Positions 1-64,000 of a stretch of DNA of 64,000 bases are shown here, piece by piece. How positions within the stretch are numbered: position 1 is the first letter of the stretch; each line of letters starts with the position of its first letter. The notes under the pieces are model-generated. The model was given only the letters and a program-made list of their open reading frames with translations, had not been told where the DNA came from and did no database searches. The position numbers were made by a program, and so were the translations under genes. This DNA is from Steroidobacter denitrificans (GTDB lineage Bacteria; Pseudomonadota; Gammaproteobacteria; Steroidobacterales; Steroidobacteraceae), in contig JBEBRC010000001.1 of assembly GCA_040395055.1 (NCBI GenBank), positions 4,542 to 68,541 of the forward strand. The letters are read 5' to 3'.

Positions 1-9405: not shown

Positions 9406-11028
9406 TCACAGCGATCCGGGAACAATCGGATTGAATGCGATCAATCCATCCAGGCTGCCGCCGGTCCCCAGCGCATTGCCAAAGCGGGCATTGAAGCTGC
9501 CCGCCTCCCCATGCAGCGCCATGTAGTTCAACAGCACGGTCTGCACCAGCAGATTCACATTGTTCGCAGCCGGGCTGCTCGAAGTCACGACGTCGCCGCC
9601 GGCGCTGTAATAGCCGAGCTGCTGATGGCGTGCCTCGGAGCCGCTGGTCAACAGCACAGGCCTGCCTCCCAGCGCCGGCGGGTTGTAGACCAGGAAGAAG
9701 GAAGCAGCGACCTGCTGGTTGTCGCCGGTCCATTCGCCCTTGCCCCTGCCGTCCTGCGAATCGTCGATACGGCCGTTGGACGACAAGGAGCCGTCGCTGA
9801 AGACATACAGCATCAGAGGCTTGCCGCGGCGAGCGGCAAATTCCAGGCAGGCCCCCATGCAGCGGCCGGCGCGCAGATCCCGCAGCTCACCCGTCGAGCG
9901 CTCGCCGGTGTGATAGTCGAATCCACCCATGCTGACCGTGCCCGCCCCGGCATAACCCTCGATTACCAGCTTCATCACCGCCGCCGTCTTTTCGAATTCC
10001 CGGTCGTTGCCGAAGTTCGGCCCGAACACGCCGCCGGCGCCGGTGATATCCGGATCGGCGGCGGGATTGATGGCGGCCGGACTACTGAACTTGTCGACGG
10101 TGTCGGCGGTCTTCACGTAGCCGCACTTGACCTGGGTCTTCAGTTCCGAGCCACTCGCCACCAGCGGATCGACCGCATCCAGCTTCTGTTCGGTGATGCG
10201 CGCCATCTGCTCCATGACCGCCACCGTCGAGGCCGTATCGGGCGATCCGTCCGGCTTGGTGAACAGGGTGCCGAGTGCACCGGTATCCACCAGCCCCGTC
10301 GCATCGCCGGTCCGGTCGACCTTGGTCGGCCGGTTCTCGGGCGTCATGAGCATCGCCGGCGCCATGGAATTGCCGCCGGATTCGGAGTTCTGCGAACCGA
10401 TGAGCGTCAGCAGCTCGCCGCGTGCGCCGGCGCGCGCGATCCCGTACATCGGATTATGGGGATTGTTCCCGGTGTCGTTCTCGGAGCGTGCCGCGATCAC
10501 CGCGCCATTGATGCCCGCGCGCGTGGCCGGGCTGGTCTTCTCGAGAATGCCGCGCAGGAAAGCGCTATCGGAATGAAACGCCAGGCCCAGCTGGGTATCG
10601 ATGAAATTCGTGGTCGCGTTGTTGGGCAGCATGTCGCCAGGCAGCCCCTGCTTCGAGTAGCCCTGGGTGGACAGGAAATCGAGCTGGCCTCCCGACTGCC
10701 CGACCAGCACATTCGAACCGCTCATGCTGGCGCCGCCTGCCAGATCGAAGCAGATGAAGGGAATCTTGCCCGCCCCCTGCTGAATGTTGCAGATCGCGGG
10801 CGAATCGGCCAGGTAGCGGATGTCGGGCGACAGGAATGATTCCTGGGCCCGGGCCGAGCGCGGGTTCAACAGCGCCGCCAGCATCCCCGGCGCGACCACC
10901 GTGGCGGCGCCGCTCAAGAATCCCTGGGCCAGGAAGTCGCGCCGTGATACGGGACGCTTGTGCGATCCGTGCTTGAGCGGTTCGTCGACATGTAGCCGAC
11001 GTTTCTTGCGGGACTTGATAATCAGCAT
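9406..11028 (-). CDS. Tat-exported DUF1501-like (alkaline-phosphatase-superfamily-like) protein of unknown function
   Basis: Twin-arginine signal (SRRDFLAQGFLSGAATVV...ARAQE). DUF1501-like motifs from memory (FDLAGGAS, GGFDYHTGE). ATG at 11028 is preceded by GAGG. Last gene of the minus operon. Confidence 0.7.
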   Translation of the reverse strand: MLIIKSRKKRRLHVDEPLKHGSHKRPVSRRDFLAQGFLSGAATVVAPGMLAALLNPRSARAQESFLSPDIRYLADSPAICNIQQGAGKIPFICFDLAGGASMSGSNVLVGQSGGQLDFLSTQGYSKQGLPGDMLPNNATTNFIDTQLGLAFHSDSAFLRGILEKTSPATRAGINGAVIAARSENDTGNNPHNPMYGIARAGARGELLTLIGSQNSESGGNSMAPAMLMTPENRPTKVDRTGDATGLVDTGALGTLFTKPDGSPDTASTVAVMEQMARITEQKLDAVDPLVASGSELKTQVKCGYVKTADTVDKFSSPAAINPAADPDITGAGGVFGPNFGNDREFEKTAAVMKLVIEGYAGAGTVSMGGFDYHTGERSTGELRDLRAGRCMGACLEFAARRGKPLMLYVFSDGSLSSNGRIDDSQDGRGKGEWTGDNQQVAASFFLVYNPPALGGRPVLLTSGSEARHQQLGYYSAGGDVVTSSSPAANNVNLLVQTVLLNYMALHGEAGSFNARFGNALGTGGSLDGLIAFNPIVPGSL

Positions 11029-11078
11029 GACTGCCTCGTCGACGAACAACCGGCGAACCATGACGCTTTCATGGTTCG

Positions 11079-13613
11079 CTACCGAATGAGAACCGCGCCG
11101 CTACCCAGCACGGCGCCGCAAGTGGCCTTGGCCACCAGCCGGGTACGGTCCGCGGAGCAGCTGCCGCCGCAATTGGCAAGCTGTCCGACCAGTGCATACA
11201 AGCCCGGGCGCGCCGGCTCGCCGGCCGGCGCCGTCCCCCCCTTCAAGCTGGTACCGAGCGGCTGCGTGGCAAGTCCGGTACCGATCATTCTTTCTATAAG
11301 CGGGTCGATCAGCAGATCCTTGCCAGCGTCCGAGGCAAAGACCGTGCTTGCCGCCCCGCCCAGATCCAGGCCCGGGAAATAGCTGGACGCAGCAGGCGAC
11401 TCGATCAGCGCATCGCAATATTGGATCGCAAGCTGCGCGATGGCGGTCTGATGGGATGAAAGGAACGCCTCGATGCCGTGCGTGGCCGGCAACGATTGCC
11501 GCACGTTCGAGAACACCGCTTTCACCGCGGCGGTGTTCGGATCGACCCCCGTCACCGCCGCCATCGTGGCGTTGATGCCATCGAAGGTGCGTACGCCGAT
11601 GTCTGGCGGACGCGGCACATCGGCAACGCTCGACGAGCCTACGCTGGCATAGTTCGAGCAAACGCCGGAACTGGCGCCGAGCTGATCGAAGCACAGGAAG
11701 AATTCGTCCTCATCCGCTCCGCGCTCCACCGCGATGATGGTGCCGATGCTCGACAGCGCCTGGCCACCCGCAGCCGAATAACCGGCATCGCTGATCACCG
11801 TATCGAGCAAGCGATAGGCCTGTCCGACGTGCGGCTCGACGCCATTGACGCCAATGCGCATGCCGCGCAGAACGATGCTTCCCGGCGTCGCCGCCGGATC
11901 CAGGCTGATGAATTTCGGATTGTTGAACAAATATCCGTAGCTGTCGTACTGCGAGACTTCGAACAGGATGTACGAGCGCGGCATGTTCACCAGATGTTCG
12001 ACGCCGAACAGCAGGAAGAACTTTTCGCCGACCCCGGCCTCGAAGTTCTGCTGGATCTGCTGCAGGGTCAACGCACGGTTGTGAACCGCCACCATCCTGA
12101 TCACACCCGTCCACTGGCGATCGTTGCTGACCTCGTTGCCGAGCACGAACGCGAAACTGTTGTCCCAGTCCCCGAGGGTGCCTCCGCCTGCGCTGTCGAG
12201 ATCGCCCGTGAACTCTCCATTGACATGGATGCGCCGGCCGTTCACCGGATCGAACGTCACGACCACATGCTGCAGGGAAGCCTGCAGACGCTGGTCGGCA
12301 TCGGGGGTCGAGAGCCGAGGCAGCCCGTTGGCGTCGGTCGCGGTACTGCGCCCGAGGAAATCGTAGCTGTAGAGAGTCTGGCCCAGGGTAAAGTTCCTGG
12401 CGGTGGCGCTGCCGGAATAGCTCACGATCCGCGTATCTTCCTGGGTCACGTTGCCTGGCGTGACCCAGGCTTCTATCGAGTATTCACCGGTGGCGGTGAT
12501 CAGCTGATGAAATTTACGGCTCGCCGTCGTCGATGCCTGTGCTTTGCCGGTACGCACGTTGATGCCCCAACCCCCGACCCACGACACGTCGCCCGATAGC
12601 GTCAGGTCGGCGGCCGGGTCCTGCCCGCTGGTATCGTACGCCGTGGCGCCCACACCGCTCTTGAACTCGTACAGTGCGATAAGATTGTTTTCATAGCGAT
12701 TGCCGCCGCTGGCGACGGTGCCGTCACGCAAGGTCAAGGCCTTGCTGACAACCATGCCGGGATCGATCTGTGTGGTATCGATGGCATCCGACATCGCCTG
12801 GATGGCCGCCCGCATGGCTGCCGCATCCTGCTTGCAGTCCGCGCTCCAGCAGTTGTGCGATTCGCGCTCCAGGCGAATCACCAGTCGCGAATCGGCGGGC
12901 TGGTCGAGATTGATTTTCGGAATCGCGGCGTTGTACGCCTCGGCATGCACTGCCAGCGATGGATTGAACGGACGCTCGCCGGCGGCGAAATAAGGTGACT
13001 GGGGCGTTGCGGCGTTGGATTGATGGCAGTCGGAACAGAACCGGTCCAACAGATCGTACACCGCTGCGAACTCCGCCGGCGGCGTCGCGGGGAAACGCTT
13101 GCTCGCACCCGGATCGAGCGCAATCGGCGCCTCCAGTTCGATCTGCCGTCCACCGCTCGCGCTCTCGCCCACCCAGTCCTGGATCCAGCGCGCCAGGATG
13201 CTGGCACAGGCACCGGCGTCCGCCAGCCAGCAGTTATGGCCGCCACCAACCTTGGTGACCATGAGCGACTGCCCGGGAAAGTCGCGATCCACGGTCGCGG
13301 CGGCTTGCTGGTAGGCCGCGTTCACATCATCGGAGCGCGCAAACTGCGGTGCCTGGCCGCCCGCCCCATGGCAGTTGCCGCAACGATTGCCGCCGCGCAC
13401 GTTCTCCCAGAAATTGACCCGGAAGGACTGGATGTCGGCCGGCGCCGGCGACGGCGCCCCCGAAACACGACCCCCCCCAGGTCCGGTTGTAACCGGATTG
13501 GTCTCGGTCGAGGCGCCGCCCCCCCCACCCGCCCATGCGATGACGCCAAACAAGGCCAGCACCGCAAGGCCTGCGACACTGCCGCGAGTGGGGTGTTTGG
13601 GAATGCGCATCAT
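11079..13613 (-). CDS. Large exported protein with two N-terminal CxxCH...HNCW modules, a central LamG/concanavalin-like domain and a C-terminal domain of unknown function
   Basis: N-terminal hydrophobic signal or anchor. CGNCH is encoded at 13368-13382 and CSDCH at 13023-13037. LamG-like stretch (LYEFKSG...EYSIEAWV...FVLGNE...WTGVIRMVAVHNRALT). ATG-ATG at 13613/13610 with AAGGAAG upstream. Confidence 0.75.
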   Translation of the reverse strand: MMRIPKHPTRGSVAGLAVLALFGVIAWAGGGGGASTETNPVTTGPGGGRVSGAPSPAPADIQSFRVNFWENVRGGNRCGNCHGAGGQAPQFARSDDVNAAYQQAAATVDRDFPGQSLMVTKVGGGHNCWLADAGACASILARWIQDWVGESASGGRQIELEAPIALDPGASKRFPATPPAEFAAVYDLLDRFCSDCHQSNAATPQSPYFAAGERPFNPSLAVHAEAYNAAIPKINLDQPADSRLVIRLERESHNCWSADCKQDAAAMRAAIQAMSDAIDTTQIDPGMVVSKALTLRDGTVASGGNRYENNLIALYEFKSGVGATAYDTSGQDPAADLTLSGDVSWVGGWGINVRTGKAQASTTASRKFHQLITATGEYSIEAWVTPGNVTQEDTRIVSYSGSATARNFTLGQTLYSYDFLGRSTATDANGLPRLSTPDADQRLQASLQHVVVTFDPVNGRRIHVNGEFTGDLDSAGGGTLGDWDNSFAFVLGNEVSNDRQWTGVIRMVAVHNRALTLQQIQQNFEAGVGEKFFLLFGVEHLVNMPRSYILFEVSQYDSYGYLFNNPKFISLDPAATPGSIVLRGMRIGVNGVEPHVGQAYRLLDTVISDAGYSAAGGQALSSIGTIIAVERGADEDEFFLCFDQLGASSGVCSNYASVGSSSVADVPRPPDIGVRTFDGINATMAAVTGVDPNTAAVKAVFSNVRQSLPATHGIEAFLSSHQTAIAQLAIQYCDALIESPAASSYFPGLDLGGAASTVFASDAGKDLLIDPLIERMIGTGLATQPLGTSLKGGTAPAGEPARPGLYALVGQLANCGGSCSADRTRLVAKATCGAVLGSGAVLIR

Positions 13614-13626
13614 GCTCGAAGCTTCC

Positions 13627-14946
13627 TTAATTGCCGGCGCAGTACGCCGCGGTCTCGGCAAAGACGTGCTTCAGGTTGCCCGTGCCTTTGAAGGTCGCGG
13701 TGCTGTTGCCGACCTGAAGACGATCCTGATCGTCGCTCGGGGAACGAAAGCAGATCGTACGAAATACCTTCTCTACCTGGCATTGGGCAAACGCGTCGCT
13801 ATGGGACAGCTCCTCACCCAACGACTTCGCTCCATTGCCGTGACCGGGGCCCGCCGCCCAGCCCAGCGACGTATTGCGCCCCGGCAAGCGCCAGTAGTTG
13901 TCCCAACGATCATCCGGCGTCACGAAGCCGGGTTTGAAGTTGTCGGAGTTGATCAGGTATTTCGGTTGTACTTGTCCCGCGGTGTAGACCAGCCGGCCCT
14001 GCTCCGGATCAGCGTCGTACTGGAAGGTGTAGTAGGCGAAGGCCTGGGTCATCGGGTCCATGCCGGTATGGCAGCCGACGCAATTATTGTTGAAGACGCT
14101 GCTGTCGCCCCCCGGGCTGCGCGTTACGTCCTGGCGGATGCGATCCGGCGGCAGCGAAGGATCGTGCACCTGCTCCAGGTCCCGGCACAGATGATTGAGC
14201 AACGTAAAGCGAAACATCGCGCGGTTCGTACCGTCGATGAAGAAGGCCCGGGCCGCGGCGCGGGAGGTAATGACGCCGGCGGTCGCGCTCGAGGGCAAGC
14301 CGTTGAGCGAAGACTGGGCCGTGGAGGTGAGCACCAGGCGCAGGTCCGCGTTATCGCTTTCCAGCGCTTCGTAATGCGCGTTGCTGGTCGGTGAATAGGC
14401 CGGCGAGACACCGCTGCCGACATATACGATGTCGTCCACGAGAATGCTGCGGAAATCCACCTCGTCGCGCACGACCCCGATGACGGTCGCGGTGTAGTCG
14501 TTGAGCGGCGCGAAGACGGCCTGGTCGCGATTCGTCCAGGGGGTCGCGAAATTCTTCAAGGTAACGTTGTAGAAGTTCTTCGAACGCTCGCTGCCCGGAT
14601 CCATGATGTACAGCGCCGCGCCGACCGGATCGCTCTGCACCCTGGTTGCCAGGTCGGTGAGCAAGGCGGGAGAGGGCGAGGTGCCGGTCAGCCGGTCGTA
14701 CATGCGTTTCGCGCGCTCGCGCGGCCCGGCGGCCGCTGGCTGCAGTCCGGCGGCGAAAGCCGCGAGCGCAAGGACCACCACCATGGCGATCCTCGAGGAG
14801 GGGCGTCGCGTCCTGCCGCGCCACGCGGGCCGGTCGTGCGCGGCTGCGGCCTTGTCGCTCATCGGCGCCCGCTGCGCGCTGCCATCGGCCAGGCGCGCGC
14901 GCGCGCCGGCGCACGATGTCTTCCGTATATCGTTCATGCTACCCAT
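13627..14946 (-). CDS. Exported DUF1588/PSD-like protein with one CxxCH motif
   Basis: Signal peptide (RIAMVVVLALAAFAAGLQPAAAG). CVGCH is encoded at 14068-14082, followed by ...GMDPM, which resembles the C..CH..DP motif of Planctomycete-type PSD/DUF1588 domains (from memory). Start uncertain: 14946 has an AGGGGA SD; alternatives are 14937 and 14862. Confidence 0.65.
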   Translation of the reverse strand: MGSMNDIRKTSCAGARARLADGSAQRAPMSDKAAAAHDRPAWRGRTRRPSSRIAMVVVLALAAFAAGLQPAAAGPRERAKRMYDRLTGTSPSPALLTDLATRVQSDPVGAALYIMDPGSERSKNFYNVTLKNFATPWTNRDQAVFAPLNDYTATVIGVVRDEVDFRSILVDDIVYVGSGVSPAYSPTSNAHYEALESDNADLRLVLTSTAQSSLNGLPSSATAGVITSRAAARAFFIDGTNRAMFRFTLLNHLCRDLEQVHDPSLPPDRIRQDVTRSPGGDSSVFNNNCVGCHTGMDPMTQAFAYYTFQYDADPEQGRLVYTAGQVQPKYLINSDNFKPGFVTPDDRWDNYWRLPGRNTSLGWAAGPGHGNGAKSLGEELSHSDAFAQCQVEKVFRTICFRSPSDDQDRLQVGNSTATFKGTGNLKHVFAETAAYCAGN

Positions 14947-15480
14947 GCCGGAATCCCCTGCGGACCCGTTGATCGGCCCTTGATCGGTCACGTCTGTGCG
15001 GCGGCGTGCGCGCATCCGGCCCGCCATCCCACTACAGTGCGAACGACTATACGATTCGCAGGATGTAGCAGTAATCTGTCTCAATCGTCAGACGTCGCCT
15101 GCAAGAGACAGTACCGGCCCCAACCCACGCGCGTGTAGTCTCGCCGCCAGCCGACATCCTCGGCGTGCGGCCAATCGATGCCATCCCATTCAACTTCGAA
15201 GGCAATGCGAGGAATGTGATCGACGTCACGCAATCGAGCGCTGCGAGGTGCCGCAACAGGAGCAATCGGCAAATTCGTGCGCTCGTCGCTGGCTTGCCGG
15301 ATCATGGAATATGCTTCATCGGCAAGCATGCCTCGGCATGACAGGTGCGCAGGCCGAAGACTTTGGGGAACACGCTGCATGGGGCATGAGGTCGAAACAA
15401 TCGTGGGTTGCGCGCATCAGGCCGCTGGCCGCGTCGGCGTAAGGCCCCTTGCCCGCCTGCGTGCCGGGGCAGGCAAGGCC

Positions 15481-18207
15481 ATGGCAGGCGCCGTGGTGAT
15501 GGCCATGCTCGGCGCCTGCAGCAGCGGCAGCGGTGGCACGGACGTGACGATCGGCAGCGGTCAGAACGCCGACCCGGTGACGCTCGATTTCCCCGTGTTC
15601 TACGTCAAGCGGCCAGTACCGGATTCGCAAGACAATGCCGCCCAGGCGGATGCTCGCCGGCTACGCCGCTTCGACATCGGCGCCGACCTGTTCATGCGCG
15701 ATCGCGCCTCGATCTCCGCGGCCGAGATCAACCTGACGGCCGGGCACACGCAAGGCCTGGGCGATGTGCGCGATGTCGAGGTGAGCTTCGATGGCGCCAA
15801 GGTGGTCTTTTCGATGCGCGCGCAGTTCATCGAAAACGCCGCCGAGGAACAGCAGCCGACGTGGAATATCTGGGAGTACGACACCGCCACCAGCAGCCTG
15901 CGCCGCGTCATCCAGTCGGACACGGTTGCACAAGAGGGGCATGACATCATGCCCCACTACCTGCCCGACGGCAGAATAGTATTCTCCTCCACACGCCAGC
16001 GGCAATCACGCGCCATCCTGCTGGATGAAAGCAAGCCGCAGTTCGCCGCCCAGGACGAGGACGATCGTGAGCCCGCGTTCGTGCTGCACGTCATGGAGGC
16101 CGATGGCACCAACATTCACCAGGTGTCCTTCAACCAGAGTCACGACCTGGATCCTGCGATCCTGCCGGACGGCAGGATCGTCTTCACACGCTGGGAGCAT
16201 CATAGCGACGACAGCCAGTTCGACCTGTACAGCATGAACCCGGACGGGACCGCTCTGGAACTGTTGTACGGTGCGAACAGCCATGAGACCGGCACGCCCG
16301 ACCCTGCCACCGGGCGACCCGCCACCATTCAGTTCCTGAATGCTCGAACGATGCCGGATGGACGCACGCTGGCGCTGATCCGACCGTTCCAAGGCACCGG
16401 CGAAGGGGGCGACCTGGTGCTGATCGACACCGACAACTACGTCGACGACACCCAGCCGCTCGCAGCCAGCGAGGGGATGAGCGGACCGGCGCAAGTGCGC
16501 GCGCTGCCGACCGACGTGCGCACCATCGCCGGTCCATCACCCGGCGGGCGATATCGCTCCGCCGCCGCATTGTTCGATGGTACGGATCGCCTGCTCGTGA
16601 GTTGGTCGCAATGCCGCCTGGTGGACGCCACGCGCATCGTGCCCTGCACCAGCGAACGACTGGCCGACCCGGATGCCGTCGAAGCCCCGCCGCTGTATGG
16701 CTTGTATATCTATGATCTGCGCGACAACACGCAGCAGCCTATCGTCGTGCCGCAGGAAGGCTTCATCTACACCGAGGTCGTTTCCGGCTCCTCGCGCCCG
16801 CTGCCGCCGGTCATCCTGGATCGCGTCCCGGGCGTCGATTTTGCCGATGATCTGCTGGCGCAAAGTGTCGGCGTCCTGCACATCCGCAGCGTGTACGACA
16901 TGGACGGCGTCGACCAGGCACCCGGCGGCATCGCCGCCGTGCGCGATCCCGGCAATGCCGCCTATGCCACGCGGCCGGCGCGTTTCCTGCGCATCGAGAA
17001 GGCCGTCTCCCAACCGGATGACGCGACGCGTGATGTGCCGGGCACGGCGTTCGGCCCGCAGCGCTCGCTGGGCATGCGCGAAATCCTCGGCTACGCGCCG
17101 ATCGAGCCGGACGGATCGGTCAAGGTCAAGATCCCCGCCAACGTAGCCTTCGGCATCAGCGTGCTGGACGCCAGCGGGCGGCGCCTGCCGGCGCCGCTGG
17201 GCAATCGGCACACCAACTGGCTGCAGGTATTGCCCGGCGAAGTGCTGGAATGCAATGGCTGTCACAATCCGAACAGCGATCCGCCGCGCGCTCACGGCCG
17301 GCGCGGCCTGAGCGCTTCGGTCAACGAGGGCGCACCGACCACCGGCAGCGCCTTCCCGAACACCAACGCCGCCCTGTTCGCCGATATGGGTGAAACCATG
17401 GCGCAAGTACGCAATCGCATCATGTGCGCCGGCACCATCGCCTGCGAACCAAGCGTCGACGTTGCCTTCCAGGACTACTGGCCGGCGGCGCCGATTGCGC
17501 CCGCAGCAGCGGTGGATCTTTGCTATGCCCGCGGGATCTCGACGGTGCAGAGCGACCCGGCCGATCCGACGGCGCGCGTCGCATGCGAGAACGCACTGAG
17601 CACGCCGCTGCCGACTCCTGCCGGCTGCCTGGCGCAATGGCACAGCGGTTGTCGTATCACGATCCATTACGAGCAGCACATTCATCCCTTGTGGAGCAAG
17701 GAGCGCACGGTCGATGCCGACCTCGACGGCATCCCGGACCTGGACCCGGACAACGCCGCGCTGGTGATCAACCACCGCTGCAACGGCTGCCACCTGCCCG
17801 CGAATGCGATGGGCGCCCTCGATGTGCCGGCGGGCGATCTGGACCTGAGCGATGGCCCCTCCGAGGAGGAGCCGGATCGGTTCCGGGCCTATCGCGAGCT
17901 GCTGTTCGCCGACCGCGGCCAGATCCTGGATGCGAACGGCCAGCTGGCTGACGAGTGCCTGCAGATCGAGATCGATCCGGTCACGAATGTCGAGACCTGC
18001 ATCGCGTACCGCAATGTGCCCGCCTCGATGAGCGCCGCGGGCGCCCGCGCCTCTGCCCGGTTCTTCGACACCCTGGAAGGACGCCGGGTGGGCAGGGTCG
18101 ACCATAGCGACTTTATGTCGCCGAGTGAGTTACGCTTGCTCTCCGAATGGCTGGATATCGGCGCGCAGTACTACAACGATCCGTTCGCGGCAGCCCCGGA
18201 GAATTGA
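15481..18207 (+). CDS. Lipoprotein with a TolB/PD40-like beta-propeller and two CxxCH motifs (HzsA-related-like)
   Basis: Lipobox MAMLGAC. Repeated propeller signatures (HYLPDGRIVFSSTRQ, ILPDGRIVFTRWEH, MNPDGTALELLYG). CNGCH is encoded at 17251-17265 and again at 17779-17793. The start could be 15379. Confidence 0.75.
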   Translation: MAGAVVMAMLGACSSGSGGTDVTIGSGQNADPVTLDFPVFYVKRPVPDSQDNAAQADARRLRRFDIGADLFMRDRASISAAEINLTAGHTQGLGDVRDVEVSFDGAKVVFSMRAQFIENAAEEQQPTWNIWEYDTATSSLRRVIQSDTVAQEGHDIMPHYLPDGRIVFSSTRQRQSRAILLDESKPQFAAQDEDDREPAFVLHVMEADGTNIHQVSFNQSHDLDPAILPDGRIVFTRWEHHSDDSQFDLYSMNPDGTALELLYGANSHETGTPDPATGRPATIQFLNARTMPDGRTLALIRPFQGTGEGGDLVLIDTDNYVDDTQPLAASEGMSGPAQVRALPTDVRTIAGPSPGGRYRSAAALFDGTDRLLVSWSQCRLVDATRIVPCTSERLADPDAVEAPPLYGLYIYDLRDNTQQPIVVPQEGFIYTEVVSGSSRPLPPVILDRVPGVDFADDLLAQSVGVLHIRSVYDMDGVDQAPGGIAAVRDPGNAAYATRPARFLRIEKAVSQPDDATRDVPGTAFGPQRSLGMREILGYAPIEPDGSVKVKIPANVAFGISVLDASGRRLPAPLGNRHTNWLQVLPGEVLECNGCHNPNSDPPRAHGRRGLSASVNEGAPTTGSAFPNTNAALFADMGETMAQVRNRIMCAGTIACEPSVDVAFQDYWPAAPIAPAAAVDLCYARGISTVQSDPADPTARVACENALSTPLPTPAGCLAQWHSGCRITIHYEQHIHPLWSKERTVDADLDGIPDLDPDNAALVINHRCNGCHLPANAMGALDVPAGDLDLSDGPSEEEPDRFRAYRELLFADRGQILDANGQLADECLQIEIDPVTNVETCIAYRNVPASMSAAGARASARFFDTLEGRRVGRVDHSDFMSPSELRLLSEWLDIGAQYYNDPFAAAPEN

Positions 18208-18947
18208 TGTCCCGTCTGATTTCGCTGCTGGGCCTGCTGGCTTGCTTTTGGACGCTGGCGGCACAGGCTGACGACCCCCTCAGGATTCTGATCGCCGACC
18301 CGTTCATCGAACTGCATACCGGACCGGGACGCGGCTACCCGATATTCCATGTCGTCGAGCGCGGCCGGGAAGTCACGCTTCTGAAGCGGCGCACCGACTG
18401 GTTCCAGGTGCGCACGGACCGGGGCATCGAGGGCTGGGTCCCGCGGGCACAGATGATCGCGACCCTCGAGCCGACCGGCGAACCCCTGGACCTGGAGGAA
18501 CCCGCGCGCGAGAATTACATGAGCCGCCGCTGGCAGGCAGGGATCATGGCCGGCGACTTCGCCGGCGCCAGCCTGATCTCGGCTTTCGGCGGTTATTCGT
18601 TCAGCGACAACTTGTCGATCGAGCTGGCGTTCAACCATATCCTGGGCGAATTCTCCAACGGCTACAGCGCAACCATCGGCCTCATGCACGTGTTCGTGCC
18701 CGAGTGGCGCCTGTCGCCCTACTTCACGCTGGGCACAGGCATCATACACATCGAGCCCAAATCGACGTTGGTACGCGCCGTCGACCGTGACGACCAGATC
18801 GGCTATGTCGGCGGTGGGCTGCAGTTCTATCTCACGCGGCGTTTCATGCTGCGCACGGAATACCGCAACAACGTCATTTTCACCAGCCGCGACGACAACG
18901 AGGAAGTGGACGAATGGAAGTATCTCGGGTTCGCCTTCTTTTTCTGA
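18207..18947 (+). CDS. Bacterial SH3 domain fused to a small outer-membrane beta-barrel
   Basis: ATG at 18207 overlaps the upstream TGA (TGATG). Signal peptide (LLGLLACFWTLAAQADD). SH3-like region (GREVTLLKRRTDWFQVRTDRGIEGWVPRAQM). C-terminus ...WKYLGFAFFF. Confidence 0.75.
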   Translation: MSRLISLLGLLACFWTLAAQADDPLRILIADPFIELHTGPGRGYPIFHVVERGREVTLLKRRTDWFQVRTDRGIEGWVPRAQMIATLEPTGEPLDLEEPARENYMSRRWQAGIMAGDFAGASLISAFGGYSFSDNLSIELAFNHILGEFSNGYSATIGLMHVFVPEWRLSPYFTLGTGIIHIEPKSTLVRAVDRDDQIGYVGGGLQFYLTRRFMLRTEYRNNVIFTSRDDNEEVDEWKYLGFAFFF

Positions 18948-19621
18948 CCGCGGCCGCTGCCGTCGTCCTGCCCGGTTGCGCGTGGATCGGCAGCGATCGC
19001 ACCGACGCGCCGCCGCAGTCCGTCCCCCCCGTATCGACGCCGGCCGGAACCGGCGAGCCCGCCGAGCGCTCGGTCATCGAGCCGCAGGTCGAGCGCCGCG
19101 AGATCCGGCGCGCGCGCATCGACACGGAAGATTTCGAAATCGGCGCATATGCCGGCATCCTCAGCATCGAGGACTTCGAGAGCAATGTCGTGTACGGCGC
19201 GCGCCTCGCCTATCACCTGACCGAGGATTTTTTCCTGGAGGCAACGCTGGGCCGTTCGCGGGCCGGACGCAGCAGCTACGAGAAACTATCCGGCTCCGCG
19301 CAACTGCTCAGCGACAGCGAGCGCGACTACACCTACTACGCGCTCTCGGCTGGATGGAATGCCCTGCCGGGGGAGATCTTCGTCGGCAAGAACCGTTCCT
19401 ACAATTCGGCGTTCTATCTGCTGGCCGGTCTGGGAAGTACCCGCTTCGCTGGTGACGACCGTTTCACGGTCAGCGGCGGATTCGGCTACCGCGTCCTGCC
19501 TGCCGACTGGATCGCCGTGCACTTCGACGTGCGCGACCATGTATACGACATAGATCTGCTGGGCGAGAAGAAGATCGTCAATAATTTAGAAGCGCATCTC
19601 GGACTGTCGTTTTTCTTCTGA
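18914..19621 (+). CDS. Outer-membrane beta-barrel lipoprotein
   Basis: Lipobox VVLPGC. Alternating amphipathic strands. C-terminus ...LEAHLGLSFFF. Overlaps the upstream gene by 34 nt. Confidence 0.7.
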   Translation: MEVSRVRLLFLTAAAAVVLPGCAWIGSDRTDAPPQSVPPVSTPAGTGEPAERSVIEPQVERREIRRARIDTEDFEIGAYAGILSIEDFESNVVYGARLAYHLTEDFFLEATLGRSRAGRSSYEKLSGSAQLLSDSERDYTYYALSAGWNALPGEIFVGKNRSYNSAFYLLAGLGSTRFAGDDRFTVSGGFGYRVLPADWIAVHFDVRDHVYDIDLLGEKKIVNNLEAHLGLSFFF

Positions 19622-19626
19622 GCACC

Positions 19627-20169
19627 ATGCATCCTGGACCACCCTGGCTACAGGCATCTCGAACCATGCTGCTGCGAAACCTCGATCGTTGGCTCCGAAT
19701 CTGCGCACTGTCCGCTGCGCTGGCGATGTCGTCGCTGGTCGGCGCCAGCACCTCCAGCGCACCCAACTTCACGCTGCCCGCACGCGAGGGCGGGCAGATA
19801 TCGCTGGAGCAGCTCAAGGGCCAGGTAGTGATGCTCAATTTCTGGGCCAGCTGGTGCGGTCCCTGCCGCCAGGAGATGCCCTTGCTGGATACGATGTACC
19901 AGCGCTACAGCGCCCTGGGATTCACCCTGCTGGGCGTGAATGTCGAGGCAGACACCCAGGATGCCGAGCGCTGGCTCGCCCAGACACCTGTCTCTTTTCC
20001 GGTACTGTTCGACAAGGACAGCCAAGTGAGCAAACTGTACGACGTCAGTGCCATGCCCAGCACCGTATTCATCGATCGCAAGGGCAACGTGCGTTATCTG
20101 CACCGCGGCTACAAGCCTGGCGACGAAGGCGAGTACTTGAACCAGATTCGCGCATTGCTGAAAGAGTGA
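19627..20169 (+). CDS. TlpA/ResA-family periplasmic thiol:disulfide oxidoreductase
   Basis: Signal or anchor segment, then VVMLNFWASWCGPCRQEMP (WCGPC active site) and the AMPSTVFIDRKG cis-Pro loop. The start may be the internal Met at 19666. Confidence 0.85.
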   Translation: MHPGPPWLQASRTMLLRNLDRWLRICALSAALAMSSLVGASTSSAPNFTLPAREGGQISLEQLKGQVVMLNFWASWCGPCRQEMPLLDTMYQRYSALGFTLLGVNVEADTQDAERWLAQTPVSFPVLFDKDSQVSKLYDVSAMPSTVFIDRKGNVRYLHRGYKPGDEGEYLNQIRALLKE

Positions 20170-20251
20170 GGCCCCTGTGACCGCTCCGATTATCGAGGAT
20201 TGCAGCCGGACGCGCAGCGCGGCAAACCATGCGGCGAGACCCGGTACCCGG

Positions 20252-20494
20252 ATGCGCGCACGGGCGCGCGGCGTTCTTTCCGCGCTGGCCCTGGCCACCG
20301 CCGCCCTGGGTAGCGGCGGCTGCGGCAACATCGAACCCTGGGTCAAGCCTTACGAACGCCAGGCACTTGCCGATCCGATCATGTCGCTGGATCGCAATCC
20401 GGTTTCGACGGCATACATGCAGCACGTATTCGAAGCGCGCGAAGGCGCACGCGGCGCGCGCGGCAGTGCGGGCGGCGGTTGCGGCTGCAACTGA
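20252..20494 (+). CDS. DUF4266-like small lipoprotein
   Basis: Lipobox ALGSGGC. WVKPYERQALADPIMSLDRNP core. Characteristic C-terminus GGGCGCN (family assignment from memory). An alternative GTG start lies at 20177. Confidence 0.75.
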   Translation: MRARARGVLSALALATAALGSGGCGNIEPWVKPYERQALADPIMSLDRNPVSTAYMQHVFEAREGARGARGSAGGGCGCN

Positions 20495-21750
20495 TGCGTG
20501 ACCCAGGCATGAGCAAGGCGCCCGTGGCCCCCGTGGCCAGTGCCGCACACCGCGGCGGTGCTCGAGGAGCATTCACGCTGGCATGGCTCGCGCCCATTTT
20601 CCTTGCAACCGGGTTCGCGGCCGCCCATGCCGGCGTATTGGCCGAAGATCGCGCCGACGTTCTCTATCATCGCTACCAGGGCGGCGGCGTTACGATTCAC
20701 GGGCCCTCGGTGCTGGTACGCAAGAAAATGGCGGAAAAATATGCCGTCAGCGCCAACTACTACACCGACATGGTCACCAGCGCCTCCATTGACGTCGAAG
20801 TCAGCGGTGCCAGCGAATACAAGGAGCAGCGCGATCAGTACAGCCTCGGCTTGGAGTATCTTCGCGGCAAGACCATTTACAGCCTGGGCTACAGCAACAG
20901 CAAGGAAAACGATTACCAGGCCGAAACCGCCTCCTTCGGCATCAGTCAGGATTTGTTTGGCGATCTGACGACGATCACCATGGGTTTTTCGAAAGGATCG
21001 GATACGGTGCGCAAGCGAGACACGATCACCGACCGCGTCGATCCGAATTTCAACGAACCCATCGATCGCTGGAACTACCGGGTCGGCGTTTCGCAAGTCA
21101 TGACCAAGACCTTGATCATGGTCCTGGACCTGGAGGTCATCACGGACGAGGGCTACCTCAACAATCCGTATCGCTCGTACCGCTATATCAATCCAAGCGA
21201 CGAGCGATTGTTCGCGCTCGATGCGGAGGTTTATCCGCGCACTCGAACCAGCAACGCGGTGGCGCTGAATGCTCGCTATTTCCTGCCCTACCGCGCTGCC
21301 TTGCACGGCGGTTATCGCTTCTTTACCGATACCTGGGGTATCGGCTCCAATACCTTCGAGCTGGGGTACACTCATCCGCTGGGAAAGGAATGGATCTTCG
21401 AGGCGAGCTATCGCCACTACACCCAGGACCGCGCCGACTTCTATAGCGATTTGTTCGAGCGGCGCGACGAACAGAATTTCATGGCGCGCGACAAGGAGCT
21501 CTCGACCTTCAGCAGCCAGACGTTCAGAATCGGCGCCAGCTATGAATTCGCCTCCACCGGATGGCGCTTCGTGAAGAAAGGCACCGTCAATATCTTTTAC
21601 GACCGTATCGAGTTCGACTACGAGGACTTCCGGGATGCTCGCTACTCGTTGCTGCCAGCGACCGATCCGCGCTTCCGTCCAGTCGGCTCGGAACCGTTCT
21701 ACGCTTTCGGCGCCAACGTATTCCAGGCATTCGTTTCGATCTGGTTCTGA
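20494..21750 (+). CDS. DUF3570-like outer-membrane protein
   Basis: ATG at 20494 overlaps the DUF4266 TGA (TGATG); an alternative ATG lies at 20509. Signal peptide ...GFAAAHA. Motifs ADVLYHRYQGGGVTIHGPSVLVRKK and VSANYYTDMVTSASIDV. C-terminus ...AFVSIWF. Confidence 0.75.
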   Translation: MRDPGMSKAPVAPVASAAHRGGARGAFTLAWLAPIFLATGFAAAHAGVLAEDRADVLYHRYQGGGVTIHGPSVLVRKKMAEKYAVSANYYTDMVTSASIDVEVSGASEYKEQRDQYSLGLEYLRGKTIYSLGYSNSKENDYQAETASFGISQDLFGDLTTITMGFSKGSDTVRKRDTITDRVDPNFNEPIDRWNYRVGVSQVMTKTLIMVLDLEVITDEGYLNNPYRSYRYINPSDERLFALDAEVYPRTRTSNAVALNARYFLPYRAALHGGYRFFTDTWGIGSNTFELGYTHPLGKEWIFEASYRHYTQDRADFYSDLFERRDEQNFMARDKELSTFSSQTFRIGASYEFASTGWRFVKKGTVNIFYDRIEFDYEDFRDARYSLLPATDPRFRPVGSEPFYAFGANVFQAFVSIWF

Positions 21751-21771
21751 ACCAGAAGAACCCTCGCCGGC

Positions 21772-22752
21772 ATGAGGCGGCGCGCCAGCGGCGGCATCGC
21801 AGTGGGCACGGTGTGTCTGCTGGCCTCTGGCGGCGGCGCACTTGCCTCCCCCGCACTTCCCACCCGGGACCAGAATCCTCTGCTCGCGGGGTTCGGGTTG
21901 CCCATGCCATTCCCCTCGCGCCCGGTCCGCGATGCGGAGGTCCTGTCGATCGACCTGAACTGGAGCAATACCGCACTCGCCCAGACGGACGGATCGCAGT
22001 ACCTGCTGGTCGATGCCGAGACGCGCGAGCTGCGGCTCACCTATCGCGGATCGTTGACGAAACATCTCGCCTTCGGGCTGCAAATCCCTTACCGGTATAC
22101 CGGCGCCGGCGTGCTCGATGGCTTCATCGATGGTTGGCATGACGCCTTCGGGCTGCCGCAGGGAGTCCGCCCGGCGCTGGCGAGAGATCGCATCCGTATC
22201 CGGTACTCGCGCGACGCCACGCAGCGTATCGATGTCGAGACTTCCGCCCAGGGACTGGGCGATGTCTCGGCCGATGTCGGCTATGGCCTGGTCGATACGG
22301 CCTCCTCCTCCGCCATGGCCTGGCTTAGCCTCAAGTTGCCGACGGGGCAAACCGGCCGTCTGGCGGGAAGCGGTGCCGCCGACGTCACGCTGGCCGTGGC
22401 GGCCGAACATCGCTGGGATGCACGATGGTCCGCCTACGCGCAGATCGGCGTGACCTGGCTTGGGGAAGGCGACTTGCTCCCGGATCAGCAGCGCAACCTG
22501 GTCTGGAGCGGCCTGGCCGGGATGAGCTGGCGCATCGGGCCTCGACTGGCGCTCAAGGCCCAGGCGGACGCCCACTCCGCCGCTTTCACGGGCACGCGGC
22601 TGGATATGCTCGGCGAGGCACTCATTCTGAGTATCGGTGCCGACTATCGATTCGCCTCGGGGTGGCAATTGGACCTGGGCTTTAGCGAAGACGTCGCGGT
22701 CGAAGCGTCGCCCGACATCGTATTCATCGTCGGCGTGCGCCGATCGCTGTAG
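21772..22752 (+). CDS. DUF3187-like outer-membrane protein
   Basis: Signal peptide. LPTRDQNPLLAGFGLPMP start. Barrel-like repeats. C-terminal ...FSEDVAVEASPDIVFIVGV. Family assignment from memory. Confidence 0.6.
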   Translation: MRRRASGGIAVGTVCLLASGGGALASPALPTRDQNPLLAGFGLPMPFPSRPVRDAEVLSIDLNWSNTALAQTDGSQYLLVDAETRELRLTYRGSLTKHLAFGLQIPYRYTGAGVLDGFIDGWHDAFGLPQGVRPALARDRIRIRYSRDATQRIDVETSAQGLGDVSADVGYGLVDTASSSAMAWLSLKLPTGQTGRLAGSGAADVTLAVAAEHRWDARWSAYAQIGVTWLGEGDLLPDQQRNLVWSGLAGMSWRIGPRLALKAQADAHSAAFTGTRLDMLGEALILSIGADYRFASGWQLDLGFSEDVAVEASPDIVFIVGVRRSL

Positions 22753-22857
22753 CGCGCGGCCTCAGCGCCCTGCGGCCGCCCGGGAGGCGGGAAGCATGAG
22801 TTCTTGCACGCCTCGCCAGCGGTCGATCGACCCGAGCGACTAAAAGCTAGCGGTTTT

Positions 22858-22873
22858 ACACATATATATGTGT
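22858..22873. promoter_or_regulatory. Perfect 16-bp AT-rich palindrome ACACATATATATGTGT upstream of the cytochrome bd operon; candidate operator or promoter element
   Basis: Read directly. It is the only strongly AT-rich patch in the 22753-23018 intergenic region, about 145 nt upstream of the ATG at 23019. Confidence 0.3.
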
Positions 22874-23018
22874 GCTGCCTGCATGGGCATAATCCGCTGG
22901 TGTCCGGATTCATTCAGCGAGGCCGCTGCTGGATGGCTTCTTCCCTCGCGATGCGGCGACCGCAGGGTGGCGAGCTCGGACCTGGCGCGCGACCGCCCCC
23001 ATCGTTTCCGAGAAGCCA

Positions 23019-24455
23019 ATGCTTGGACTGACAGCACTCGAGCTCGCGCGGATACAGTTCGGCTTCACGATATCGTTTCACATCATATTCCCGGCCATCA
23101 CGATCGGCCTGGCGAGCTATCTCGCCGTCCTTGAAGGTCTGTGGCTGTGGAAAAAGGAGACGGTGTATCGCGATCTCTATCATTTCTGGTCCAAGATCTT
23201 TGCCGTCAATTTCGCCATGGGTGTCGTCTCCGGGCTGGTCATGGCCTACCAGTTCGGCACCAATTGGAGTTATTTCTCGGCCTTCGCCGGTTCCATCACC
23301 GGACCGCTGCTTGCCTATGAGGTGTTGACCGCCTTCTTTCTCGAAGCCGGATTCCTCGGCGTCATGCTGTTCGGATGGAACCGGGTGGGTCCGGGCCTGC
23401 ACTTCTTTTCCACCATCATGGTCGCGCTTGGCACGCTCATCTCCGCCACCTGGATCCTTGCTTCGAACAGCTGGATGCACACCCCTCAGGGTTTCGAAAT
23501 CATCGACAACGTCGTGGTGCCGGTGAATTGGCTGCAAGTGATCTTCAATCCCTCGTTCCCGTACCGGCTGGCGCACATGACCGTCGCCGCATTCCTCGCC
23601 ACCGCAGCCTTCGTCGGGGCCTCCGCGGCATGGCATCTGCTGCGCGGCAACGACAACGACCGCATCCGCACCATGCTCTCCATGGCGATGTGGATGCTGC
23701 TGCTGGTGGCGCCCGTCCAGGTCTTGATCGGCGACCTGCATGGCCTGAACACGCTGCAGCACCAGCCGGCCAAGATCGCAGCGATAGAAGGCCACTGGGA
23801 AAACAAGCCCGGCGAGGGCGTACCGCTGATCCTGTTCGGTTGGCCCGACATGAAAGAGGAAACGACACGCTACAAAATCGAGATCCCCAAGCTGGGCAGC
23901 TATATCCTCACTCGCGATTGGAACGGCCAGTTTCCCGCCCTCAAGGAGTTTGCCGCCGAGGATCGCCCCAATTCGACGGTGGTGTTCTGGAGCTTTCGCA
24001 TCATGGTCGGGCTGGGAGCGCTGATGCTGCTGCTCGGCGCCTGGGGAGCGTGGCTGCGCTGGCGCGGCGCGCTCTACCGGCAGCGGCATTTCCTGCACTT
24101 CGCCGCCTGGATGGGACCGTCGGGCCTGATCGCCATTCTCGCCGGCTGGTATACGACCGAAATCGGCCGCCAGCCCTGGATCGTGCACGGCGTCATGCGT
24201 ACCAAGGATGCCGTGTCGGGTCATTCGGTGCTGACGATGAGCGTCACCCTGCTGGTATTCATCGTTGCCTATTTCATCGTCTTCGGCATCGGCGCGCGTT
24301 ACATGCTCAGGCTGGTCGGCGAGGGGCCACAGGTCGCGCCGGACGAACCGCCGGATGCCGATTCGCGACCGCATCACCGGCCGGCAAGGCCGCTGTCGGC
24401 CGCGCCCGATCACGTCGGTGCGCACGGGTCGCCCACGGGCGAGCAGGGAGGATGA
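23019..24455 (+). CDS. cydA: Cytochrome bd-type ubiquinol oxidase subunit I (short Q-loop, CioA-like)
   Basis: MLGLTALELARIQFGFTISFHIIFPAITIGLASYLAVLEG... and GWYTTEIGRQPWIVHGVMRTKDAVS signatures. 478 aa. Confidence 0.93.
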   Translation: MLGLTALELARIQFGFTISFHIIFPAITIGLASYLAVLEGLWLWKKETVYRDLYHFWSKIFAVNFAMGVVSGLVMAYQFGTNWSYFSAFAGSITGPLLAYEVLTAFFLEAGFLGVMLFGWNRVGPGLHFFSTIMVALGTLISATWILASNSWMHTPQGFEIIDNVVVPVNWLQVIFNPSFPYRLAHMTVAAFLATAAFVGASAAWHLLRGNDNDRIRTMLSMAMWMLLLVAPVQVLIGDLHGLNTLQHQPAKIAAIEGHWENKPGEGVPLILFGWPDMKEETTRYKIEIPKLGSYILTRDWNGQFPALKEFAAEDRPNSTVVFWSFRIMVGLGALMLLLGAWGAWLRWRGALYRQRHFLHFAAWMGPSGLIAILAGWYTTEIGRQPWIVHGVMRTKDAVSGHSVLTMSVTLLVFIVAYFIVFGIGARYMLRLVGEGPQVAPDEPPDADSRPHHRPARPLSAAPDHVGAHGSPTGEQGG

Positions 24456-24458
24456 GGG

Positions 24459-25466
24459 ATGGGCATCGATCTGCCAGTGGTCTGGATTCTCATCATCGCC
24501 TTCGGCCTGATGATGTACGTCGTCATGGATGGCTTCGATCTCGGCATCGGCATCCTGTTTGCGTTCGTGCACGGACGCGACGACCGCGACGTAATGGTCA
24601 ACACCGTCGCTCCGGTCTGGGATGGAAACGAAACCTGGCTGGTGCTTGGCGGCGCGGCGCTGATGGCCGCATTTCCGCTCGCCTATTCAGTGGTGCTCAC
24701 CGCCCTCTATCTGCCGCTCGCGGCGATGCTGCTGGGCCTGATCTGGCGCGGCGTCGCCTTCGAGTTCCGCTTCAAGTCGGACGAGCATCACAAGCCGTTC
24801 TGGGACAAAGCCTTCATCGGCGGCTCCTATCTGGCAACCTTCTCCCAGGGCGTGACATTGGGTGCATTCCTCAACGGCTTCGAGACCGACGGCCCGCACT
24901 ATCTCGGAGGCGCTCTGGACTGGATCACGCCATTCAGCCTGTTTACCGGCCTGGGCCTGATCGTCGCCTATGCGCTGCTCGGCTCGACATGGCTGATCAT
25001 CAAGACCGAGGGCGATCTGCGCCAGCGCATGATACGACTGGCGCGGCCCACGGCCCTGACGCTGCTGGCCGTGATCGGCATCGTCAGCCTGTGGACGCCG
25101 TTGCAGCATCCCGACATCGCTGCCCGCTGGTTCACACTGCCGAACATCGTCGTCTTCTCGCCGGTACCCATCCTGGTCCTGGTCACGACCTGGGCGATCC
25201 TCAGGTCCCTGCGGCGGGATCCGCATTCAGCGCCGTTCCTGCTGGCGCTGTGCCTGCTCTTCCTGGGCTACAGCGGCCTTTGCATCAGCCTGTGGCCGAA
25301 CATCATTCCGCCGCACATCTCGATACGCGAGGCGGCCGCGCCGCCACAAAGCATGGGCTTTACCCTGGTCGGCGCGCTGTTCATCATACCGATCATCCTC
25401 GCCTACACCGCATGGTCGTACTACGTGTTCCGCGGCAAGGTCAGGGTCGGCGAGGGATATCATTGA
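24459..25466 (+). CDS. cydB: Cytochrome bd-type ubiquinol oxidase subunit II
   Basis: Starts 3 nt after the cydA stop. LPVVWILIIAFGLMMYVVMDGFDLGIGILF...VAPVWDGNETWLVLGG signature. Confidence 0.93.
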   Translation: MGIDLPVVWILIIAFGLMMYVVMDGFDLGIGILFAFVHGRDDRDVMVNTVAPVWDGNETWLVLGGAALMAAFPLAYSVVLTALYLPLAAMLLGLIWRGVAFEFRFKSDEHHKPFWDKAFIGGSYLATFSQGVTLGAFLNGFETDGPHYLGGALDWITPFSLFTGLGLIVAYALLGSTWLIIKTEGDLRQRMIRLARPTALTLLAVIGIVSLWTPLQHPDIAARWFTLPNIVVFSPVPILVLVTTWAILRSLRRDPHSAPFLLALCLLFLGYSGLCISLWPNIIPPHISIREAAAPPQSMGFTLVGALFIIPIILAYTAWSYYVFRGKVRVGEGYH

Positions 25467-25483
25467 AAGTGCGACAAGTGCCG

Positions 25484-25627
25484 ATGAGCGTTGCCTCCGG
25501 CGCGCCGAAGTCATGGCTCAAACGCTTTGGCTGGCTGGCGCTGATCTGGGTTCTTGGCGTCGCGGCGCTGGGCATCGTAGCGGTAATCTTTCGCCTGCTG
25601 ATGAATGCCGCCGGACTGACGGCCTGA
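25484..25627 (+). CDS. DUF2474-like small membrane peptide (47 aa) linked to cioAB-type operons
   Basis: Immediately downstream of cydB. One TM segment (WLKRFGWLALIWVLGVAALGIVAVIFRLLM). It appears in the track only as the tail of a long shadow ORF. A GTG at 25469 is an alternative start. Confidence 0.6.
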   Translation: MSVASGAPKSWLKRFGWLALIWVLGVAALGIVAVIFRLLMNAAGLTA

Positions 25628-25708
25628 GCAGGGTTGCCGCACCAGGCGACGCGCTGCGGCAGACGTAGCCGCGCATGCATCCACCCCGAGCGCGCTTGCG
25701 GCAGCCGG

Positions 25709-27208
25709 CTACAGCGCTCGCTCGATCGTCTCGCACACGGTGCGCAGTACCGCCAGGCGCGCATGATGCTTGTTGTCGGCGGCGACTACCGTCCAGCGTG
25801 CATCGTCCGCATGCGTGCGCTGGATCATGTGCGCGGCGGCAGCCTGATAGTCGCCATAGAAGCGACGATTCACCCAGTCCTCCGGGTCGACCTTGAAGCG
25901 CTTAAGAGGATCCTCATCCCGTTCCTTCAAACGCACCAGCTGCTCGCGCTTGCTGACGCCGAGCCAGAATTTCGCGACCATGCACCCGCTCTGGGTCAAT
26001 TGCCTTTCGAATTCCACGATTTCCGCATACGCCCGCTGCCAGTCGGCTTGCGCCGCCAGGCCGCGTACGCGTTCGACCAGGACGCGGCCATACCAGCTGC
26101 GATCGAAGATGGCGATATCCGCGCGCTCCGGCAGGAAGCGCCAGAATCGCCACAGATACGGATAGGCGCGTTCTTGCGGCGTCGGCGCCGAGATGGGAAC
26201 GACCTGATACTGGCGTGCATCCAGCGCATGGGTCAGGCGGCGAATCGCACCACCCTTGCCTGCCGCGTCCAGCCCTTCGAAAGCCAGCACCAGCGACCGC
26301 TTGCGAAACTTCGGACGCCGCACGAGCAAGGCCAGTCGACCCTGGAGGCGTTCCAGTTCGCGCTGATATTCCGCCGGCGGCACATCGGGAGATGAATACT
26401 GTGCCAGTCCCAGGGCACGCAGCGACGACGCGGACACCTCCACCGTGGCTTTCTGCGCCGGCCGGGTCAGCGCGGGCCGTGCCTCGGGCGCGGCCGATCT
26501 CAATCCCTCCAGCAATTCATTGCGCAGGATCTCGCCGACGCGCAACAGCCGATACGCCTCATCGTGCGCCGCAATCGAATGCCAGGGCGCCGACGCATGA
26601 TCGGTCGCGTTCAAGCAGCGCTGCGTGGCTTTCTCGACGCGCTTGTAGTGTTGCGCCAGCCAGCGCTCCTCGGGCGTGACCCGCCAGCGGGTCAGTCTGT
26701 TCGACAGCAGTCGCGACAGTCGTGCGCGCTGCGTCTTGGCATCGATGTGCAGATGGATTTTCACGACCCGCACCTGATCCGCCGCGAGCATGGTCTCCAA
26801 AGCGCGGATCCGCTCCACCATGCGCTGTTCATGCCGGCGCAGCTGCCGTGGCTTGTGCAACGCGTAGCGCAGGTAATCGTTGTACCAGGCGGCGAAATAG
26901 AATGCGATCCGGCCGCGCGCCGGCAAGGTCTGCCAGTAGCGCCACATGACGGGATGCTGCTTGTCCTTCCAGTCCGGCTCGTCGAAGGCATGGACCGTGA
27001 CGAACTTCGGATCGAGCCACTCCAGCAACTCGTTGATCGTTTCGCTGCGTCCGGCAGCGGGGGTACCGCTGATGATCAGCGCCAGGGAGAACGCCCCGGC
27101 TGTGCGCAGCTGTGTCTGCGCAGCCAGCAGCTCATCGCGCAGGAGCGGCTCAAGGTGCTTGAGCTCGGCTTTGCCGATCTTGTGCTCTTGCGGGGGTTGA
27201 TCCGGCAT
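25709..27208 (-). CDS. ppk2: Two-domain polyphosphate kinase 2 family protein (polyphosphate:AMP/NMP phosphotransferase-like)
   Basis: Two tandem PPK2 domains, each with a P-loop-like segment (ISGTPAAGRSE; FEGLDAAGKGG) and WRYWQTLP / LWRFWRFLP motifs. 499 aa. Confidence 0.88.
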   Translation of the reverse strand: MPDQPPQEHKIGKAELKHLEPLLRDELLAAQTQLRTAGAFSLALIISGTPAAGRSETINELLEWLDPKFVTVHAFDEPDWKDKQHPVMWRYWQTLPARGRIAFYFAAWYNDYLRYALHKPRQLRRHEQRMVERIRALETMLAADQVRVVKIHLHIDAKTQRARLSRLLSNRLTRWRVTPEERWLAQHYKRVEKATQRCLNATDHASAPWHSIAAHDEAYRLLRVGEILRNELLEGLRSAAPEARPALTRPAQKATVEVSASSLRALGLAQYSSPDVPPAEYQRELERLQGRLALLVRRPKFRKRSLVLAFEGLDAAGKGGAIRRLTHALDARQYQVVPISAPTPQERAYPYLWRFWRFLPERADIAIFDRSWYGRVLVERVRGLAAQADWQRAYAEIVEFERQLTQSGCMVAKFWLGVSKREQLVRLKERDEDPLKRFKVDPEDWVNRRFYGDYQAAAAHMIQRTHADDARWTVVAADNKHHARLAVLRTVCETIERAL

Positions 27209-27254
27209 GGCTGGCGGCGATCTGCCTGTGACGACCGTCCTATACCTTACGCGA

Positions 27255-28730
27255 CTACTTGTCGACCCGGTCCCGACCCCGAGTTCCCGCGCCAGCTTTG
27301 CGCCGACTCAGGCTCGATGGGTTCGCAGCTCCCGCATCCGCGGCTACTTTGACAGCTTTGGTGCTGGATTTCGCCTTGGCCTTGGAACCGGACTGGGCCT
27401 TTGGTTTGGGGTCGAGCTTGGATCCGGACTTGGACTTTGGCTTGAGTCCAGACTTGGCCTTGGGGGCAGGCTTGGGCTTGGGCTTGGCCTTGGGCACCAC
27501 GGCGAGGCGGGACGGGCGCGCGACAGGCGCACGGTCCTGGAGCCTGCGCTTCGCCCTGCCCGAGGTGCTGCTCGCGATGCCAACCGAAGCATCGTCGCGC
27601 GAGCCGGTGGCCGAGCGGGTCGAGCGGTCCGGCTCTGTGCCCAGGGGTACTTGCTGCGTGATGCAATGGATATTGCCGCCGCCCAACAGAATCTCGCGTG
27701 CCTGCACCCCGATGAGACGCCGTTGCGGAAAGATCCGCTGCAGGCTGCGCGCCGCCTCCTTGTCGTGCCTGGGATCCAGCAGCGGCATGACGATCGTGGA
27801 ATTGGCCAGGTAGAAATTCACATACGATCCGGCCAGCCGCTCGCCGACTCGCCGCGGCTTGCCGCCCTCGGCGACATCGATGTCCTCCACGTCCTGCGCG
27901 GTACGATACATCGGTCCCGGCTGATGCAGCTTGTGGACCTTCAGGCGCCGGCCTTGCGCATCGCGCGCTTCCATCAGCCGCTCGAATGCATCCTGGCAGA
28001 CGCGATACTGCGGGTCGCGCTTGTCGTCGGTCCAGGCCAGTACCACCTCGCCCGGGCGCGCGAAGCAGCACAGATTGTCGACATGACCACTGGTCTCGTC
28101 ATCGATCAAACCCTGCCCCAGCCAGATGATGCTGGTCACCCCCAGGTACTCATGCAGCAGGATCTCCAGCTGGCCGCGATCCAATTGCGGGTTGCGGTTG
28201 GGGTTCAGCAGGCACTCTTCGGTCGTGATCAGGGTGCCTTCGCCATCGACATGGATGGCGCCGCCCTCCAGCACCAAAGCTGCACGGTAGCGCGCACGGC
28301 CTTCGATCTGCAGCACCTTACGCGCCACCAGGTCATCCTGGTCCCAGGGAAAATGCAAGCCGCCGGCCAAGCCGCCCCAGGCATTGAACTGCCAATCCAC
28401 ACCTCGTACGTCTCCCTGCCCGTCCACGACGAACGTCGGCCCGACATCGCGCATCCATGCATCGTCACTGCTCATTTCGACCACCCGGATCGCATCCGGG
28501 AGCATCGAGCGCGCGTGCACGAACTGGGCGCTGGATACGCCGACCGTGACCGCCTCGGCGGTGGCGACCGCAGTCGCCACCGAGCAGAAGGCTGCCTGCG
28601 CCGGCTTCGCGCCCAAACGCCAGTTGCTCTGCCGTTCGGGCCACAGCATCCAGCATCCGGCATGCGGCTCGAACTCGCCGGGCATGCGAAAGCCATCGGC
28701 GGCTGGCGTCGTCTCGAGCGTCTTGGTCAT
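27255..28730 (-). CDS. aguA: Agmatine deiminase with a 129-aa Lys/Ser/Pro-rich C-terminal extension
   Basis: The core matches the agmatine deiminase/PAD_porph family ([53 protein letters not shown] with the catalytic Cys). The frame continues without a stop into ...[26 protein letters not shown]... ATG at 28730. Confidence 0.85.
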
Positions 28731-28752
28731 AGGTAGCGGCCCGCCCATTGCA

Positions 28753-30174
28753 TCATGAGGACTGCTCGGTCGTCGGCTCTAGCGTCGCCGGAACGAGCAG
28801 CCTGGCCGGGATGATGTGGCGCTTGAGGAGGACTACCGCCACCACCACCACCAGCATGGCGCCGGCCAGCCAGGCGAAGTAGGCATCCGCGCCATAACCC
28901 AGCACCGTGGCCCCGGCGTACGAACTGGCCACGGCCCCTACCCTGCCAACAGCCAATGCCACGCCGACTCCCGTCGCTCTGTTGCTTGCCGGATAGACGC
29001 CGGCCGCCAGCGCGAACAACATCACCTGAACGCCATTGATGGAGGCGCCCAGCAAGGCCATCGCCAGGACCACCAGCACCGGGCTGCTGCCGGCACTGGC
29101 ATCGAAGCCCCAGATTGCCATCAGCACCGCGACCACCGCTCCGCCGGCGGCGCCCGTGATCAAGGTCGGGCGCGAGCCGTAGCGGTCCATGAACCAGGCG
29201 CCCGTCAGTGCGCCGGCAATCCCGCCCAGATTGAACCCGGCCAGGCCGCTGCTGGCCACCGCCAGGTCGAACCCGGCCCCGACCAGCATGGTGGGCGCCC
29301 AGTTGAACACCGCATAGACGCACAGCAGGCAGGAAAAGAATGCCAGCCACAGCACCAGCGTGTCCCTCAGCAATGGACCCTGGAACAAGGTGAGGAAAGG
29401 CTGCCGCACCGCCGCGCCCGTCGTCGCCGAGGCGAACTGCGCGTCATCGGCGACCTGCAAGCCGCAGCGACGCAGGACCTGCACCAGCTGCAGCCGCTTG
29501 TGCGGCTGCCTGACAAGATAACTGGGCGACTCGGGCAGCCTGAACACCATGATGGCGGCAACGATGAGCGGCAGTATGCCGCCGATCAGGAACAACGCCC
29601 TCCAGCCATAGACCGGCAGCACACCCGCTGCAATCAGGCCACCGAGCAAGCCACCCACCGGCACCCCTACGATGCCGAGCGTCACGGCCAGGCTTCGGCG
29701 CTGCAAAGGGGTATATTCGGCGAGCAATGCCGTGGCGTTCGGCATGGCGCCGCCGAGGCCCAGTGCAGCGATGAGACGCAAGGCGAACAGACTGGAAAAA
29801 TCGTCGACGAAGGCGATTGCCCCGGTCGCAAAGCCGAAGGTCGCCACGCAGACAATCAATGTCGGCCGGCGGCCGTAGCTGTCGCCGAAGAATCCCGCCA
29901 GCGCGGTGCCGATGCTCATCGCGACCAGGCTGAGCGCGACGACCGGTGCGAAGTCCGCGGGTGTCACCCCCCAGTCTGCGATCAGCGCGGGAATCGCGAA
30001 GCCCAGAAGCTGGTTGTCGAGGCCGTCGAGAATGACCGCCAGGGCCGCGAGCAGCAGCACGGACTTCTGAAAGCCGCTCCAAGGCGCGCGATCGATCCTG
30101 TCCACTACGTCGATGGCCACAGCGCCTGAAGAGCCGGGTCCGCCCGCCGAGGGCTGTCCGAGATGTGCCTGCAT
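28753..30174 (-). CDS. MFS transporter, aromatic acid:H+ symporter (AAHS)-like
   Basis: Twelve hydrophobic segments. N-terminal motif [30 protein letters not shown]...FGDSYGRRP, typical of PcaK/MhpT-like MFS transporters. Confidence 0.85.
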
Positions 30175-30355
30175 GATTTGGCGATCCGTCTTGGGATTGA
30201 GGTGAACGTCGAACTTCGTCCAGGACGATCGAGCAAGCCGGAGGTGCCGCAGCTCGATCGCAGCCGAAGAGGTAACCCTTCGTCGGACGCGGCGCGCGCG
30301 GCTGGGTGCCTGGTGCCAGGCCCGATGCCGCCGCTCGCATCCTGCAGGTTTGTGG

Positions 30356-30559
30356 CTAACGGTTCAGCGTGTACTCCGCGCTGCAGTATGGGCATTTCGC
30401 CCAGCCTGTCTTCTCGATCGGCAGAAACACCCGCGGATGTGAATTCCACAGGTGCATGCCGGGCATGGGGCAGGATAGCGGCAGATTGTCCGGCGTCACC
30501 GCGTACTGGTTTTGCGCGTTGGGCTGAATGAGCTTCGCGGTCGGTTCGGTTGTTGTCAT
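30356..30559 (-). CDS. Small zinc-finger (CHCC-type) protein
   Basis: 67 aa. LSCPMPGMHLWNSHPRVFLPIEKTGWAKCPYCSAEY pattern. Lies 43 nt downstream of the glnE stop on the same strand. Confidence 0.7.
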   Translation of the reverse strand: MTTTEPTAKLIQPNAQNQYAVTPDNLPLSCPMPGMHLWNSHPRVFLPIEKTGWAKCPYCSAEYTLNR

Positions 30560-30602
30560 GAACGGTGCGCCTCGAGCATGCGAAAGAATATTATATCGGG
30601 GA

Positions 30603-33503
30603 TTATCGCAGATCAGCCGCTTCGCGCATGACCTCTTCCCATACTTCGATGACTCCGCGCCGAGCCTCGACGAATTCCGTGTCATCGACCACGCTCCCGG
30701 CTCCATCCAGCGACAAGCGATGCAGACGCTGGCGGTAAAGCCGGTAGGTATCGGTCAGGAAGTCCACCCTCGACTGCGATACCAGGTCACCGGACGCAAG
30801 ACTCTCCAGCTGACGGATGTTATCCGAGAACGTTACGATCTGCGGATACTGGTCCGCCCATTTGAGCATCCAGAACTGCACCAGAAACTCCAGATCCGCG
30901 ACCCCCCCGGCATCCTGCTTCAGGTCGAACTGGCCCGGACGCGCCTTCGATAGATTCTCACGCATGCGCCGGCGCATTTTTCGCACTTCGTCCTGCAGGT
31001 CGTCGCGCCGGACGGCCTGGCGCAACACCTCTATCCGGGCGGACTCGAACTGCTCGCGCAGCATGCTGTCGCCGGCAATGGCCCGCGCGCGCAGCAGGGA
31101 CTGATGCTCCCAGGTCCAGGCATCCTGGAATTCGTAATCGCGAAACGCCGCCAGCGACTGCACCAGCAGCCCCCGATTGCCGCCCGGGCGCAGCCGGGTG
31201 TCCACCTCGTACAACCGCCCCGCGGCAGTATGTACGGTCAGCAAATGCACCAGGCGCTGCCCCAGCCGCTGGAAGAAAACCCCGTTATCGACGCTTTGTG
31301 AACCTTGCGTGCGTTGCGTTGCGCCCGAGGAGTCGTGCAGGAAGACCAGATCCAGGTCCGATCCGTAGCCCAGCTCCAGCCCCCCGAGCTTGCCGTAGGC
31401 GACCACGATCATGCTCGGGGCGTGGGATCCGCCCTCATCCTGGCACAGCGGTTTCCCGTAACGCTCGGTCATCTGCGCCCAGGCAAGCGCCAGCGCCTCC
31501 TGGACGATGAGTTCGGCGATATCCGTCAAGCGGTCGCTGACCTTCATCAGCGGCAGCCGGCCCGTCAGGTCGGCGACTGCGATGCGAAATATGGCGGCAC
31601 TCTGGAACTGGCGCAGGATCTCGACCTGCCGCTCAGGATCGTCGCTCTGCATGGCCATGCGGCGCCCGGCGAGATCCTCCGCGAACTGCGCGCGCGTCGA
31701 CTGCTCTTCGAGCAAGCGCTCGTCGATGAGTTCATCGAGCAGCAGCGGGAAGGCAGCGATCTGGTCCGCCAGGAACTGGCTTTGCGCACACAGGCCGACC
31801 AGACGGTGCAGCGCGACTTCGCTTTCATTCAACAGCGCAAGGTATACGGTGCGGCCGCCGATCATTTCCAGGATGCGCACCACGCGCGCCATCACGGTCG
31901 GCGGCGCGGCCGCCTGCGCGATCTGCGGCAGCAGGCGCGGCAGCAGATCGTGCAAGCGGCGCCTGCCGGTCTCGTCGAGCCGCCGGTAATAGGCTCCGAC
32001 CCGCAACTGTTCCAGCAGATCGCCCACCGCGGCCGTATCGGCGAATCCCAGCGCCTGCAGCGCACGCTCACGCTCCTTGGCCGGCGCGTCGATGTCGAAC
32101 GTGGTCGGGGCCTTGCGTCGCGCGCCTGCCGAATCGCTCGGGCCGAACACGATCTGCGCGAAGTGCCGCGACACGCGTCCACGATGCTCGTTCAATCGCT
32201 GCCACAAGTCGTCCCACCCGGCGGCATTCATCGCCAGCGCCAAACGCGCGCGCGCGACCGGGTTCTGCGGCAAACGATGCGTCTGCTCATCGTTCCACTG
32301 CTGCAGCCGATTCTCGAGCAGGCGCAGGAAATGATAGGCAGCCTGCAGTTCCTCGACCGCTTGCCGCGGCATCAGGCGGCGCCCGATCAGCCGCGGCAGC
32401 ACGACGCGCAACTCCTGGCTTTGCAGCCGGCGATCGCTGCCGCCACGGATCAATTGCAGCGCTTGCACGATGAACTCGATTTCTCGAATACCGCCGGGGC
32501 CGAGCTTGACGTCGTCCTGCATTTCCCGGCGCTCCACCTCGCGCGAAATCATCGACTTCATGTCACGCAGCGACTCGAAGACGCCGTAGTCCAGATATCG
32601 CCGGTACACAAAAGGGCGCAGCACATCGTCGTAGAGGGCGGGATAGTGCTCGCGCGCCGTCAGCGCCCTTGCCTTTACATAGGCATAACGCTCCCAATCC
32701 CGGCCATGCTGCTGCAGATAGTGTTCGAAGGCGGCGAAGCTGAGGGCCAGAGGGCCACTGTCCCCGAAAGGCCGCAAGCGAAGATCGACGCGATAGACGA
32801 AACCCTCGACGGTCGGGGTGGCCAGCAATTGCGTCATCTTTTGTCCGAGCCGCAGGAAGAATTCTGCGTTGTCGACCGACCGTGCGCCGTCCGTCTCCCC
32901 GTCTTCCGGATAAAGCAGCACGAGGTCGATATCGGAGGAAAAATTCAGCTCGCCACCGCCCAACTTGCCCATGGCGAGCACCAGCAGCGGCTGCTGCGCC
33001 CCGCTTTCCCCACCGCGCGGCATGCCGTAGCGAGCCGCCAGCGCGGCATACATGTAGCGATAGGAGAATTCGACGCAGGCATCCGCCAGCGACGACAGAT
33101 CCCGCAGCGTTTCCCCCAATTCGGACCAGCCGGCGATATCGCGCCAGGCGATGCGCACCATCTGGCGCCTGCGAAATTGCCGCAGCGAGGCCATCACATC
33201 CTGCTCGGTCTCGCCTGTCACCTGCGCGGCGAGCTGCGATGCCATCCAGCCCTCTGCCACAGGGTCGAAGAGAGTGCCCTGTGCCACCGTGTCCTGCAGC
33301 AGCGAGGGATCGCGAGTGCAGCTGTTGGCCACGAAATCGCTGCAGGCCCAGACGCGCGGCAGGGACGCTCCGACACGGGCATGCGACAGGATCGCGCGCC
33401 AAAGCGCCGGATCGCGTTCGCTGGCCGCGAGCAGCCGCGCCGCGCCATCGGCGAACAGATCCGGCTGCGAGTCCTGGGGCGAGTCCTGCACGGCATCGGT
33501 CAT
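30603..33503 (-). CDS. glnE: Bifunctional glutamine synthetase adenylyltransferase/adenylyl-removing enzyme
   Basis: Two nucleotidyltransferase halves (LGGGELNFSSDIDLVLLY and LGGLELGYGSDLDLVFLH). Length and order are typical of GlnE. ATG at 33503 chosen; the track ORF extends to 33662. Confidence 0.92.
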   Translation of the reverse strand: MTDAVQDSPQDSQPDLFADGAARLLAASERDPALWRAILSHARVGASLPRVWACSDFVANSCTRDPSLLQDTVAQGTLFDPVAEGWMASQLAAQVTGETEQDVMASLRQFRRRQMVRIAWRDIAGWSELGETLRDLSSLADACVEFSYRYMYAALAARYGMPRGGESGAQQPLLVLAMGKLGGGELNFSSDIDLVLLYPEDGETDGARSVDNAEFFLRLGQKMTQLLATPTVEGFVYRVDLRLRPFGDSGPLALSFAAFEHYLQQHGRDWERYAYVKARALTAREHYPALYDDVLRPFVYRRYLDYGVFESLRDMKSMISREVERREMQDDVKLGPGGIREIEFIVQALQLIRGGSDRRLQSQELRVVLPRLIGRRLMPRQAVEELQAAYHFLRLLENRLQQWNDEQTHRLPQNPVARARLALAMNAAGWDDLWQRLNEHRGRVSRHFAQIVFGPSDSAGARRKAPTTFDIDAPAKERERALQALGFADTAAVGDLLEQLRVGAYYRRLDETGRRRLHDLLPRLLPQIAQAAAPPTVMARVVRILEMIGGRTVYLALLNESEVALHRLVGLCAQSQFLADQIAAFPLLLDELIDERLLEEQSTRAQFAEDLAGRRMAMQSDDPERQVEILRQFQSAAIFRIAVADLTGRLPLMKVSDRLTDIAELIVQEALALAWAQMTERYGKPLCQDEGGSHAPSMIVVAYGKLGGLELGYGSDLDLVFLHDSSGATQRTQGSQSVDNGVFFQRLGQRLVHLLTVHTAAGRLYEVDTRLRPGGNRGLLVQSLAAFRDYEFQDAWTWEHQSLLRARAIAGDSMLREQFESARIEVLRQAVRRDDLQDEVRKMRRRMRENLSKARPGQFDLKQDAGGVADLEFLVQFWMLKWADQYPQIVTFSDNIRQLESLASGDLVSQSRVDFLTDTYRLYRQRLHRLSLDGAGSVVDDTEFVEARRGVIEVWEEVMREAADLR

Positions 33504-33917
33504 GTCAGCATCCAGCGATTGGTTCAGGCCAGTGCACAAAGCCATCGCGAAACAGGACGCCATGGCGCATGGTAGCGCTCGCCGGGCCACAGATGCCGGC
33601 GCACGACTGGCGAATCGCTCGCGAGGCAACCCATAAAGCAGTCTAGCGCAAGTCGCTGCCACGGCCGAAGCAGCTATGGAGGCATGAGATCCCTTCCAGG
33701 GCGTTTTCGGCGCAAAACCTAGAGCGCGATCACCCTTTCAACTCACCGGGATCGAATAGGATCGCGACATGCTCCTCTGCGTCGCGGCGGCACCAACCGC
33801 TGTCGTAGCGAGTCGGCCGACAGGCGCGGACAAGCATCCGCTTCAGGCTTCGCCCTAAAGCACTGAGCGCGCCGTCATGCGAACGTCTGTGACCCCCCCC
33901 GCGGCACCGAAAGCGCC

Positions 33918-34850
33918 ATGAAACGACACAATCTTCGCTCGAACTTGGCCTCGCTGCTGGAAGCCGTCGCGCTGGCCGGTACCGTCGCCCTGGCGGCGTT
34001 GGTCGTCAGCCAGCGCGCCGACGCAGCCACGGGTCTGTGTGCGCAAGGCGCGCCGTGCCATCGCGGTATGCTGCTTGAATCGCAACACGTCCAGCGCTAC
34101 GAAGCAGCCTTGCAGCGCGGCGCCTTCGCGGCATCCGCGCTGCATCGTGCCGAAATGTCCGACCAGGACTACTCGGCGTTCAGCGGCATCGGCGTCATCG
34201 CCTGCTCCGTCGGCGGCCAGACCCGTTCCTCGACCGCATTCCTGGTCGGCGCCTTCGACATCGGGGTGACGGTGGCCCATACCTTCGAGATCGATGGCGT
34301 CAGCGCGCAGGCGCAAGACTGCGCCTACAACAGTACGGACTCGCGCGGCCAGATTCGCGAACGCATACCCATCTCCTACATCAAGTCGCAATGGAATACC
34401 GAAGCCGGGGCGGCGGGCGAACCCGCCAAGGATCTCGCCGTGGTGCGATTGAGCCACCCCTCGCGCTACGCACAGCGCACCATGCCACTGGGCCGATTCA
34501 CGGGCGACACCGCCCCGGCGGTCATGGTCGGCTTTCGTTCTGACATCAGTGCCGGCACCCTCAAGCGCAAGTCCCGCGGCACCGTGTACGAGCGAGCGTT
34601 CGACGACAACGCCGCCGGGATCAGGACAGCCGGCCTGGCCGGCTTCATGCACGACATGGATGCGCGCGGAATCTCCGCCGGCGCCCCGGTCATCGACGAG
34701 CGCACGGGCGTCATCATCGGCATCCACATGCGGCTGTCCAGCACCCGCAACACCATGATCACCATGAACGATTGGCTGGAGGCCACCTTGCGGCAGGAAA
34801 TGCAAGCGCACGCGCAACTGCAGTCCGAAACGGAATCGACGCCCAATTAG
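33918..34850 (+). CDS. Secreted trypsin-like (S1-family) serine peptidase
   Basis: Signal peptide (VALAGTVALAALVVSQRADA). Candidate catalytic triad contexts: TVAHTF (His), DLAVVRL (Asp), GISAGAPVID (Ser). Confidence 0.65.
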   Translation: MKRHNLRSNLASLLEAVALAGTVALAALVVSQRADAATGLCAQGAPCHRGMLLESQHVQRYEAALQRGAFAASALHRAEMSDQDYSAFSGIGVIACSVGGQTRSSTAFLVGAFDIGVTVAHTFEIDGVSAQAQDCAYNSTDSRGQIRERIPISYIKSQWNTEAGAAGEPAKDLAVVRLSHPSRYAQRTMPLGRFTGDTAPAVMVGFRSDISAGTLKRKSRGTVYERAFDDNAAGIRTAGLAGFMHDMDARGISAGAPVIDERTGVIIGIHMRLSSTRNTMITMNDWLEATLRQEMQAHAQLQSETESTPN

Positions 34851-34967
34851 CCGGCGGCCGGCGACGGCGGCCGGCCGCGCCACCATCCTGCCCCGCGGCC
34901 CTCATCTGGCCTCGGTGCGGCTGACTTTCCGGCGCGGCGGCTGGCTTTCGACTCGACCTGGACCCGC

Positions 34968-35999
34968 TCAACTTTCGCCTTCGCTCCAGTCCAGATACGC
35001 CTGGAATTGAGGCGTCGCACGCCTGTGCAGCCGCCCATCGCGCCATTCGATGAACATGACCGGCATCTGGCGCTGCGCGGCCAGGTCGTATCCCGGCTGC
35101 GCACCCAGAACGTTGAAGGCGGTCGCCCAGGCATCGGTATGCATCGAGGTCGGGCCAATCACGACCACGGAAGCCAGGGCATGCGCGACCGGCTTCCCGG
35201 TGCGCGGATCGATCGTATGAGAATATCGCCGGCCGTCGCGCTCGTAATAGCGTCGATACTCGCCCGAGGTGGTCACGGCCATGTCCTGCAGCTGCACGAT
35301 GGCGTACGGCGCCGGCTCGGCGTCGACCGGCCGCTCCACCGCCACCCGCCATGGGCCGCCTCGTGCATTCAGGCCGACGGCCAGTACTTCGCCGCCGATG
35401 TCGATCATGTGGCGCCCGATACCCATCGACGACAATCGCGCCGAAAGCAAGTCGACCGCATAGCCCGGCGCAATGCCATTCAAGTCGATTTCCAGATCGG
35501 GCACATCCTTGCGCAAGGCGAACGGCTGCATGCTCACGTGCAGCTTGCGGTAACCCACCCGTCGACGCAGCGCATCCAGATCAGCGTCCTGCGGCAGCGA
35601 TACCGGCTGCGCCGCCGGACCGAATCCCCAGGCCGCCACCATCGGCGCCAGCGTCACATCGAACGCCCCACCCGACAGTTCGCTGAACTCGAGCGCCGCC
35701 CGAACGAGCCGCGCAAGATCGGCGGACACCGGGAACCATTGCGTCGACGCGGAGGCATTGAAGCGCGAGACCTCGGAGTCGGCCCGATAGCTGGACATGG
35801 CCAGGTCGATACCGGCCAGCACCTCCTCGGTCGCATGGCGTATGACCGCCTCGTCCAGGCCCGGCGGCGGCTCGATCACCTTCACCGAGTACGTCGTCCC
35901 CATCGTGGGTCCGGAAATCGACAGCTCGGCAGGCCGTTTCGCACAGCCCATGAACGCCAGCAGCAGGGTCGGGACAATCAGGACAATCGTTCGATTCAA
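34968..35999 (-). CDS. apbE: FAD:protein FMN transferase (ApbE family) lipoprotein
   Basis: Lipobox LLAFMGC followed by GPTMGTTYSVKV. Also DLNGIAPGYAVD, AVTTSGEYRRYY and HTIDPRTGKP motifs. The start codon is apparently TTG. Confidence 0.88.
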   Translation of the reverse strand: MNRTIVLIVPTLLLAFMGCAKRPAELSISGPTMGTTYSVKVIEPPPGLDEAVIRHATEEVLAGIDLAMSSYRADSEVSRFNASASTQWFPVSADLARLVRAALEFSELSGGAFDVTLAPMVAAWGFGPAAQPVSLPQDADLDALRRRVGYRKLHVSMQPFALRKDVPDLEIDLNGIAPGYAVDLLSARLSSMGIGRHMIDIGGEVLAVGLNARGGPWRVAVERPVDAEPAPYAIVQLQDMAVTTSGEYRRYYERDGRRYSHTIDPRTGKPVAHALASVVVIGPTSMHTDAWATAFNVLGAQPGYDLAAQRQMPVMFIEWRDGRLHRRATPQFQAYLDWSEGES

Positions 36000-36144
36000 G
36001 GTGGCAGCTCGACGGCTCCGGAGAACAGTAAGAATGCCTGGCCGTGGCGCGGATTGCGCGCTTCTCGCCCGACGGAGCGGCTGCCGGCGCCGCCTTGCGC
36101 AACCGCTGTCGACAGTGCACCCGGCAGGCGGCTAAGCTAAGTCG

Positions 36145-36696
36145 ATGCCTCGGACGCCGTCTGCCTCTCATCATCGCTTGTCACGCCTGCTGGCCGTCTC
36201 GGGCATGCTTGCGATCTGCATCGGCGCCAGTTCCCAATCCTGCAGCTTCGGATCCGATAGTGGGGGCAGCGATCGCCCCTCGTTCGTAACCGAACTAAGC
36301 TTGCAAGACCTGGATGGCCAGGTCACCGACAGTTTCGAGCGCGGCGATCCCATCACGCTGGTGTTGACCGTCCGCAACCGCCTCGGCACAAGCGTCGAGG
36401 TCGATTTCCCCAGCGCACGCACGTTTGATTTCGTGGTCGTGCGCCAAAACACAGACAACGTCGTATGGCAGTGGTCCAACGGCCGGAATTTTCCACAGGT
36501 TGCCACCACACTGACTTTCGCCCCTGGCGAGACCAAGACATTTTCATGGGACTGGGACCAGCAGGGCAACAACGGCGAACAGGTCCGGCGCGACAGCTAT
36601 GAAGCACGGGGCGTGCTGGTTTACGCCGGCTTCGATACCAACCCGCTGCGTTCGAACCAGCTGGGCTCGACCTTGATACGCTTCGAGATCCGCTGA
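36145..36696 (+). CDS. BsuPI-like putative proteinase-inhibitor lipoprotein
   Basis: Lipoprotein-type signal (MLAICIGASSQSC). Ig-like core GDPITLVLTVRNRLGTSVEVDFPSARTFDFVVV...TLTFAPGETKTFSWDWDQ resembles the BsuPI family (from memory). Confidence 0.6.
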   Translation: MPRTPSASHHRLSRLLAVSGMLAICIGASSQSCSFGSDSGGSDRPSFVTELSLQDLDGQVTDSFERGDPITLVLTVRNRLGTSVEVDFPSARTFDFVVVRQNTDNVVWQWSNGRNFPQVATTLTFAPGETKTFSWDWDQQGNNGEQVRRDSYEARGVLVYAGFDTNPLRSNQLGSTLIRFEIR

Positions 36697-36715
36697 GACC
36701 GTCTCGACCGCAATC

Positions 36716-37213
36716 ATGACGCTGTGCCTGCGCCACGAACACCTGATCCGGATCAACGATCCGGCGAACCTCGCCGGATCGTGGCTCACGCGTAGCCAGT
36801 TGTGGTCCGGTTTGCACTACACGGTCATCGAACCGCAGGTACTGGACGAATCCATCGACTGGGCGTCGATCGACGAAATCTCGCCGGGCAGATTGCAGCG
36901 TCGGATTCGCCGCGGGCGTCTCATCATGGCGGATGAGGTCGAACTGATCCCCGATGAATCGCTGTGCATCCGTGCCGACCCCGCCGTGCCTTTCGCAGGC
37001 AGCACGCTCACGATGCGGATCGAGGAGCCGGATACCGAAATGCTGTTCGTACGCTTCCTCTACGAAATCAGCGGCCTCGCCCCCCTGCGCGACGAACGGG
37101 AAGACAATGCCCGCCGTTGCGCCTACCAGGCTTCCGACGCGGAGCGCATCCGCCAGGCGCGCCGTCATGCCGCCGCGGCGGCGATTGCGACGACGCGCGC
37201 GGAGCGGCGGTGA
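36716..37213 (+). CDS. Hypothetical protein, possibly DUF1857/AtaL-like (SRPBCC fold)
   Basis: Balanced composition. N-terminal ...INDPANLAGSWLTRSQLWSGL... recalls DUF1857. Translationally coupled to crcB by a GTGA overlap. Confidence 0.45.
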   Translation: MTLCLRHEHLIRINDPANLAGSWLTRSQLWSGLHYTVIEPQVLDESIDWASIDEISPGRLQRRIRRGRLIMADEVELIPDESLCIRADPAVPFAGSTLTMRIEEPDTEMLFVRFLYEISGLAPLRDEREDNARRCAYQASDAERIRQARRHAAAAAIATTRAERR

Positions 37214-37593
37214 GGGCAGCTGTGCTGGTGGCACTGGGCGGAGCATTGGGCTCCGTCGCTCGCTACAAGCTATCAGGATGGATCATGCACCATACCGTTG
37301 CATGGCGATTTCCTGTCGGCACGTTCTGCGTCAATGTCATCGGCTGCCTGGCCGCCGGTGTGATCGCGGGCCTGGTCGCCAAACACGGCATGTTCTCGCC
37401 GCAGACCAGGGTGCTGCTGTTCACGGGGCTGCTCGGCGGCTTCACGACTTTCTCGGCCTTCGGCATGGAAACCTTGTATCTGTTCAAGCGCGGTGAGGTC
37501 CTCATCGCCGGATGCAACGTCATGCTCAGCATCGTCGCCGCCCTGGCCGCGCTATGGATCGGTTTCGAACTGGCGGCGTCCAGCGCCGGATGA
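37210..37593 (+). CDS. crcB: Fluoride ion channel CrcB/FluC
   Basis: GTG at 37210. ALGGALGSVARY..., FPVGTFCVNVIGC and FTGLLGGFTTFSAF signatures. 127 aa with four TM segments. Confidence 0.88.
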   Translation: MRAAVLVALGGALGSVARYKLSGWIMHHTVAWRFPVGTFCVNVIGCLAAGVIAGLVAKHGMFSPQTRVLLFTGLLGGFTTFSAFGMETLYLFKRGEVLIAGCNVMLSIVAALAALWIGFELAASSAG

Positions 37594-37610
37594 GGCCAAA
37601 CCAGCCCGAC

Positions 37611-40520
37611 TCAGCCCGGCTCGGATCCGGATTCGCGGGGCGCGGCATCCTGCCTCGATGGCGTCCCATACAGCACCGCTACCGGAAATTCCTGCAGCAG
37701 GTCGGCCGCACGCCATGCTGCCGTTGCGCCGCACATGCGCGCACGCACAGGCCTGTCGGTCAGCACATTCCTCATGGGCGCCTCGCATGCTGTATCGGCA
37801 AGCACGCGGGTGTCTCCCCAGACGCCTTGGGCGAGCGGCAATTCGTTCACGCCGTGCATCAGCTTGGCGCTCCAGCGCGGCACCACCACCATCAAGCAAC
37901 GCCCTGCGTGAGTTCGCGCGAAGGCGCAGGCGTGCGCCTGGGCCGCCCCGTCGATCCGCAGCGGCTGGTATCCACCCAGGGCGAACAAGTCGGGATCGCG
38001 GCGCCGTAGTTGCAGCAGCTTGCTCGTCAGGTGCAGCTTGGCGCTGGCGCCGTCCGCCTGCGCCAGCATTGCGGGCGACAGCCTTGCAAGCGGAGCGATC
38101 ACCGCAAGTCGCGCCGCGGCCGCGGCGAAATCCACCGGGTGCCGATTGTCCGGGTCCACCAGGGTCAAGGTCGGCAACTCCGTACCCTGGTACAGATCGG
38201 GCAGGCCCGGCGAGGTAAGCTTCAAGGCCACCTGCGCCAGCGAGTTGATGTTGCCGAAGAATGCCACCGTAGCGGCAAACGAAGCGAAGTCCCGCAGGAA
38301 TGCGTTGCGAGCCGGGCGGGCCAGCAATTGCGCCACGAACGCACACAATGCCGTTTCGTACTCCTCGTTCGGATCCAGCCATGAGGTACTGCGCTTCGCC
38401 TCGCGCGCCGCCTTGACTACGTAGGCCTGCAGGCGCTCGACAAACCGCGGCGGCAGCGGCTGCGACAGATCCTGGCCGGGTGGCCAGACGCCAAGGAGTG
38501 TCTGGTAAAAGAGGTACTCGTCCTCGCGGCTGGGCGCTGGTCCCTCGCCGCTGCGCCGGCGCCGGCTGCGATTCAGGCGTGCCCAGCGCGACAAGTGGCG
38601 CTGCCACAGATCGGGAAGCTCGCTCAGCACCGCGATGCGCGCCCGAACGTCCTCGCTGCGCTTGGAATCGTGGCTGCAAGTCGACAGCATCGAGTGCGGC
38701 CACAGGTCCGCGCGCTCGAGATTCGCCTGGTGCAACGCGCTCGAGGACACGCTGAATCGCCCAGGGTCGCTCCCGACTTCGTTCAGGCACGCCAGCCGGT
38801 TGAAACGATAGCACGCCGTATCCTCGAAGCCTTTCGCCATCACCGGCGCGCTCGTCTGCTGGAATTTCATCGTGAACTCCAGCATCGACCGCGCCACAGA
38901 AGGCGACTTCCCGTGCGCCGCCTCGCCCAGCAGTACGTCACGCAGAAAATCGAATGCACTCAACTCCGAGCCGGCACTGCGCCGCCGTGCGACGTTGATG
39001 GCCCAATGCACCATGCGCCTGTCTTCGTCGCTCACGCCGCGGCTGGAAATGTAGGTGCGGTACACCGGAAAGCAGGCAATGACTTCCCGGATCGCCTCAT
39101 GCATGGAAGCGCGCGTAAAATCGGCCGTGCGACGATCCATCTGCGCAATGCGGTCCAGCTGTGTCGCCAGCACCTCGATCTCCGCCGCCAGCGTCGCTCG
39201 CATCACCAATCGCTTGCTCTCATAGACGATCTGCTCGAAGGACGCACGGGTACCGGTGAACTGGCGATACCGACGAGTCATTGCCGTTTCGTTGTCGCCG
39301 CAAACCATCCAGGCAGTGCACAGGGCAGAGAACTCATAGCCGGTCGTGCCATTCACTCGCCAGTGCCGGGGCAATCGCTCATGCGACGCAAGGATCTTCT
39401 CGGTCGCGACGTACAGCGGCTTCGATGCCTGGCCCGAAGGCAACGGACGGCAATGGATCCGGTCGAAATACGATTGGGGATCGTATAGCCCGTCCGAATG
39501 ATCGATGCGCAGACCGTCGATACTCCCCTGGCGGATCAGATCGAAGATCAAGGCATGAGTACTGTCGAACACCTCCGGATCGTCCATGCGCAGTGCGGCC
39601 AGGTCGTTGACGTCGAAGAACCGCCGGTAGTTGATTTCATCCATGGCGACACGCCAATACGATAGTCGCCAAGCCTGCGCCTCCAGCAACACATCCAAGG
39701 CGTCGAAACTGGCGGGTTCGCCAGGCCGGCCGTTCATGCGCGCGATGCTGCGTTCGACATGCGACCGAATCTTCCGGCTGCGCTCCACCAGGCGCACCAG
39801 GCGCCGCTTATGGGATTCCTTGTCGCGATAGCGCATCGCGACGCTGGGTGCCGTATCGTCGCTGCGCGCCGGCAAATTCGCGAACGAATCGAGCAAGCTC
39901 TCGAAATCGGCCCGCTGCGGGTCGTCGGCCGCGAGCACCTCATCCGCCATCGGCTGCACGAAAATTCGCGGGTATTCCCGCGGATCGATCGGCATACGAT
40001 GGTCCCCATAGCAGACCGAGAAGCTGCCGGCTTCGGCATCGAACACCAGCCGCAAGTCCCCACGCTCGAGCGCTACGCCGTAGGGATCCGCAAGCACGGG
40101 TACCAGGACCCGGCCGTGCAGCGAGGCGCGGTTGGGATACCAGTCGATGTCGAAGTACGAGCCATAGCGCGCAGCGGGACCGTTCTCCAGCAAATCCAAC
40201 CACCACGGGTTGTCGTTTCCCATCACCCCGACGTGATTGGGCACGACATCCACGATCAGTCCCATCGCGTTCCCGTGCAGGACCTCGACCAGGCGATCGA
40301 AGTCCTCGCGCGAGCCCAGCTCCGGATTCAATTGCGTGTAATCGGTGACGTCGTATCCGTGATGGCTGCCTGGGCGCGCTTTCAGGATCGGAGAGGAATA
40401 CACATGGCTGACTCCCAGGCGCGCCAGGTACGGGACGATGCGGCTGGCGTTATCGAAGGTAAACTCACGATTGAACTGCAGGCGATACGTTGCTGTGGGA
40501 ATGCGTGGTGGCGAGGGCAT
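37611..40520 (-). CDS. treY: Malto-oligosyltrehalose synthase
   Basis: N-terminus ATYRLQFNREFTFDNASRIVPYLARLGVSHVYSSPILKARPGSHHGYDVTDY, with DGLRIDHSDGL. Size typical of TreY. Confidence 0.9.
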   Translation of the reverse strand: MPSPPRIPTATYRLQFNREFTFDNASRIVPYLARLGVSHVYSSPILKARPGSHHGYDVTDYTQLNPELGSREDFDRLVEVLHGNAMGLIVDVVPNHVGVMGNDNPWWLDLLENGPAARYGSYFDIDWYPNRASLHGRVLVPVLADPYGVALERGDLRLVFDAEAGSFSVCYGDHRMPIDPREYPRIFVQPMADEVLAADDPQRADFESLLDSFANLPARSDDTAPSVAMRYRDKESHKRRLVRLVERSRKIRSHVERSIARMNGRPGEPASFDALDVLLEAQAWRLSYWRVAMDEINYRRFFDVNDLAALRMDDPEVFDSTHALIFDLIRQGSIDGLRIDHSDGLYDPQSYFDRIHCRPLPSGQASKPLYVATEKILASHERLPRHWRVNGTTGYEFSALCTAWMVCGDNETAMTRRYRQFTGTRASFEQIVYESKRLVMRATLAAEIEVLATQLDRIAQMDRRTADFTRASMHEAIREVIACFPVYRTYISSRGVSDEDRRMVHWAINVARRRSAGSELSAFDFLRDVLLGEAAHGKSPSVARSMLEFTMKFQQTSAPVMAKGFEDTACYRFNRLACLNEVGSDPGRFSVSSSALHQANLERADLWPHSMLSTCSHDSKRSEDVRARIAVLSELPDLWQRHLSRWARLNRSRRRRSGEGPAPSREDEYLFYQTLLGVWPPGQDLSQPLPPRFVERLQAYVVKAAREAKRSTSWLDPNEEYETALCAFVAQLLARPARNAFLRDFASFAATVAFFGNINSLAQVALKLTSPGLPDLYQGTELPTLTLVDPDNRHPVDFAAAAARLAVIAPLARLSPAMLAQADGASAKLHLTSKLLQLRRRDPDLFALGGYQPLRIDGAAQAHACAFARTHAGRCLMVVVPRWSAKLMHGVNELPLAQGVWGDTRVLADTACEAPMRNVLTDRPVRARMCGATAAWRAADLLQEFPVAVLYGTPSRQDAAPRESGSEPG

Positions 40521-40529
40521 GGCGCGGCA

Positions 40530-42689
40530 TCAAGAGTCGACATCCCGCGGCAACGGGAACTCGAATACCGTCAATGACCGGCCTTGCTGCAGGTACGCTT
40601 CGCCCGGCAGCCATTCTCGATCCTCGATCTCGAAGCCGGCGGCATTGGCGGTATCCAGGCGCAGCACCCAATGCGCCGCCTGCGGCTGTGCGGGGAAGCG
40701 GAATTCGACGGCCTCGTAGTGGGCGTTGACGAACAGGATGAAGTCGCTGTCGACCACGATCCGCCCACGCTCATCCTGCTCCGCCAATCCGCGACCGGAC
40801 AGCATGATCGCCAGGCTGCGGGCAAAGCTTTGCTGCCACTGCCGGTCCGACATTTCCGTGCCGGCCGGATCCAGCCATACGATATCCCGTACGCTACTGC
40901 CGCGGATCTCTCGGTTCTGGAAAAAGCTGCGCCGAGTGAATACCCGATGCGCACCTCGCAGGCGGATGAGGGATCGAGTAAAGACCAGCAATTCCTGGTC
41001 TTCCTTGTCGAGCTGCCAATCCATCCACGTCAACTCGTTGTCCTGGCAGTACCCGTTGTTGTTGCCGAGCTGCGTGCGGCCGCATTCGTCGCCGGCCAGC
41101 AGCATCGGCACGCCCTGCGAAAGGAACAAGGTCGTCAGCAGGTTTCGCGCCTGGCGGGCACGCAGGGTTCGAACCTGCGGATCGTCGGTCGGACCCTCGA
41201 CACCGCAGTTCCAGCTGCGATTGTTGTTCTCTCCGTCATGGTTGTCATCGAGATTTGCCTCGTTGTGCTTCTGGTCGTAGCTGACCAGATCACGCAACGT
41301 GAAGCCGTCGTGCGCGGTAACGAAATTGACGCTGGCATAAGGCCTGCGACCGCTCGTCTCATACAAGTCACTCGAACCGGAGACGCGATAGGCCAGCTCG
41401 CCGAGCTTTCCACCCTCGCCTTTCCAATATTCGCGCACCGCATCGCGGTACTTTCCGTTCCACTCGGTCCAGCCGACTGGGAAACGCCCCACCTGATAGC
41501 CGCCGTCGCCCAGGTCCCAGGGCTCCGCGATCAGCTTTACCTGGGAGATCAGTGGATCCTGATGAATGATGTCAAAGAACGCACCGAGCCGATCGACTTC
41601 GTGTAATTCGCGCGCCAGGGCTGCAGCCAGATCGAACCTGAAGCCATCGACATGCATTTCGTCTATCCAATAGCGCAGGCTGTCCATGATGAGCTGCAGC
41701 ACGCCAGGTTGCAGCATGTTCAGCGTGTTGCCGCAACCCGTGTAGTCCATGTAGTAGCGCGGATCATCCGGCATGAGCCGATAGTACGACGCGTTGTCGA
41801 TACCACGGAAAGATAGTGTCGGCCCAAAGTGATTGCCCTCGGCCGTATGGTTGTAGACCACGTCCAGGATCACCTCTATGCCTGCCGAATGCAGGGTCTT
41901 CACCATCGTCTTGAACTCCCGCTCCGGCTGGTCCATTGCGGCGTAGTCCTGGTGAGGCGCGAAGTACCCAATGGAGTTGTAACCCCAGTAGTTGCGCAGC
42001 CCCTTCTCGACCAGATGCCGGTCATTGATGAAGAAATGTACCGGCATCAATTCGACCGCGGTGACACCGAGCCGAGTGAGATAATCGATCACCGGCGCAG
42101 TGGCCAACGCCGCGTACTTGCCACGGTACTGTGGCGGGATCTGGGGATGCAGTTGAGTCAAGCCCCGAACATGCATCTCATAGATGATCGTGTCGTGCCA
42201 GGGCGTACGAGGGTGACGGTCGTCGCCCCAACTGAACGCCGGGTCGATCACCTGGCATTTGGGCACGCCCAGCGCGTTATTGCGTCGATCGAAAGAGAGG
42301 TCGCCATGTGGGCTGCCGATCCGATAGCCGAAATGCGCATCGCTCCAGGCCAGCGGCCCGACCAGCGCCTTGGCATAGGGATCGATCAGCAATTTGTTGC
42401 TGTTGAACCGGTGCCCATCCTGAGGCCGATAGGGCCCGTACACCCGATAGCCGTACAACTGCCCCGGTCGTGCCTCCGGCAGATAGCCGTGCCAGACCTG
42501 GTCGGTCTTCTCGCGCAGCGAGATGCGCTGCAATTCGCGCCGTCCGCGGTGGTCGAACAGACACAACTCCACCGCTTGCGCGTGCTCGGAGAACAGGGCG
42601 AAGTTGACGCCCTGGCCGTCCCAGGTCGCACCTTGGGGATAGGAGCGCCCCGGCCAGACGGTGAAGTTCAGGCCTTTTGCCACGCCCAT
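40530..42689 (-). CDS. glgX: Glycogen debranching enzyme
   Basis: PQGATWDGQGVNFALFSEHA, VILDVVYNHTAEG, DGFRFDLA, AEPWD and FVTAHDGFTL motifs. 719 aa. Confidence 0.92.
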   Translation of the reverse strand: MGVAKGLNFTVWPGRSYPQGATWDGQGVNFALFSEHAQAVELCLFDHRGRRELQRISLREKTDQVWHGYLPEARPGQLYGYRVYGPYRPQDGHRFNSNKLLIDPYAKALVGPLAWSDAHFGYRIGSPHGDLSFDRRNNALGVPKCQVIDPAFSWGDDRHPRTPWHDTIIYEMHVRGLTQLHPQIPPQYRGKYAALATAPVIDYLTRLGVTAVELMPVHFFINDRHLVEKGLRNYWGYNSIGYFAPHQDYAAMDQPEREFKTMVKTLHSAGIEVILDVVYNHTAEGNHFGPTLSFRGIDNASYYRLMPDDPRYYMDYTGCGNTLNMLQPGVLQLIMDSLRYWIDEMHVDGFRFDLAAALARELHEVDRLGAFFDIIHQDPLISQVKLIAEPWDLGDGGYQVGRFPVGWTEWNGKYRDAVREYWKGEGGKLGELAYRVSGSSDLYETSGRRPYASVNFVTAHDGFTLRDLVSYDQKHNEANLDDNHDGENNNRSWNCGVEGPTDDPQVRTLRARQARNLLTTLFLSQGVPMLLAGDECGRTQLGNNNGYCQDNELTWMDWQLDKEDQELLVFTRSLIRLRGAHRVFTRRSFFQNREIRGSSVRDIVWLDPAGTEMSDRQWQQSFARSLAIMLSGRGLAEQDERGRIVVDSDFILFVNAHYEAVEFRFPAQPQAAHWVLRLDTANAAGFEIEDREWLPGEAYLQQGRSLTVFEFPLPRDVDS

Positions 42690-42914
42690 CCCGCACGACC
42701 ACGACAGCTCGTCAGCACACGACGGCGGTGCAGGGATAGGGGGCCGCTGCCCCGCATGCGTACATCGCCAGCCGCCTCGCGGCGCCGGTGGTACGCGGGC
42801 GGCAGTCTTATCGAGCGATTCTGGCCCGGCATTTTACATATGGTCCGCATGGCGCTGGATCGATACCTCGACGGCGTGGACGATCAACCCTCAAGAACAG
42901 GCTGCGGTTCCTTT

Positions 42915-42940
42915 GGAACCGGAACTGTGTGGTGCGCGTA
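42915..42940 (+). promoter_or_regulatory. Candidate ECF-sigma-type promoter GGAAC-N17-CGTA upstream of opgG-opgH-treZ
   Basis: GGAAC at 42915-42919 and CGTA at 42937-42940, about 110 nt upstream of the ATG at 43053. Pattern match only. Confidence 0.3.
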
Positions 42941-43052
42941 GTCCCAGTACTTACATCTATCCGCGCAACGCCACGTGGCAATCCAGCTCGCCACCAGGCA
43001 ACCCCCGTTTGATTCTTCTTGTTTCTACAGTCAGGACGTGATCGGCTTTCGG

Positions 43053-44678
43053 ATGACTTCAATTCAATATTTACAGGAACGCGCCTCTGGCGCCGGAACG
43101 ATGGCGGGGTCCGCCGGACGGGATAAGGTGTTGCAGCGCAAAGGACTGCGACGCTATTGGCTGCTATTGCTTACCGCGACTGTCAGCTGTGTCGCCGCCG
43201 CGGCGGCGGTGCGTGAGAATTCCGATTCCCGCACGGCCTCGCAGCAGCGCTTCGGCGCGGACACGGTGATCGAAGCCGCGCGACGGGCGGCGGCGACGCC
43301 ATTTTCGCCGCGAAAGCTCGACGGCAGCGCAGCGTTGCAACAGCTCAGCTACGATCAGTATCGTGATATCCGCTTCAACGCCGATGCGGGTATCTGGCGC
43401 AACGAGCAGGTGCCGTTTCGCGTCGAGCTGCTGCCCGCGGGTTTCTTGTTCCAGTCCCCGGTGAAAGTGTCCATCGTCGAAAGCGGCCTGGCGCGCGAAC
43501 TCACCGGCGAGGCAAGCATGTTCACACTCGGCCCCCACGTCGAGAAGCAGCTGGCCGACCAGGATCTGCCCTTGTCGGGATTTCGAGTGCGCACCCGATT
43601 GAACTCGCGCTCTGTCTGGGACGAGTTCCTGGTATTCCAGGGTGCCTCCTATTTTCGAGCAGTGGGACGCGGTGGCGCCTACGGGCTATCGGCACGTGGC
43701 CTGGCCATCCATACCGCCCAGGCCACCGGCGAAGAGTTTCCCTTGTTCACGCAGTTCTGGGTCGAACGGCCGTCGACCAATGCATCCGGTATCGTCGTGC
43801 ATGCACTGCTGGACAGCCCTTCCACGACCGGCGCCTATCGCTTTTCCATCATTCCGGGCGCCGAAACACTGGTCGACGTCGACCTGACCCTGTTTCCGCG
43901 GGTGCCGCTGGAAAATATCGGCATCGCACCGCTGACATCCATGTTCCTGTACGACGAGTCCGAACGAGCCCGGATCGACGACTTCCGCGACGAAGTCCAC
44001 GATTCCGACGGCTTGCAGGTCGTCCTCGCATCGGGCGAACGCATCTGGCGGCCGCTGCGCAATCCGACGCAGCTGCAAGTATCGAGCTTCACCTCCGAAG
44101 CGCCGCGTGGCTTCGGGCTGATCCAGCGCTCACGCCGCGCCTCCGACTACCAGGATTTCGAGGCGAAATACGAGTTGCGGCCCAGCGCCTGGATCCAGCC
44201 GACGAGCGACTGGGGCGAGGGCCGGGTCGAGCTCATCGAAATTCCCACCAACAATGAAACCAACGACAACATCGTCGCGTTCTGGACCCCGAAGCAGGTC
44301 TTGCCCGCCGGCCAGCCATGGCATGTCTCCTATCGCATTCGTTGGGGCCCGCACCCCAATCTGCGCCCTTCCCTGGCCAAGGTGAGCTCGACCCGTACCG
44401 GCCCGAGCTTCGACGGCAAGCGCCGTATCTTCATCGTCGACTTCACGGGTACCGGCCGAACGATGGAGGACCTGAAGCTGGACGTCGGCTCGTCCGCCGG
44501 AAAGCTCTCCAATCTGGTACTGCAGTCGAATCCATTGACCAAGAGTGTGCGCGCCAGCTTCGAGTTGGATCCGGCCGATGCCGACGTCGCCGAACTGCGG
44601 CTGCGCCTGATGCGCGGCGCACCCAGCGGCGATCGGCCCGTGAGTGAAACCTGGCTCTATCGATGGACGGCCAGCTGA
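43053..44678 (+). CDS. opgG: Periplasmic glucan biosynthesis protein (OpgG/OpgD family)
   Basis: MdoG-family motifs (YDQYRDIRFN, FRVELLPAGFLF, YFRAVGRGGAYGLSARGLAI, FPLFTQFWVERP, NIVAFW). The start could be 43101. Confidence 0.88.
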   Translation: MTSIQYLQERASGAGTMAGSAGRDKVLQRKGLRRYWLLLLTATVSCVAAAAAVRENSDSRTASQQRFGADTVIEAARRAAATPFSPRKLDGSAALQQLSYDQYRDIRFNADAGIWRNEQVPFRVELLPAGFLFQSPVKVSIVESGLARELTGEASMFTLGPHVEKQLADQDLPLSGFRVRTRLNSRSVWDEFLVFQGASYFRAVGRGGAYGLSARGLAIHTAQATGEEFPLFTQFWVERPSTNASGIVVHALLDSPSTTGAYRFSIIPGAETLVDVDLTLFPRVPLENIGIAPLTSMFLYDESERARIDDFRDEVHDSDGLQVVLASGERIWRPLRNPTQLQVSSFTSEAPRGFGLIQRSRRASDYQDFEAKYELRPSAWIQPTSDWGEGRVELIEIPTNNETNDNIVAFWTPKQVLPAGQPWHVSYRIRWGPHPNLRPSLAKVSSTRTGPSFDGKRRIFIVDFTGTGRTMEDLKLDVGSSAGKLSNLVLQSNPLTKSVRASFELDPADADVAELRLRLMRGAPSGDRPVSETWLYRWTAS

Positions 44679-46789
44679 GGTCCAGCATGCCCCCCGCGCA
44701 GCGTGACGTCGTCCGCGGCGGCATGCCCTTCGAGCGGCCGCTCGCCATGCCGACGCAGGATCTGCGCACCGCGAACCTGCGTCCGAATCTCGGACTGGTG
44801 CCGGCGCGAGTGCTCCTGGCGCGCGCCATCACGCTTCTGGGAATGAGCGCGATAACGGCCTATGGCGTGTATGAAATGCTGGTCATCGTCGGTTTCTCCA
44901 GCATGACCGTGCTGCAGGGTGTGATGATTTTCTTTTTTGTCATCACCCTTGCCTGGATCGCCTTCGCCTGCGCCTCCGCCATCACCGGATTCCTGATTCC
45001 TCCGCCGCGGCGCAGGCAGGACTCCTCCCCAGCCGGGACGCTCACCGCGCTGCTGATGCCGGTCTATAACGAGGACCCCGCGCGCACCACGACGGCGCTG
45101 TGCGCGATGGCCGAAGCGCTTGCCGCAAACGACGCCGCATCGCATTTCGAGATCGTGATCATTTCCGACTCCACCGAGGTCGATGCATGGATCGGCGAAT
45201 CGCTCGCCGTGGATCGGCTGCGACGCAGGCTGCGTGACGTCATGCCGGTCTGGTACCGTCGTCGCTGGCGCAATACGGGCCGCAAGGCGGGCAATGTCGA
45301 GGAGTTCGTCAAACGCTGGGGCGGACGCTACCAGTACATGATCGTGCTCGATGCCGACAGCCTGATGGCCGCCGAGACGCTGCTCGAGCTCGTGCGCAGG
45401 ATGCAGCTCGACACTCGGCTCGGCATACTGCAGACCGTGCCCATGCTGATCGGGCATTCCAGCCTGTTCGCGCGCATCCAGCAATTCTCCGGCAGGGTCT
45501 ACGGCTGCCTCATCGCACGCGGCATGGCCGCCTGGTCCGGCAACGAAGGCAACTATTGGGGACACAATGCCATCATTCGTGTCAGCGCCTTCGCCGAGGC
45601 CTGCGGCCTGCCGCAGTTGCCGGGGCGCAGCCCCTTTGGCGGCCACATCCTGTCGCACGACTTCGTCGAGGCCGCGTTGATGCGGCGCGCCGGCTGGAAG
45701 GTATGCATGGCGCCCGATCTGGATGGCTCCTGGGAGGAGAGCCCACCCTCGCTGACGGACATCGCGGTGCGCGATCGACGCTGGGCGCAAGGCAACCTGC
45801 AACATAGCAAGGTCATCGGCACCAAGGGGCTCGCGCTCACCAACCGCGCGCATTTCCTGGTCGGCATCATGAGTTACCTGTCTTCTCCGCTGTGGCTGAT
45901 GCTCCTGCTGGTCGGTTTCGCCTTGACACTGCAGGCGACATTGATCCGCCCGGAATACTTCAGTCGCGCGTTCCAGCTGTTTCCGGACTGGCCGCGCTTC
46001 GATGCGGTGCGCATGACGCATCTGTTCATTTTCACGATGATCGTGCTGTTCACTCCCAAACTCCTGGGATGGCTGCACGCCCTGTTCACCTCCCGTATCC
46101 GCAAAGGCTGCGGCGGTTTCATCAACGTGACGCTGAGCGTGGTGCTGGAAACCGTTCTGTCCGCTTTGTACGCGCCGATCATGATGCTGGTTCAAACCCA
46201 GCATGTGATCGAAATTCTTACCGGTCGCGACTCGGGTTGGAAGTCGCAGCGCCGCCATGCGTCCATGACCGCCTGGACGGAGGCGTGGAGCGTGCATTGG
46301 CCGCACTTATGCATGGGAATCCTGATCGGCGCGGTTGCGTTCTTGATTTCGCCCACCCTGCTCGCATGGCTCTCTCCGACTCTGCTTGGGTTGTTGATTT
46401 CGGTGCCGCTGTCCAAGGTCAGCGGCAGTGTGCAGGCCGGGCAGGCGCTGGCATGGCTGGGTATGTTGCGTACGCCGGAGGAAGGCAACGCACCACCGAT
46501 CATCAGGCATCGCAATGAACTGCTGCAGCAGGCACTGCCGATGCCGAAGGATGGCTTGCGCCACATTGCCCGCGACCGCCAGGCCCGCATGGCCCACATC
46601 AGCGGCAATCTGCCCCCACCCGCCGAGCCGCGCGGTTACCCGGATGCGTATCGACTGACCGCACAGCGCAAGGTACTGGATGCAGCGACGCTCGATGAAG
46701 CACTTTCCTGGCTGGGCCCGCTCGAGAGCATTCATGTTGCCGGTGACCCGTGCTTGCTCGAGCATCTGGCGGCACTGCCGGATCGGTGA
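44663..46789 (+). CDS. opgH: Glucans biosynthesis glucosyltransferase H
   Basis: LMPVYNEDPARTT, IVLDADSLM, GHNAIIRVSAF, LSHDFVEAALMRRAGW and RDRRWAQGNLQH motifs, plus multiple TM segments. Overlaps opgG by 16 nt. Confidence 0.9.
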   Translation: MDGQLRSSMPPAQRDVVRGGMPFERPLAMPTQDLRTANLRPNLGLVPARVLLARAITLLGMSAITAYGVYEMLVIVGFSSMTVLQGVMIFFFVITLAWIAFACASAITGFLIPPPRRRQDSSPAGTLTALLMPVYNEDPARTTTALCAMAEALAANDAASHFEIVIISDSTEVDAWIGESLAVDRLRRRLRDVMPVWYRRRWRNTGRKAGNVEEFVKRWGGRYQYMIVLDADSLMAAETLLELVRRMQLDTRLGILQTVPMLIGHSSLFARIQQFSGRVYGCLIARGMAAWSGNEGNYWGHNAIIRVSAFAEACGLPQLPGRSPFGGHILSHDFVEAALMRRAGWKVCMAPDLDGSWEESPPSLTDIAVRDRRWAQGNLQHSKVIGTKGLALTNRAHFLVGIMSYLSSPLWLMLLLVGFALTLQATLIRPEYFSRAFQLFPDWPRFDAVRMTHLFIFTMIVLFTPKLLGWLHALFTSRIRKGCGGFINVTLSVVLETVLSALYAPIMMLVQTQHVIEILTGRDSGWKSQRRHASMTAWTEAWSVHWPHLCMGILIGAVAFLISPTLLAWLSPTLLGLLISVPLSKVSGSVQAGQALAWLGMLRTPEEGNAPPIIRHRNELLQQALPMPKDGLRHIARDRQARMAHISGNLPPPAEPRGYPDAYRLTAQRKVLDAATLDEALSWLGPLESIHVAGDPCLLEHLAALPDR

Positions 46790-46810
46790 TAACTGCGCGT
46801 GGAACCCAGC

Positions 46811-48724
46811 ATGCCGCCACTCCCCAGGCCCCTCGCGCGTCATCACTTCCTGGGCGCCTTGTCCTGGCAGGGTGAGAGCCATTTTCGCGTATGGGCGCCG
46901 CAGGCGAAACACGTCTCAGTCGTCTTCGAGGCTTGCGATCGAACTCCCTTGCCCCTGAGCCTGGGCCCGGATGGCTATTACACGGGCGCAGTCAGGAATC
47001 CGGGCACGGCAGGTAGCGGTTCGCAGCGGTACCGATACCAGGTCGACGGCCGAGGCCCCTGGCCGGACCCCTGTTCACGCTTCCAGCCGCAGGGTGTCCA
47101 TGGCCCATCGATGATCGTCGACGCCGACGCTTTTCCCTGGAGCGATGCGAACTGGCGTGGAGCGCGTCTGCACGGGCAGGTGATCTACGAATTGCACATC
47201 GGCGCTTTCACCCCGCAAGGGACCTTCGACGCCGCGGCCGAAAAACTCACTTACCTGCGTGACCTGGGCATCTCCATGATCGAGATCATGCCCGTGGCGG
47301 AATGCCCTGGCCGCTGGAACTGGGGCTACGATGGGGTGCAACTGTATGCGCCGTATCATGTGCTTGGCGATCATGAAGCGTTCAAGCGATTGGTCGATCG
47401 CGCCCATTCGTGCGGGCTGGCCGTCATTCTCGATGTCGTCTACAACCACCTGGGGCCCGACGGGAATTATCTCGGCCGCATCAGCCCGCATTATTTCAGT
47501 ACGCGCCACCAGACCGAATGGGGCACTGCTTTGAACTTCGATGGCGAGCACGCACTCGGCGCGCGGGATTTCGTTCTCAACAACGCACGCTACTGGATAC
47601 GGGAATTCCACCTGGATGGCCTGCGGCTGGATGCCACCCAATCCATTTTCGACACCAGCACACCGCATATCGTCGCCGAAATCGTCGCAGCGGCCCGCGA
47701 GGCGGGGCAGCCGCGCGATGTCATCATCATCGCCGAGAACGAGAAACAGCTCGGCTGGGAGTTGCTGCCGCCGCAACGAGGCGGCCACGGTCTCGATGCC
47801 ATGTGGAATGACGATTTCCACCATGCTGCCAGGGTGGCGCTGACCGGCGCACGCGATGGCTACTTCGAGGACTACACCGGTCACGCCCAGGAGTTCGTCT
47901 CCTGCATTCAGCATGGCTTCCTGTACCAAGGCCAATGGTGTCCGTGGCAACAGCGCCCCAGAGGCGCCCCGTTGCGCGGCAGCCCTGCCTCATCCTGCGT
48001 CGTTTATCTGCAAAACCACGACCAGGTGGGCAATACCTTCACCGGCGAACGACTGCATTCGCTGTCGGCGCCAGCGAGCTACCGCGCCTTGAGCGCCCTC
48101 ATGCTGCTCGCGCCGCAAACGCCGCTGATCTTCATGGGACAGGAATTCTCCGCATCCGCTCGCTTCATGTTCTTTGCCGACCACAACCCCGAACTGGCCT
48201 CTCAAGTGCATGCCGGCCGCAGGGAGTTCCTGCAACGATTCCGCGCCTACTCCAGCGACGCATCGCAAGCCTTGATTCCGGATCCGGCCGCGCCGGATAC
48301 CTTTCTGGGTTCGAAGCTCGATTGGAGCGAAGCCCGAAGCCATGAAGCAGTACTGCGCATGCATCGCGACCTGTTGCGATTGCGGGCCGTCGACCCGGTC
48401 ATCTCGCGCCAGGATGGCCGTCGGATCGAAGGCGCCATCTTGACGCGGGACGCATTCGTCCTGCGCTGGGTCGATGACCGCCATGGCGATCGATTGCTGC
48501 TGGTGAATCTGGGATCCACGCAAGCCTTGACCCCTCCTGCCCAACCCTTGCTCGCCCCGCCGCCCGCCGCGGGGTGGACAGTGCTGTGGGCGAGCGAAGA
48601 ACCGTCCTACGGCGGACATGGGGTCATCAGCCCCGCGACTGCTCACGGACGAGGTGAGTGGCGAATCGCCGGACCGGCGGCTGTGTTGCTGGCAGCCGAT
48701 GCGATGGGTGGCACGCAGCCCTGA
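46811..48724 (+). CDS. treZ: Malto-oligosyltrehalose trehalohydrolase
   Basis: FRVWAPQAKHVSVVFE, WGYDGVQLYAPY, VILDVVYNHLGPDGNY, DGLRLDATQSI, AENE and YLQNHDQVGN motifs. ATG at 46811, or GTG at 46799 only 9 nt after the opgH stop. Confidence 0.9.
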   Translation: MPPLPRPLARHHFLGALSWQGESHFRVWAPQAKHVSVVFEACDRTPLPLSLGPDGYYTGAVRNPGTAGSGSQRYRYQVDGRGPWPDPCSRFQPQGVHGPSMIVDADAFPWSDANWRGARLHGQVIYELHIGAFTPQGTFDAAAEKLTYLRDLGISMIEIMPVAECPGRWNWGYDGVQLYAPYHVLGDHEAFKRLVDRAHSCGLAVILDVVYNHLGPDGNYLGRISPHYFSTRHQTEWGTALNFDGEHALGARDFVLNNARYWIREFHLDGLRLDATQSIFDTSTPHIVAEIVAAAREAGQPRDVIIIAENEKQLGWELLPPQRGGHGLDAMWNDDFHHAARVALTGARDGYFEDYTGHAQEFVSCIQHGFLYQGQWCPWQQRPRGAPLRGSPASSCVVYLQNHDQVGNTFTGERLHSLSAPASYRALSALMLLAPQTPLIFMGQEFSASARFMFFADHNPELASQVHAGRREFLQRFRAYSSDASQALIPDPAAPDTFLGSKLDWSEARSHEAVLRMHRDLLRLRAVDPVISRQDGRRIEGAILTRDAFVLRWVDDRHGDRLLLVNLGSTQALTPPAQPLLAPPPAAGWTVLWASEEPSYGGHGVISPATAHGRGEWRIAGPAAVLLAADAMGGTQP

Positions 48725-48863
48725 GCGCCGGCAAGCGGCGGGCAAATGCCGCGGCCAACCCGGCCGCTATCCAGCAACTCAGCGGCCACGGGTGGAACTC
48801 GCGATGTGGGCCGTTCATTGAATCCTCCCAGCCAGCCATTACACAACCAACCGGGAGCTAGCC

Positions 48864-49481
48864 ATGGCACGATCCACCCCCAGCCGCACCAGCGATGCAC
48901 CACGCGACGCAATCGCGATGCTCAAGCAGGACCACCGCGCAGTCGATGCCCTGTTCACTGAATTCTCGTCGGCAGACGAAGAGGAGCTGTCATCCCTGGC
49001 CGAGCGCGCTTGCCAGCTGCTGACGGTACACGCCCAGATCGAGGAAGAAATCCTTTACCCAGCAGCGAAAGAGGCGATCGAGGACGATGAGCAGCGCGAA
49101 TTGGTCAATGAGGCGCAAGTCGAGCATGCCTCGGTGAAGGAACTCATTGCCAAAATCGAGGACATGGCTCCGGACGACGAGGACTTCAGGGCAACCGTCA
49201 AGGTGCTCGGCGAATACGTCAAGCATCACGTCAAGGAAGAGGAAAGCGAGCTGTTTCCGGTGCTGAAGAAGACCGGACTGGACTTGAAAAGCATGGGTCG
49301 CGAACTGCTCGATCGAAAATTTGCGCTGATGGAAGAGATGGGTATCGAGGAGCAGGATTCGACGCCGTCACGCAAGCGCTCCAGCGGGCTGCGCCGCGGC
49401 CAGGCATCGCGGGCCCGATCGGGCCGCGCCGGTGCCCGGAAAGCCTCGACACGCGGCGGGGCGCGACCGATGAAGCACTGA
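48864..49481 (+). CDS. Hemerythrin (HHE cation-binding) domain protein with a basic C-terminal tail
   Basis: DAIAMLKQDHRAVDALF..., HAQIEEEILYPA, EHASVKELI and HHVKEEESELFP motifs. GGGAG Shine-Dalgarno upstream. Confidence 0.8.
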   Translation: MARSTPSRTSDAPRDAIAMLKQDHRAVDALFTEFSSADEEELSSLAERACQLLTVHAQIEEEILYPAAKEAIEDDEQRELVNEAQVEHASVKELIAKIEDMAPDDEDFRATVKVLGEYVKHHVKEEESELFPVLKKTGLDLKSMGRELLDRKFALMEEMGIEEQDSTPSRKRSSGLRRGQASRARSGRAGARKASTRGGARPMKH

Positions 49482-49593
49482 ACCGGCGCTCGGGCTTCAC
49501 ACGTATGTCATACGCGTTTCCTACACTGGTCCACGCGCAGGAACACCCATACCGTATTGCATCCAGTCTTGTTGTCCATACAGCGGAGATACC

Positions 49594-49872
49594 ATGCCAA
49601 CGCGTACACGAGCCAGCACTCAACGCCCACCTCGAACTTCCCAAACACCATCGCTCGCGGGTAACAACCGGCTGGAAACCCTCGATGAGTCAACACCCGA
49701 GGTGACTCAGGCGACGCTGGAGCGCCGCGAGATTCCTTCCTTTTCCGAAGACCGTGCGGCACGCATAGCCGAAGCCGCCTATTGGCGCGCCGAACGGCGG
49801 GGTTTCGCGGCGGGGCATGAACTGGACGACTGGCTCGAGGCCGAAAAGGAAATCGACCAGCCTGAACGCTGA
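49594..49872 (+). CDS. DUF2934-domain small protein
   Basis: RIAEAAYWRAERRGFAAGHELDDWLEAEKEI matches the DUF2934 core (from memory). GGAGA Shine-Dalgarno upstream. Confidence 0.7.
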   Translation: MPTRTRASTQRPPRTSQTPSLAGNNRLETLDESTPEVTQATLERREIPSFSEDRAARIAEAAYWRAERRGFAAGHELDDWLEAEKEIDQPER

Positions 49873-49997
49873 GAGGCTGTCGTGCAAGCGAGGGCTCGCA
49901 GGCCAGGCAGGGCCTGCTACAGTCCCGCCTCGGCGATGCCGAGGGAATGCACTGCAACGGGAGTGACCCGGTTCATGCCTTCCTGACGGCCCGCGCC

Positions 49998-51602
49998 TCA
50001 AGGCCGAGGTCCACCAGGGTCCGCACCGGTTCGTTTCCTGGTCTGCGTACCGGCGGACTGTCGAGCGCCGGCCTTCATTTCCCCAAGTTCAGCCGCGGCC
50101 AGCCCGCTCACCGCAGGGCCGTGCAGGACGCTGCCATAGGCGCTGAAGCGCGAGCCATGGCACGGGCAGTCCCAGCTGTGCTCCGGCGCGTTCCACTGCA
50201 CGATACAGCCCAGATGCGAGCACTTGGCGCTATGGCAGTGCAGCGTCCCCGCATCGTCGCGATAGACGGCCAACTTCTTCATTCCCGAACGAATCACCGC
50301 ACCTTCCCCTGGTGCAAGCGCGGCCGCGCTCTGCTCGTCTCCCTGCGACAACCAGTCGATATATTGCGAGACGACATTCGACTGGTCCTTGATGAAGTGC
50401 AGGACCTCCCTCAATGGCCGGCGCGCAGGATCGTACAGATCAAGCCAACGAGTCTCGCGCCCCATGATGAGATCGCAGATCATCATGGCGCCGATCGTCG
50501 CATGCGTGATGCCGGTTCCTGAGTCGCCGGTCACGACGTAGACGTTCCGGCTGCCTGGGTTGCGGCCGAGGTAGGCCATGCCGTCCAGCGACTGCATGAC
50601 CTGCCCCGACCATCGATATGCCAACGCGCCCGCCGTCGGAACATGCGTGCGCAGCCATGCCTCCAGTTCGCGGTAATGCTGCTGCGGATTCGACGCCTGT
50701 CCTGTCTTGTGGTCCGCACCGCCGACGATGAGCAAGTCGTGCGTCGTATCAGGACCTCGAGCAAGCCGGACATAGTGATAGGGATCATCATCGTCCCATA
50801 TCAGTACGTCCGGCAGCGATCCGCGATCCACCAGCGCGGCGACAATGTAGGTCTGGTATGCACTTTGCTTCACATGAACCGCGATTCGATCATTGAATGG
50901 AGTATTCGTCGCCACGACGGCCGCGGTAGCGCTGACGCTGCCATCGGCGGTCTTCACCGTGACGCCGCCTGCGCGCTCCTCGACATCGAACGCGCGCGTT
51001 GCGCAATAGATGGCGCCGCCGCGGCGTGTGATGGCGTTGGCCAGCCCGATCAGATACTTCATCGGATGGAAACGTCCCTGCCGCACGAAGCGCAGGCACG
51101 CAGAGTCGGTGATCGTGCGGATCGGCGCCCGCGCTTGCAGCAACACCTCGACTCCGGCACGGGTCGCCGACTCCAGCTCCTTTTGCAGCACAGCATGCGG
51201 ATCGTCCGAGCACGAAAACAAATACCCATCCACGCGCCGGAACTCGCACTCGATATGCTCGGCCTGCCCGATCGTTTCGATCAGATCAATTGCCGCGGAG
51301 AAGCTTTCCGCGACCAGGCGGGCGGACTCGCGTCCATGTGTTGCCTCGATGTGTGCATAGCCGACGTCGGGCACGGCAATATGAGCCGAGGATCGGCCTG
51401 TTTCTCCCGAGCCGATGTCCAACGCCTCGATGAGCGCAACGCTCATCCCTTGGCGCGCGAGCAAATAGGCGCTGGTCAATCCTGCAATGCCGGCGCCGAT
51501 GACACAGACGTCAGCCTTCACATCCGCGCCCAGCGACGGATAGACGGGGGGCTCCGCGGTCGCGCACCACACCGAATGCGAATGCAACAGATCGATTTCC
51601 AT
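49998..51602 (-). CDS. FAD-dependent oxidoreductase fused to a C-terminal Rieske [2Fe-2S] domain
   Basis: Dinucleotide fold DVCVIGAGIAGLTSAYLLARQG. C-terminal CSHLGC...CPCHGSRF Rieske motif. ATG at 51602 (MEIDLL...); the track ORF is longer. Confidence 0.85.
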   Translation of the reverse strand: MEIDLLHSHSVWCATAEPPVYPSLGADVKADVCVIGAGIAGLTSAYLLARQGMSVALIEALDIGSGETGRSSAHIAVPDVGYAHIEATHGRESARLVAESFSAAIDLIETIGQAEHIECEFRRVDGYLFSCSDDPHAVLQKELESATRAGVEVLLQARAPIRTITDSACLRFVRQGRFHPMKYLIGLANAITRRGGAIYCATRAFDVEERAGGVTVKTADGSVSATAAVVATNTPFNDRIAVHVKQSAYQTYIVAALVDRGSLPDVLIWDDDDPYHYVRLARGPDTTHDLLIVGGADHKTGQASNPQQHYRELEAWLRTHVPTAGALAYRWSGQVMQSLDGMAYLGRNPGSRNVYVVTGDSGTGITHATIGAMMICDLIMGRETRWLDLYDPARRPLREVLHFIKDQSNVVSQYIDWLSQGDEQSAAALAPGEGAVIRSGMKKLAVYRDDAGTLHCHSAKCSHLGCIVQWNAPEHSWDCPCHGSRFSAYGSVLHGPAVSGLAAAELGEMKAGARQSAGTQTRKRTGADPGGPRP

Positions 51603-51859
51603 GGCGCCCTCAGCAATGAACCAAGGTGAACGAGGCGTCTGCCTGCCGGATTGCCGCGCCTCTCTCCTTGCCTCACGCGCGGCGCCGCTGCAAACGAGCG
51701 GCCCCTGAATCGAAAACCTTGGACGGCGCCCAAGGTTCCCCAACACCCGCTCGTCACTCACTCGTCTCGGCGCGATCGCGCGCCTCCCGCCGCGCACGGC
51801 GATACGGCAGGCACCGCGAGCCCATGCGGTCAATGTCGGCATTCATCCTACGGAGCAAC

Positions 51860-51884
51860 GGAACTTTCATCGACATCGTGCGTA
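51860..51884 (+). promoter_or_regulatory. Candidate ECF-sigma-type promoter GGAAC-N16-CGTA upstream of the rsbR operon
   Basis: GGAAC at 51860-51864 and CGTA at 51881-51884, about 95 nt upstream of the ATG at 51980. Pattern match only. Confidence 0.3.
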
Positions 51885-51979
51885 GCGTGGATAGCGCGCC
51901 GGCACGTTCCCTACGCTGCGTGCGCAGCCCGACTAAAACGAATACTCCAGTGGCGTGTCCTGATCTTGAGGAGTCCGGG

Positions 51980-52843
51980 ATGAATCGACAGCCCAGCCGC
52001 CTGCCGGCCATGGTCGAGCAGCATCAACAACAGATCTTGTCGGAATGGATCCAGCATCAGCTGGAATCCGGAGCTTGGCGCAGCGGGCGTCTCCAGGAAA
52101 CGCAGATCCAGGATCAATCGCAGCAGTTTCTCGAACACTTCATCGCCGGCCTTCATCATGGGATGACGTTCGACGCCCGCAGCCTCGAATGGAGCGACAT
52201 GCGTGAATTCCTCAGTGAGTTGTCACGCAGCAGGGCCACGCTGGGCTTTAGCCCCTCGCAGGTAGCCACGTTTGTTTTCTCGCTCAAGAGGCCGCTATTT
52301 TCCCTGGCGCGCGACAACCTGAAAGATGAAGCCGAGGAACTCGGCGCGGCACTGTGGGAAATCACCGTCCTGGTCGATGACCTGGGGTTACATACGACAG
52401 AACTCTATCAGCTGGCGCGCGAAGCCGTGATCGCACGCCAGCAGGAAGAGTTGATCGAACTGTCGACACCGGTCGTCGAATTGTGGGACGGAGTACTGGC
52501 ATTGCCGCTGATCGGCACGCTCGACAGCGAGCGCACGCAGATCGTGATGGAGAATCTTTTGCAGCGCCTGGTCGAAACGGGCTCCGACATCGCCGTCATC
52601 GACATCACGGGCGTGCCGATGGTGGATACCCTGGTGGCACAGCATCTGCTCAAGACCGTGGCGGCTGCACAATTGATGGGGGCTGACTGCATCATCAGCG
52701 GCATACGCCCCCAGATCGCCCAGACGATCGTGCATCTGGGTATCGACCTGTCTGCGGTCGCGACCAAGGCCAGCCTCGCCGATGCCTTTGCCTTGGCATT
52801 GAAGCGCCGCGGACTCACCGTCACGCAAGCCGTGCAGGGCTGA
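51980..52843 (+). CDS. rsbR: Stressosome sensor RsbR-like protein (N-terminal RsbRD-type domain plus STAS)
   Basis: GAGGAG Shine-Dalgarno, then ATG at 51980. C-terminal STAS domain (VLALPLIGTLDSERTQIVMENLL...DIAVIDITGVPMVDTLVAQHL...GADCIISGIRPQIAQT). Confidence 0.85.
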   Translation: MNRQPSRLPAMVEQHQQQILSEWIQHQLESGAWRSGRLQETQIQDQSQQFLEHFIAGLHHGMTFDARSLEWSDMREFLSELSRSRATLGFSPSQVATFVFSLKRPLFSLARDNLKDEAEELGAALWEITVLVDDLGLHTTELYQLAREAVIARQQEELIELSTPVVELWDGVLALPLIGTLDSERTQIVMENLLQRLVETGSDIAVIDITGVPMVDTLVAQHLLKTVAAAQLMGADCIISGIRPQIAQTIVHLGIDLSAVATKASLADAFALALKRRGLTVTQAVQG

Positions 52844-52847
52844 TTGC

Positions 52848-53234
52848 ATGGACCGCGTACCCATTCTGAAGCTCGGCGACTGTCTGCTGGTGACCGTGCA
52901 AGTGGACATGCACGACCAACTGGCACTGGCGCTGCAGGAGGACCTCACGCAAAGGATCGTCAGCAGTCGCTCGCGCGGCGTCCTCATCGACATTTCCGGG
53001 CTGGAAATGGTCGATTCCTTCATCGGCCGCATGCTCGGCAATATCGCCGCCATGTCGCGCGTCCTGGATGCGCGGACGGTCGTGGTGGGCATGCAGCCGG
53101 CCGTCGCCATAACTCTCGTCGAGCTCGGACTTTCGCTTCCCGGAATTCGAACCGCCCTGAATGTCGACGCGGGACTCGCCCTGTTGCGCGAGACCCTCCA
53201 GGCTGGTCTCGCAGGATATGCTCAGCGACTCTAA
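52848..53234 (+). CDS. rsbS: Stressosome scaffold RsbS-like single-STAS protein
   Basis: VPILKLGDCLLVTVQVDMHD...GVLIDISGLEMVDSFIGRML...VVVGMQPAVAITLVELG. 128 aa. Confidence 0.85.
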   Translation: MDRVPILKLGDCLLVTVQVDMHDQLALALQEDLTQRIVSSRSRGVLIDISGLEMVDSFIGRMLGNIAAMSRVLDARTVVVGMQPAVAITLVELGLSLPGIRTALNVDAGLALLRETLQAGLAGYAQRL

Positions 53235-53622
53235 GTTGCTGCCGATTCGCTCTGATCAGGATGTCGTGAGAGTACGCCAGGCAGTACGCGGATGCTCGAC
53301 ACATCTTGGCTTTAGCCTGGTCGCGCAGACCAAAATCGTCACTGCCGCCAGCGAACTGGCGCGCAACACGCTTACCCACGGCGGCGGCGGCGAGGCGCGG
53401 CTGGAGTTGATCGTCGATGATGCACGGCGTGCGGGACTGCGCCTGACGTTCGAGGATCGCGGTCCGGGCATTGCCGATGTTCAACTTGCACTGCGAGACG
53501 GGTATACGACAGGTGGCGGTCTGGGTCTTGGGCTGGGGGGCGCTCGCAAGCTGTCGCACGACTTCCAGATCTGGTCGCAGCCGGGAGCGGGGACGCGCGT
53601 GACGATCACGCGCTGGAAGTAG
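53218..53622 (+). CDS. rsbT: RsbT-like serine/threonine switch kinase (GHKL ATPase)
   Basis: IRSDQDVVRVRQAVR...ELARNTLTHGGGGE...FEDRGPGI...GLGLGLGGARKL...GAGTRVTITRW. Overlaps rsbS by 17 nt. Confidence 0.85.
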   Translation: MLSDSKLLPIRSDQDVVRVRQAVRGCSTHLGFSLVAQTKIVTAASELARNTLTHGGGGEARLELIVDDARRAGLRLTFEDRGPGIADVQLALRDGYTTGGGLGLGLGGARKLSHDFQIWSQPGAGTRVTITRWK

Positions 53623-53623
53623 C

Positions 53624-54619
53624 ATGCATAGTCTACGTGTCACCGAACCCAGTGAACTCGCACAGGCGCGACGCGCCATCGCATCCATGGCATCCGACCA
53701 TGGCTTCAACGTCCAGGACACCGCCCGTGCGGCGCTGGTCGCCACCGAGATCTGCAGCAACATAATCAAACACGGCGGTGGCGGAGAGCTGCTGGCGGGA
53801 CCTTTGCATGAGGGGCAATCGAATGGATTGGGGTTGCTGGGACTGGACCAGGGTCCCGGCATGCAGGACGTGCCGCGTTGCCGGCGCGACGGATACTCCA
53901 CCGGCGGCAGCCCGGGTACGGGACTGGGCGCGATCGAACGCCTCTCGCAGCGCTTCGACATATATTCCAAGCCCCGCAAAGGCACGGCGGTGATGGCGCA
54001 TTTGTGGCCCAGCTCGCACCGCCGTCCTCACGGCACGCTGGAGGTTGGCGCCGTGGTGGTACCGAAGCCCGGCGAAGTGTTGAGCGGCGACACATGGTCC
54101 CATCTCGAATACGACGGCGGCGCGGTCCTGCTGTGCGCGGACGGACTCGGCCACGGATTGGGCGCCGCTCAGGCTGCGAACCTGGCTTGCACGACCTTCG
54201 AGACCAGCACGCGCCAGCGTCCGGCCGCACTGCTCAGTCTCATCCATCAAGCACTGCGCACCACGCGCGGCGCGGCGGTTTCCTTGATCCAGATCGATTG
54301 GTTCCTGCGCCAAGTCACGACGGCCAGCGTCGGCAATCTGTCCGCCGCACTGGTCAATGACATCGCCATCAAGCGCCTGCCCTCCGACAATGGCATCGTC
54401 GGACATATCCTGCCACGCCTGCGGGAACTTAGCTTTCCCTGCGATATCGGTACTGTCTTGATCGTGCACTCGGACGGCATCGGCACCAACTGGCAGCCCG
54501 AGCGCTATCCGGAGCTGTTGCGCCACCATCCGGCGCTGATCGCGGGGGTGCTGTACCGCGACTGCAAGCGTGGCCGCGATGACGCAATGGTGGTCGTCAT
54601 CAAGCAGGCAACGCAGTGA
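53624..54619 (+). CDS. GHKL kinase-like N-domain fused to a PP2C/SpoIIE phosphatase (RsbU/RsbX-type output)
   Basis: N-terminus EICSNIIKHGGGGE...GLGLLGLDQGPGM...GTGLGAIERL. C-terminus SGDTW...CADGLGHGLGAAQAA...VHSDGI...RDDAMVVV. Confidence 0.8.
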   Translation: MHSLRVTEPSELAQARRAIASMASDHGFNVQDTARAALVATEICSNIIKHGGGGELLAGPLHEGQSNGLGLLGLDQGPGMQDVPRCRRDGYSTGGSPGTGLGAIERLSQRFDIYSKPRKGTAVMAHLWPSSHRRPHGTLEVGAVVVPKPGEVLSGDTWSHLEYDGGAVLLCADGLGHGLGAAQAANLACTTFETSTRQRPAALLSLIHQALRTTRGAAVSLIQIDWFLRQVTTASVGNLSAALVNDIAIKRLPSDNGIVGHILPRLRELSFPCDIGTVLIVHSDGIGTNWQPERYPELLRHHPALIAGVLYRDCKRGRDDAMVVVIKQATQ

Positions 54620-56367
54620 AGCTGCGATTGCTACGCATCGAGCTCACGCACGAGCGCGACATCGTCGCGGCGCGACAGCGTGCACGACAGGTCAGCTCGC
54701 TGCTGGGTTTCGACGGACAGGACCCTGTGCGTATCGCGACCGCGGTCTCCGAACTGGCACGAAACGCGCTGCGCTATGCCGGCGGCGGCACGATAGACTT
54801 CGCTCTCGAGACGCGCTCGGGGCAGAGCTCCAGATTGCAGATCGAGATTCGCGATCACGGTCCTGGAATCGAGGATCTCGATCAGGCCATGCACAATCCG
54901 TCCGTCATCGGGGAATCCAAGCTCGGCCTGGTGACTGCGCGACGGATGATGGACAGTTTCGATATCGATTCCGTGCCCGGCCGCGGCACGACGATCTCGC
55001 TGTCGAAGATCGTGCCGCGCAGAGCTGAGCCGCTGTCCCGGAATCGGATCGATGCAGCATTGCGCGAACTCGCGGCCCACGGCACTCAAGATGCGAATGC
55101 CGAACTGCAGCAACAGAATCGGGAGCTGCTTCGTAGTCTCGACGAGCTCAGGCTGAGGCAGGAAGAACTCACGCACCTGAACGCCGAACTCGAAGACACC
55201 AATCGCGGCGTCATGGCGCTGTACGCTGAGTTGGATGAGCGCGCCACGCACCTGCGGACAGCCGATGAAGCAAAATCGCGCTTTTTGTCCAGCGTCAGCC
55301 ATGAATTGCGCACGCCAGTGAATTCGATCATGGCTCTTTCAAAAATTCTGCTGCACCGAATGGATGGCGAACTCAACAGCGAGCAGGAAAGACAGGTTCG
55401 CTATATCTTCCAGGCCGCCGAACAACTGTCGATTTTCATCGATGACCTGCTCGATCTGCGCAAGGTGGAATCGGGAAACAGCCAGCTGCGCATCGAATCC
55501 TTTAGCGTGTCCGATCTGTTCGGTGCATTGCGTGGCATGCTCAAGCCACTGGCTGTCAATGAGCACGTAGTGCTGAGTTTCGAGGACGTGACTGACCTGC
55601 CGCCCCTTCGGACCGACCAGGGCAAAGTGTCGCAGATCCTGCGTAACCTGGTTTCCAATGCGCTCAAGTTTACCGAGCGCGGCTCGGTAACCATTTCGGC
55701 GCGTCGGGCCGAGAATGGCAGCACGATCGTGTTCGCCGTGGTCGACACCGGCATCGGTATCGCAGCGGAGCATCATCGACATATATTCGAGGAGTTCACC
55801 CAGGTGGACAATTCCCTGCAGCGCACCGTAAAGGGCACTGGATTGGGACTGCCGTTGTCGCAACGTCTCGCCGCGGTGCTAGGGGGAACGATAGAGATCC
55901 GCAGTGCAGCGGGTAAAGGCTCGACGTTTTCGCTGGTGATTCCCACCGAACTCGAAGCGATCACCAATGCCCGCACGAGCGCTCCGGCGCGGGTGCTGAT
56001 CATCGACGACAGCGAAATAGAGCGATACACGCTGAAGCAGTTCCTGGCCACCAGCCGCTGCAAGGTCATCGAGGCGGCGGGCGGCTATGAGGGCCTCCGC
56101 CTCGCGCGGCAGTCGGCGCCGGACATCATTTTCCTGGACCTGATGATGCCCGACATCCACGGGTTCGAGGTCCTCAAGATGCTCAGACAGATCGAGGAGA
56201 CGCGCGACACTCCCATCGTGGTATGCACCTCGCAGCAGCTCAACGAGCCGGATCGGGAGGCGGCGGGCGCCGCCAGTGCAATCCTGATGAAGAGCGAGCT
56301 GTCCCGCGAATCTGTTCTGGACATACTCCGCCACGCCAGCGAGGGTCATCATGCCAAGCACGCCTGA
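54616..56367 (+). CDS. Hybrid sensor histidine kinase with an N-terminal RsbT/RsbW-like GHKL domain, coiled coil, HisKA, HATPase_c and receiver
   Basis: GTG start overlapping the upstream TGA (GTGA). ELARNALRYAGGGT; H-box FLSSVSHELRTP; N/G boxes (LRNLVSNALKFT, DTGIGI, GTGLGLPL); receiver RVLIIDDSE...DIIFLDLMMPD. Confidence 0.85.
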   Translation: MKLRLLRIELTHERDIVAARQRARQVSSLLGFDGQDPVRIATAVSELARNALRYAGGGTIDFALETRSGQSSRLQIEIRDHGPGIEDLDQAMHNPSVIGESKLGLVTARRMMDSFDIDSVPGRGTTISLSKIVPRRAEPLSRNRIDAALRELAAHGTQDANAELQQQNRELLRSLDELRLRQEELTHLNAELEDTNRGVMALYAELDERATHLRTADEAKSRFLSSVSHELRTPVNSIMALSKILLHRMDGELNSEQERQVRYIFQAAEQLSIFIDDLLDLRKVESGNSQLRIESFSVSDLFGALRGMLKPLAVNEHVVLSFEDVTDLPPLRTDQGKVSQILRNLVSNALKFTERGSVTISARRAENGSTIVFAVVDTGIGIAAEHHRHIFEEFTQVDNSLQRTVKGTGLGLPLSQRLAAVLGGTIEIRSAAGKGSTFSLVIPTELEAITNARTSAPARVLIIDDSEIERYTLKQFLATSRCKVIEAAGGYEGLRLARQSAPDIIFLDLMMPDIHGFEVLKMLRQIEETRDTPIVVCTSQQLNEPDREAAGAASAILMKSELSRESVLDILRHASEGHHAKHA

Positions 56368-57403
56368 AGTCATACTGAACGTCAATGACAACGAGCCGGG
56401 ACGCTATGCGACCAGTCGGATTCTGCACCGCGCCGGCTTCAAAGTCCTGGAAGCGTCGAACGGCAAGGACGCACTGCGAATCGCGCGTGAAGACCTGCCG
56501 CCGCTGGTCATACTGGACGTAAACCTTCCGGACATCAGCGGTGTGGAAGTCTGCCGCCGCCTGAAGGCAGGGGCGGACACCTCCACCATCATGGTGCTGC
56601 AGATGTCGGCGACGAATATCGCGGTGGCGGATCGCGTGCAGTCCCTGGCGGCAGGCGCGGACAGTTTTCTGGTGGAGCCGGTAGAGCCCGAGGAACTCGA
56701 AGCGGTCACACGTGCGCTGTTACGCTTGTATCGCAGCGAGGAATCCTTGCGCTTGGCCCTTGCCGAGCGCGAACTGCTGCTCAAGGAGGTCAATCATCGG
56801 GTGAAGAATAGCCTGCAGCTTGTGCTCAGCTTGTTGAGCCTGCAAGGACAGGAATTCCAGCAAGCTGGCGAGCGCGAACTCTTCGAGCGAGCCATCGCAC
56901 GCGTGGCCGCGATCGCCTCCATCCACGAAAGACTGTATCAGGATACCGACCCTCTCAGCGTGGAGATGCATACCTATATCACTGGATTGTGTGCGGAACT
57001 TGCGCGTGCGTGTGTGGACGATGCACCGGATGCGAAATTGCTCGCGGAAGTGGAGAATGTCCGCCTGCCGACGGAGCAAGGGGTGTCGATCGCTCTCATC
57101 GTCAACGAATTGGTCATGAATGCGCTCAAGCATGCTCGACCGGCCAAGGGGTCTGCAGTCGTTTCCGTACGGCTGGTCCGGCATGACAACGATGCGCTGC
57201 TGCTGACAGTGACGGACAATGGCGGTAGCCACGGCACGGAAGGGGACGAGGGCGAGACTCAGTCCGGCCTCGGCACGCGCTTGATCGGCATGCTGGCGCA
57301 GCAGATAAACGGTCACCTGGATGTGGAGAGTTCCGAGAATGCTCGCATTGCACGACTTGTGTTTCCCTCCCAGATCATCCGGCCATGTCAGCCGCCATCC
57401 TGA
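56351..57403 (+). CDS. Receiver domain fused to a HisKA_2/HWE-type histidine kinase
   Basis: N-terminal REC (ILNVNDNE...LVILDVNLPDISG). H-box KEVNHRVKNSLQLVLSLLSLQ. C-terminal ATPase (NELVMNALKHA...DNGG...GLGTRLI). Confidence 0.8.
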   Translation: MPSTPEVILNVNDNEPGRYATSRILHRAGFKVLEASNGKDALRIAREDLPPLVILDVNLPDISGVEVCRRLKAGADTSTIMVLQMSATNIAVADRVQSLAAGADSFLVEPVEPEELEAVTRALLRLYRSEESLRLALAERELLLKEVNHRVKNSLQLVLSLLSLQGQEFQQAGERELFERAIARVAAIASIHERLYQDTDPLSVEMHTYITGLCAELARACVDDAPDAKLLAEVENVRLPTEQGVSIALIVNELVMNALKHARPAKGSAVVSVRLVRHDNDALLLTVTDNGGSHGTEGDEGETQSGLGTRLIGMLAQQINGHLDVESSENARIARLVFPSQIIRPCQPPS

Positions 57404-57771
57404 TCGTCGAGGATCAATTGTTGATCGCATGGCATCTGCGGGAACTGATAGAAGCAGCGGGCCACGAGGTCACTGCCATTGCCACCGATACGGACGAGGC
57501 GATCGCGGCAGCGGGCCGCCGCCGACCGGATTTCGCCTTGATGGACATTCGGCTACGGGGGCAGAGCAACGGACTGGACGCCGCGCGCGTGCTGTACGAG
57601 ACCTGGGGCGTGCGCTCGATCTTCCTCAGCGCCAACCTTGACCCGCAGACCCGGGAGCAGGCCCTGACACTCGATGCGCTGGGCTTTATCGGCAAACCGT
57701 TCTTGTCGACGCAGATGGCCGCGGCGTTGGAGCGCGCCGTCGAGGAAACACGCGGCGCCCAGGGCGATTAG
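57385..57771 (+). CDS. Single-domain response regulator (receiver only)
   Basis: ILIVEDQLLIAWHL...PDFALMDIRL...IFLSANLD...GFIGKPF. Overlaps the upstream gene by 19 nt. Confidence 0.8.
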   Translation: MSAAILIVEDQLLIAWHLRELIEAAGHEVTAIATDTDEAIAAAGRRRPDFALMDIRLRGQSNGLDAARVLYETWGVRSIFLSANLDPQTREQALTLDALGFIGKPFLSTQMAAALERAVEETRGAQGD

Positions 57772-57800
57772 ACTACTCTGCAACACGATCGCGCACCGGA

Positions 57801-58115
57801 TCAGTTCAGCACGCTGGTCGAGGCCGGCATCTCCTCGGTCAATTGCCGCAGTTCGGCGGCCATTTCCTCCATCGCATACGCGCTACAACCTATCTGTTGC
57901 GCCCAGCCCTGCAAGGCCAGCGCTTCTTCGATGGCGCGCAGCGAATTCAATAGCAGCAGGGCGTCCAGCATGGGCATGGACAACCCTAGCGTCTCGTCGC
58001 CGTCCAGGCAGTGCAAGGTCACGGTGCCGCAAATGGCAGGCTTGTTTTGCATCACTTCGGCGGTGGCCGCTGCTGTGATGACTTCTCGGGTTGCCGTCGA
58101 ATCGTTCACGCACAT
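57801..58115 (-). CDS. Hypothetical protein (104 aa), no family recognised
   Basis: ATG-initiated ORF with non-degenerate composition. The competing + strand ORF is Arg/Ser junk. No SD or family evidence. Confidence 0.35.
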   Translation of the reverse strand: MCVNDSTATREVITAAATAEVMQNKPAICGTVTLHCLDGDETLGLSMPMLDALLLLNSLRAIEEALALQGWAQQIGCSAYAMEEMAAELRQLTEEMPASTSVLN

Positions 58116-58244
58116 GGAGCGCCCCCGCGTCCGAGCCGAATCATCAGGCTCCCCTATGCAACGCCTGTCCGGCGCAGAAGGTCCGTCGCTGCTCGGCCCG
58201 GCTTGCGCGACAGCCTGCAGCGCACCATCGAGCTGCCCAAGTCG

Positions 58245-58928
58245 CTAGAAGGAGACCGTGATCCCGATCTTGACCAGATCGACGTCCGATTCCGGCCCGG
58301 TATCGCTTTCGCCGGCATCGAACACACGCTGAAACTCCACTCGCGCATTGTAGATCTCGGCAAAGCTGAACGATGCGCCGACGCCGGCGAGCAGGTCGAC
58401 GCCGCTTTTGGAGCTCTGCGAACGCCCCCGCCGCGCGCCGTCGGTAATGAAGATATCGAGCTCGTTGCTGGAGAACAGGACGCCGGCGCGCGCGTACACC
58501 TCCCAGCGATAGCTGATCGGGAGTAGTCCAAGCCCCGACAACGTGATGCCGCTGGTGCTCGAATCCAGGTTCTGGCGCCAGTCTCCGACCGCGCCGTCAC
58601 TTGTGGTGCCGGTGCTTGCATTGCGGTAGCTCACCGTTCCCAGATCCATGAAGCCCCCTTCCACGGCGAAGTTCGGCAACAGGCGATAACCCACCGCAAA
58701 CCCGTAGCTCGAATCCTTGGTATCGAACCGGACACTGGATTGGCTCGGAGTAAACCCCGCGTCTGCGAACACCAGCGTGGCAAAATTATCGAACGGTGCC
58801 TGGGGCACGTCCTTGCGGCCTTCGCCGTAATCGACGGCTGCATAAAGCCCGAGCTGGGCCGCCGCGGCGCACTGACTGACGCCGACGCCTCCGACCGCAA
58901 GGGATGCAATGACGACGGCCAATTTCAT
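58245..58928 (-). CDS. Small outer-membrane beta-barrel protein (OmpA-like/porin family barrel)
   Basis: Signal peptide MKLAVVIASLAVGGVGVSQCAAAAQ. Alternating strands. C-terminus ...VDLVKIGITVSF. Confidence 0.75.
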   Translation of the reverse strand: MKLAVVIASLAVGGVGVSQCAAAAQLGLYAAVDYGEGRKDVPQAPFDNFATLVFADAGFTPSQSSVRFDTKDSSYGFAVGYRLLPNFAVEGGFMDLGTVSYRNASTGTTSDGAVGDWRQNLDSSTSGITLSGLGLLPISYRWEVYARAGVLFSSNELDIFITDGARRGRSQSSKSGVDLLAGVGASFSFAEIYNARVEFQRVFDAGESDTGPESDVDLVKIGITVSF

Positions 58929-59006
58929 GAGTTCCAACCTGTAGTGTCGAGGCTGACGACTGTACCGGAAATCCGCGGTGCGCGTCCCGGGATCCGCCTT
59001 ACACGC

Positions 59007-59465
59007 CTAGCCTATGAAGCCAATACCCCGCGCCATCAACACCGCACACAGGATGATCAACAGCAGCAAGCTCAATTCCAGATGAACGATCATCCGCATC
59101 CGGCGCCGCTCGCCACCCTCGAGTCGAGGCAGTTCGCCTTGCCTGAGTATTTTCCGCCAGCTCAGGAACTGCTTTGTGGGGTAGATCGATACCAGGCCCA
59201 TGATTGCAAACAGCACGATCTTGATGATGAACGGGACACTGCCGAAATAGTAGTCGGCACCTTTTTCCGTATGGAACACCCGCAGGAAACCCACGATCAG
59301 GATACCCAGCGCGCAGAGCCCATAGACGGCATCCATGCGCAGCAGCGAACGCGCGGATGCCAGTGTCAGCTCCTCTTTCATCAATACCAGCTCCACCATG
59401 AGCACGGCAGCCAATGCGAAGGCAAAGACATGATGCAGGAATGCCAGGGCTGCCGATGCGGTCAT
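59007..59465 (-). CDS. DUF2214-like integral membrane protein
   Basis: Four hydrophobic segments. FLHHVFAFALAAVLMVELVL... start. ATGA overlap with the upstream gene. Family assignment from memory. Confidence 0.65.
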   Translation of the reverse strand: MTASAALAFLHHVFAFALAAVLMVELVLMKEELTLASARSLLRMDAVYGLCALGILIVGFLRVFHTEKGADYYFGSVPFIIKIVLFAIMGLVSIYPTKQFLSWRKILRQGELPRLEGGERRRMRMIVHLELSLLLLIILCAVLMARGIGFIG

Positions 59466-59701
59466 GAGGCTTTGTTTGTATCCGGCTTCGAGCCCGGCTC
59501 AGCCGCTTCTTCCAGCCTGCGATTCTCGGCCGCGCGCTCACGCCGGATCGTGAGCACGACCGAGCCCATCGCCACACCGATCACGCCCATCAGCGCCGCC
59601 ATGATGAACACCAGCCCGCCAGCCAGCCGCCAGCCTTCATACAGCCCCACGGCAAGACCGACCGGGGTCGTAATCAGCAACAGGGGTTTCGCTATCTTCA
59701 T
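59462..59701 (-). CDS. Small membrane protein (79 aa, two TM segments)
   Basis: MKIAKPLLLITTPVGLAVGLYEGWRLAGGLVFIMAALMGVIGVAMGSVVL..., then a charged tail. The start could be 59752, but that would place the inverted repeat inside the coding sequence. Confidence 0.5.
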   Translation of the reverse strand: MKIAKPLLLITTPVGLAVGLYEGWRLAGGLVFIMAALMGVIGVAMGSVVLTIRRERAAENRRLEEAAEPGSKPDTNKAS

Positions 59702-59726
59702 ACCGCCGCCGATAATACCAAATACC

Positions 59727-59832
59727 AGGAGCCGGACTTGAGTTATGGCCATTACATTGGAGCGCCGCTGCCGGGAGCGGAGCGATGTGCCTGCCGTGCT
59801 GGCGATAAGGCCATAACTCAAGTCCGGCTCCT
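59727..59832. repeat. Perfect 24-bp inverted repeat with a 58-nt spacer (106-bp element) between two small membrane-protein genes
   Basis: 59727-59750 aggagccggacttgagttatggcc is the exact reverse complement of 59809-59832 ggccataactcaagtccggctcct. The spacer contains a smaller hairpin (ccgct-gccggg-agcgg). Confidence 0.85.
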
Positions 59833-59843
59833 CCCCCAGGGGG

Positions 59844-60008
59844 TCAGGCGATGTGGGTAGGCGTGTGTGTTGCGGCAGACACACTATGGAAGGCAACGTC
59901 CGCCACTACGCTACCGAGCGTCAGGCCGGTGCTCACGATCAGCACCGCCATCGCGAAGCACACCGCTCGCCGCGTCGTATCGGTCAGATTTCGGGTAGTC
60001 GTCGTCAT
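59844..60008 (-). CDS. Small membrane protein (54 aa, one TM segment)
   Basis: GAGGAG Shine-Dalgarno 7 nt upstream of the ATG at 60008. MTTTTRNLTDTTRRAVCFAMAVLIVSTGLTLGSVVADV... Confidence 0.45.
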   Translation of the reverse strand: MTTTTRNLTDTTRRAVCFAMAVLIVSTGLTLGSVVADVAFHSVSAATHTPTHIA

Positions 60009-60162
60009 GGCTGATCTCCTCGCTTGTGGCCAGATACACTGGATGTTGCTGGAGATGCAGTAGCGGACAAAAAGGTTACAGCGCTTTGTGAAAATCATTC
60101 TGCGCGGCGAACGGTTATGATTGCCGGCCGCACCGCCGCCTGCCACCCGCCTCCGGTCACCT

Positions 60163-61983
60163 ATGCCTCTGCTGACGCTCAAGAATGCCGAACTCGCCTA
60201 CGGCCTGCATCCATTGCTGGATCGCGCGGCCTTCACCATCGATCCAGGCGAACGAGTCGGGCTCATCGGCCGCAACGGTACCGGAAAGTCGTCGCTGCTG
60301 AAGGTCATTGCCGGACTGTCGCCGCTCGATGACGGCGATCTGGCACGCCAGGACGGATTGCGCATCGCCCTGGTGGAGCAAGAGCCTTCGCTGCCGCCGG
60401 CCGCCACGATTCACGACAGCCTGGTGCAACGCGGCCAACTGGATCAGATTCACGACGATCGCGAACGCTGGCGTGTCGATGCTCGGCTGAGCGAGTACCT
60501 GCATCGCCTCACCGTGGCGCCCGAACGCGCACCGGAAACGGCATCCGGCGGCGAGCGCAAGCGCGCTGCACTGGCGCTTGCGCTCACATTGCAACCCGAC
60601 CTGCTGCTGCTCGATGAGCCGACCAACCATCTCGACATCGATGGCATTACGACTTTGGAGGACTTGCTGATCAAGGGTCCGGCCTCGATCGTCATCACCC
60701 ACGATCGCGCCTTCCTGGATCGCGTGGTCACCCGCATCGTGGAGCTCGATCGTGGATTGTTGCGCTCCTATCCTGGAAATTTCGCCACCTACGAGTCGCG
60801 AAAGGGCGAGCAGCTCGCCGCCGAAAATGTCGCAAGCCGCAAGTTCGATAAATTCTGGGCGCAGGAGGAGGTATGGATAAGGCGTGGCGTCGAGGCGCGG
60901 CGCACCCGCAACGAAGGACGCGTGCGCCGGCTGGAAATGTTGCGCGAGCAGCGCACCGCACGGCGCGAACAGTTGGGAAACGTCAAGCTGACGCTCGATA
61001 CCGGCGAGCGCTCCGGCAAGCTCGTGGCCGAGCTGACGGATGTCAGCAAACGCTTTGGCGAACGCCTCATCGTGCAGAACCTGTCGCTGCGCATCCAACG
61101 CGGCGATCGACTCGGGCTCATTGGCCCGAACGGCGCCGGCAAATCCACCCTGATCAAGCTGATTCTGGGCAAGCTCATGCCGGATACCGGATCGATCCGC
61201 CTCGGTACCAACCTGCAGATCGCCTACTTCGACCAGATGCGCGAGCAGCTCGATCCGGACAAGTCGGTACTGGAAACCATCAGCCCAGGCTCCGACTGGA
61301 TCGAGATCGGCAACGAGCGCAAGCACGTGATGAGCTATCTGGGCGACTTCCTGTTTGCCCCGCAGCGCGCCAACTCGCCGATCAGGGCCTTGTCGGGCGG
61401 CGAGCGCAACCGCTTGCTGCTGGCGCGGCTGTTCGCACGTACCGCCAACCTGCTGGTCATGGACGAACCGACGAACGATCTCGATATCGAGTCGCTCGAA
61501 CTGCTGGAGACGACCTTGCAGAACTATGGCGGCACGCTGCTGCTGGTCAGCCACGATCGCGCCTTCCTGGACAATGTGGTCACCCAGACACTGACCACCG
61601 AAGGCGGGGGCAACTGGCAGGAATATGTGGGCGGCTACAGCGACTGGCTGGCACAGCGTCCCAGCGCGGCGCCCGCGGCGCCTAGAACCAGGCAGGAGAC
61701 CAGGCCATCCTCCTCGCCCGCCGCACTGCCTGCCGCCAAGCTCAGCTACAAGGAGGCGCGAGAACTGGAACGACTGCCGCTGGAAATCGAAACGCTGGAA
61801 GCGCAGCAGCAAGCATTGACCGAACGCATGGGCAGCGCCGACTACCACAAGCAGGGCAGCGAGCAGATCAAGGCCGACCGGCAGTTGTCGCAAGACCTGG
61901 AACGCAAGCTGGCAAAAAGATTCGACCGCTGGGGCGAACTGGAAGCCAAGGCCGGCCTCGCCAACCGAACAGGTGATGCATAG
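60163..61983 (+). CDS. uup: ABC-F family ATPase (Uup-like)
   Basis: Two ABC cassettes (GLIGRNGTGKSSLL / LSGGERKRAALA...LLLLDEPTNHLD and GLIGPNGAGKSTLI / LSGGERNRLLLA...LLVMDEPTNDLD). No TM domain. C-terminal coiled coil. Confidence 0.9.
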   Translation: MPLLTLKNAELAYGLHPLLDRAAFTIDPGERVGLIGRNGTGKSSLLKVIAGLSPLDDGDLARQDGLRIALVEQEPSLPPAATIHDSLVQRGQLDQIHDDRERWRVDARLSEYLHRLTVAPERAPETASGGERKRAALALALTLQPDLLLLDEPTNHLDIDGITTLEDLLIKGPASIVITHDRAFLDRVVTRIVELDRGLLRSYPGNFATYESRKGEQLAAENVASRKFDKFWAQEEVWIRRGVEARRTRNEGRVRRLEMLREQRTARREQLGNVKLTLDTGERSGKLVAELTDVSKRFGERLIVQNLSLRIQRGDRLGLIGPNGAGKSTLIKLILGKLMPDTGSIRLGTNLQIAYFDQMREQLDPDKSVLETISPGSDWIEIGNERKHVMSYLGDFLFAPQRANSPIRALSGGERNRLLLARLFARTANLLVMDEPTNDLDIESLELLETTLQNYGGTLLLVSHDRAFLDNVVTQTLTTEGGGNWQEYVGGYSDWLAQRPSAAPAAPRTRQETRPSSSPAALPAAKLSYKEARELERLPLEIETLEAQQQALTERMGSADYHKQGSEQIKADRQLSQDLERKLAKRFDRWGELEAKAGLANRTGDA

Positions 61984-61992
61984 AATTCCTGC

Positions 61993-62547
61993 ATGCCCAT
62001 GCAGCCCCTCGCTTGCCATCCTTCCCAGTCATGCGCCTTCGTGAGCGCAGTGGCGGCGCATGCCGAGACGCTGGGCACGGACCGGATCGTGTTCCATTAT
62101 CGGATCGAAGGTGACATCGAGCAGCTGCGGCTGCCAGCGCCGCAAGTCCCCGCTCGCGCGCAGGGTTTGTGGCGACACACCTGCCTGGAAGCATTCATCG
62201 CGGCGTCCGGCACACCTGCCTACCTGGAATTCAACTTCTCACCCTCCGGCGAATGGGCAATCTACCGCTTCGACGACTACCGCCGCGGCATGGCGGCACT
62301 CGAGCCCGCACCAGCGCCGAGGATCCAATGCCGGCGCACGCCGGATCGGCTCGAGGTCGAAGTCGAGATACATGGGCCGATGCCACAGCACGGCCCGGGC
62401 GCGCGCCTGGCGATATCGGTGGTCCTGCAAGACATCCGCGGCCAACTCAGCCACTGGGCGCTCGCCCATCCGTCACCTGAGCCCGACTTTCATCATCCGG
62501 GCGGTTTTACTCTGGCATTGCCTTCAAGCAGTGGAGTCGCACAATGA
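61993..62547 (+). CDS. DOMON-like domain protein
   Basis: LWRHTCLEAFIAASGTPAYLEFNFSPSGEWAIYRFDDYR...HWALAHPSPEPDFHHPGGF pattern (from memory). ATGA overlap with the downstream gene. Confidence 0.55.
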   Translation: MPMQPLACHPSQSCAFVSAVAAHAETLGTDRIVFHYRIEGDIEQLRLPAPQVPARAQGLWRHTCLEAFIAASGTPAYLEFNFSPSGEWAIYRFDDYRRGMAALEPAPAPRIQCRRTPDRLEVEVEIHGPMPQHGPGARLAISVVLQDIRGQLSHWALAHPSPEPDFHHPGGFTLALPSSSGVAQ

Positions 62548-63749
62548 TCCTTGGTATCGAGCGCCTGCTACATGATCCTTCGCTGAGCGCGCCGCTGCAT
62601 GGAAAAAGGATCGCGCTGCTGGCGCATCCCGCCTCGATCACCGCCGACATGACGCATTCGCTGGATGCGCTCGCACAGCTCGACACGCTGGAGCTGACTG
62701 CCGCATTCGGCCCGCAGCATGGCCTGCGTGGCGACAAGCAGGACAATATGGTCGAGTCGCCCACTTTCCACGACCCGGTACATGGCATTCCGATATTCAG
62801 CCTGTATGGCGAGGTGCGACGGCCGACGGCAGCGATGATGGATACCTTCGACGTATTGCTGGTGGACCTGCAGGATCTGGGCTGCCGCATCTACACGTTC
62901 ATCACCACCTTGCGCTACGTGCTCGAGGCGGCCGCCACGCACGGCAAATCGATCTGGATTCTGGACCGGCCGAATCCGGCCGGACGCCCCATCGAAGGAC
63001 TGCGGCTGCGCGCAGGCTGGGAGAGCTTCGTCGGCGCTGGGGCGCTGCCGATGCGGCATGGCTTGACGCTGGGTGAACTTGCACGATGGTTCGTCCGTAC
63101 CCTGCGCCTGGACGTCGACTATCGCGTCGTCGAGATGCAAGGATGGGAGCCGCATGCCGGGCCGGGCTTCGGCTGGCCGTTGGGCGAGCGCACCTGGGTC
63201 AACCCCAGCCCGAACGCACCGAACCTATGGATGGCACGCTGCTACGCAGGCACCGTGATGATCGAAGGCACGACGCTCTCGGAGGGCCGCGGCACGACCC
63301 GGCCGCTGGAACTGTTCGGCGCACCGGACATCGATGCGCACGCCTTGCTGCGCCAGATGCAATCGCTGGCGCCGCAATGGCTGCGAGGGTGCAGCCTGCG
63401 ACCCTGCTGGTTCGAGCCCACGTTTCACAAGCACACCGGGCAGCTGTGCAGCGCCTTGCAAATCCACGTCGAAAACGGGCACTACGACCACCAGGCCTTC
63501 TCTCCCTGGCGACTGCAGGCGCTGGCGTTCAAAGCCTTGCGCCGCCTGCATCCGGATTATGAGCTTTGGCGCGACTTCCCCTATGAGTATGAAAACGACC
63601 GCCTGGCGATCGACGTGATCAACGGCAGTACGATCCTGCGCGAGTGGGTCGACGACGCGGATGCCGGACCGACGGACCTGGAGGCCTTGCTCAAGCCTGA
63701 CGAAGCCTCCTGGCATGCGCAGCGCGAGGCCGTTTTGCTGTATCGCTGA
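62544..63749 (+). CDS. DUF1343 family protein (NamZ-like exo-beta-N-acetylmuramidase family)
   Basis: GKRIALLAHPASITADMTHSLD...FGPQHGLRGDKQDNM...VLLVDLQDLGCRIYTFITTL...LDRPNP...MRHGLTLGELA...SPNAPNL signature. Confidence 0.85.
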   Translation: MILGIERLLHDPSLSAPLHGKRIALLAHPASITADMTHSLDALAQLDTLELTAAFGPQHGLRGDKQDNMVESPTFHDPVHGIPIFSLYGEVRRPTAAMMDTFDVLLVDLQDLGCRIYTFITTLRYVLEAAATHGKSIWILDRPNPAGRPIEGLRLRAGWESFVGAGALPMRHGLTLGELARWFVRTLRLDVDYRVVEMQGWEPHAGPGFGWPLGERTWVNPSPNAPNLWMARCYAGTVMIEGTTLSEGRGTTRPLELFGAPDIDAHALLRQMQSLAPQWLRGCSLRPCWFEPTFHKHTGQLCSALQIHVENGHYDHQAFSPWRLQALAFKALRRLHPDYELWRDFPYEYENDRLAIDVINGSTILREWVDDADAGPTDLEALLKPDEASWHAQREAVLLYR

Positions 63750-63819
63750 GGACGCATTTTCCGGTAGCCAGAGGCGCGCCAATCAGGCCTGTCTCGACCA
63801 ATCGATGCCCCGAGAGAGG

Positions 63820-63845
63820 GGAACACGGCGGTTCGACGGAGCGTT
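63820..63845 (+). promoter_or_regulatory. Candidate ECF-sigma-type promoter GGAAC-N17-CGTT upstream of the DUF6496-like gene
   Basis: GGAAC at 63820-63824 and CGTT at 63842-63845. AAGAGG Shine-Dalgarno at 63863-63868 and ATG at 63876. Confidence 0.35.
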
Positions 63846-63875
63846 GCGACGACACACGCGCCAAGAGGTCCGCTC

Positions 63876-64000
63876 ATGCCACCACGATACGGCAAGAAAG
63901 CATCGAAGAAAGTCGAAAAAGCCATGAGCGAGCGCAAGCGCGGCACATTGCGCAGCGGCCGTTCCGGCAAAAAGGTCACCAGCCGCAAGCAAGCGATCGC
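63876..64000 (+). CDS. 5' part of a small basic protein, DUF6496-like; continues beyond the window
   Basis: MPPRYGKKASKKVEKAMSERKRGTLRSGRSGKKVTSRKQAIA... The ...SRKQAIA motif recalls DUF6496 (from memory). Good SD. Too short to appear in the ORF track. Confidence 0.55.
   Translation, partial: MPPRYGKKASKKVEKAMSERKRGTLRSGRSGKKVTSRKQAI

Follow-up and report, generated by a model that had tools for sequence, protein, structure and literature searches.

An HzsA-Related Diheme Lipoprotein and a Putatively Flavinylated DUF3570 Barrel in a Conserved Divergent Locus of Steroidobacter denitrificans: A Candidate Outer-Membrane Electron-Transfer Assembly

What joint task could be served by a back-to-back pair of operons whose products are all exported? 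Such a locus lies in the window, the 64-kb stretch of Steroidobacter denitrificans DNA analyzed here. A preliminary description, made from the sequence alone, had reported ten ORFs and proposed that they form a single envelope-resident redox machine. All ten ORFs were verified at the coordinates and on the strands it gave, with only the start of m1 requiring relocation:

m3, 9406..11028, minus strand: 540-aa Tat-exported protein with SRRDFL (10930–10947) and GGFDYH (9910–9927)
m2, 11079..13613, minus strand: 844-aa protein with two c-type heme motifs (13368–13382 and 13023–13037) and a LamG/ConA-like domain
m1, 13627..14862, minus strand: mono-heme c-type protein (CVGCH, 14068–14082) with remote PSCyt3 (DUF1588) and PSD2 (DUF1585) likeness
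Symmetric element, 15076..15111, no strand assigned: 36 bp, CTGTCTC-N8-GACGTC-N8-GAGACAG, in the divergent promoter region
p1, 15481..18207, plus strand: 908-aa HzsA-related lipoprotein (lipobox LGAC, 15508–15519)
p2, 18207..18947, plus strand: Sec-exported bacterial SH3 domain fused to a small outer-membrane β-barrel
p3, 18914..19621, plus strand: outer-membrane β-barrel lipoprotein (lipobox LPGC, 18968–18979)
p4, 19627..20169, plus strand: periplasmic TlpA/ResA-type thiol:disulfide oxidoreductase (CGPC, 19855–19866)
p5, 20252..20494, plus strand: small DUF4266 lipoprotein (lipobox GGC) with C-terminal CGC-N (20480–20491)
p6, 20494..21750, plus strand: DUF3570 protein with tandem ApbE-type flavinylation motifs DMVTSAS (20767–20787) and SGAS (20803–20814)
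p7, 21772..22752, plus strand: DUF3187 outer-membrane barrel, a clade-specific accessory outside the core

Third-position GC is 0.76–0.82 in all ten ORFs, a level typical of real genes (window GC 64%). The gene junctions likewise match the earlier account: TGATG stop/start overlaps at 18205–18209 (p1/p2) and 20492–20496 (p5/p6), a 34-nt overlap between p2 and p3 (18914–18947), plus-strand gaps of 5 (p3/p4), 82 (p4/p5), and 21 nt (p6/p7), and minus-strand gaps of 13 (m1/m2) and 50 nt (m2/m3, counting m3 from 11028). The three overlapping junctions suggest translational coupling. Translation of m1 probably begins at 14862, giving 411 aa (homologues are about 406 aa long), or at 14784, as called in the database (385 aa), rather than at 14946. 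Export signals, judged by eye from the N-termini, were seen on all ten products: Tat for m3, lipoboxes for p1, p3, and p5, and Sec-type hydrophobic N-termini for the others. Five CxxCH motifs (one in m1, two each in m2 and p1) are encoded exactly where they had been placed, against a chance expectation of ~0.01 in ~4,500 residues (an estimate based on usual Cys and His frequencies). Orthologues retain them in 74/74 cases for m1, 65/68 for m2 (both motifs), and 80/80 for p1 (both motifs).

Conservation of the neighborhood was assessed in 80 species-level genomes retrieved with p1 as the anchor, a locus being evaluable for a given gene when its contig reaches that gene. In every evaluable locus, m1-m2-m3 is divergent from p1–p6 and all nine genes keep the same order (p2 74/74, p3 71/71, p4 69/69, p5 64/64, p6 61/61; m1 71/71, m2 64/64, m3 57/57), counts that are conditional on the query, as they cover the 80 top-ranking of at least 574, and of at least 557, matches, and more distant relatives may differ. 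The adjacency is kept without exception among evaluable loci down to 51% p1 identity, and the same layout recurs on metagenome contigs of 40–74% GC; with the m3 family as the anchor (contigs of 34–74% GC), p1 adjoins m1 in 31 of 35 metagenome loci. Divergence of p1 from the window correlates with that of the other genes (r = 0.70–0.89), the pattern that joint inheritance of the block would produce. The locus is thus no chance adjacency, and its genes are co-inherited as a block. The proposed ten-gene unit holds for these nine members and fails for p7, a clade-specific addition found in just 27 of 57 evaluable loci. Distant loci without p7 carry an ApbE homologue within the locus instead, a clade-level pattern; only one (L045) has ApbE directly after p6, in the place of p7.

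Several variants bear on how the parts are joined. Loci L106 and L108 display ApbE-DUF3570-DUF4266-TlpA-DsbD divergent from m1-m2-m3, with a full DsbD instead of p1–p3, an order that connects the published DsbD-flavinylation module directly with the cytochrome/Tat operon even in the absence of p1–p3. Loci L081 and L083 have an m operon but lack a DUF3570 module up to 8 kb away. Since TlpA-DUF4266-DUF3570 modules also occur in many genomes without p1–p3 or m1–m3 (PMC8238504), the parts can evidently work apart.

The largest plus-strand product, p1, had been described as a β-propeller lipoprotein with two CxxCH motifs; both features were confirmed, while its relationship to hydrazine synthase α (PF18582 together with PD40) had been missed. 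The protein comprises an N-terminal PD40-type β-propeller, a HZS_alpha middle domain with the first CxxCH (17251–17265), and a C-terminal domain with the second (17779–17793), the same three-domain order as in HzsA. It matches PF18582 above threshold (47 bits) as well as PD40, and its sole relative in the PDB is hydrazine synthase α (5c2v_A, E 5e-9), aligned in three collinear pieces that cover both heme motifs. The lipobox Cys is invariant among p1 orthologues, as are both CxxCH motifs, and close homologues are labeled "HzsA-related protein" by NCBI and UniRef. Sequence comparison marks p1 as a distant homologue of hydrazine synthase α over its full length. It differs from HzsA in being a lipoprotein and in carrying, in the alignment as read, a Ser four positions past the first CxxCH; the matching position in HzsA is presumably that of the unusual Tyr heme ligand of the HZS structure. 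A true hydrazine synthase was considered and rejected: the HzsA equivalog score is 40 bits versus a cutoff of 800, and homologues of HzsB and HzsC are absent from the locus, whereas the non-anammox HZS α homologues examined in PMC12758564 pair with a fused β-γ gene.

Directly downstream, p2 (SH3_3, 39 bits; OMP_b-brl, 30 bits) and p3 (TIGR04565 OMP_myx_plus, 175 bits versus a cutoff of 60) both end in FFF, which in p2 is typical of an OMP β-signal. The Cys in the p2 signal peptide is unconserved, which argues that p2 is no lipoprotein; the lipobox Cys of p3 is found in 50 of 75 orthologues. Profile searches against Pfam and NCBIfam backed these two assignments as well as DUF4266 for p5 (PF14086, 84.5 bits), DUF3570 for p6 (PF12094, 144 bits), DUF3187 for p7 (PF11383, 147 bits; Phenol_MetA_deg, 36 bits), and LamG for m2 (Laminin_G_3, 69 bits). 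The designation of p4 as a TlpA thioredoxin was borne out at the level of the fold (AhpC-TSA, 109 bits; Redoxin, 106 bits), while among named NCBIfam models ResA (118.7 bits; cutoff 170) and TlpA (64.5 bits) match best, both below their cutoffs. WxxCxxC is kept in 70/71 orthologues of p4, and the C-terminal CxC and lipobox Cys of p5 are kept in 33/33 and 34/34. A weak Porin_4 match, a C-terminal WF aromatic, and the reported insolubility of the protein suggest that p6 is probably an outer-membrane barrel.

The preliminary description had regarded the TlpA-DUF4266-DUF3570 set as uncharacterized and no member of the locus as having a characterized function, a view that is outdated. Experiments have established DUF3570 as a substrate that ApbE flavinylates at two [S/T]GA[S/T] sites, and Meheust, Light and co-workers described the TlpA/DUF4266/DUF3570/ApbE/DsbD set as an electron-transfer module of unknown purpose (eLife 2021, PMC8238504). 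They proposed a chain from DsbD via a thioredoxin-like protein to DUF4266/DUF3570, with the DUF4266 CXC cycling between oxidized and reduced states (PMC8238504); the earlier suggestion that TlpA could keep the GCGCN cysteines (those of DUF4266) reduced agrees with this proposal. The present locus shares with that module the adjoining genes for DUF3570, DUF4266 (C-terminal CxC), and a thioredoxin fold, the two tandem ApbE-type motifs on DUF3570, and the presence of ApbE and DsbD in relatives' loci. Orthologues of p6 keep the first motif in 64/64 and the second in 59/64 cases, a degree of conservation that no motif in another locus protein attains (next best is TTAS of m2, 50/69). In the first motif (TSAS), Ser replaces the Gly of the published one, and in the ApbE-adjacent clade the second is TTAS or TQAS; with these departures, flavinylation of these p6 proteins is putative. 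Further differences from the module of PMC8238504 are that p4 scores as AhpC-TSA/Redoxin rather than PF13899, that the module is embedded in a larger block with an HzsA-related diheme lipoprotein and two small outer-membrane barrels, and that a divergent operon encodes cytochromes and a Tat-exported protein; these partners, p1–p3 and m1–m3, find no mention in the main text of that paper.

The window's locus itself contains neither ApbE nor DsbD, a further departure from the published set. Inspection of the window's large ORFs revealed no DsbD, and ApbE is encoded 12 kb downstream:

ApbE, 34968..35999, minus strand: lipoprotein FAD:protein FMN transferase (lipobox FMGC), outside the locus

This protein scores 284 bits against PF02424 and 290 bits against the ApbE equivalog, its best NCBIfam match, below the cutoff of 498, and is probably the maturation enzyme of p6. 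Among relatives, 25/80 from genomes and 22/37 from metagenomes (47/117) have an ApbE homologue at most 10 kb from the locus, often directly after m3 or p6. ApbE is likely the tenth core component, one that the preliminary description had missed.

For m1, no Pfam model scored above threshold, and the AF2 model was poor, with no match in a fold search. Its earlier label, DUF1588-like, receives weak support: PSCyt3 matches right over the CxxCH at E 0.16 in the window, and among 22 orthologues PSD2 is matched by 19 (best E 2.7e-5) and PSCyt3 by 15, all under Pfam thresholds. In m2, the C-terminal region of about 320 aa has no known relatives, and the protein has no relative with a solved structure; PSCyt2 is weakly matched by 8 of 22 orthologues. 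Orthologues of m2 carry the lipobox L[AS]GC, in which the window's m2 has Gly at the Cys position. The canonical Tat motif of m3 is kept in 60/62 orthologues. Its family, 1,484 clusters at 50% identity (E ≤ 1e-3), is covered by no Pfam or NCBIfam model, and the window's m3 has no Pfam hit even at E ≤ 10. Across 47 diverse members (29–56% identity), H23, R29, R30, G98, G99, D185, G369, D371, H373, D412, G413, and D436 are invariant, and GGFDYH is a conserved motif; m3 is a candidate metallo-enzyme. The DUF1501-like label of m3 found no support: none of the 47 gives a hit at E ≤ 1 to DUF1501, DUF1552, or any model of the alkaline-phosphatase clan.

Most likely, the locus encodes one electron-transfer assembly at the outer membrane; the order of the carriers, the direction of flow, the location, and the sharing of a single chain are all what we infer from these features. 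Reducing power would leave the cytoplasm via a DsbD encoded elsewhere in the genome and pass by two-electron thiol-disulfide exchange to periplasmic p4 and then to the C-terminal CxC of p5. The latter would reduce FMN bound covalently by ApbE at two Ser sites of the p6 barrel, where the flavin may split the two-electron input into one-electron steps that feed the c-type hemes of p1, m1, and m2, with p1 held at the outer membrane together with the barrels p2 and p3. The end point could be an HzsA-type open heme of p1 or the putative metallo-enzyme m3, acting on a substrate bound by the LamG domain of m2. We assign this specific chain, from DsbD through TlpA, DUF4266, FMN-DUF3570, and c-type hemes to a putative catalytic site, a probability of roughly 45%. 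The first proposal of an envelope-resident redox machine is thereby partly supported: the export signals, co-location, invariant heme motifs, CxxC, CxC, and flavinylation motifs are observed, while the chain connecting them is conjectural.

Substrate capture followed by hydrolysis offers an unlikely alternative reading, in which the m operon would do the work, m2 binding a glycan or other polymer through LamG, m3 acting as a sulfatase- or phosphatase-like hydrolase of the alkaline-phosphatase superfamily, and the cytochromes and p operon supporting or regulating them. The Laminin_G_3 domain and the remote likeness of m1 to PSCyt3/PSD2 and of m2 to PSCyt2 fit a link to carbohydrates, which has been suspected of PSCyt/PSD proteins in Planctomycetes and Verrucomicrobia; verrucomicrobial PSCyt genes often occur with carbohydrate-binding modules, beside two unknown partner families (PMC5615132). 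Hydrolases and transferases of the alkaline-phosphatase superfamily make up nearly all the top Foldseek matches of m3, whose invariant Asp and His residues would be compatible with a metal site, but these matches are nonsignificant (best E 0.19) and come from a medium-confidence AF2 model (pLDDT 61), and none of the 47 tested family members matches sulfatase, phosphatase, DUF1501, or DUF1552 models. Hydrolysis needs no hemes, yet the m operon encodes three invariant CxxCH motifs and always adjoins the thiol/flavin module in evaluable p1-anchored loci, with no glycoside hydrolase, sulfatase-maturing enzyme, or sugar transporter conserved nearby.

About equally improbable is that p1–p6 and m1–m3 are independent neighbors that exchange no electrons and adjoin through shared regulation or history. 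The solitary m operons of L081 and L083 and the widespread DUF3570 modules without these partners (PMC8238504) would suit this explanation, as would divergent transcription, which does not require co-expression. It sits poorly with an adjacency that every evaluable locus retains across 40–74% GC and at p1 identities as low as 51%, with the flavin module still facing m1-m2-m3 where DsbD replaces p1–p3 (L106, L108), and with ApbE often directly following m3, on the m side, rather than DUF3570. Less probable still is a maturation role, in which p4 and p5 would act as a CcmG/ResA-type reductase for the apocytochrome CxxCH of p1, m1, and m2 before heme attachment, with p2, p3, p6, and p7 as structural outer-membrane proteins. 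Reduction of CxxCH by TlpA was among the preliminary suggestions, p4 finds its best named matches in ResA, DsbE/CcmG, and TlpA, and five CxxCH sites are encoded in the locus; heme attachment, however, explains neither the recurrence of the triad in hundreds of clusters defined by ApbE rather than cytochromes (PMC8238504), nor the conserved motifs of p6 (64/64 and 59/64), nor the recruitment of ApbE to the locus in many relatives.

The proposed electron-transfer assembly also invites comparison with other systems. PSCyt3/PSD2 proteins (DUF1588/DUF1585) pair with DUF1552, and PSCyt1-2/PSD1 proteins pair with DUF1501. Resembling these planctomycete and verrucomicrobial systems, themselves uncharacterized, the locus sets a LamG-type CxxCH protein (m2) and a PSCyt3/PSD2-like protein (m1) beside Tat-exported m3; the similarities are all below Pfam thresholds, however, m3 matches neither partner family, and these gammaproteobacterial loci each hold a single such arrangement, coupled to a thiol/flavin module, in place of dozens of paralogous pairs per genome. 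Porin-cytochrome conduits (MtrCAB, PioAB, Geobacter Pcc) encode lipoprotein cytochromes of 8–12 hemes with outer-membrane barrels in translationally coupled genes. A lipoprotein cytochrome is likewise encoded here with barrels in coupled genes, but each protein has one or two hemes, the p2 and p3 barrels are small, and the candidate membrane-embedded carrier is a putatively flavinylated barrel instead of a multiheme wire; no homology of the locus proteins to MtrCAB, PioAB, or Geobacter Pcc was detected.

The 36-bp element in the shared promoter region is a candidate operator common to both operons. It has one copy in the window versus zero expected by chance, its spacers show no complementarity to each other, and it has no match in Rfam. 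Along the proposed chain, conservation extends to every CxxCH (five in all), the CxxC of p4, the CxC of p5, and both flavinylation motifs of p6; the symmetric element is conserved as well, in 40 of 77 related intergenic regions. A stricter pattern with 8-bp arms, ACTGTCTC-N18-26-GAGACAGT, which the window's own copy fails, is found once per locus and at the same position in 26 loci.

Judged by sequence, the divergent locus (minus operon m1-m2-m3, plus operon p1–p7) contains an example of the DUF3570 module already described in print, set within a different, larger conserved context. All ten open reading frames that the preliminary description had recognized are there on the strands assigned, with a third-position GC content of 0.76–0.82, like that of real genes of the window (overall GC ~64%). 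Its coordinates for five CxxCH motifs are exact, and so are the junctions it reported: TGATG start/stop overlaps at 18205–18209 and 20492–20496, a 34-nt overlap of p2 and p3, and short gaps. The overlaps p1/p2, p2/p3, and p5/p6 suggest sub-complexes. Its export signals, checked here by assigning signal peptides by eye, also hold, with a canonical twin-arginine motif in m3 (SRRDFL), lipoboxes in p1, p3, and p5, and Sec-type signals in the other six products. The start of m1 needs correction from 14946, probably to 14862 or 14784, the database gene call being 385 aa and homologues ~406 aa. The closest protein matches come from Steroidobacter and Steroidobacteraceae genomes (79% identity for p1).

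Features of the plus operon after p1, and related genes
p2, plus strand: SH3 domain fused to a small outer-membrane protein barrel
p3, plus strand: outer-membrane protein barrel lipoprotein (TIGR04565, 175 bits)
p4, plus strand: TlpA/ResA-type protein, Redoxin/AhpC-TSA fold, with CGPC
p5, plus strand: DUF4266 with C-terminal CGCN (PF14086, 84.5 bits)
p6, plus strand: DUF3570 (PF12094, 144 bits versus a cut-off of 25)
p7, plus strand: DUF3187 barrel
34968–35999: ApbE, a lipoprotein, 12 kb from the locus
L042:3124–4389, L056:2967–4340, L056:1276–1821, L056:710–1339, and L045:17269–18401: extra genes of a distant clade of related loci

The TlpA-DUF4266-DUF3570 segment had been called uncharacterized, a view that is out of date. 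A DUF3570 protein was demonstrated experimentally to be flavinylated by ApbE at two [S/T]GA[S/T] motifs, and gene clusters combining ApbE, DUF3570, a thioredoxin-like protein, and DUF4266 with a C-terminal CXC were described both with DsbD (227) and without co-located DsbD (316) (Meheust et al., eLife 2021, PMC8238504). The authors proposed that such clusters encode a hybrid system in which thiols and flavin both carry electrons, its purpose being unknown; because of this work, the tail of the plus operon cannot be regarded as uncharacterized. The locus matches the published system in DUF3570 (p6), the adjacent DUF4266 with its CxC (p5), and the thioredoxin-like p4, but differs in that ApbE lies outside the cluster and DsbD is absent, the large ORFs of the 64-kb window giving no match to DsbD_TM. 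In the accessible text of the supplementary tables of PMC8238504, no mention of HZS_alpha or Steroidobacter was found. The earlier claim of novelty is thus partly superseded: the DUF3570 module has been described, whereas the larger conserved context is absent from the literature searched, and the function of the locus is putative.

Of the tandem motifs of p6, DMVTSAS is kept in 64/64 orthologues and SGAS in 59/64; no motif elsewhere in the locus is conserved to this degree, the next being TTAS of m2 (50/69). Set against the consensus as given in the accessible text, SGAS fits [S/T]GA[S/T]; in the first motif, TSAS, Ser replaces Gly invariantly (64/64). In the clade with an adjacent ApbE, the second DUF3570 motif is TTAS or TQAS. 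Among relatives, ApbE lies ≤10 kb from the locus in 25/80 from genomes and 22/37 from metagenomes. Its place is often within the locus: next after p6 in L045, next after m3, or, in L042 and L056, behind m3 and a methyltransferase gene. In the window, ApbE adjoins a convergent gene on the opposite strand (33918–34850) for an exported 310-aa protein with no Pfam/NCBIfam match.

Conservation of the block was assessed in a genome scan (one genome per species, p1 alignment as query) that returned at least 574 loci; the analysis covered the best 80 (51–75% identity; Steroidobacteraceae, Povalibacter, and uncultured Gammaproteobacteria). Gene presence was scored with tblastn and orthologue-derived HMMs, counting loci whose contig reaches the gene. 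The co-occurrence figures describe the best 80 per collection scan and so depend on how similar the loci are to the queries; within that sample, every evaluable locus has the same genes in the same order, for p2 (74/74), p3 (71/71), p4 (69/69), p5 (64/64), and p6 (61/61), and likewise for m1 (71/71), m2 (64/64), and m3 (57/57). p7 is accessory, being present in 27/57 evaluable loci of the best 80. Identity of p1 to the window tracks that of the other genes (r = 0.70–0.89). A metagenome scan with a seven-sequence query from distant m3-family members recovered loci of 34–74% GC, with the full layout on contigs of 40%–74% GC and p1 beside m1 in 31/35 loci with enough flank. The redox motifs are all conserved in orthologues; the co-occurrence of the members in other genomes and the conservation of their CxxCH motifs bear out the preliminary description on both points.

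Variant layouts reveal a modular system, with m1–m3 as the core, usually joined by the thiol/flavin module and usually also by p1–p3. In L106 and L108, ApbE-DUF3570-DUF4266-TlpA-DsbD diverges from m1-m2-m3, and a full-length DsbD (DsbD_N, DsbD_TM, Thioredoxin_7) occupies the place of p1–p3; this layout is a direct link between the cytochrome/Tat operon and the DsbD-flavin module of the literature. In L081 and L083, only the m operon is present, and m2 is divided between two genes that flank m3. In a distant clade, the minus operon continues past m3 with genes for a SAM-dependent methyltransferase, ApbE, a second TlpA-like redoxin, and a ~200-aa protein without a Pfam match; in L045, ApbE, the second redoxin, and a small unknown protein are placed after p6 instead. 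The methyltransferase has a CARME-like domain in L042 and L056 and a Trm112-like N-terminus detected in L042 only; lacking a recognizable export-related domain, it is presumably cytoplasmic.

In p1, Pfam/NCBIfam searches detect the HZS_alpha middle domain (PF18582, 47 bits) and PD40 propeller repeats. The one solved structure to which p1 is related is that of hydrazine synthase alpha (5c2v_A; E = 2e-6 with a single sequence, 5e-9 with a profile), and close homologues are named "HzsA-related protein" by NCBI and UniRef. HzsA and p1 align in three collinear pieces: one propeller blade, the middle domain containing the first CxxCH, and the C-terminal domain containing the second; both CxxCH motifs of p1 align to haems alpha-I and alpha-II. 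On our reading of the alignment, p1 has Ser four residues past the first CxxCH, the position of the unusual tyrosine haem ligand in HzsA. That p1 is a hydrazine synthase is ruled out by its score against the HzsA equivalog NF052339 (40.3 bits, far under the cut-off of 800) and by its lack of HzsBC partners, with neither HzsB nor HzsC found in the locus or its flanks and no CCP/MauG-type or HzsB-type Pfam match. The non-anammox HzsA homologues studied so far, which have no known function, are paired with a fused beta-gamma gene (PMC12758564), whereas p1 has no HzsB or HzsC nearby.

In the minus operon, m1 and m3 have no Pfam/NCBIfam match at standard thresholds. The short gene model of m1 scores 12.8 bits against PSCyt3 over its CxxCH (cut-off 27; E = 0.16). 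Among 22 orthologues scanned singly, the planctomycete domains PSD2/DUF1585 and PSCyt3/DUF1588 were matched in 19/22 (best E = 2.7e-5) and 15/22 (best E = 0.013), respectively, all sub-threshold. Like members of the PSCyt3/PSD2 family, m1 has a conserved CxxCH (74/74 orthologues) and a Tat-signal partner in the same operon (m3, SRRDFL); unlike them, it gives no Pfam match above the gathering threshold. Since the orthologue matches are consistent but sub-threshold, the earlier label "DUF1588-like" is fair as a remote likeness, and family membership does not follow. m1 resembles the PSCyt/PSD families, short of membership, as does m2, in which a LamG/ConA-like domain is combined with two cytochrome-c-type motifs. 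Among the m2 orthologues, the lipobox L-[AS]-G-C with GG after it occurs in all of an every-third sample of 69, and 65/69 fit a looser lipobox pattern. The window copy reads I-A-W-A-G-G (13524–13541), with Gly at the position of the lipid-modified Cys; m2 of this genome would therefore be soluble and periplasmic rather than a lipoprotein, unless the Gly is a sequence error.

Classification of m3 as DUF1501-like did not survive. The protein has no Pfam match even at E ≤ 10, and 47 diverse relatives gave no match at E ≤ 1 to DUF1501 (PF07394), DUF1552 (PF07586), or sulfatase or alkaline-phosphatase-clan models; since 0/47 match DUF1501, membership is rejected, though the two may be very remotely related. 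The m3 family comprises 1,484 clusters at 50% identity and has invariant Asp and His residues and a conserved Tat leader (H-x5-RR-x-FL). The cytoplasmic part of this leader is kept family-wide (consensus PL-x-H-x2-H-x2-P-x-TRR-x-FL; window 10930–11028), which is unusual for a Tat signal, and includes one invariant His six residues before RR. Almost all of the top ~40 Foldseek matches of the medium-confidence AF2 model (pLDDT 61) are alkaline-phosphatase-superfamily enzymes, none of them significant (best E against the PDB 0.19). The m1 model (pLDDT 56, haem region unmodelled) had no significant Foldseek match in the PDB, and m1, m2, and m3, used as sequence and as profile queries, matched nothing meaningful in the full set of PDB sequences. 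No functional characterization was found in the literature on DUF1501, PSCyt, or DUF1552.

We propose, with a probability of about 45% for the whole chain, that electrons pass from DsbD through p4, p5, and the FMN of p6 to c-type haems and a catalytic site. Electrons would leave the cytoplasm through DsbD; p4 would take them over by thiol-disulfide exchange and hand them on to the lipoprotein p5 at its CxC, and p5 would in turn reduce FMN covalently bound to p6. The flavin would turn this two-electron input into one-electron steps feeding the c-type haems of p1, m1, and m2; passage from two-electron thiol chemistry into one-electron haem chemistry suggests a reason for having a flavin at all. 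The end point would be either p1, with its HzsA-type haem, or m3 as a Tat-exported putative metallo-enzyme, with the LamG domain of m2 binding the substrate. Co-inheritance, motif invariance, the published flavinylation of the DUF3570 family, and the recruitment of ApbE and DsbD in relatives are in hand; from these we infer in what order the carriers act, which way electrons flow, that the two operons are coupled, and that the assembly sits at the outer membrane. p2, p3, and p6 have C-terminal aromatic residues, typical of outer-membrane barrels.

Other readings of the same observations were weighed. Substrate capture and hydrolysis, to be judged from the LamG domain and the m3 Foldseek matches on one side and the conserved redox motifs on the other, is unlikely. 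The same holds for two independent neighbouring systems, on which the solitary m operons of L081 and L083 and the constant gene order of the best 80 loci both bear. That p4 and p5 serve cytochrome maturation is improbable; the TlpA/ResA type of p4 speaks for it, and the counterparts of both proteins in the published thiol/flavin clusters speak against it. A bolder version of the electron-transfer proposal, and a distinctly doubtful one, is a new trans-envelope conduit in which a covalently flavinylated outer-membrane DUF3570 barrel would replace the multihaem wire of porin-cytochrome systems. Its electrons would come from cytoplasmic NADPH by way of thioredoxin, DsbD, TlpA, and DUF4266, not from the quinone pool, and would reach surface or periplasmic haem enzymes (p1, m1–m3) reducing an extracellular or imported substrate, possibly Fe(III) or nitrogen or oxygen species. 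If such a conduit exists, three orphan families gain a function at once.

The chain from DsbD to a haem-linked catalytic site is testable as thiol to flavin to haem to enzyme. Three widespread groups without known function, the DUF3570/DUF4266 module, the non-anammox HzsA-related proteins, and the PSCyt/PSD-like cytochromes with their Tat-exported partners, are joined here in one strictly conserved block, and m3 defines a family of ~1,500 sequence clusters that has no Pfam or NCBIfam model. Steroidobacteraceae have cultured members, and strains of Steroidobacter, Peristeroidobacter, and Povalibacter are among the loci; cultured carriers include Povalibacter uvarum DSM 26723, Steroidobacter gossypii S1-65, and Peristeroidobacter soli JW-3. 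The locus links three orphan families, does so in bacteria that can be cultured, and lends itself to direct experiments.

Between the two operons lies a 36-bp symmetric element, CTGTCTC-N8-GACGTC-N8-GAGACAG (15076–15111), which occurs once in the window and looks like a candidate operator of a regulator. The corresponding intergenic region of 40/77 relatives also contains it, 26 loci having it exactly, with 8-bp arms, once per locus. Two more conserved blocks follow (15127–15149 and 15306–15321): the first reads CGCGCGTGTAG[GT]CTCGCCGCC, and the last has the consensus TGTGAC-N17-GAATATGTCGCGTCGATGATG in 37 loci, the window copy having diverged. The intergenic region has no Rfam match and, by consensus, no sigma-70 promoter or terminator.

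Directly upstream of the locus, 4820–6802 and 7068–9320 encode a soluble PQQ-dependent dehydrogenase of the glucose/quinate/shikimate family, taken to lack a membrane anchor because the model match begins at position 106, and a generic TonB-dependent receptor. The receptor falls below every subfamily cut-off, with a weak, far sub-threshold match to the PQQ importer PqqU. These genes adjoin the locus in the closest clade only (receptor in 21 loci, dehydrogenase in 10), so the receptor is weak evidence for iron uptake, which was set aside. L144 and L145 have a receptor after m3 as well. A search of PLSDB for plasmid origin gave no match. On the other side, p7 is separated from a PPK2 polyphosphate kinase gene (25709–27208) by a cytochrome bd oxidase gene pair (23019–25466). 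PPK2 is found on the plus-operon side in 40 related loci (directly after the locus in 7/7 inspected), and bd genes are missing from all 40, which suggests that the pair was inserted specifically in the window genome.

Follow-up and report, generated by a model that had tools for sequence, protein, structure and literature searches.

The window, by which we mean the whole 64-kb stretch of DNA analysed, carries on its forward strand the gene of a dihaem lipoprotein followed by six further genes, and on the opposite strand, beyond a divergent promoter region, an operon of three genes (Table 1). The reading frame of the lipoprotein gene translates without an internal stop, and its GC3 (0.81) equals that of the adjoining genes. 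The landmarks on which the initial annotation was built, namely the lipobox MLGAC, the blade strings LPDGRIVFSSTRQ, LPDGRIVFTRWEH and MNPDGT, and two CNGCH motifs about 175 residues apart in the C-terminal half, are all found in the translation, the latter two beginning at residues 591 and 767 (176 apart).

Table 1. Positions, in the window, of the dihaem lipoprotein gene, its protein features and the associated genes; loci are the related loci surveyed with tblastn
Feature	Position	Strand	Remarks
HzsA-related dihaem lipoprotein gene	15481..18207	+	908 codons as given; open reading frame and translation
Lipobox cysteine Cys13 of MLGAC	15517..15519	+	followed by a flexible tether of ~20 residues
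N-terminal PD40/TolB-type beta-propeller	15592..16800	+	residues ~38-440; ~25 strands in the model
HZS_alpha middle domain	17056..17268	+	residues 526-596; last part is the haem I motif
Haem I motif C591-N-G-C594-H595	17251..17265	+	aligns with HzsA C583-x-x-C586-H587
Haem II motif C767-N-G-C770-H771	17779..17793	+	in the C-terminal domain
His875, candidate distal ligand of haem II	18103..18105	+	aligns with HzsA His772
Gene 2, SH3_3 domain and small outer-membrane beta-barrel	18207..18947	+	78/81 loci
Gene 3, lipoprotein with OMP_myx_plus outer-membrane beta-barrel domain	18914..19621	+	TIGR04565 9.1e-52; 74/81 loci
Gene 4, TlpA/ResA-like periplasmic thioredoxin (WCGPC)	19627..20169	+	52/81 loci
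Gene 5, small secreted DUF4266 protein with a C-terminal GCGCN (CXC motif)	20252..20494	+	PF14086 9.9e-24; 69/81 loci
Gene 6, DUF3570, barrel-like, C-terminal Phe	20479..21750	+	PF12094 6.7e-42; 68/81 loci
Gene 7, DUF3187 barrel-like protein	21772..22752	+	PF11383 1.1e-42
CRP/FNR-family-like palindrome TGTGATCGACGTCAC	15215..15229		divergent promoter region
U1, ~410-residue secreted monohaem protein (CVGCH)	13627..14862	-	69/81 loci
U2, ~840-residue dihaem protein with Laminin_G_3 domain	11079..13613	-	61/81 loci
U3, ~530-residue twin-arginine (Tat) exported protein	9406..11061	-	RR motif and invariant residues; 56/81 loci
ApbE flavin transferase	34968..35999	-	PF02424 1.3e-84; ~13 kb from the cluster

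Because homologues possess about 20 additional N-terminal residues with a basic n-region, and because a GTG in the same frame, at 15403 and with GAGG ahead of it, would provide a normal lipoprotein signal peptide, the gene probably starts upstream of 15481, at that GTG. The mature protein is identical with either start. The N-termini of the homologues all finish in L-x-x-C, the lipobox cysteine being invariant in alignment A1 and conserved to at least 90% in alignment A2; residues 12-30 have a pLDDT below 50 in the AlphaFold model.

The encoded protein is a member of the family named 'HzsA-related protein' and has an HzsA-type fold. The name is borne, in NCBI and UniRef, by Steroidobacter and Peristeroidobacter proteins 64-79% identical to it, and also by homologues from Hahella, Aliiglaciecola and Porticoccus. 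A family resemblance to HzsA had been suggested from the domain architecture at annotation, and both profile and structural comparisons bear it out: Pfam HZS_alpha (PF18582) matches at E 3.3e-12, with 47.2 bits against a GA cut-off of 26.6, this middle domain aligns with HzsA chain residues 500-562, and PD40 matches at E 1.9e-7. The sole match in a PDB sequence search is chain A of 5C2V, the HzsA of Kuenenia stuttgartiensis (E 1.1e-6 with the single sequence, E 5.1e-15 with the family profile). The AlphaFold (AF2) model is confident (pLDDT 88.7, pTM 0.88) and, in a Foldseek search of the PDB, its top match is again 5C2V_A, which it follows along its entire length (E 1.8e-26; TM 0.52 by query and 0.61 by target). 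The next matches are TolB propellers (E 2.5e-11, N-terminal domain only), and designed six-bladed propellers are also matched by the propeller. TolB, the periplasmic propeller of the Tol-Pal system, resembles the window protein in its PD40 blade motifs and in having a propeller of six blades, but it lacks haem domains, its match spans just the N-terminal 45%, and the window protein reaches 24.7 bits with the TolB equivalog, whose cut-off is 343. HzsA, in contrast, presents the same layout throughout, i.e. a propeller, an HZS_alpha domain with a c-haem and a second c-haem in the C-terminal part, the window protein being about 130 residues longer and a lipoprotein, whereas HzsA is a soluble protein of the anammoxosome.

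Conservation was evaluated in 60 representatives at 36-65% identity and in 84 further homologues. Since both CxxCH motifs are retained in 57 of the former and 83 of the latter, they are, by the measure of these alignments, not chance occurrences. In the haem I motif C591, G593 and C594 are invariant and H595 is present in 58/60 and 84/84 sequences; in the haem II motif C770 and H771 are invariant and C767 is present in 59/60 and 84/84. The haem II motif pairs with the second motif of HzsA, CAMCH, within a weak stretch of the profile (-2.5 bits, alone not significant). The correspondence between His875 and His772 comes from the HMMER alignment to 5C2V_A (chain offset +27); His875 is kept in 57/60 and 84/84 sequences and is likely the sixth ligand of haem II. 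The alignment of orthologues, recommended at annotation as a check on the haem motifs and the distal ligands, shows this distal candidate to be conserved as well, and His577, His605, Met532 and Met640 around haem I are also nearly invariant down to 36% identity.

The stop codon of the HzsA-related gene overlaps the start of gene 2 (TGATG), so that the former heads an operon and is coupled in translation to the next gene; the proposal of a seven-gene unit with this gene at its head agrees with seven co-directional, tightly packed genes extending from 15481 to 22752. Gene 2 matches the Pfam models SH3_3 (8.2e-10) and OMP_b-brl (6.8e-7), and gene 4 matches AhpC-TSA/Redoxin in Pfam (Redoxin 2.6e-30) and ResA-like in NCBIfam, its WCGPC motif being present in 48 of 55 orthologues. 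The GCGCN terminus of DUF4266 is found in 73 of 74 orthologues. DUF3187 occurs in just 7 of the 81 loci, all Steroidobacter-like, and is a lineage-specific addition.

The opposite-strand operon (U1 to U3) encodes three secreted proteins, with three haem motifs between them. The CxxCH of U1 is invariant across the 22 sequences of alignment A3, and no Pfam or NCBIfam model matches this protein. U2 matches Pfam LamG_3 (5.5e-19), and its two motifs, CGNCH and CSDCH, each followed by HNCW, are invariant columns. U3 is a very conserved unnamed family (75% mean column identity) with no sequence match in Pfam, NCBIfam or PDB, the Pfam result being null even at E 5 in 21 of 21 members. Its model is poor (pLDDT 53.7); the 50 best Foldseek matches all belong to the alkaline phosphatase superfamily, none better than E 0.028, a weak hint at such a fold, and the DUF1501-type Tat-exported proteins of that superfamily are candidate relatives at most. 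As for the promoter region, sites related to the palindrome (TGTGA-N6-TCAC / TTAACGG) lie 120-580 nt, mostly 120-340 nt, upstream of the HzsA-related gene. They are present in 40 of 75 loci, against a chance expectation of about 3.

Neighbouring genes were counted by tblastn in 81 loci at 47-77% identity, all from Gammaproteobacteria (Steroidobacteraceae, Woeseiaceae, Sedimenticolaceae, tubeworm and lucinid symbionts and others), absences being mostly at contig ends. The HzsA-related gene belongs to a conserved cluster of 9-10 genes for secreted thiol, flavin and haem proteins, one shared by hundreds of gammaproteobacterial species. This larger cluster, which the initial annotation had not recognised, is the context that matters. 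The same gene order is seen with precomputed Pfam labels in Peristeroidobacter soli, Hahella aquimaris and Aliiglaciecola lipolytica. What is new here is that the HzsA-related gene leads this operon in about 80 gammaproteobacterial genomes, with the opposite-strand haem operon beside it. The initial annotation had also pointed to a cytochrome bd oxidase (23019-25466) and a PQQ dehydrogenase (4820-6802). Both are present; a functional link to the cluster does not follow, because they are nearby in 0 and 1 of 80 related loci, respectively, and they are incidental neighbours.

[quoted passage not shown] 2021, PMC8238504). The block of thioredoxin-like protein, DUF4266 with a C-terminal CXC and DUF3570 recurs in the window as consecutive genes; here, however, the HzsA-related gene and the genes of two barrel proteins always come before it, whereas neither a cytochrome nor an HzsA-like partner is named in the published account. 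The published type of DUF3570 has two [S/T]GA[S/T] flavinylation motifs, whereas the window protein has one, SGAS (109-112), with TSAS before it; in 54 of 67 orthologues the canonical motif is lacking and the same positions read SSAS...TTAS. ApbE lies within 10 kb in 26 of the 81 loci, often immediately after DUF3570, so that in many relatives it directly flanks the cluster, and in Hahella it adjoins U3.

On the whole, the protein is best explained as a secreted, lipid-anchored c-type cytochrome that probably serves an envelope electron-transfer system as its haem redox subunit. In such a system the bis-His haem II would pass single electrons between the partners (the FMN of DUF3570 and/or the U1 and U2 cytochromes) and haem I, and haem I, set against the propeller as in HzsA, would be the place where a small substrate or a partner is oxidised or reduced, while the thioredoxin/DUF4266/DUF3570/ApbE module would connect the system to the reductant pool of the cell. 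A direction for the electrons, a role for each haem and the working of the cluster as one system are all proposed here on inferential grounds; the literature open to searching yielded no experiment on any member of the HzsA-related orthologous group. The earlier idea of an extracytoplasmic dihaem enzyme or electron carrier is supported, the profile, structure and conservation checks suggested with it having all come out in its favour. Some observations run against an envelope electron-transfer system: the DUF3570 motifs are mostly non-canonical, ApbE is non-adjacent in the window, the Woeseiaceae-type clusters are devoid of the thioredoxin gene, and no gene for DsbD is found within the 64-kb window.

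It is conceivable, if rather unlikely, that the protein is a pure electron carrier in which both haems are six-coordinate (haem I through His595 and Met640 or His605, haem II through His771 and His875), the propeller merely docks partners and catalysis takes place elsewhere, for instance in U3 or DUF3570. The invariant Met532, Met640, His577 and His605 would suit such a protein, being extra residues around haem I without counterpart where HzsA is alignable; in the model Met640 is predicted at the start of a helix, 45 residues past the CxxCH, a typical sixth-ligand position, and the Tat-exported, extremely conserved U3 looks like an enzyme. Yet the haem domains are conserved like an active site, as is the propeller loop YGxHSH (263-268), which occupies the place where HzsA gives Cys303 to the haem alpha-I site, and the equivalent haem of HzsA is catalytic (PMC12758564).

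A more ambitious and doubtful reading regards the 9-10-gene cluster as an undescribed outer-membrane-associated redox machine of Gammaproteobacteria, with the HzsA-like protein as its catalytic subunit. Electrons would flow from thiols (the TlpA-like thioredoxin and DUF4266) via the DUF3570 flavin to five c-haems, carried by the HzsA-related protein, U1 and U2, and the active site made of haem and propeller would act on small nitrogen or oxygen species, or on a metal. Were this true, the ancestor recruited for hydrazine synthase would have in the HzsA-like protein a relative that is still alive and can be cultured.

Adjacency within the cluster might also reflect inherited gene order only, the protein working independently, e.g. 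as a stand-alone periplasmic peroxidase or as an enzyme detoxifying NO or hydroxylamine, which we consider improbable. Shared ancestry does contribute to the synteny, because all of the sampled loci (81/81) belong to one class; moreover, the genes for thioredoxin and ApbE are present in some loci and missing from others, and the published DUF3570 clusters are described without an HzsA-like partner, part of the supplement being likewise free of any HzsA-like term (PMC8238504). Nevertheless, the gene order persists where protein identity is down to 47-50%, with flanking genes that are wholly different between lineages, start/stop overlaps tie the cluster genes together, and the accessory genes (for a ~190-residue protein and a ~630-residue TPR protein) switch cluster ends but remain with the cluster.

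Very little speaks for a non-redox TolB-like scaffold, or a relative of PD40-propeller peptidases, with incidental haem motifs: the propeller does match those of TolB and of S9/tricorn peptidases, and gene 2 carries a bacterial SH3 domain, of a kind often assigned to cell-wall binding, but a search of the window protein for a peptidase domain found none, few positions in the family are as well conserved as both CxxCH motifs and His875, and the sole full-length structural match is a haem enzyme.

The least credible reading of all makes the protein a genuine alpha subunit of hydrazine synthase, or an enzyme forming N-N bonds in the anammox manner, despite a domain order and haem positions as in HzsA, its best and only full-length structural match. 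The window protein is almost certainly not a hydrazine synthase and almost certainly makes no hydrazine: the NCBIfam hydrazine_alpha equivalog (NF052339) scores 40.8 bits against a cut-off of 800, the equivalent of Tyr591 is missing and the window has no HzsB/C-like gene. That identity is largely refuted. The window protein and HzsA are 16% identical. In HzsA, Tyr591 is the proximal ligand of haem alpha-I, and a zinc site is formed by His587 and Cys303, the latter not being conserved in every anammox bacterium (PMC12758564). The place of Tyr591 is taken by Ser599, four residues past the haem I histidine, in a column that is Ser in 62 of 84 sequences and whose three commonest residues do not include Tyr; the loop of the Cys303 region reads Y-G-x-(H/N)-S-H, without Cys, the HMMER alignment ending one residue before Cys303. 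HzsA comes with beta and gamma subunits, whereas the window has no genes for them: a Pfam scan of its large open reading frames, as well as the conserved cluster of related loci, contains no HzsB/HzsC-like gene, for a beta-propeller or a cytochrome c peroxidase-like dihaem protein, and none of the CCP_MauG type. Finally, the family is carried by Gammaproteobacteria, among them heterotrophs in culture and symbionts that oxidise sulfur, but no anammox bacteria.

HzsA homologues outside anammox bacteria were assigned by Hagglund et al. (2025) to clades I-IV of Planctomycetota and Desulfobacterota, judged unable to make hydrazine, and the conclusion was that such relatives are few, come from anaerobes and lack the bis-His site (PMC12758564). 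These distant non-anammox relatives have a canonical His-ligated haem alpha-I pocket, without Tyr591 or Cys303, and lack His772 or the entire haem alpha-II site (PMC12758564). In the window family, by contrast, both haem sites and the counterpart of His772 are retained. Their genes adjoin a fused HzsBC-like multihaem gene and often a CRTAC1/FG-GAP gene (PMC12758564), a partner set quite different from that of the window, and Gammaproteobacteria, the host class of the window family, go unmentioned in that work.

In a set of 185,579 species-representative genomes the HzsA-related family has no fewer than 592 matching loci, and its sequences fall into over 7,000 clusters at 50% identity. Metagenomic surveys take PF18582 and weak hzsA matches as signs of anammox. 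The family is a large source of false anammox positives, recognisable by the missing Tyr591 and the gene context, and its abundance, together with the His772 equivalent, widens the pool of possible ancestors of hydrazine synthase. The constant linkage of DUF3570 to five haem motifs offers concrete candidates for the function, or the terminal partner, of DUF3570 systems, and Hahella, Alteromonas, Aliiglaciecola and Peristeroidobacter are carriers open to genetics, or can at least be grown in culture. The family occurs in many cultured heterotrophs and symbionts.

The HzsA-related gene, which encodes a two-haem lipoprotein resembling the hydrazine synthase alpha subunit HzsA, adds a member to a named, uncharacterised family. 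The value of the finding lies in the conserved cluster formed by the operon that this gene leads and the divergent genes U1-U3 (see table), which, in bacteria that can be cultured, brings the DUF3570 flavinylation system together with a dihaem protein of the HzsA type. Several close homologues are already named 'HzsA-related protein' in public records; literature searches found neither a paper describing the gammaproteobacterial family nor experimental work on it.

The initial annotation had read this gene, from sequence alone, as a propeller lipoprotein with two CNGCH motifs about 175 residues apart, and its observation is confirmed overall: the translation comprises 908 codons with no stop, contains all the strings that had been quoted, and places the two motifs at residues 591 (haem I) and 767 (haem II), a spacing of 176. 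Third-position GC is 0.81, the same as in adjacent genes, and the longest ORF in the frame, 15277-18207, contains the gene. Judging from the encoded N-terminus, the true start is probably other than ATG 15481, from which the signal peptide is unusually short and devoid of a basic n-region; the N-terminus of homologues is about 20 residues longer, with a basic stretch ahead of the hydrophobic core. Translation from the in-frame GTG at 15403, which has a Shine-Dalgarno-like GAGG ahead of it, would yield a typical lipoprotein signal peptide with L-G-A-C at its end and a better match to homologue length. The mature protein begins at the lipobox Cys, and the choice of start leaves it unchanged.

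The kinship with HzsA, proposed earlier from the domain architecture, is supported by sequence and structure alike. The HZS_alpha model (PF18582) matches residues 526-596 with 47.2 bits (cut-off 26.6), and PD40 repeats are matched by Pfam. In a search of all PDB sequences, the protein by itself has 5C2V_A, the Kuenenia stuttgartiensis HzsA chain, as its sole match (E 1.1e-6, five collinear pieces), and a profile of 84 homologues returns the same sole match at E 5.1e-15. The AlphaFold2 model built on the 84-homologue alignment is confident (mean pLDDT 88.7, pTM 0.88) and shows a propeller of about 25 strands at residues 38-440, then a beta-rich middle domain that closes at the first CxxCH; the second CxxCH falls in a C-terminal region of mixed structure. 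HzsA is its top Foldseek match in the PDB and covers the entire chain (E 1.8e-26, TM 0.52/0.61, 16% identity), the runners-up being TolB propellers that match the N-terminal domain only (E 2.5e-11).

More than 6,000 candidate proteins scored at E < 1e-5 against this protein, the nearest (64-79% identical) coming from Steroidobacter and Peristeroidobacter. An exhaustive search of 50%-identity cluster representatives gave 7,065 matches at E <= 1e-3, 566 at E <= 1e-30 and more than 150, mostly full-length, below E 1e-121. When the window protein was aligned with 59 of those representatives (36-65% identity), the lipobox Cys, C591, G593, C594, C770 and H771 were invariant, H595 and C767 were kept in at least 58 of the 60, and exactly two CxxCH motifs occurred in 57. 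His875, the candidate distal ligand, is present in 57/60 and in 84/84 of the larger set. In the HMMER alignments to 5C2V_A, whose chain numbering is 27 lower than that of the literature, His595 corresponds, once the offset is applied, to HzsA His587 and His875 to HzsA His772, the latter being the distal ligand of the bis-His haem alpha-II (PMC12758564). The product is secreted as a lipoprotein and has an HzsA-like fold and two conserved c-haem attachment sites, and the alignments show a conserved partner for the predicted bis-His coordination of haem II.

Features of the HzsA-related cluster, with neighbour presence by tblastn over 81 loci
Feature	Position	Strand	Description	Loci
Divergent three-gene operon	9406-15084	-
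U3	9406-11061	-	~530 residues; twin-arginine signal, Tat-exported; very highly conserved	56/81
U2	11079-13613	-	~840 residues; dihaem, with HNCW after each of its two CxxCH; Laminin_G_3	61/81
U1	13627-14862	-	~410 residues; one CxxCH; monohaem	69/81
Operon gene 1	15481-18207	+	HzsA-related gene
Operon gene 2			SH3_3 + outer-membrane barrel (SH3-OMP)	78/81
Operon gene 3			OMP_myx_plus barrel lipoprotein (OMP)	74/81
Operon gene 4			TlpA/ResA-like thioredoxin; WCGPC	52/81
Operon gene 5			DUF4266; C-terminal GCGCN	69/81
Operon gene 6	20479-21750		DUF3570	68/81
Operon gene 7			DUF3187	7/81
ApbE				26/81
Accessory genes	locus L082 16037-18593; locus L054 1739-4119

The seven-gene operon that the HzsA-related gene had been said to lead is borne out by the co-strand gene order; the stop of gene 1 overlaps the start of gene 2 (TGATG), and this operon and that of U1-U3 diverge from one 400-nt region. 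Scanning a single genome for each species gave at least 592 loci; nearly all of the 80 best are labelled Gammaproteobacteria (47-77% identity), their carriers being Steroidobacteraceae, Woeseiaceae, Sedimenticolaceae, tubeworm and lucinid symbionts, and Lentisalinibacter. The order and orientation of the neighbours are constant across loci, absences falling mostly at contig ends, and independent gene calls with precomputed Pfam labels recover the same layout in Peristeroidobacter soli, Hahella aquimaris and Aliiglaciecola lipolytica. Linkage to the outer-membrane barrels, to a thiol/flavin module and to three further secreted proteins is fixed, with translational coupling. The genes flanking the cluster vary by lineage (methyltransferase, Ysc84, LemA, rhomboid, MsrA and TPR proteins) and offer no consistent functional hint. 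Two accessory genes, one for a secreted protein (about 190 residues) and one for a TPR/coiled-coil protein (about 630 residues), lie at either cluster end depending on lineage: in Hahella they follow DUF3570, in Sedimenticolaceae U3. Absent from the window, they accompany the cluster in 29/84 and 22/84 of the sequences compared, respectively.

U1, U2 and U3, which carry three haem motifs in total, are 47-75% identical across gammaproteobacterial families. Sequence profiles from Pfam, NCBIfam and PDB matched nothing meaningful in them except the LamG_3 domain of U2, and profile-profile comparison among U1, U2 and the HzsA-related family aligned only the haem motif or the lipobox. The structure prediction for U3 is of low confidence because its alignment is too shallow in diversity; the 'GspF' label that U3 bears in some public records is probably a misnomer. 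At the N-terminus of U2 (window 13490-13540) a Gly replaces the lipobox Cys, IAWAGGG standing where orthologues covered at the N-terminus read L-x-x-C-G-G-G, and in the Steroidobacter denitrificans genome U2 is probably non-lipidated.

Meheust et al. showed that ApbE flavinylates DUF3570 at [S/T]GA[S/T] motifs, a modification seen as UV fluorescence of the Chlorobium protein, and described more than 500 clusters in which ApbE and DUF3570 are joined by DUF4266, a thioredoxin-like protein and in some cases DsbD, as an uncharacterised extracytosolic electron-transfer system (PMC8238504). The same module occurs in the window, with ApbE 13 kb off. The window DUF3570 has one canonical motif, SGAS at residues 109-112, whereas 54 of 67 orthologues have no canonical motif and read SSAS...TTAS at the same positions; flavinylation in this group is plausible, and, since most orthologues have TTAS preceded by SSAS, recognition by ApbE may depart here from the [S/T]GA[S/T] rule.

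The cluster may be regarded as one envelope electron-transfer system, a mechanism that I hold to be somewhat favoured. Haem II would act as an electron-relay haem, as in HzsA, and haem I, at the propeller interface, would be the reaction site for a substrate or partner; reducing equivalents would enter via thioredoxin, DUF4266 and DUF3570-FMN, or exit by the same route. Around haem I the family differs from HzsA in having its own invariant Met532, His577, His605 and Met640, the first two aligning with HzsA Gln and Ala and the last two lying outside the alignable region. Other invariant residues of the protein are His203, His221, Asp222, Arg237, Ser267, His268, Arg646 and Arg725. Because Met640 and His605 are invariant, it is a serious possibility, and the main rival, that each haem is six-coordinate and the protein no more than a carrier, catalysis residing in U3 or elsewhere.

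Hydrazine synthase identity was rejected on the equivalog score, Tyr591 and the partner genes, and membership of the family together with this exclusion is held with high confidence. The NCBIfam alpha-subunit equivalog model, whose cut-off is 800 bits, gives only 40.8. In HzsA the iron ligand of haem alpha-I is Tyr591, and zinc is held by His587 and Cys303 (PMC12758564); here, in contrast, the position four residues past the haem I His is Ser599, Ser being the family majority, and the propeller loop aligning beside Cys303 reads Y-G-x-(H/N)-S-H in the family, without Cys. Neither the cluster nor the scanned large ORFs of the window yielded an HzsB/HzsC-like or cytochrome c peroxidase-like gene, and carriers of the HzsA-related gene include cultured heterotrophs and sulfur-oxidising symbionts. 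The family also differs, in host taxa, partner genes and His772/second haem, from the HzsA relatives of Hagglund et al., which were found only in a few Planctomycetota and Desulfobacterota, adjoin HzsBC-like fusions, and are without His772 or the whole second haem (PMC12758564). Knowledge of the cluster helps prevent false anammox calls from HZS_alpha matches.

The cytochrome bd oxidase and PQQ dehydrogenase, in whose context the initial annotation had set the gene, are present but incidental, since they are near-absent from related loci (CydA/B near the gene in 0/80, PQQ dehydrogenase in 1) and the P. soli cluster is without cydAB; a functional link was rejected on synteny. The cydAB genes (22753-25466 region) lie 3' of the operon across a 266-nt gap and look like a lineage-specific insertion, given their absence from the 80 loci and the unrelated 245-residue gene found at this site in P. 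soli.

Within the divergent promoter region, a CRP/FNR-family-like palindrome, TGTGATCGACGTCAC, lies at 15215-15229. Related sites (TGTGA-N6-TCAC / TTAACGG) occur at 40/75 loci, with about 3 expected by chance, 120-580 nt (mostly 120-340 nt) upstream of the HzsA-related gene and often followed some 20 nt on by a -10-like element. Consensus scans of the 75 intergenic regions for Fur, FNR (TTGAT-N4-ATCAA), NsrR, OxyR and ArcA gave zero or one match, an Rfam search of the divergent promoter region gave one sub-threshold chance match only, and simple sigma-70 and terminator scans of 9000-26000 were uninformative. Near-identical DNA occurs in insect, leachate and soil metagenomes, and two 151-nt contigs from one metatranscriptome map inside the HzsA-related gene with at most one mismatch, a faint sign of transcription that is too little for a conclusion.

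Elsewhere in the window, the stretch 25709-30174 (-) encodes an MFS transporter together with a PPK2 polyphosphate kinase of two domains and a PAD_porph enzyme of the agmatine deiminase type. In P. soli the PPK2 and PAD_porph genes likewise lie 3' of the cluster, and this placement is therefore conserved local synteny within Steroidobacteraceae only. Alpha-glucan metabolism genes at 37611-48724, including three alpha-amylase-family proteins (two with CBM48), flank osmoregulated periplasmic glucan genes, namely MdoG (42975-44678) and a family-2 glycosyltransferase, possibly MdoH-like (44663-46789). At 49998-51842 (-) an FAD-dependent oxidoreductase (DAO) is fused at its C-terminus to a Rieske [2Fe-2S] domain; its gene adjoins a hemerythrin-domain gene (48864-49481), and a partner-switching/two-component block at 51626-57403 comprises an RsbR-N/STAS protein, a HATPase_c_2-SpoIIE phosphatase fusion, a hybrid histidine kinase and a response-regulator/HWE-kinase fusion.
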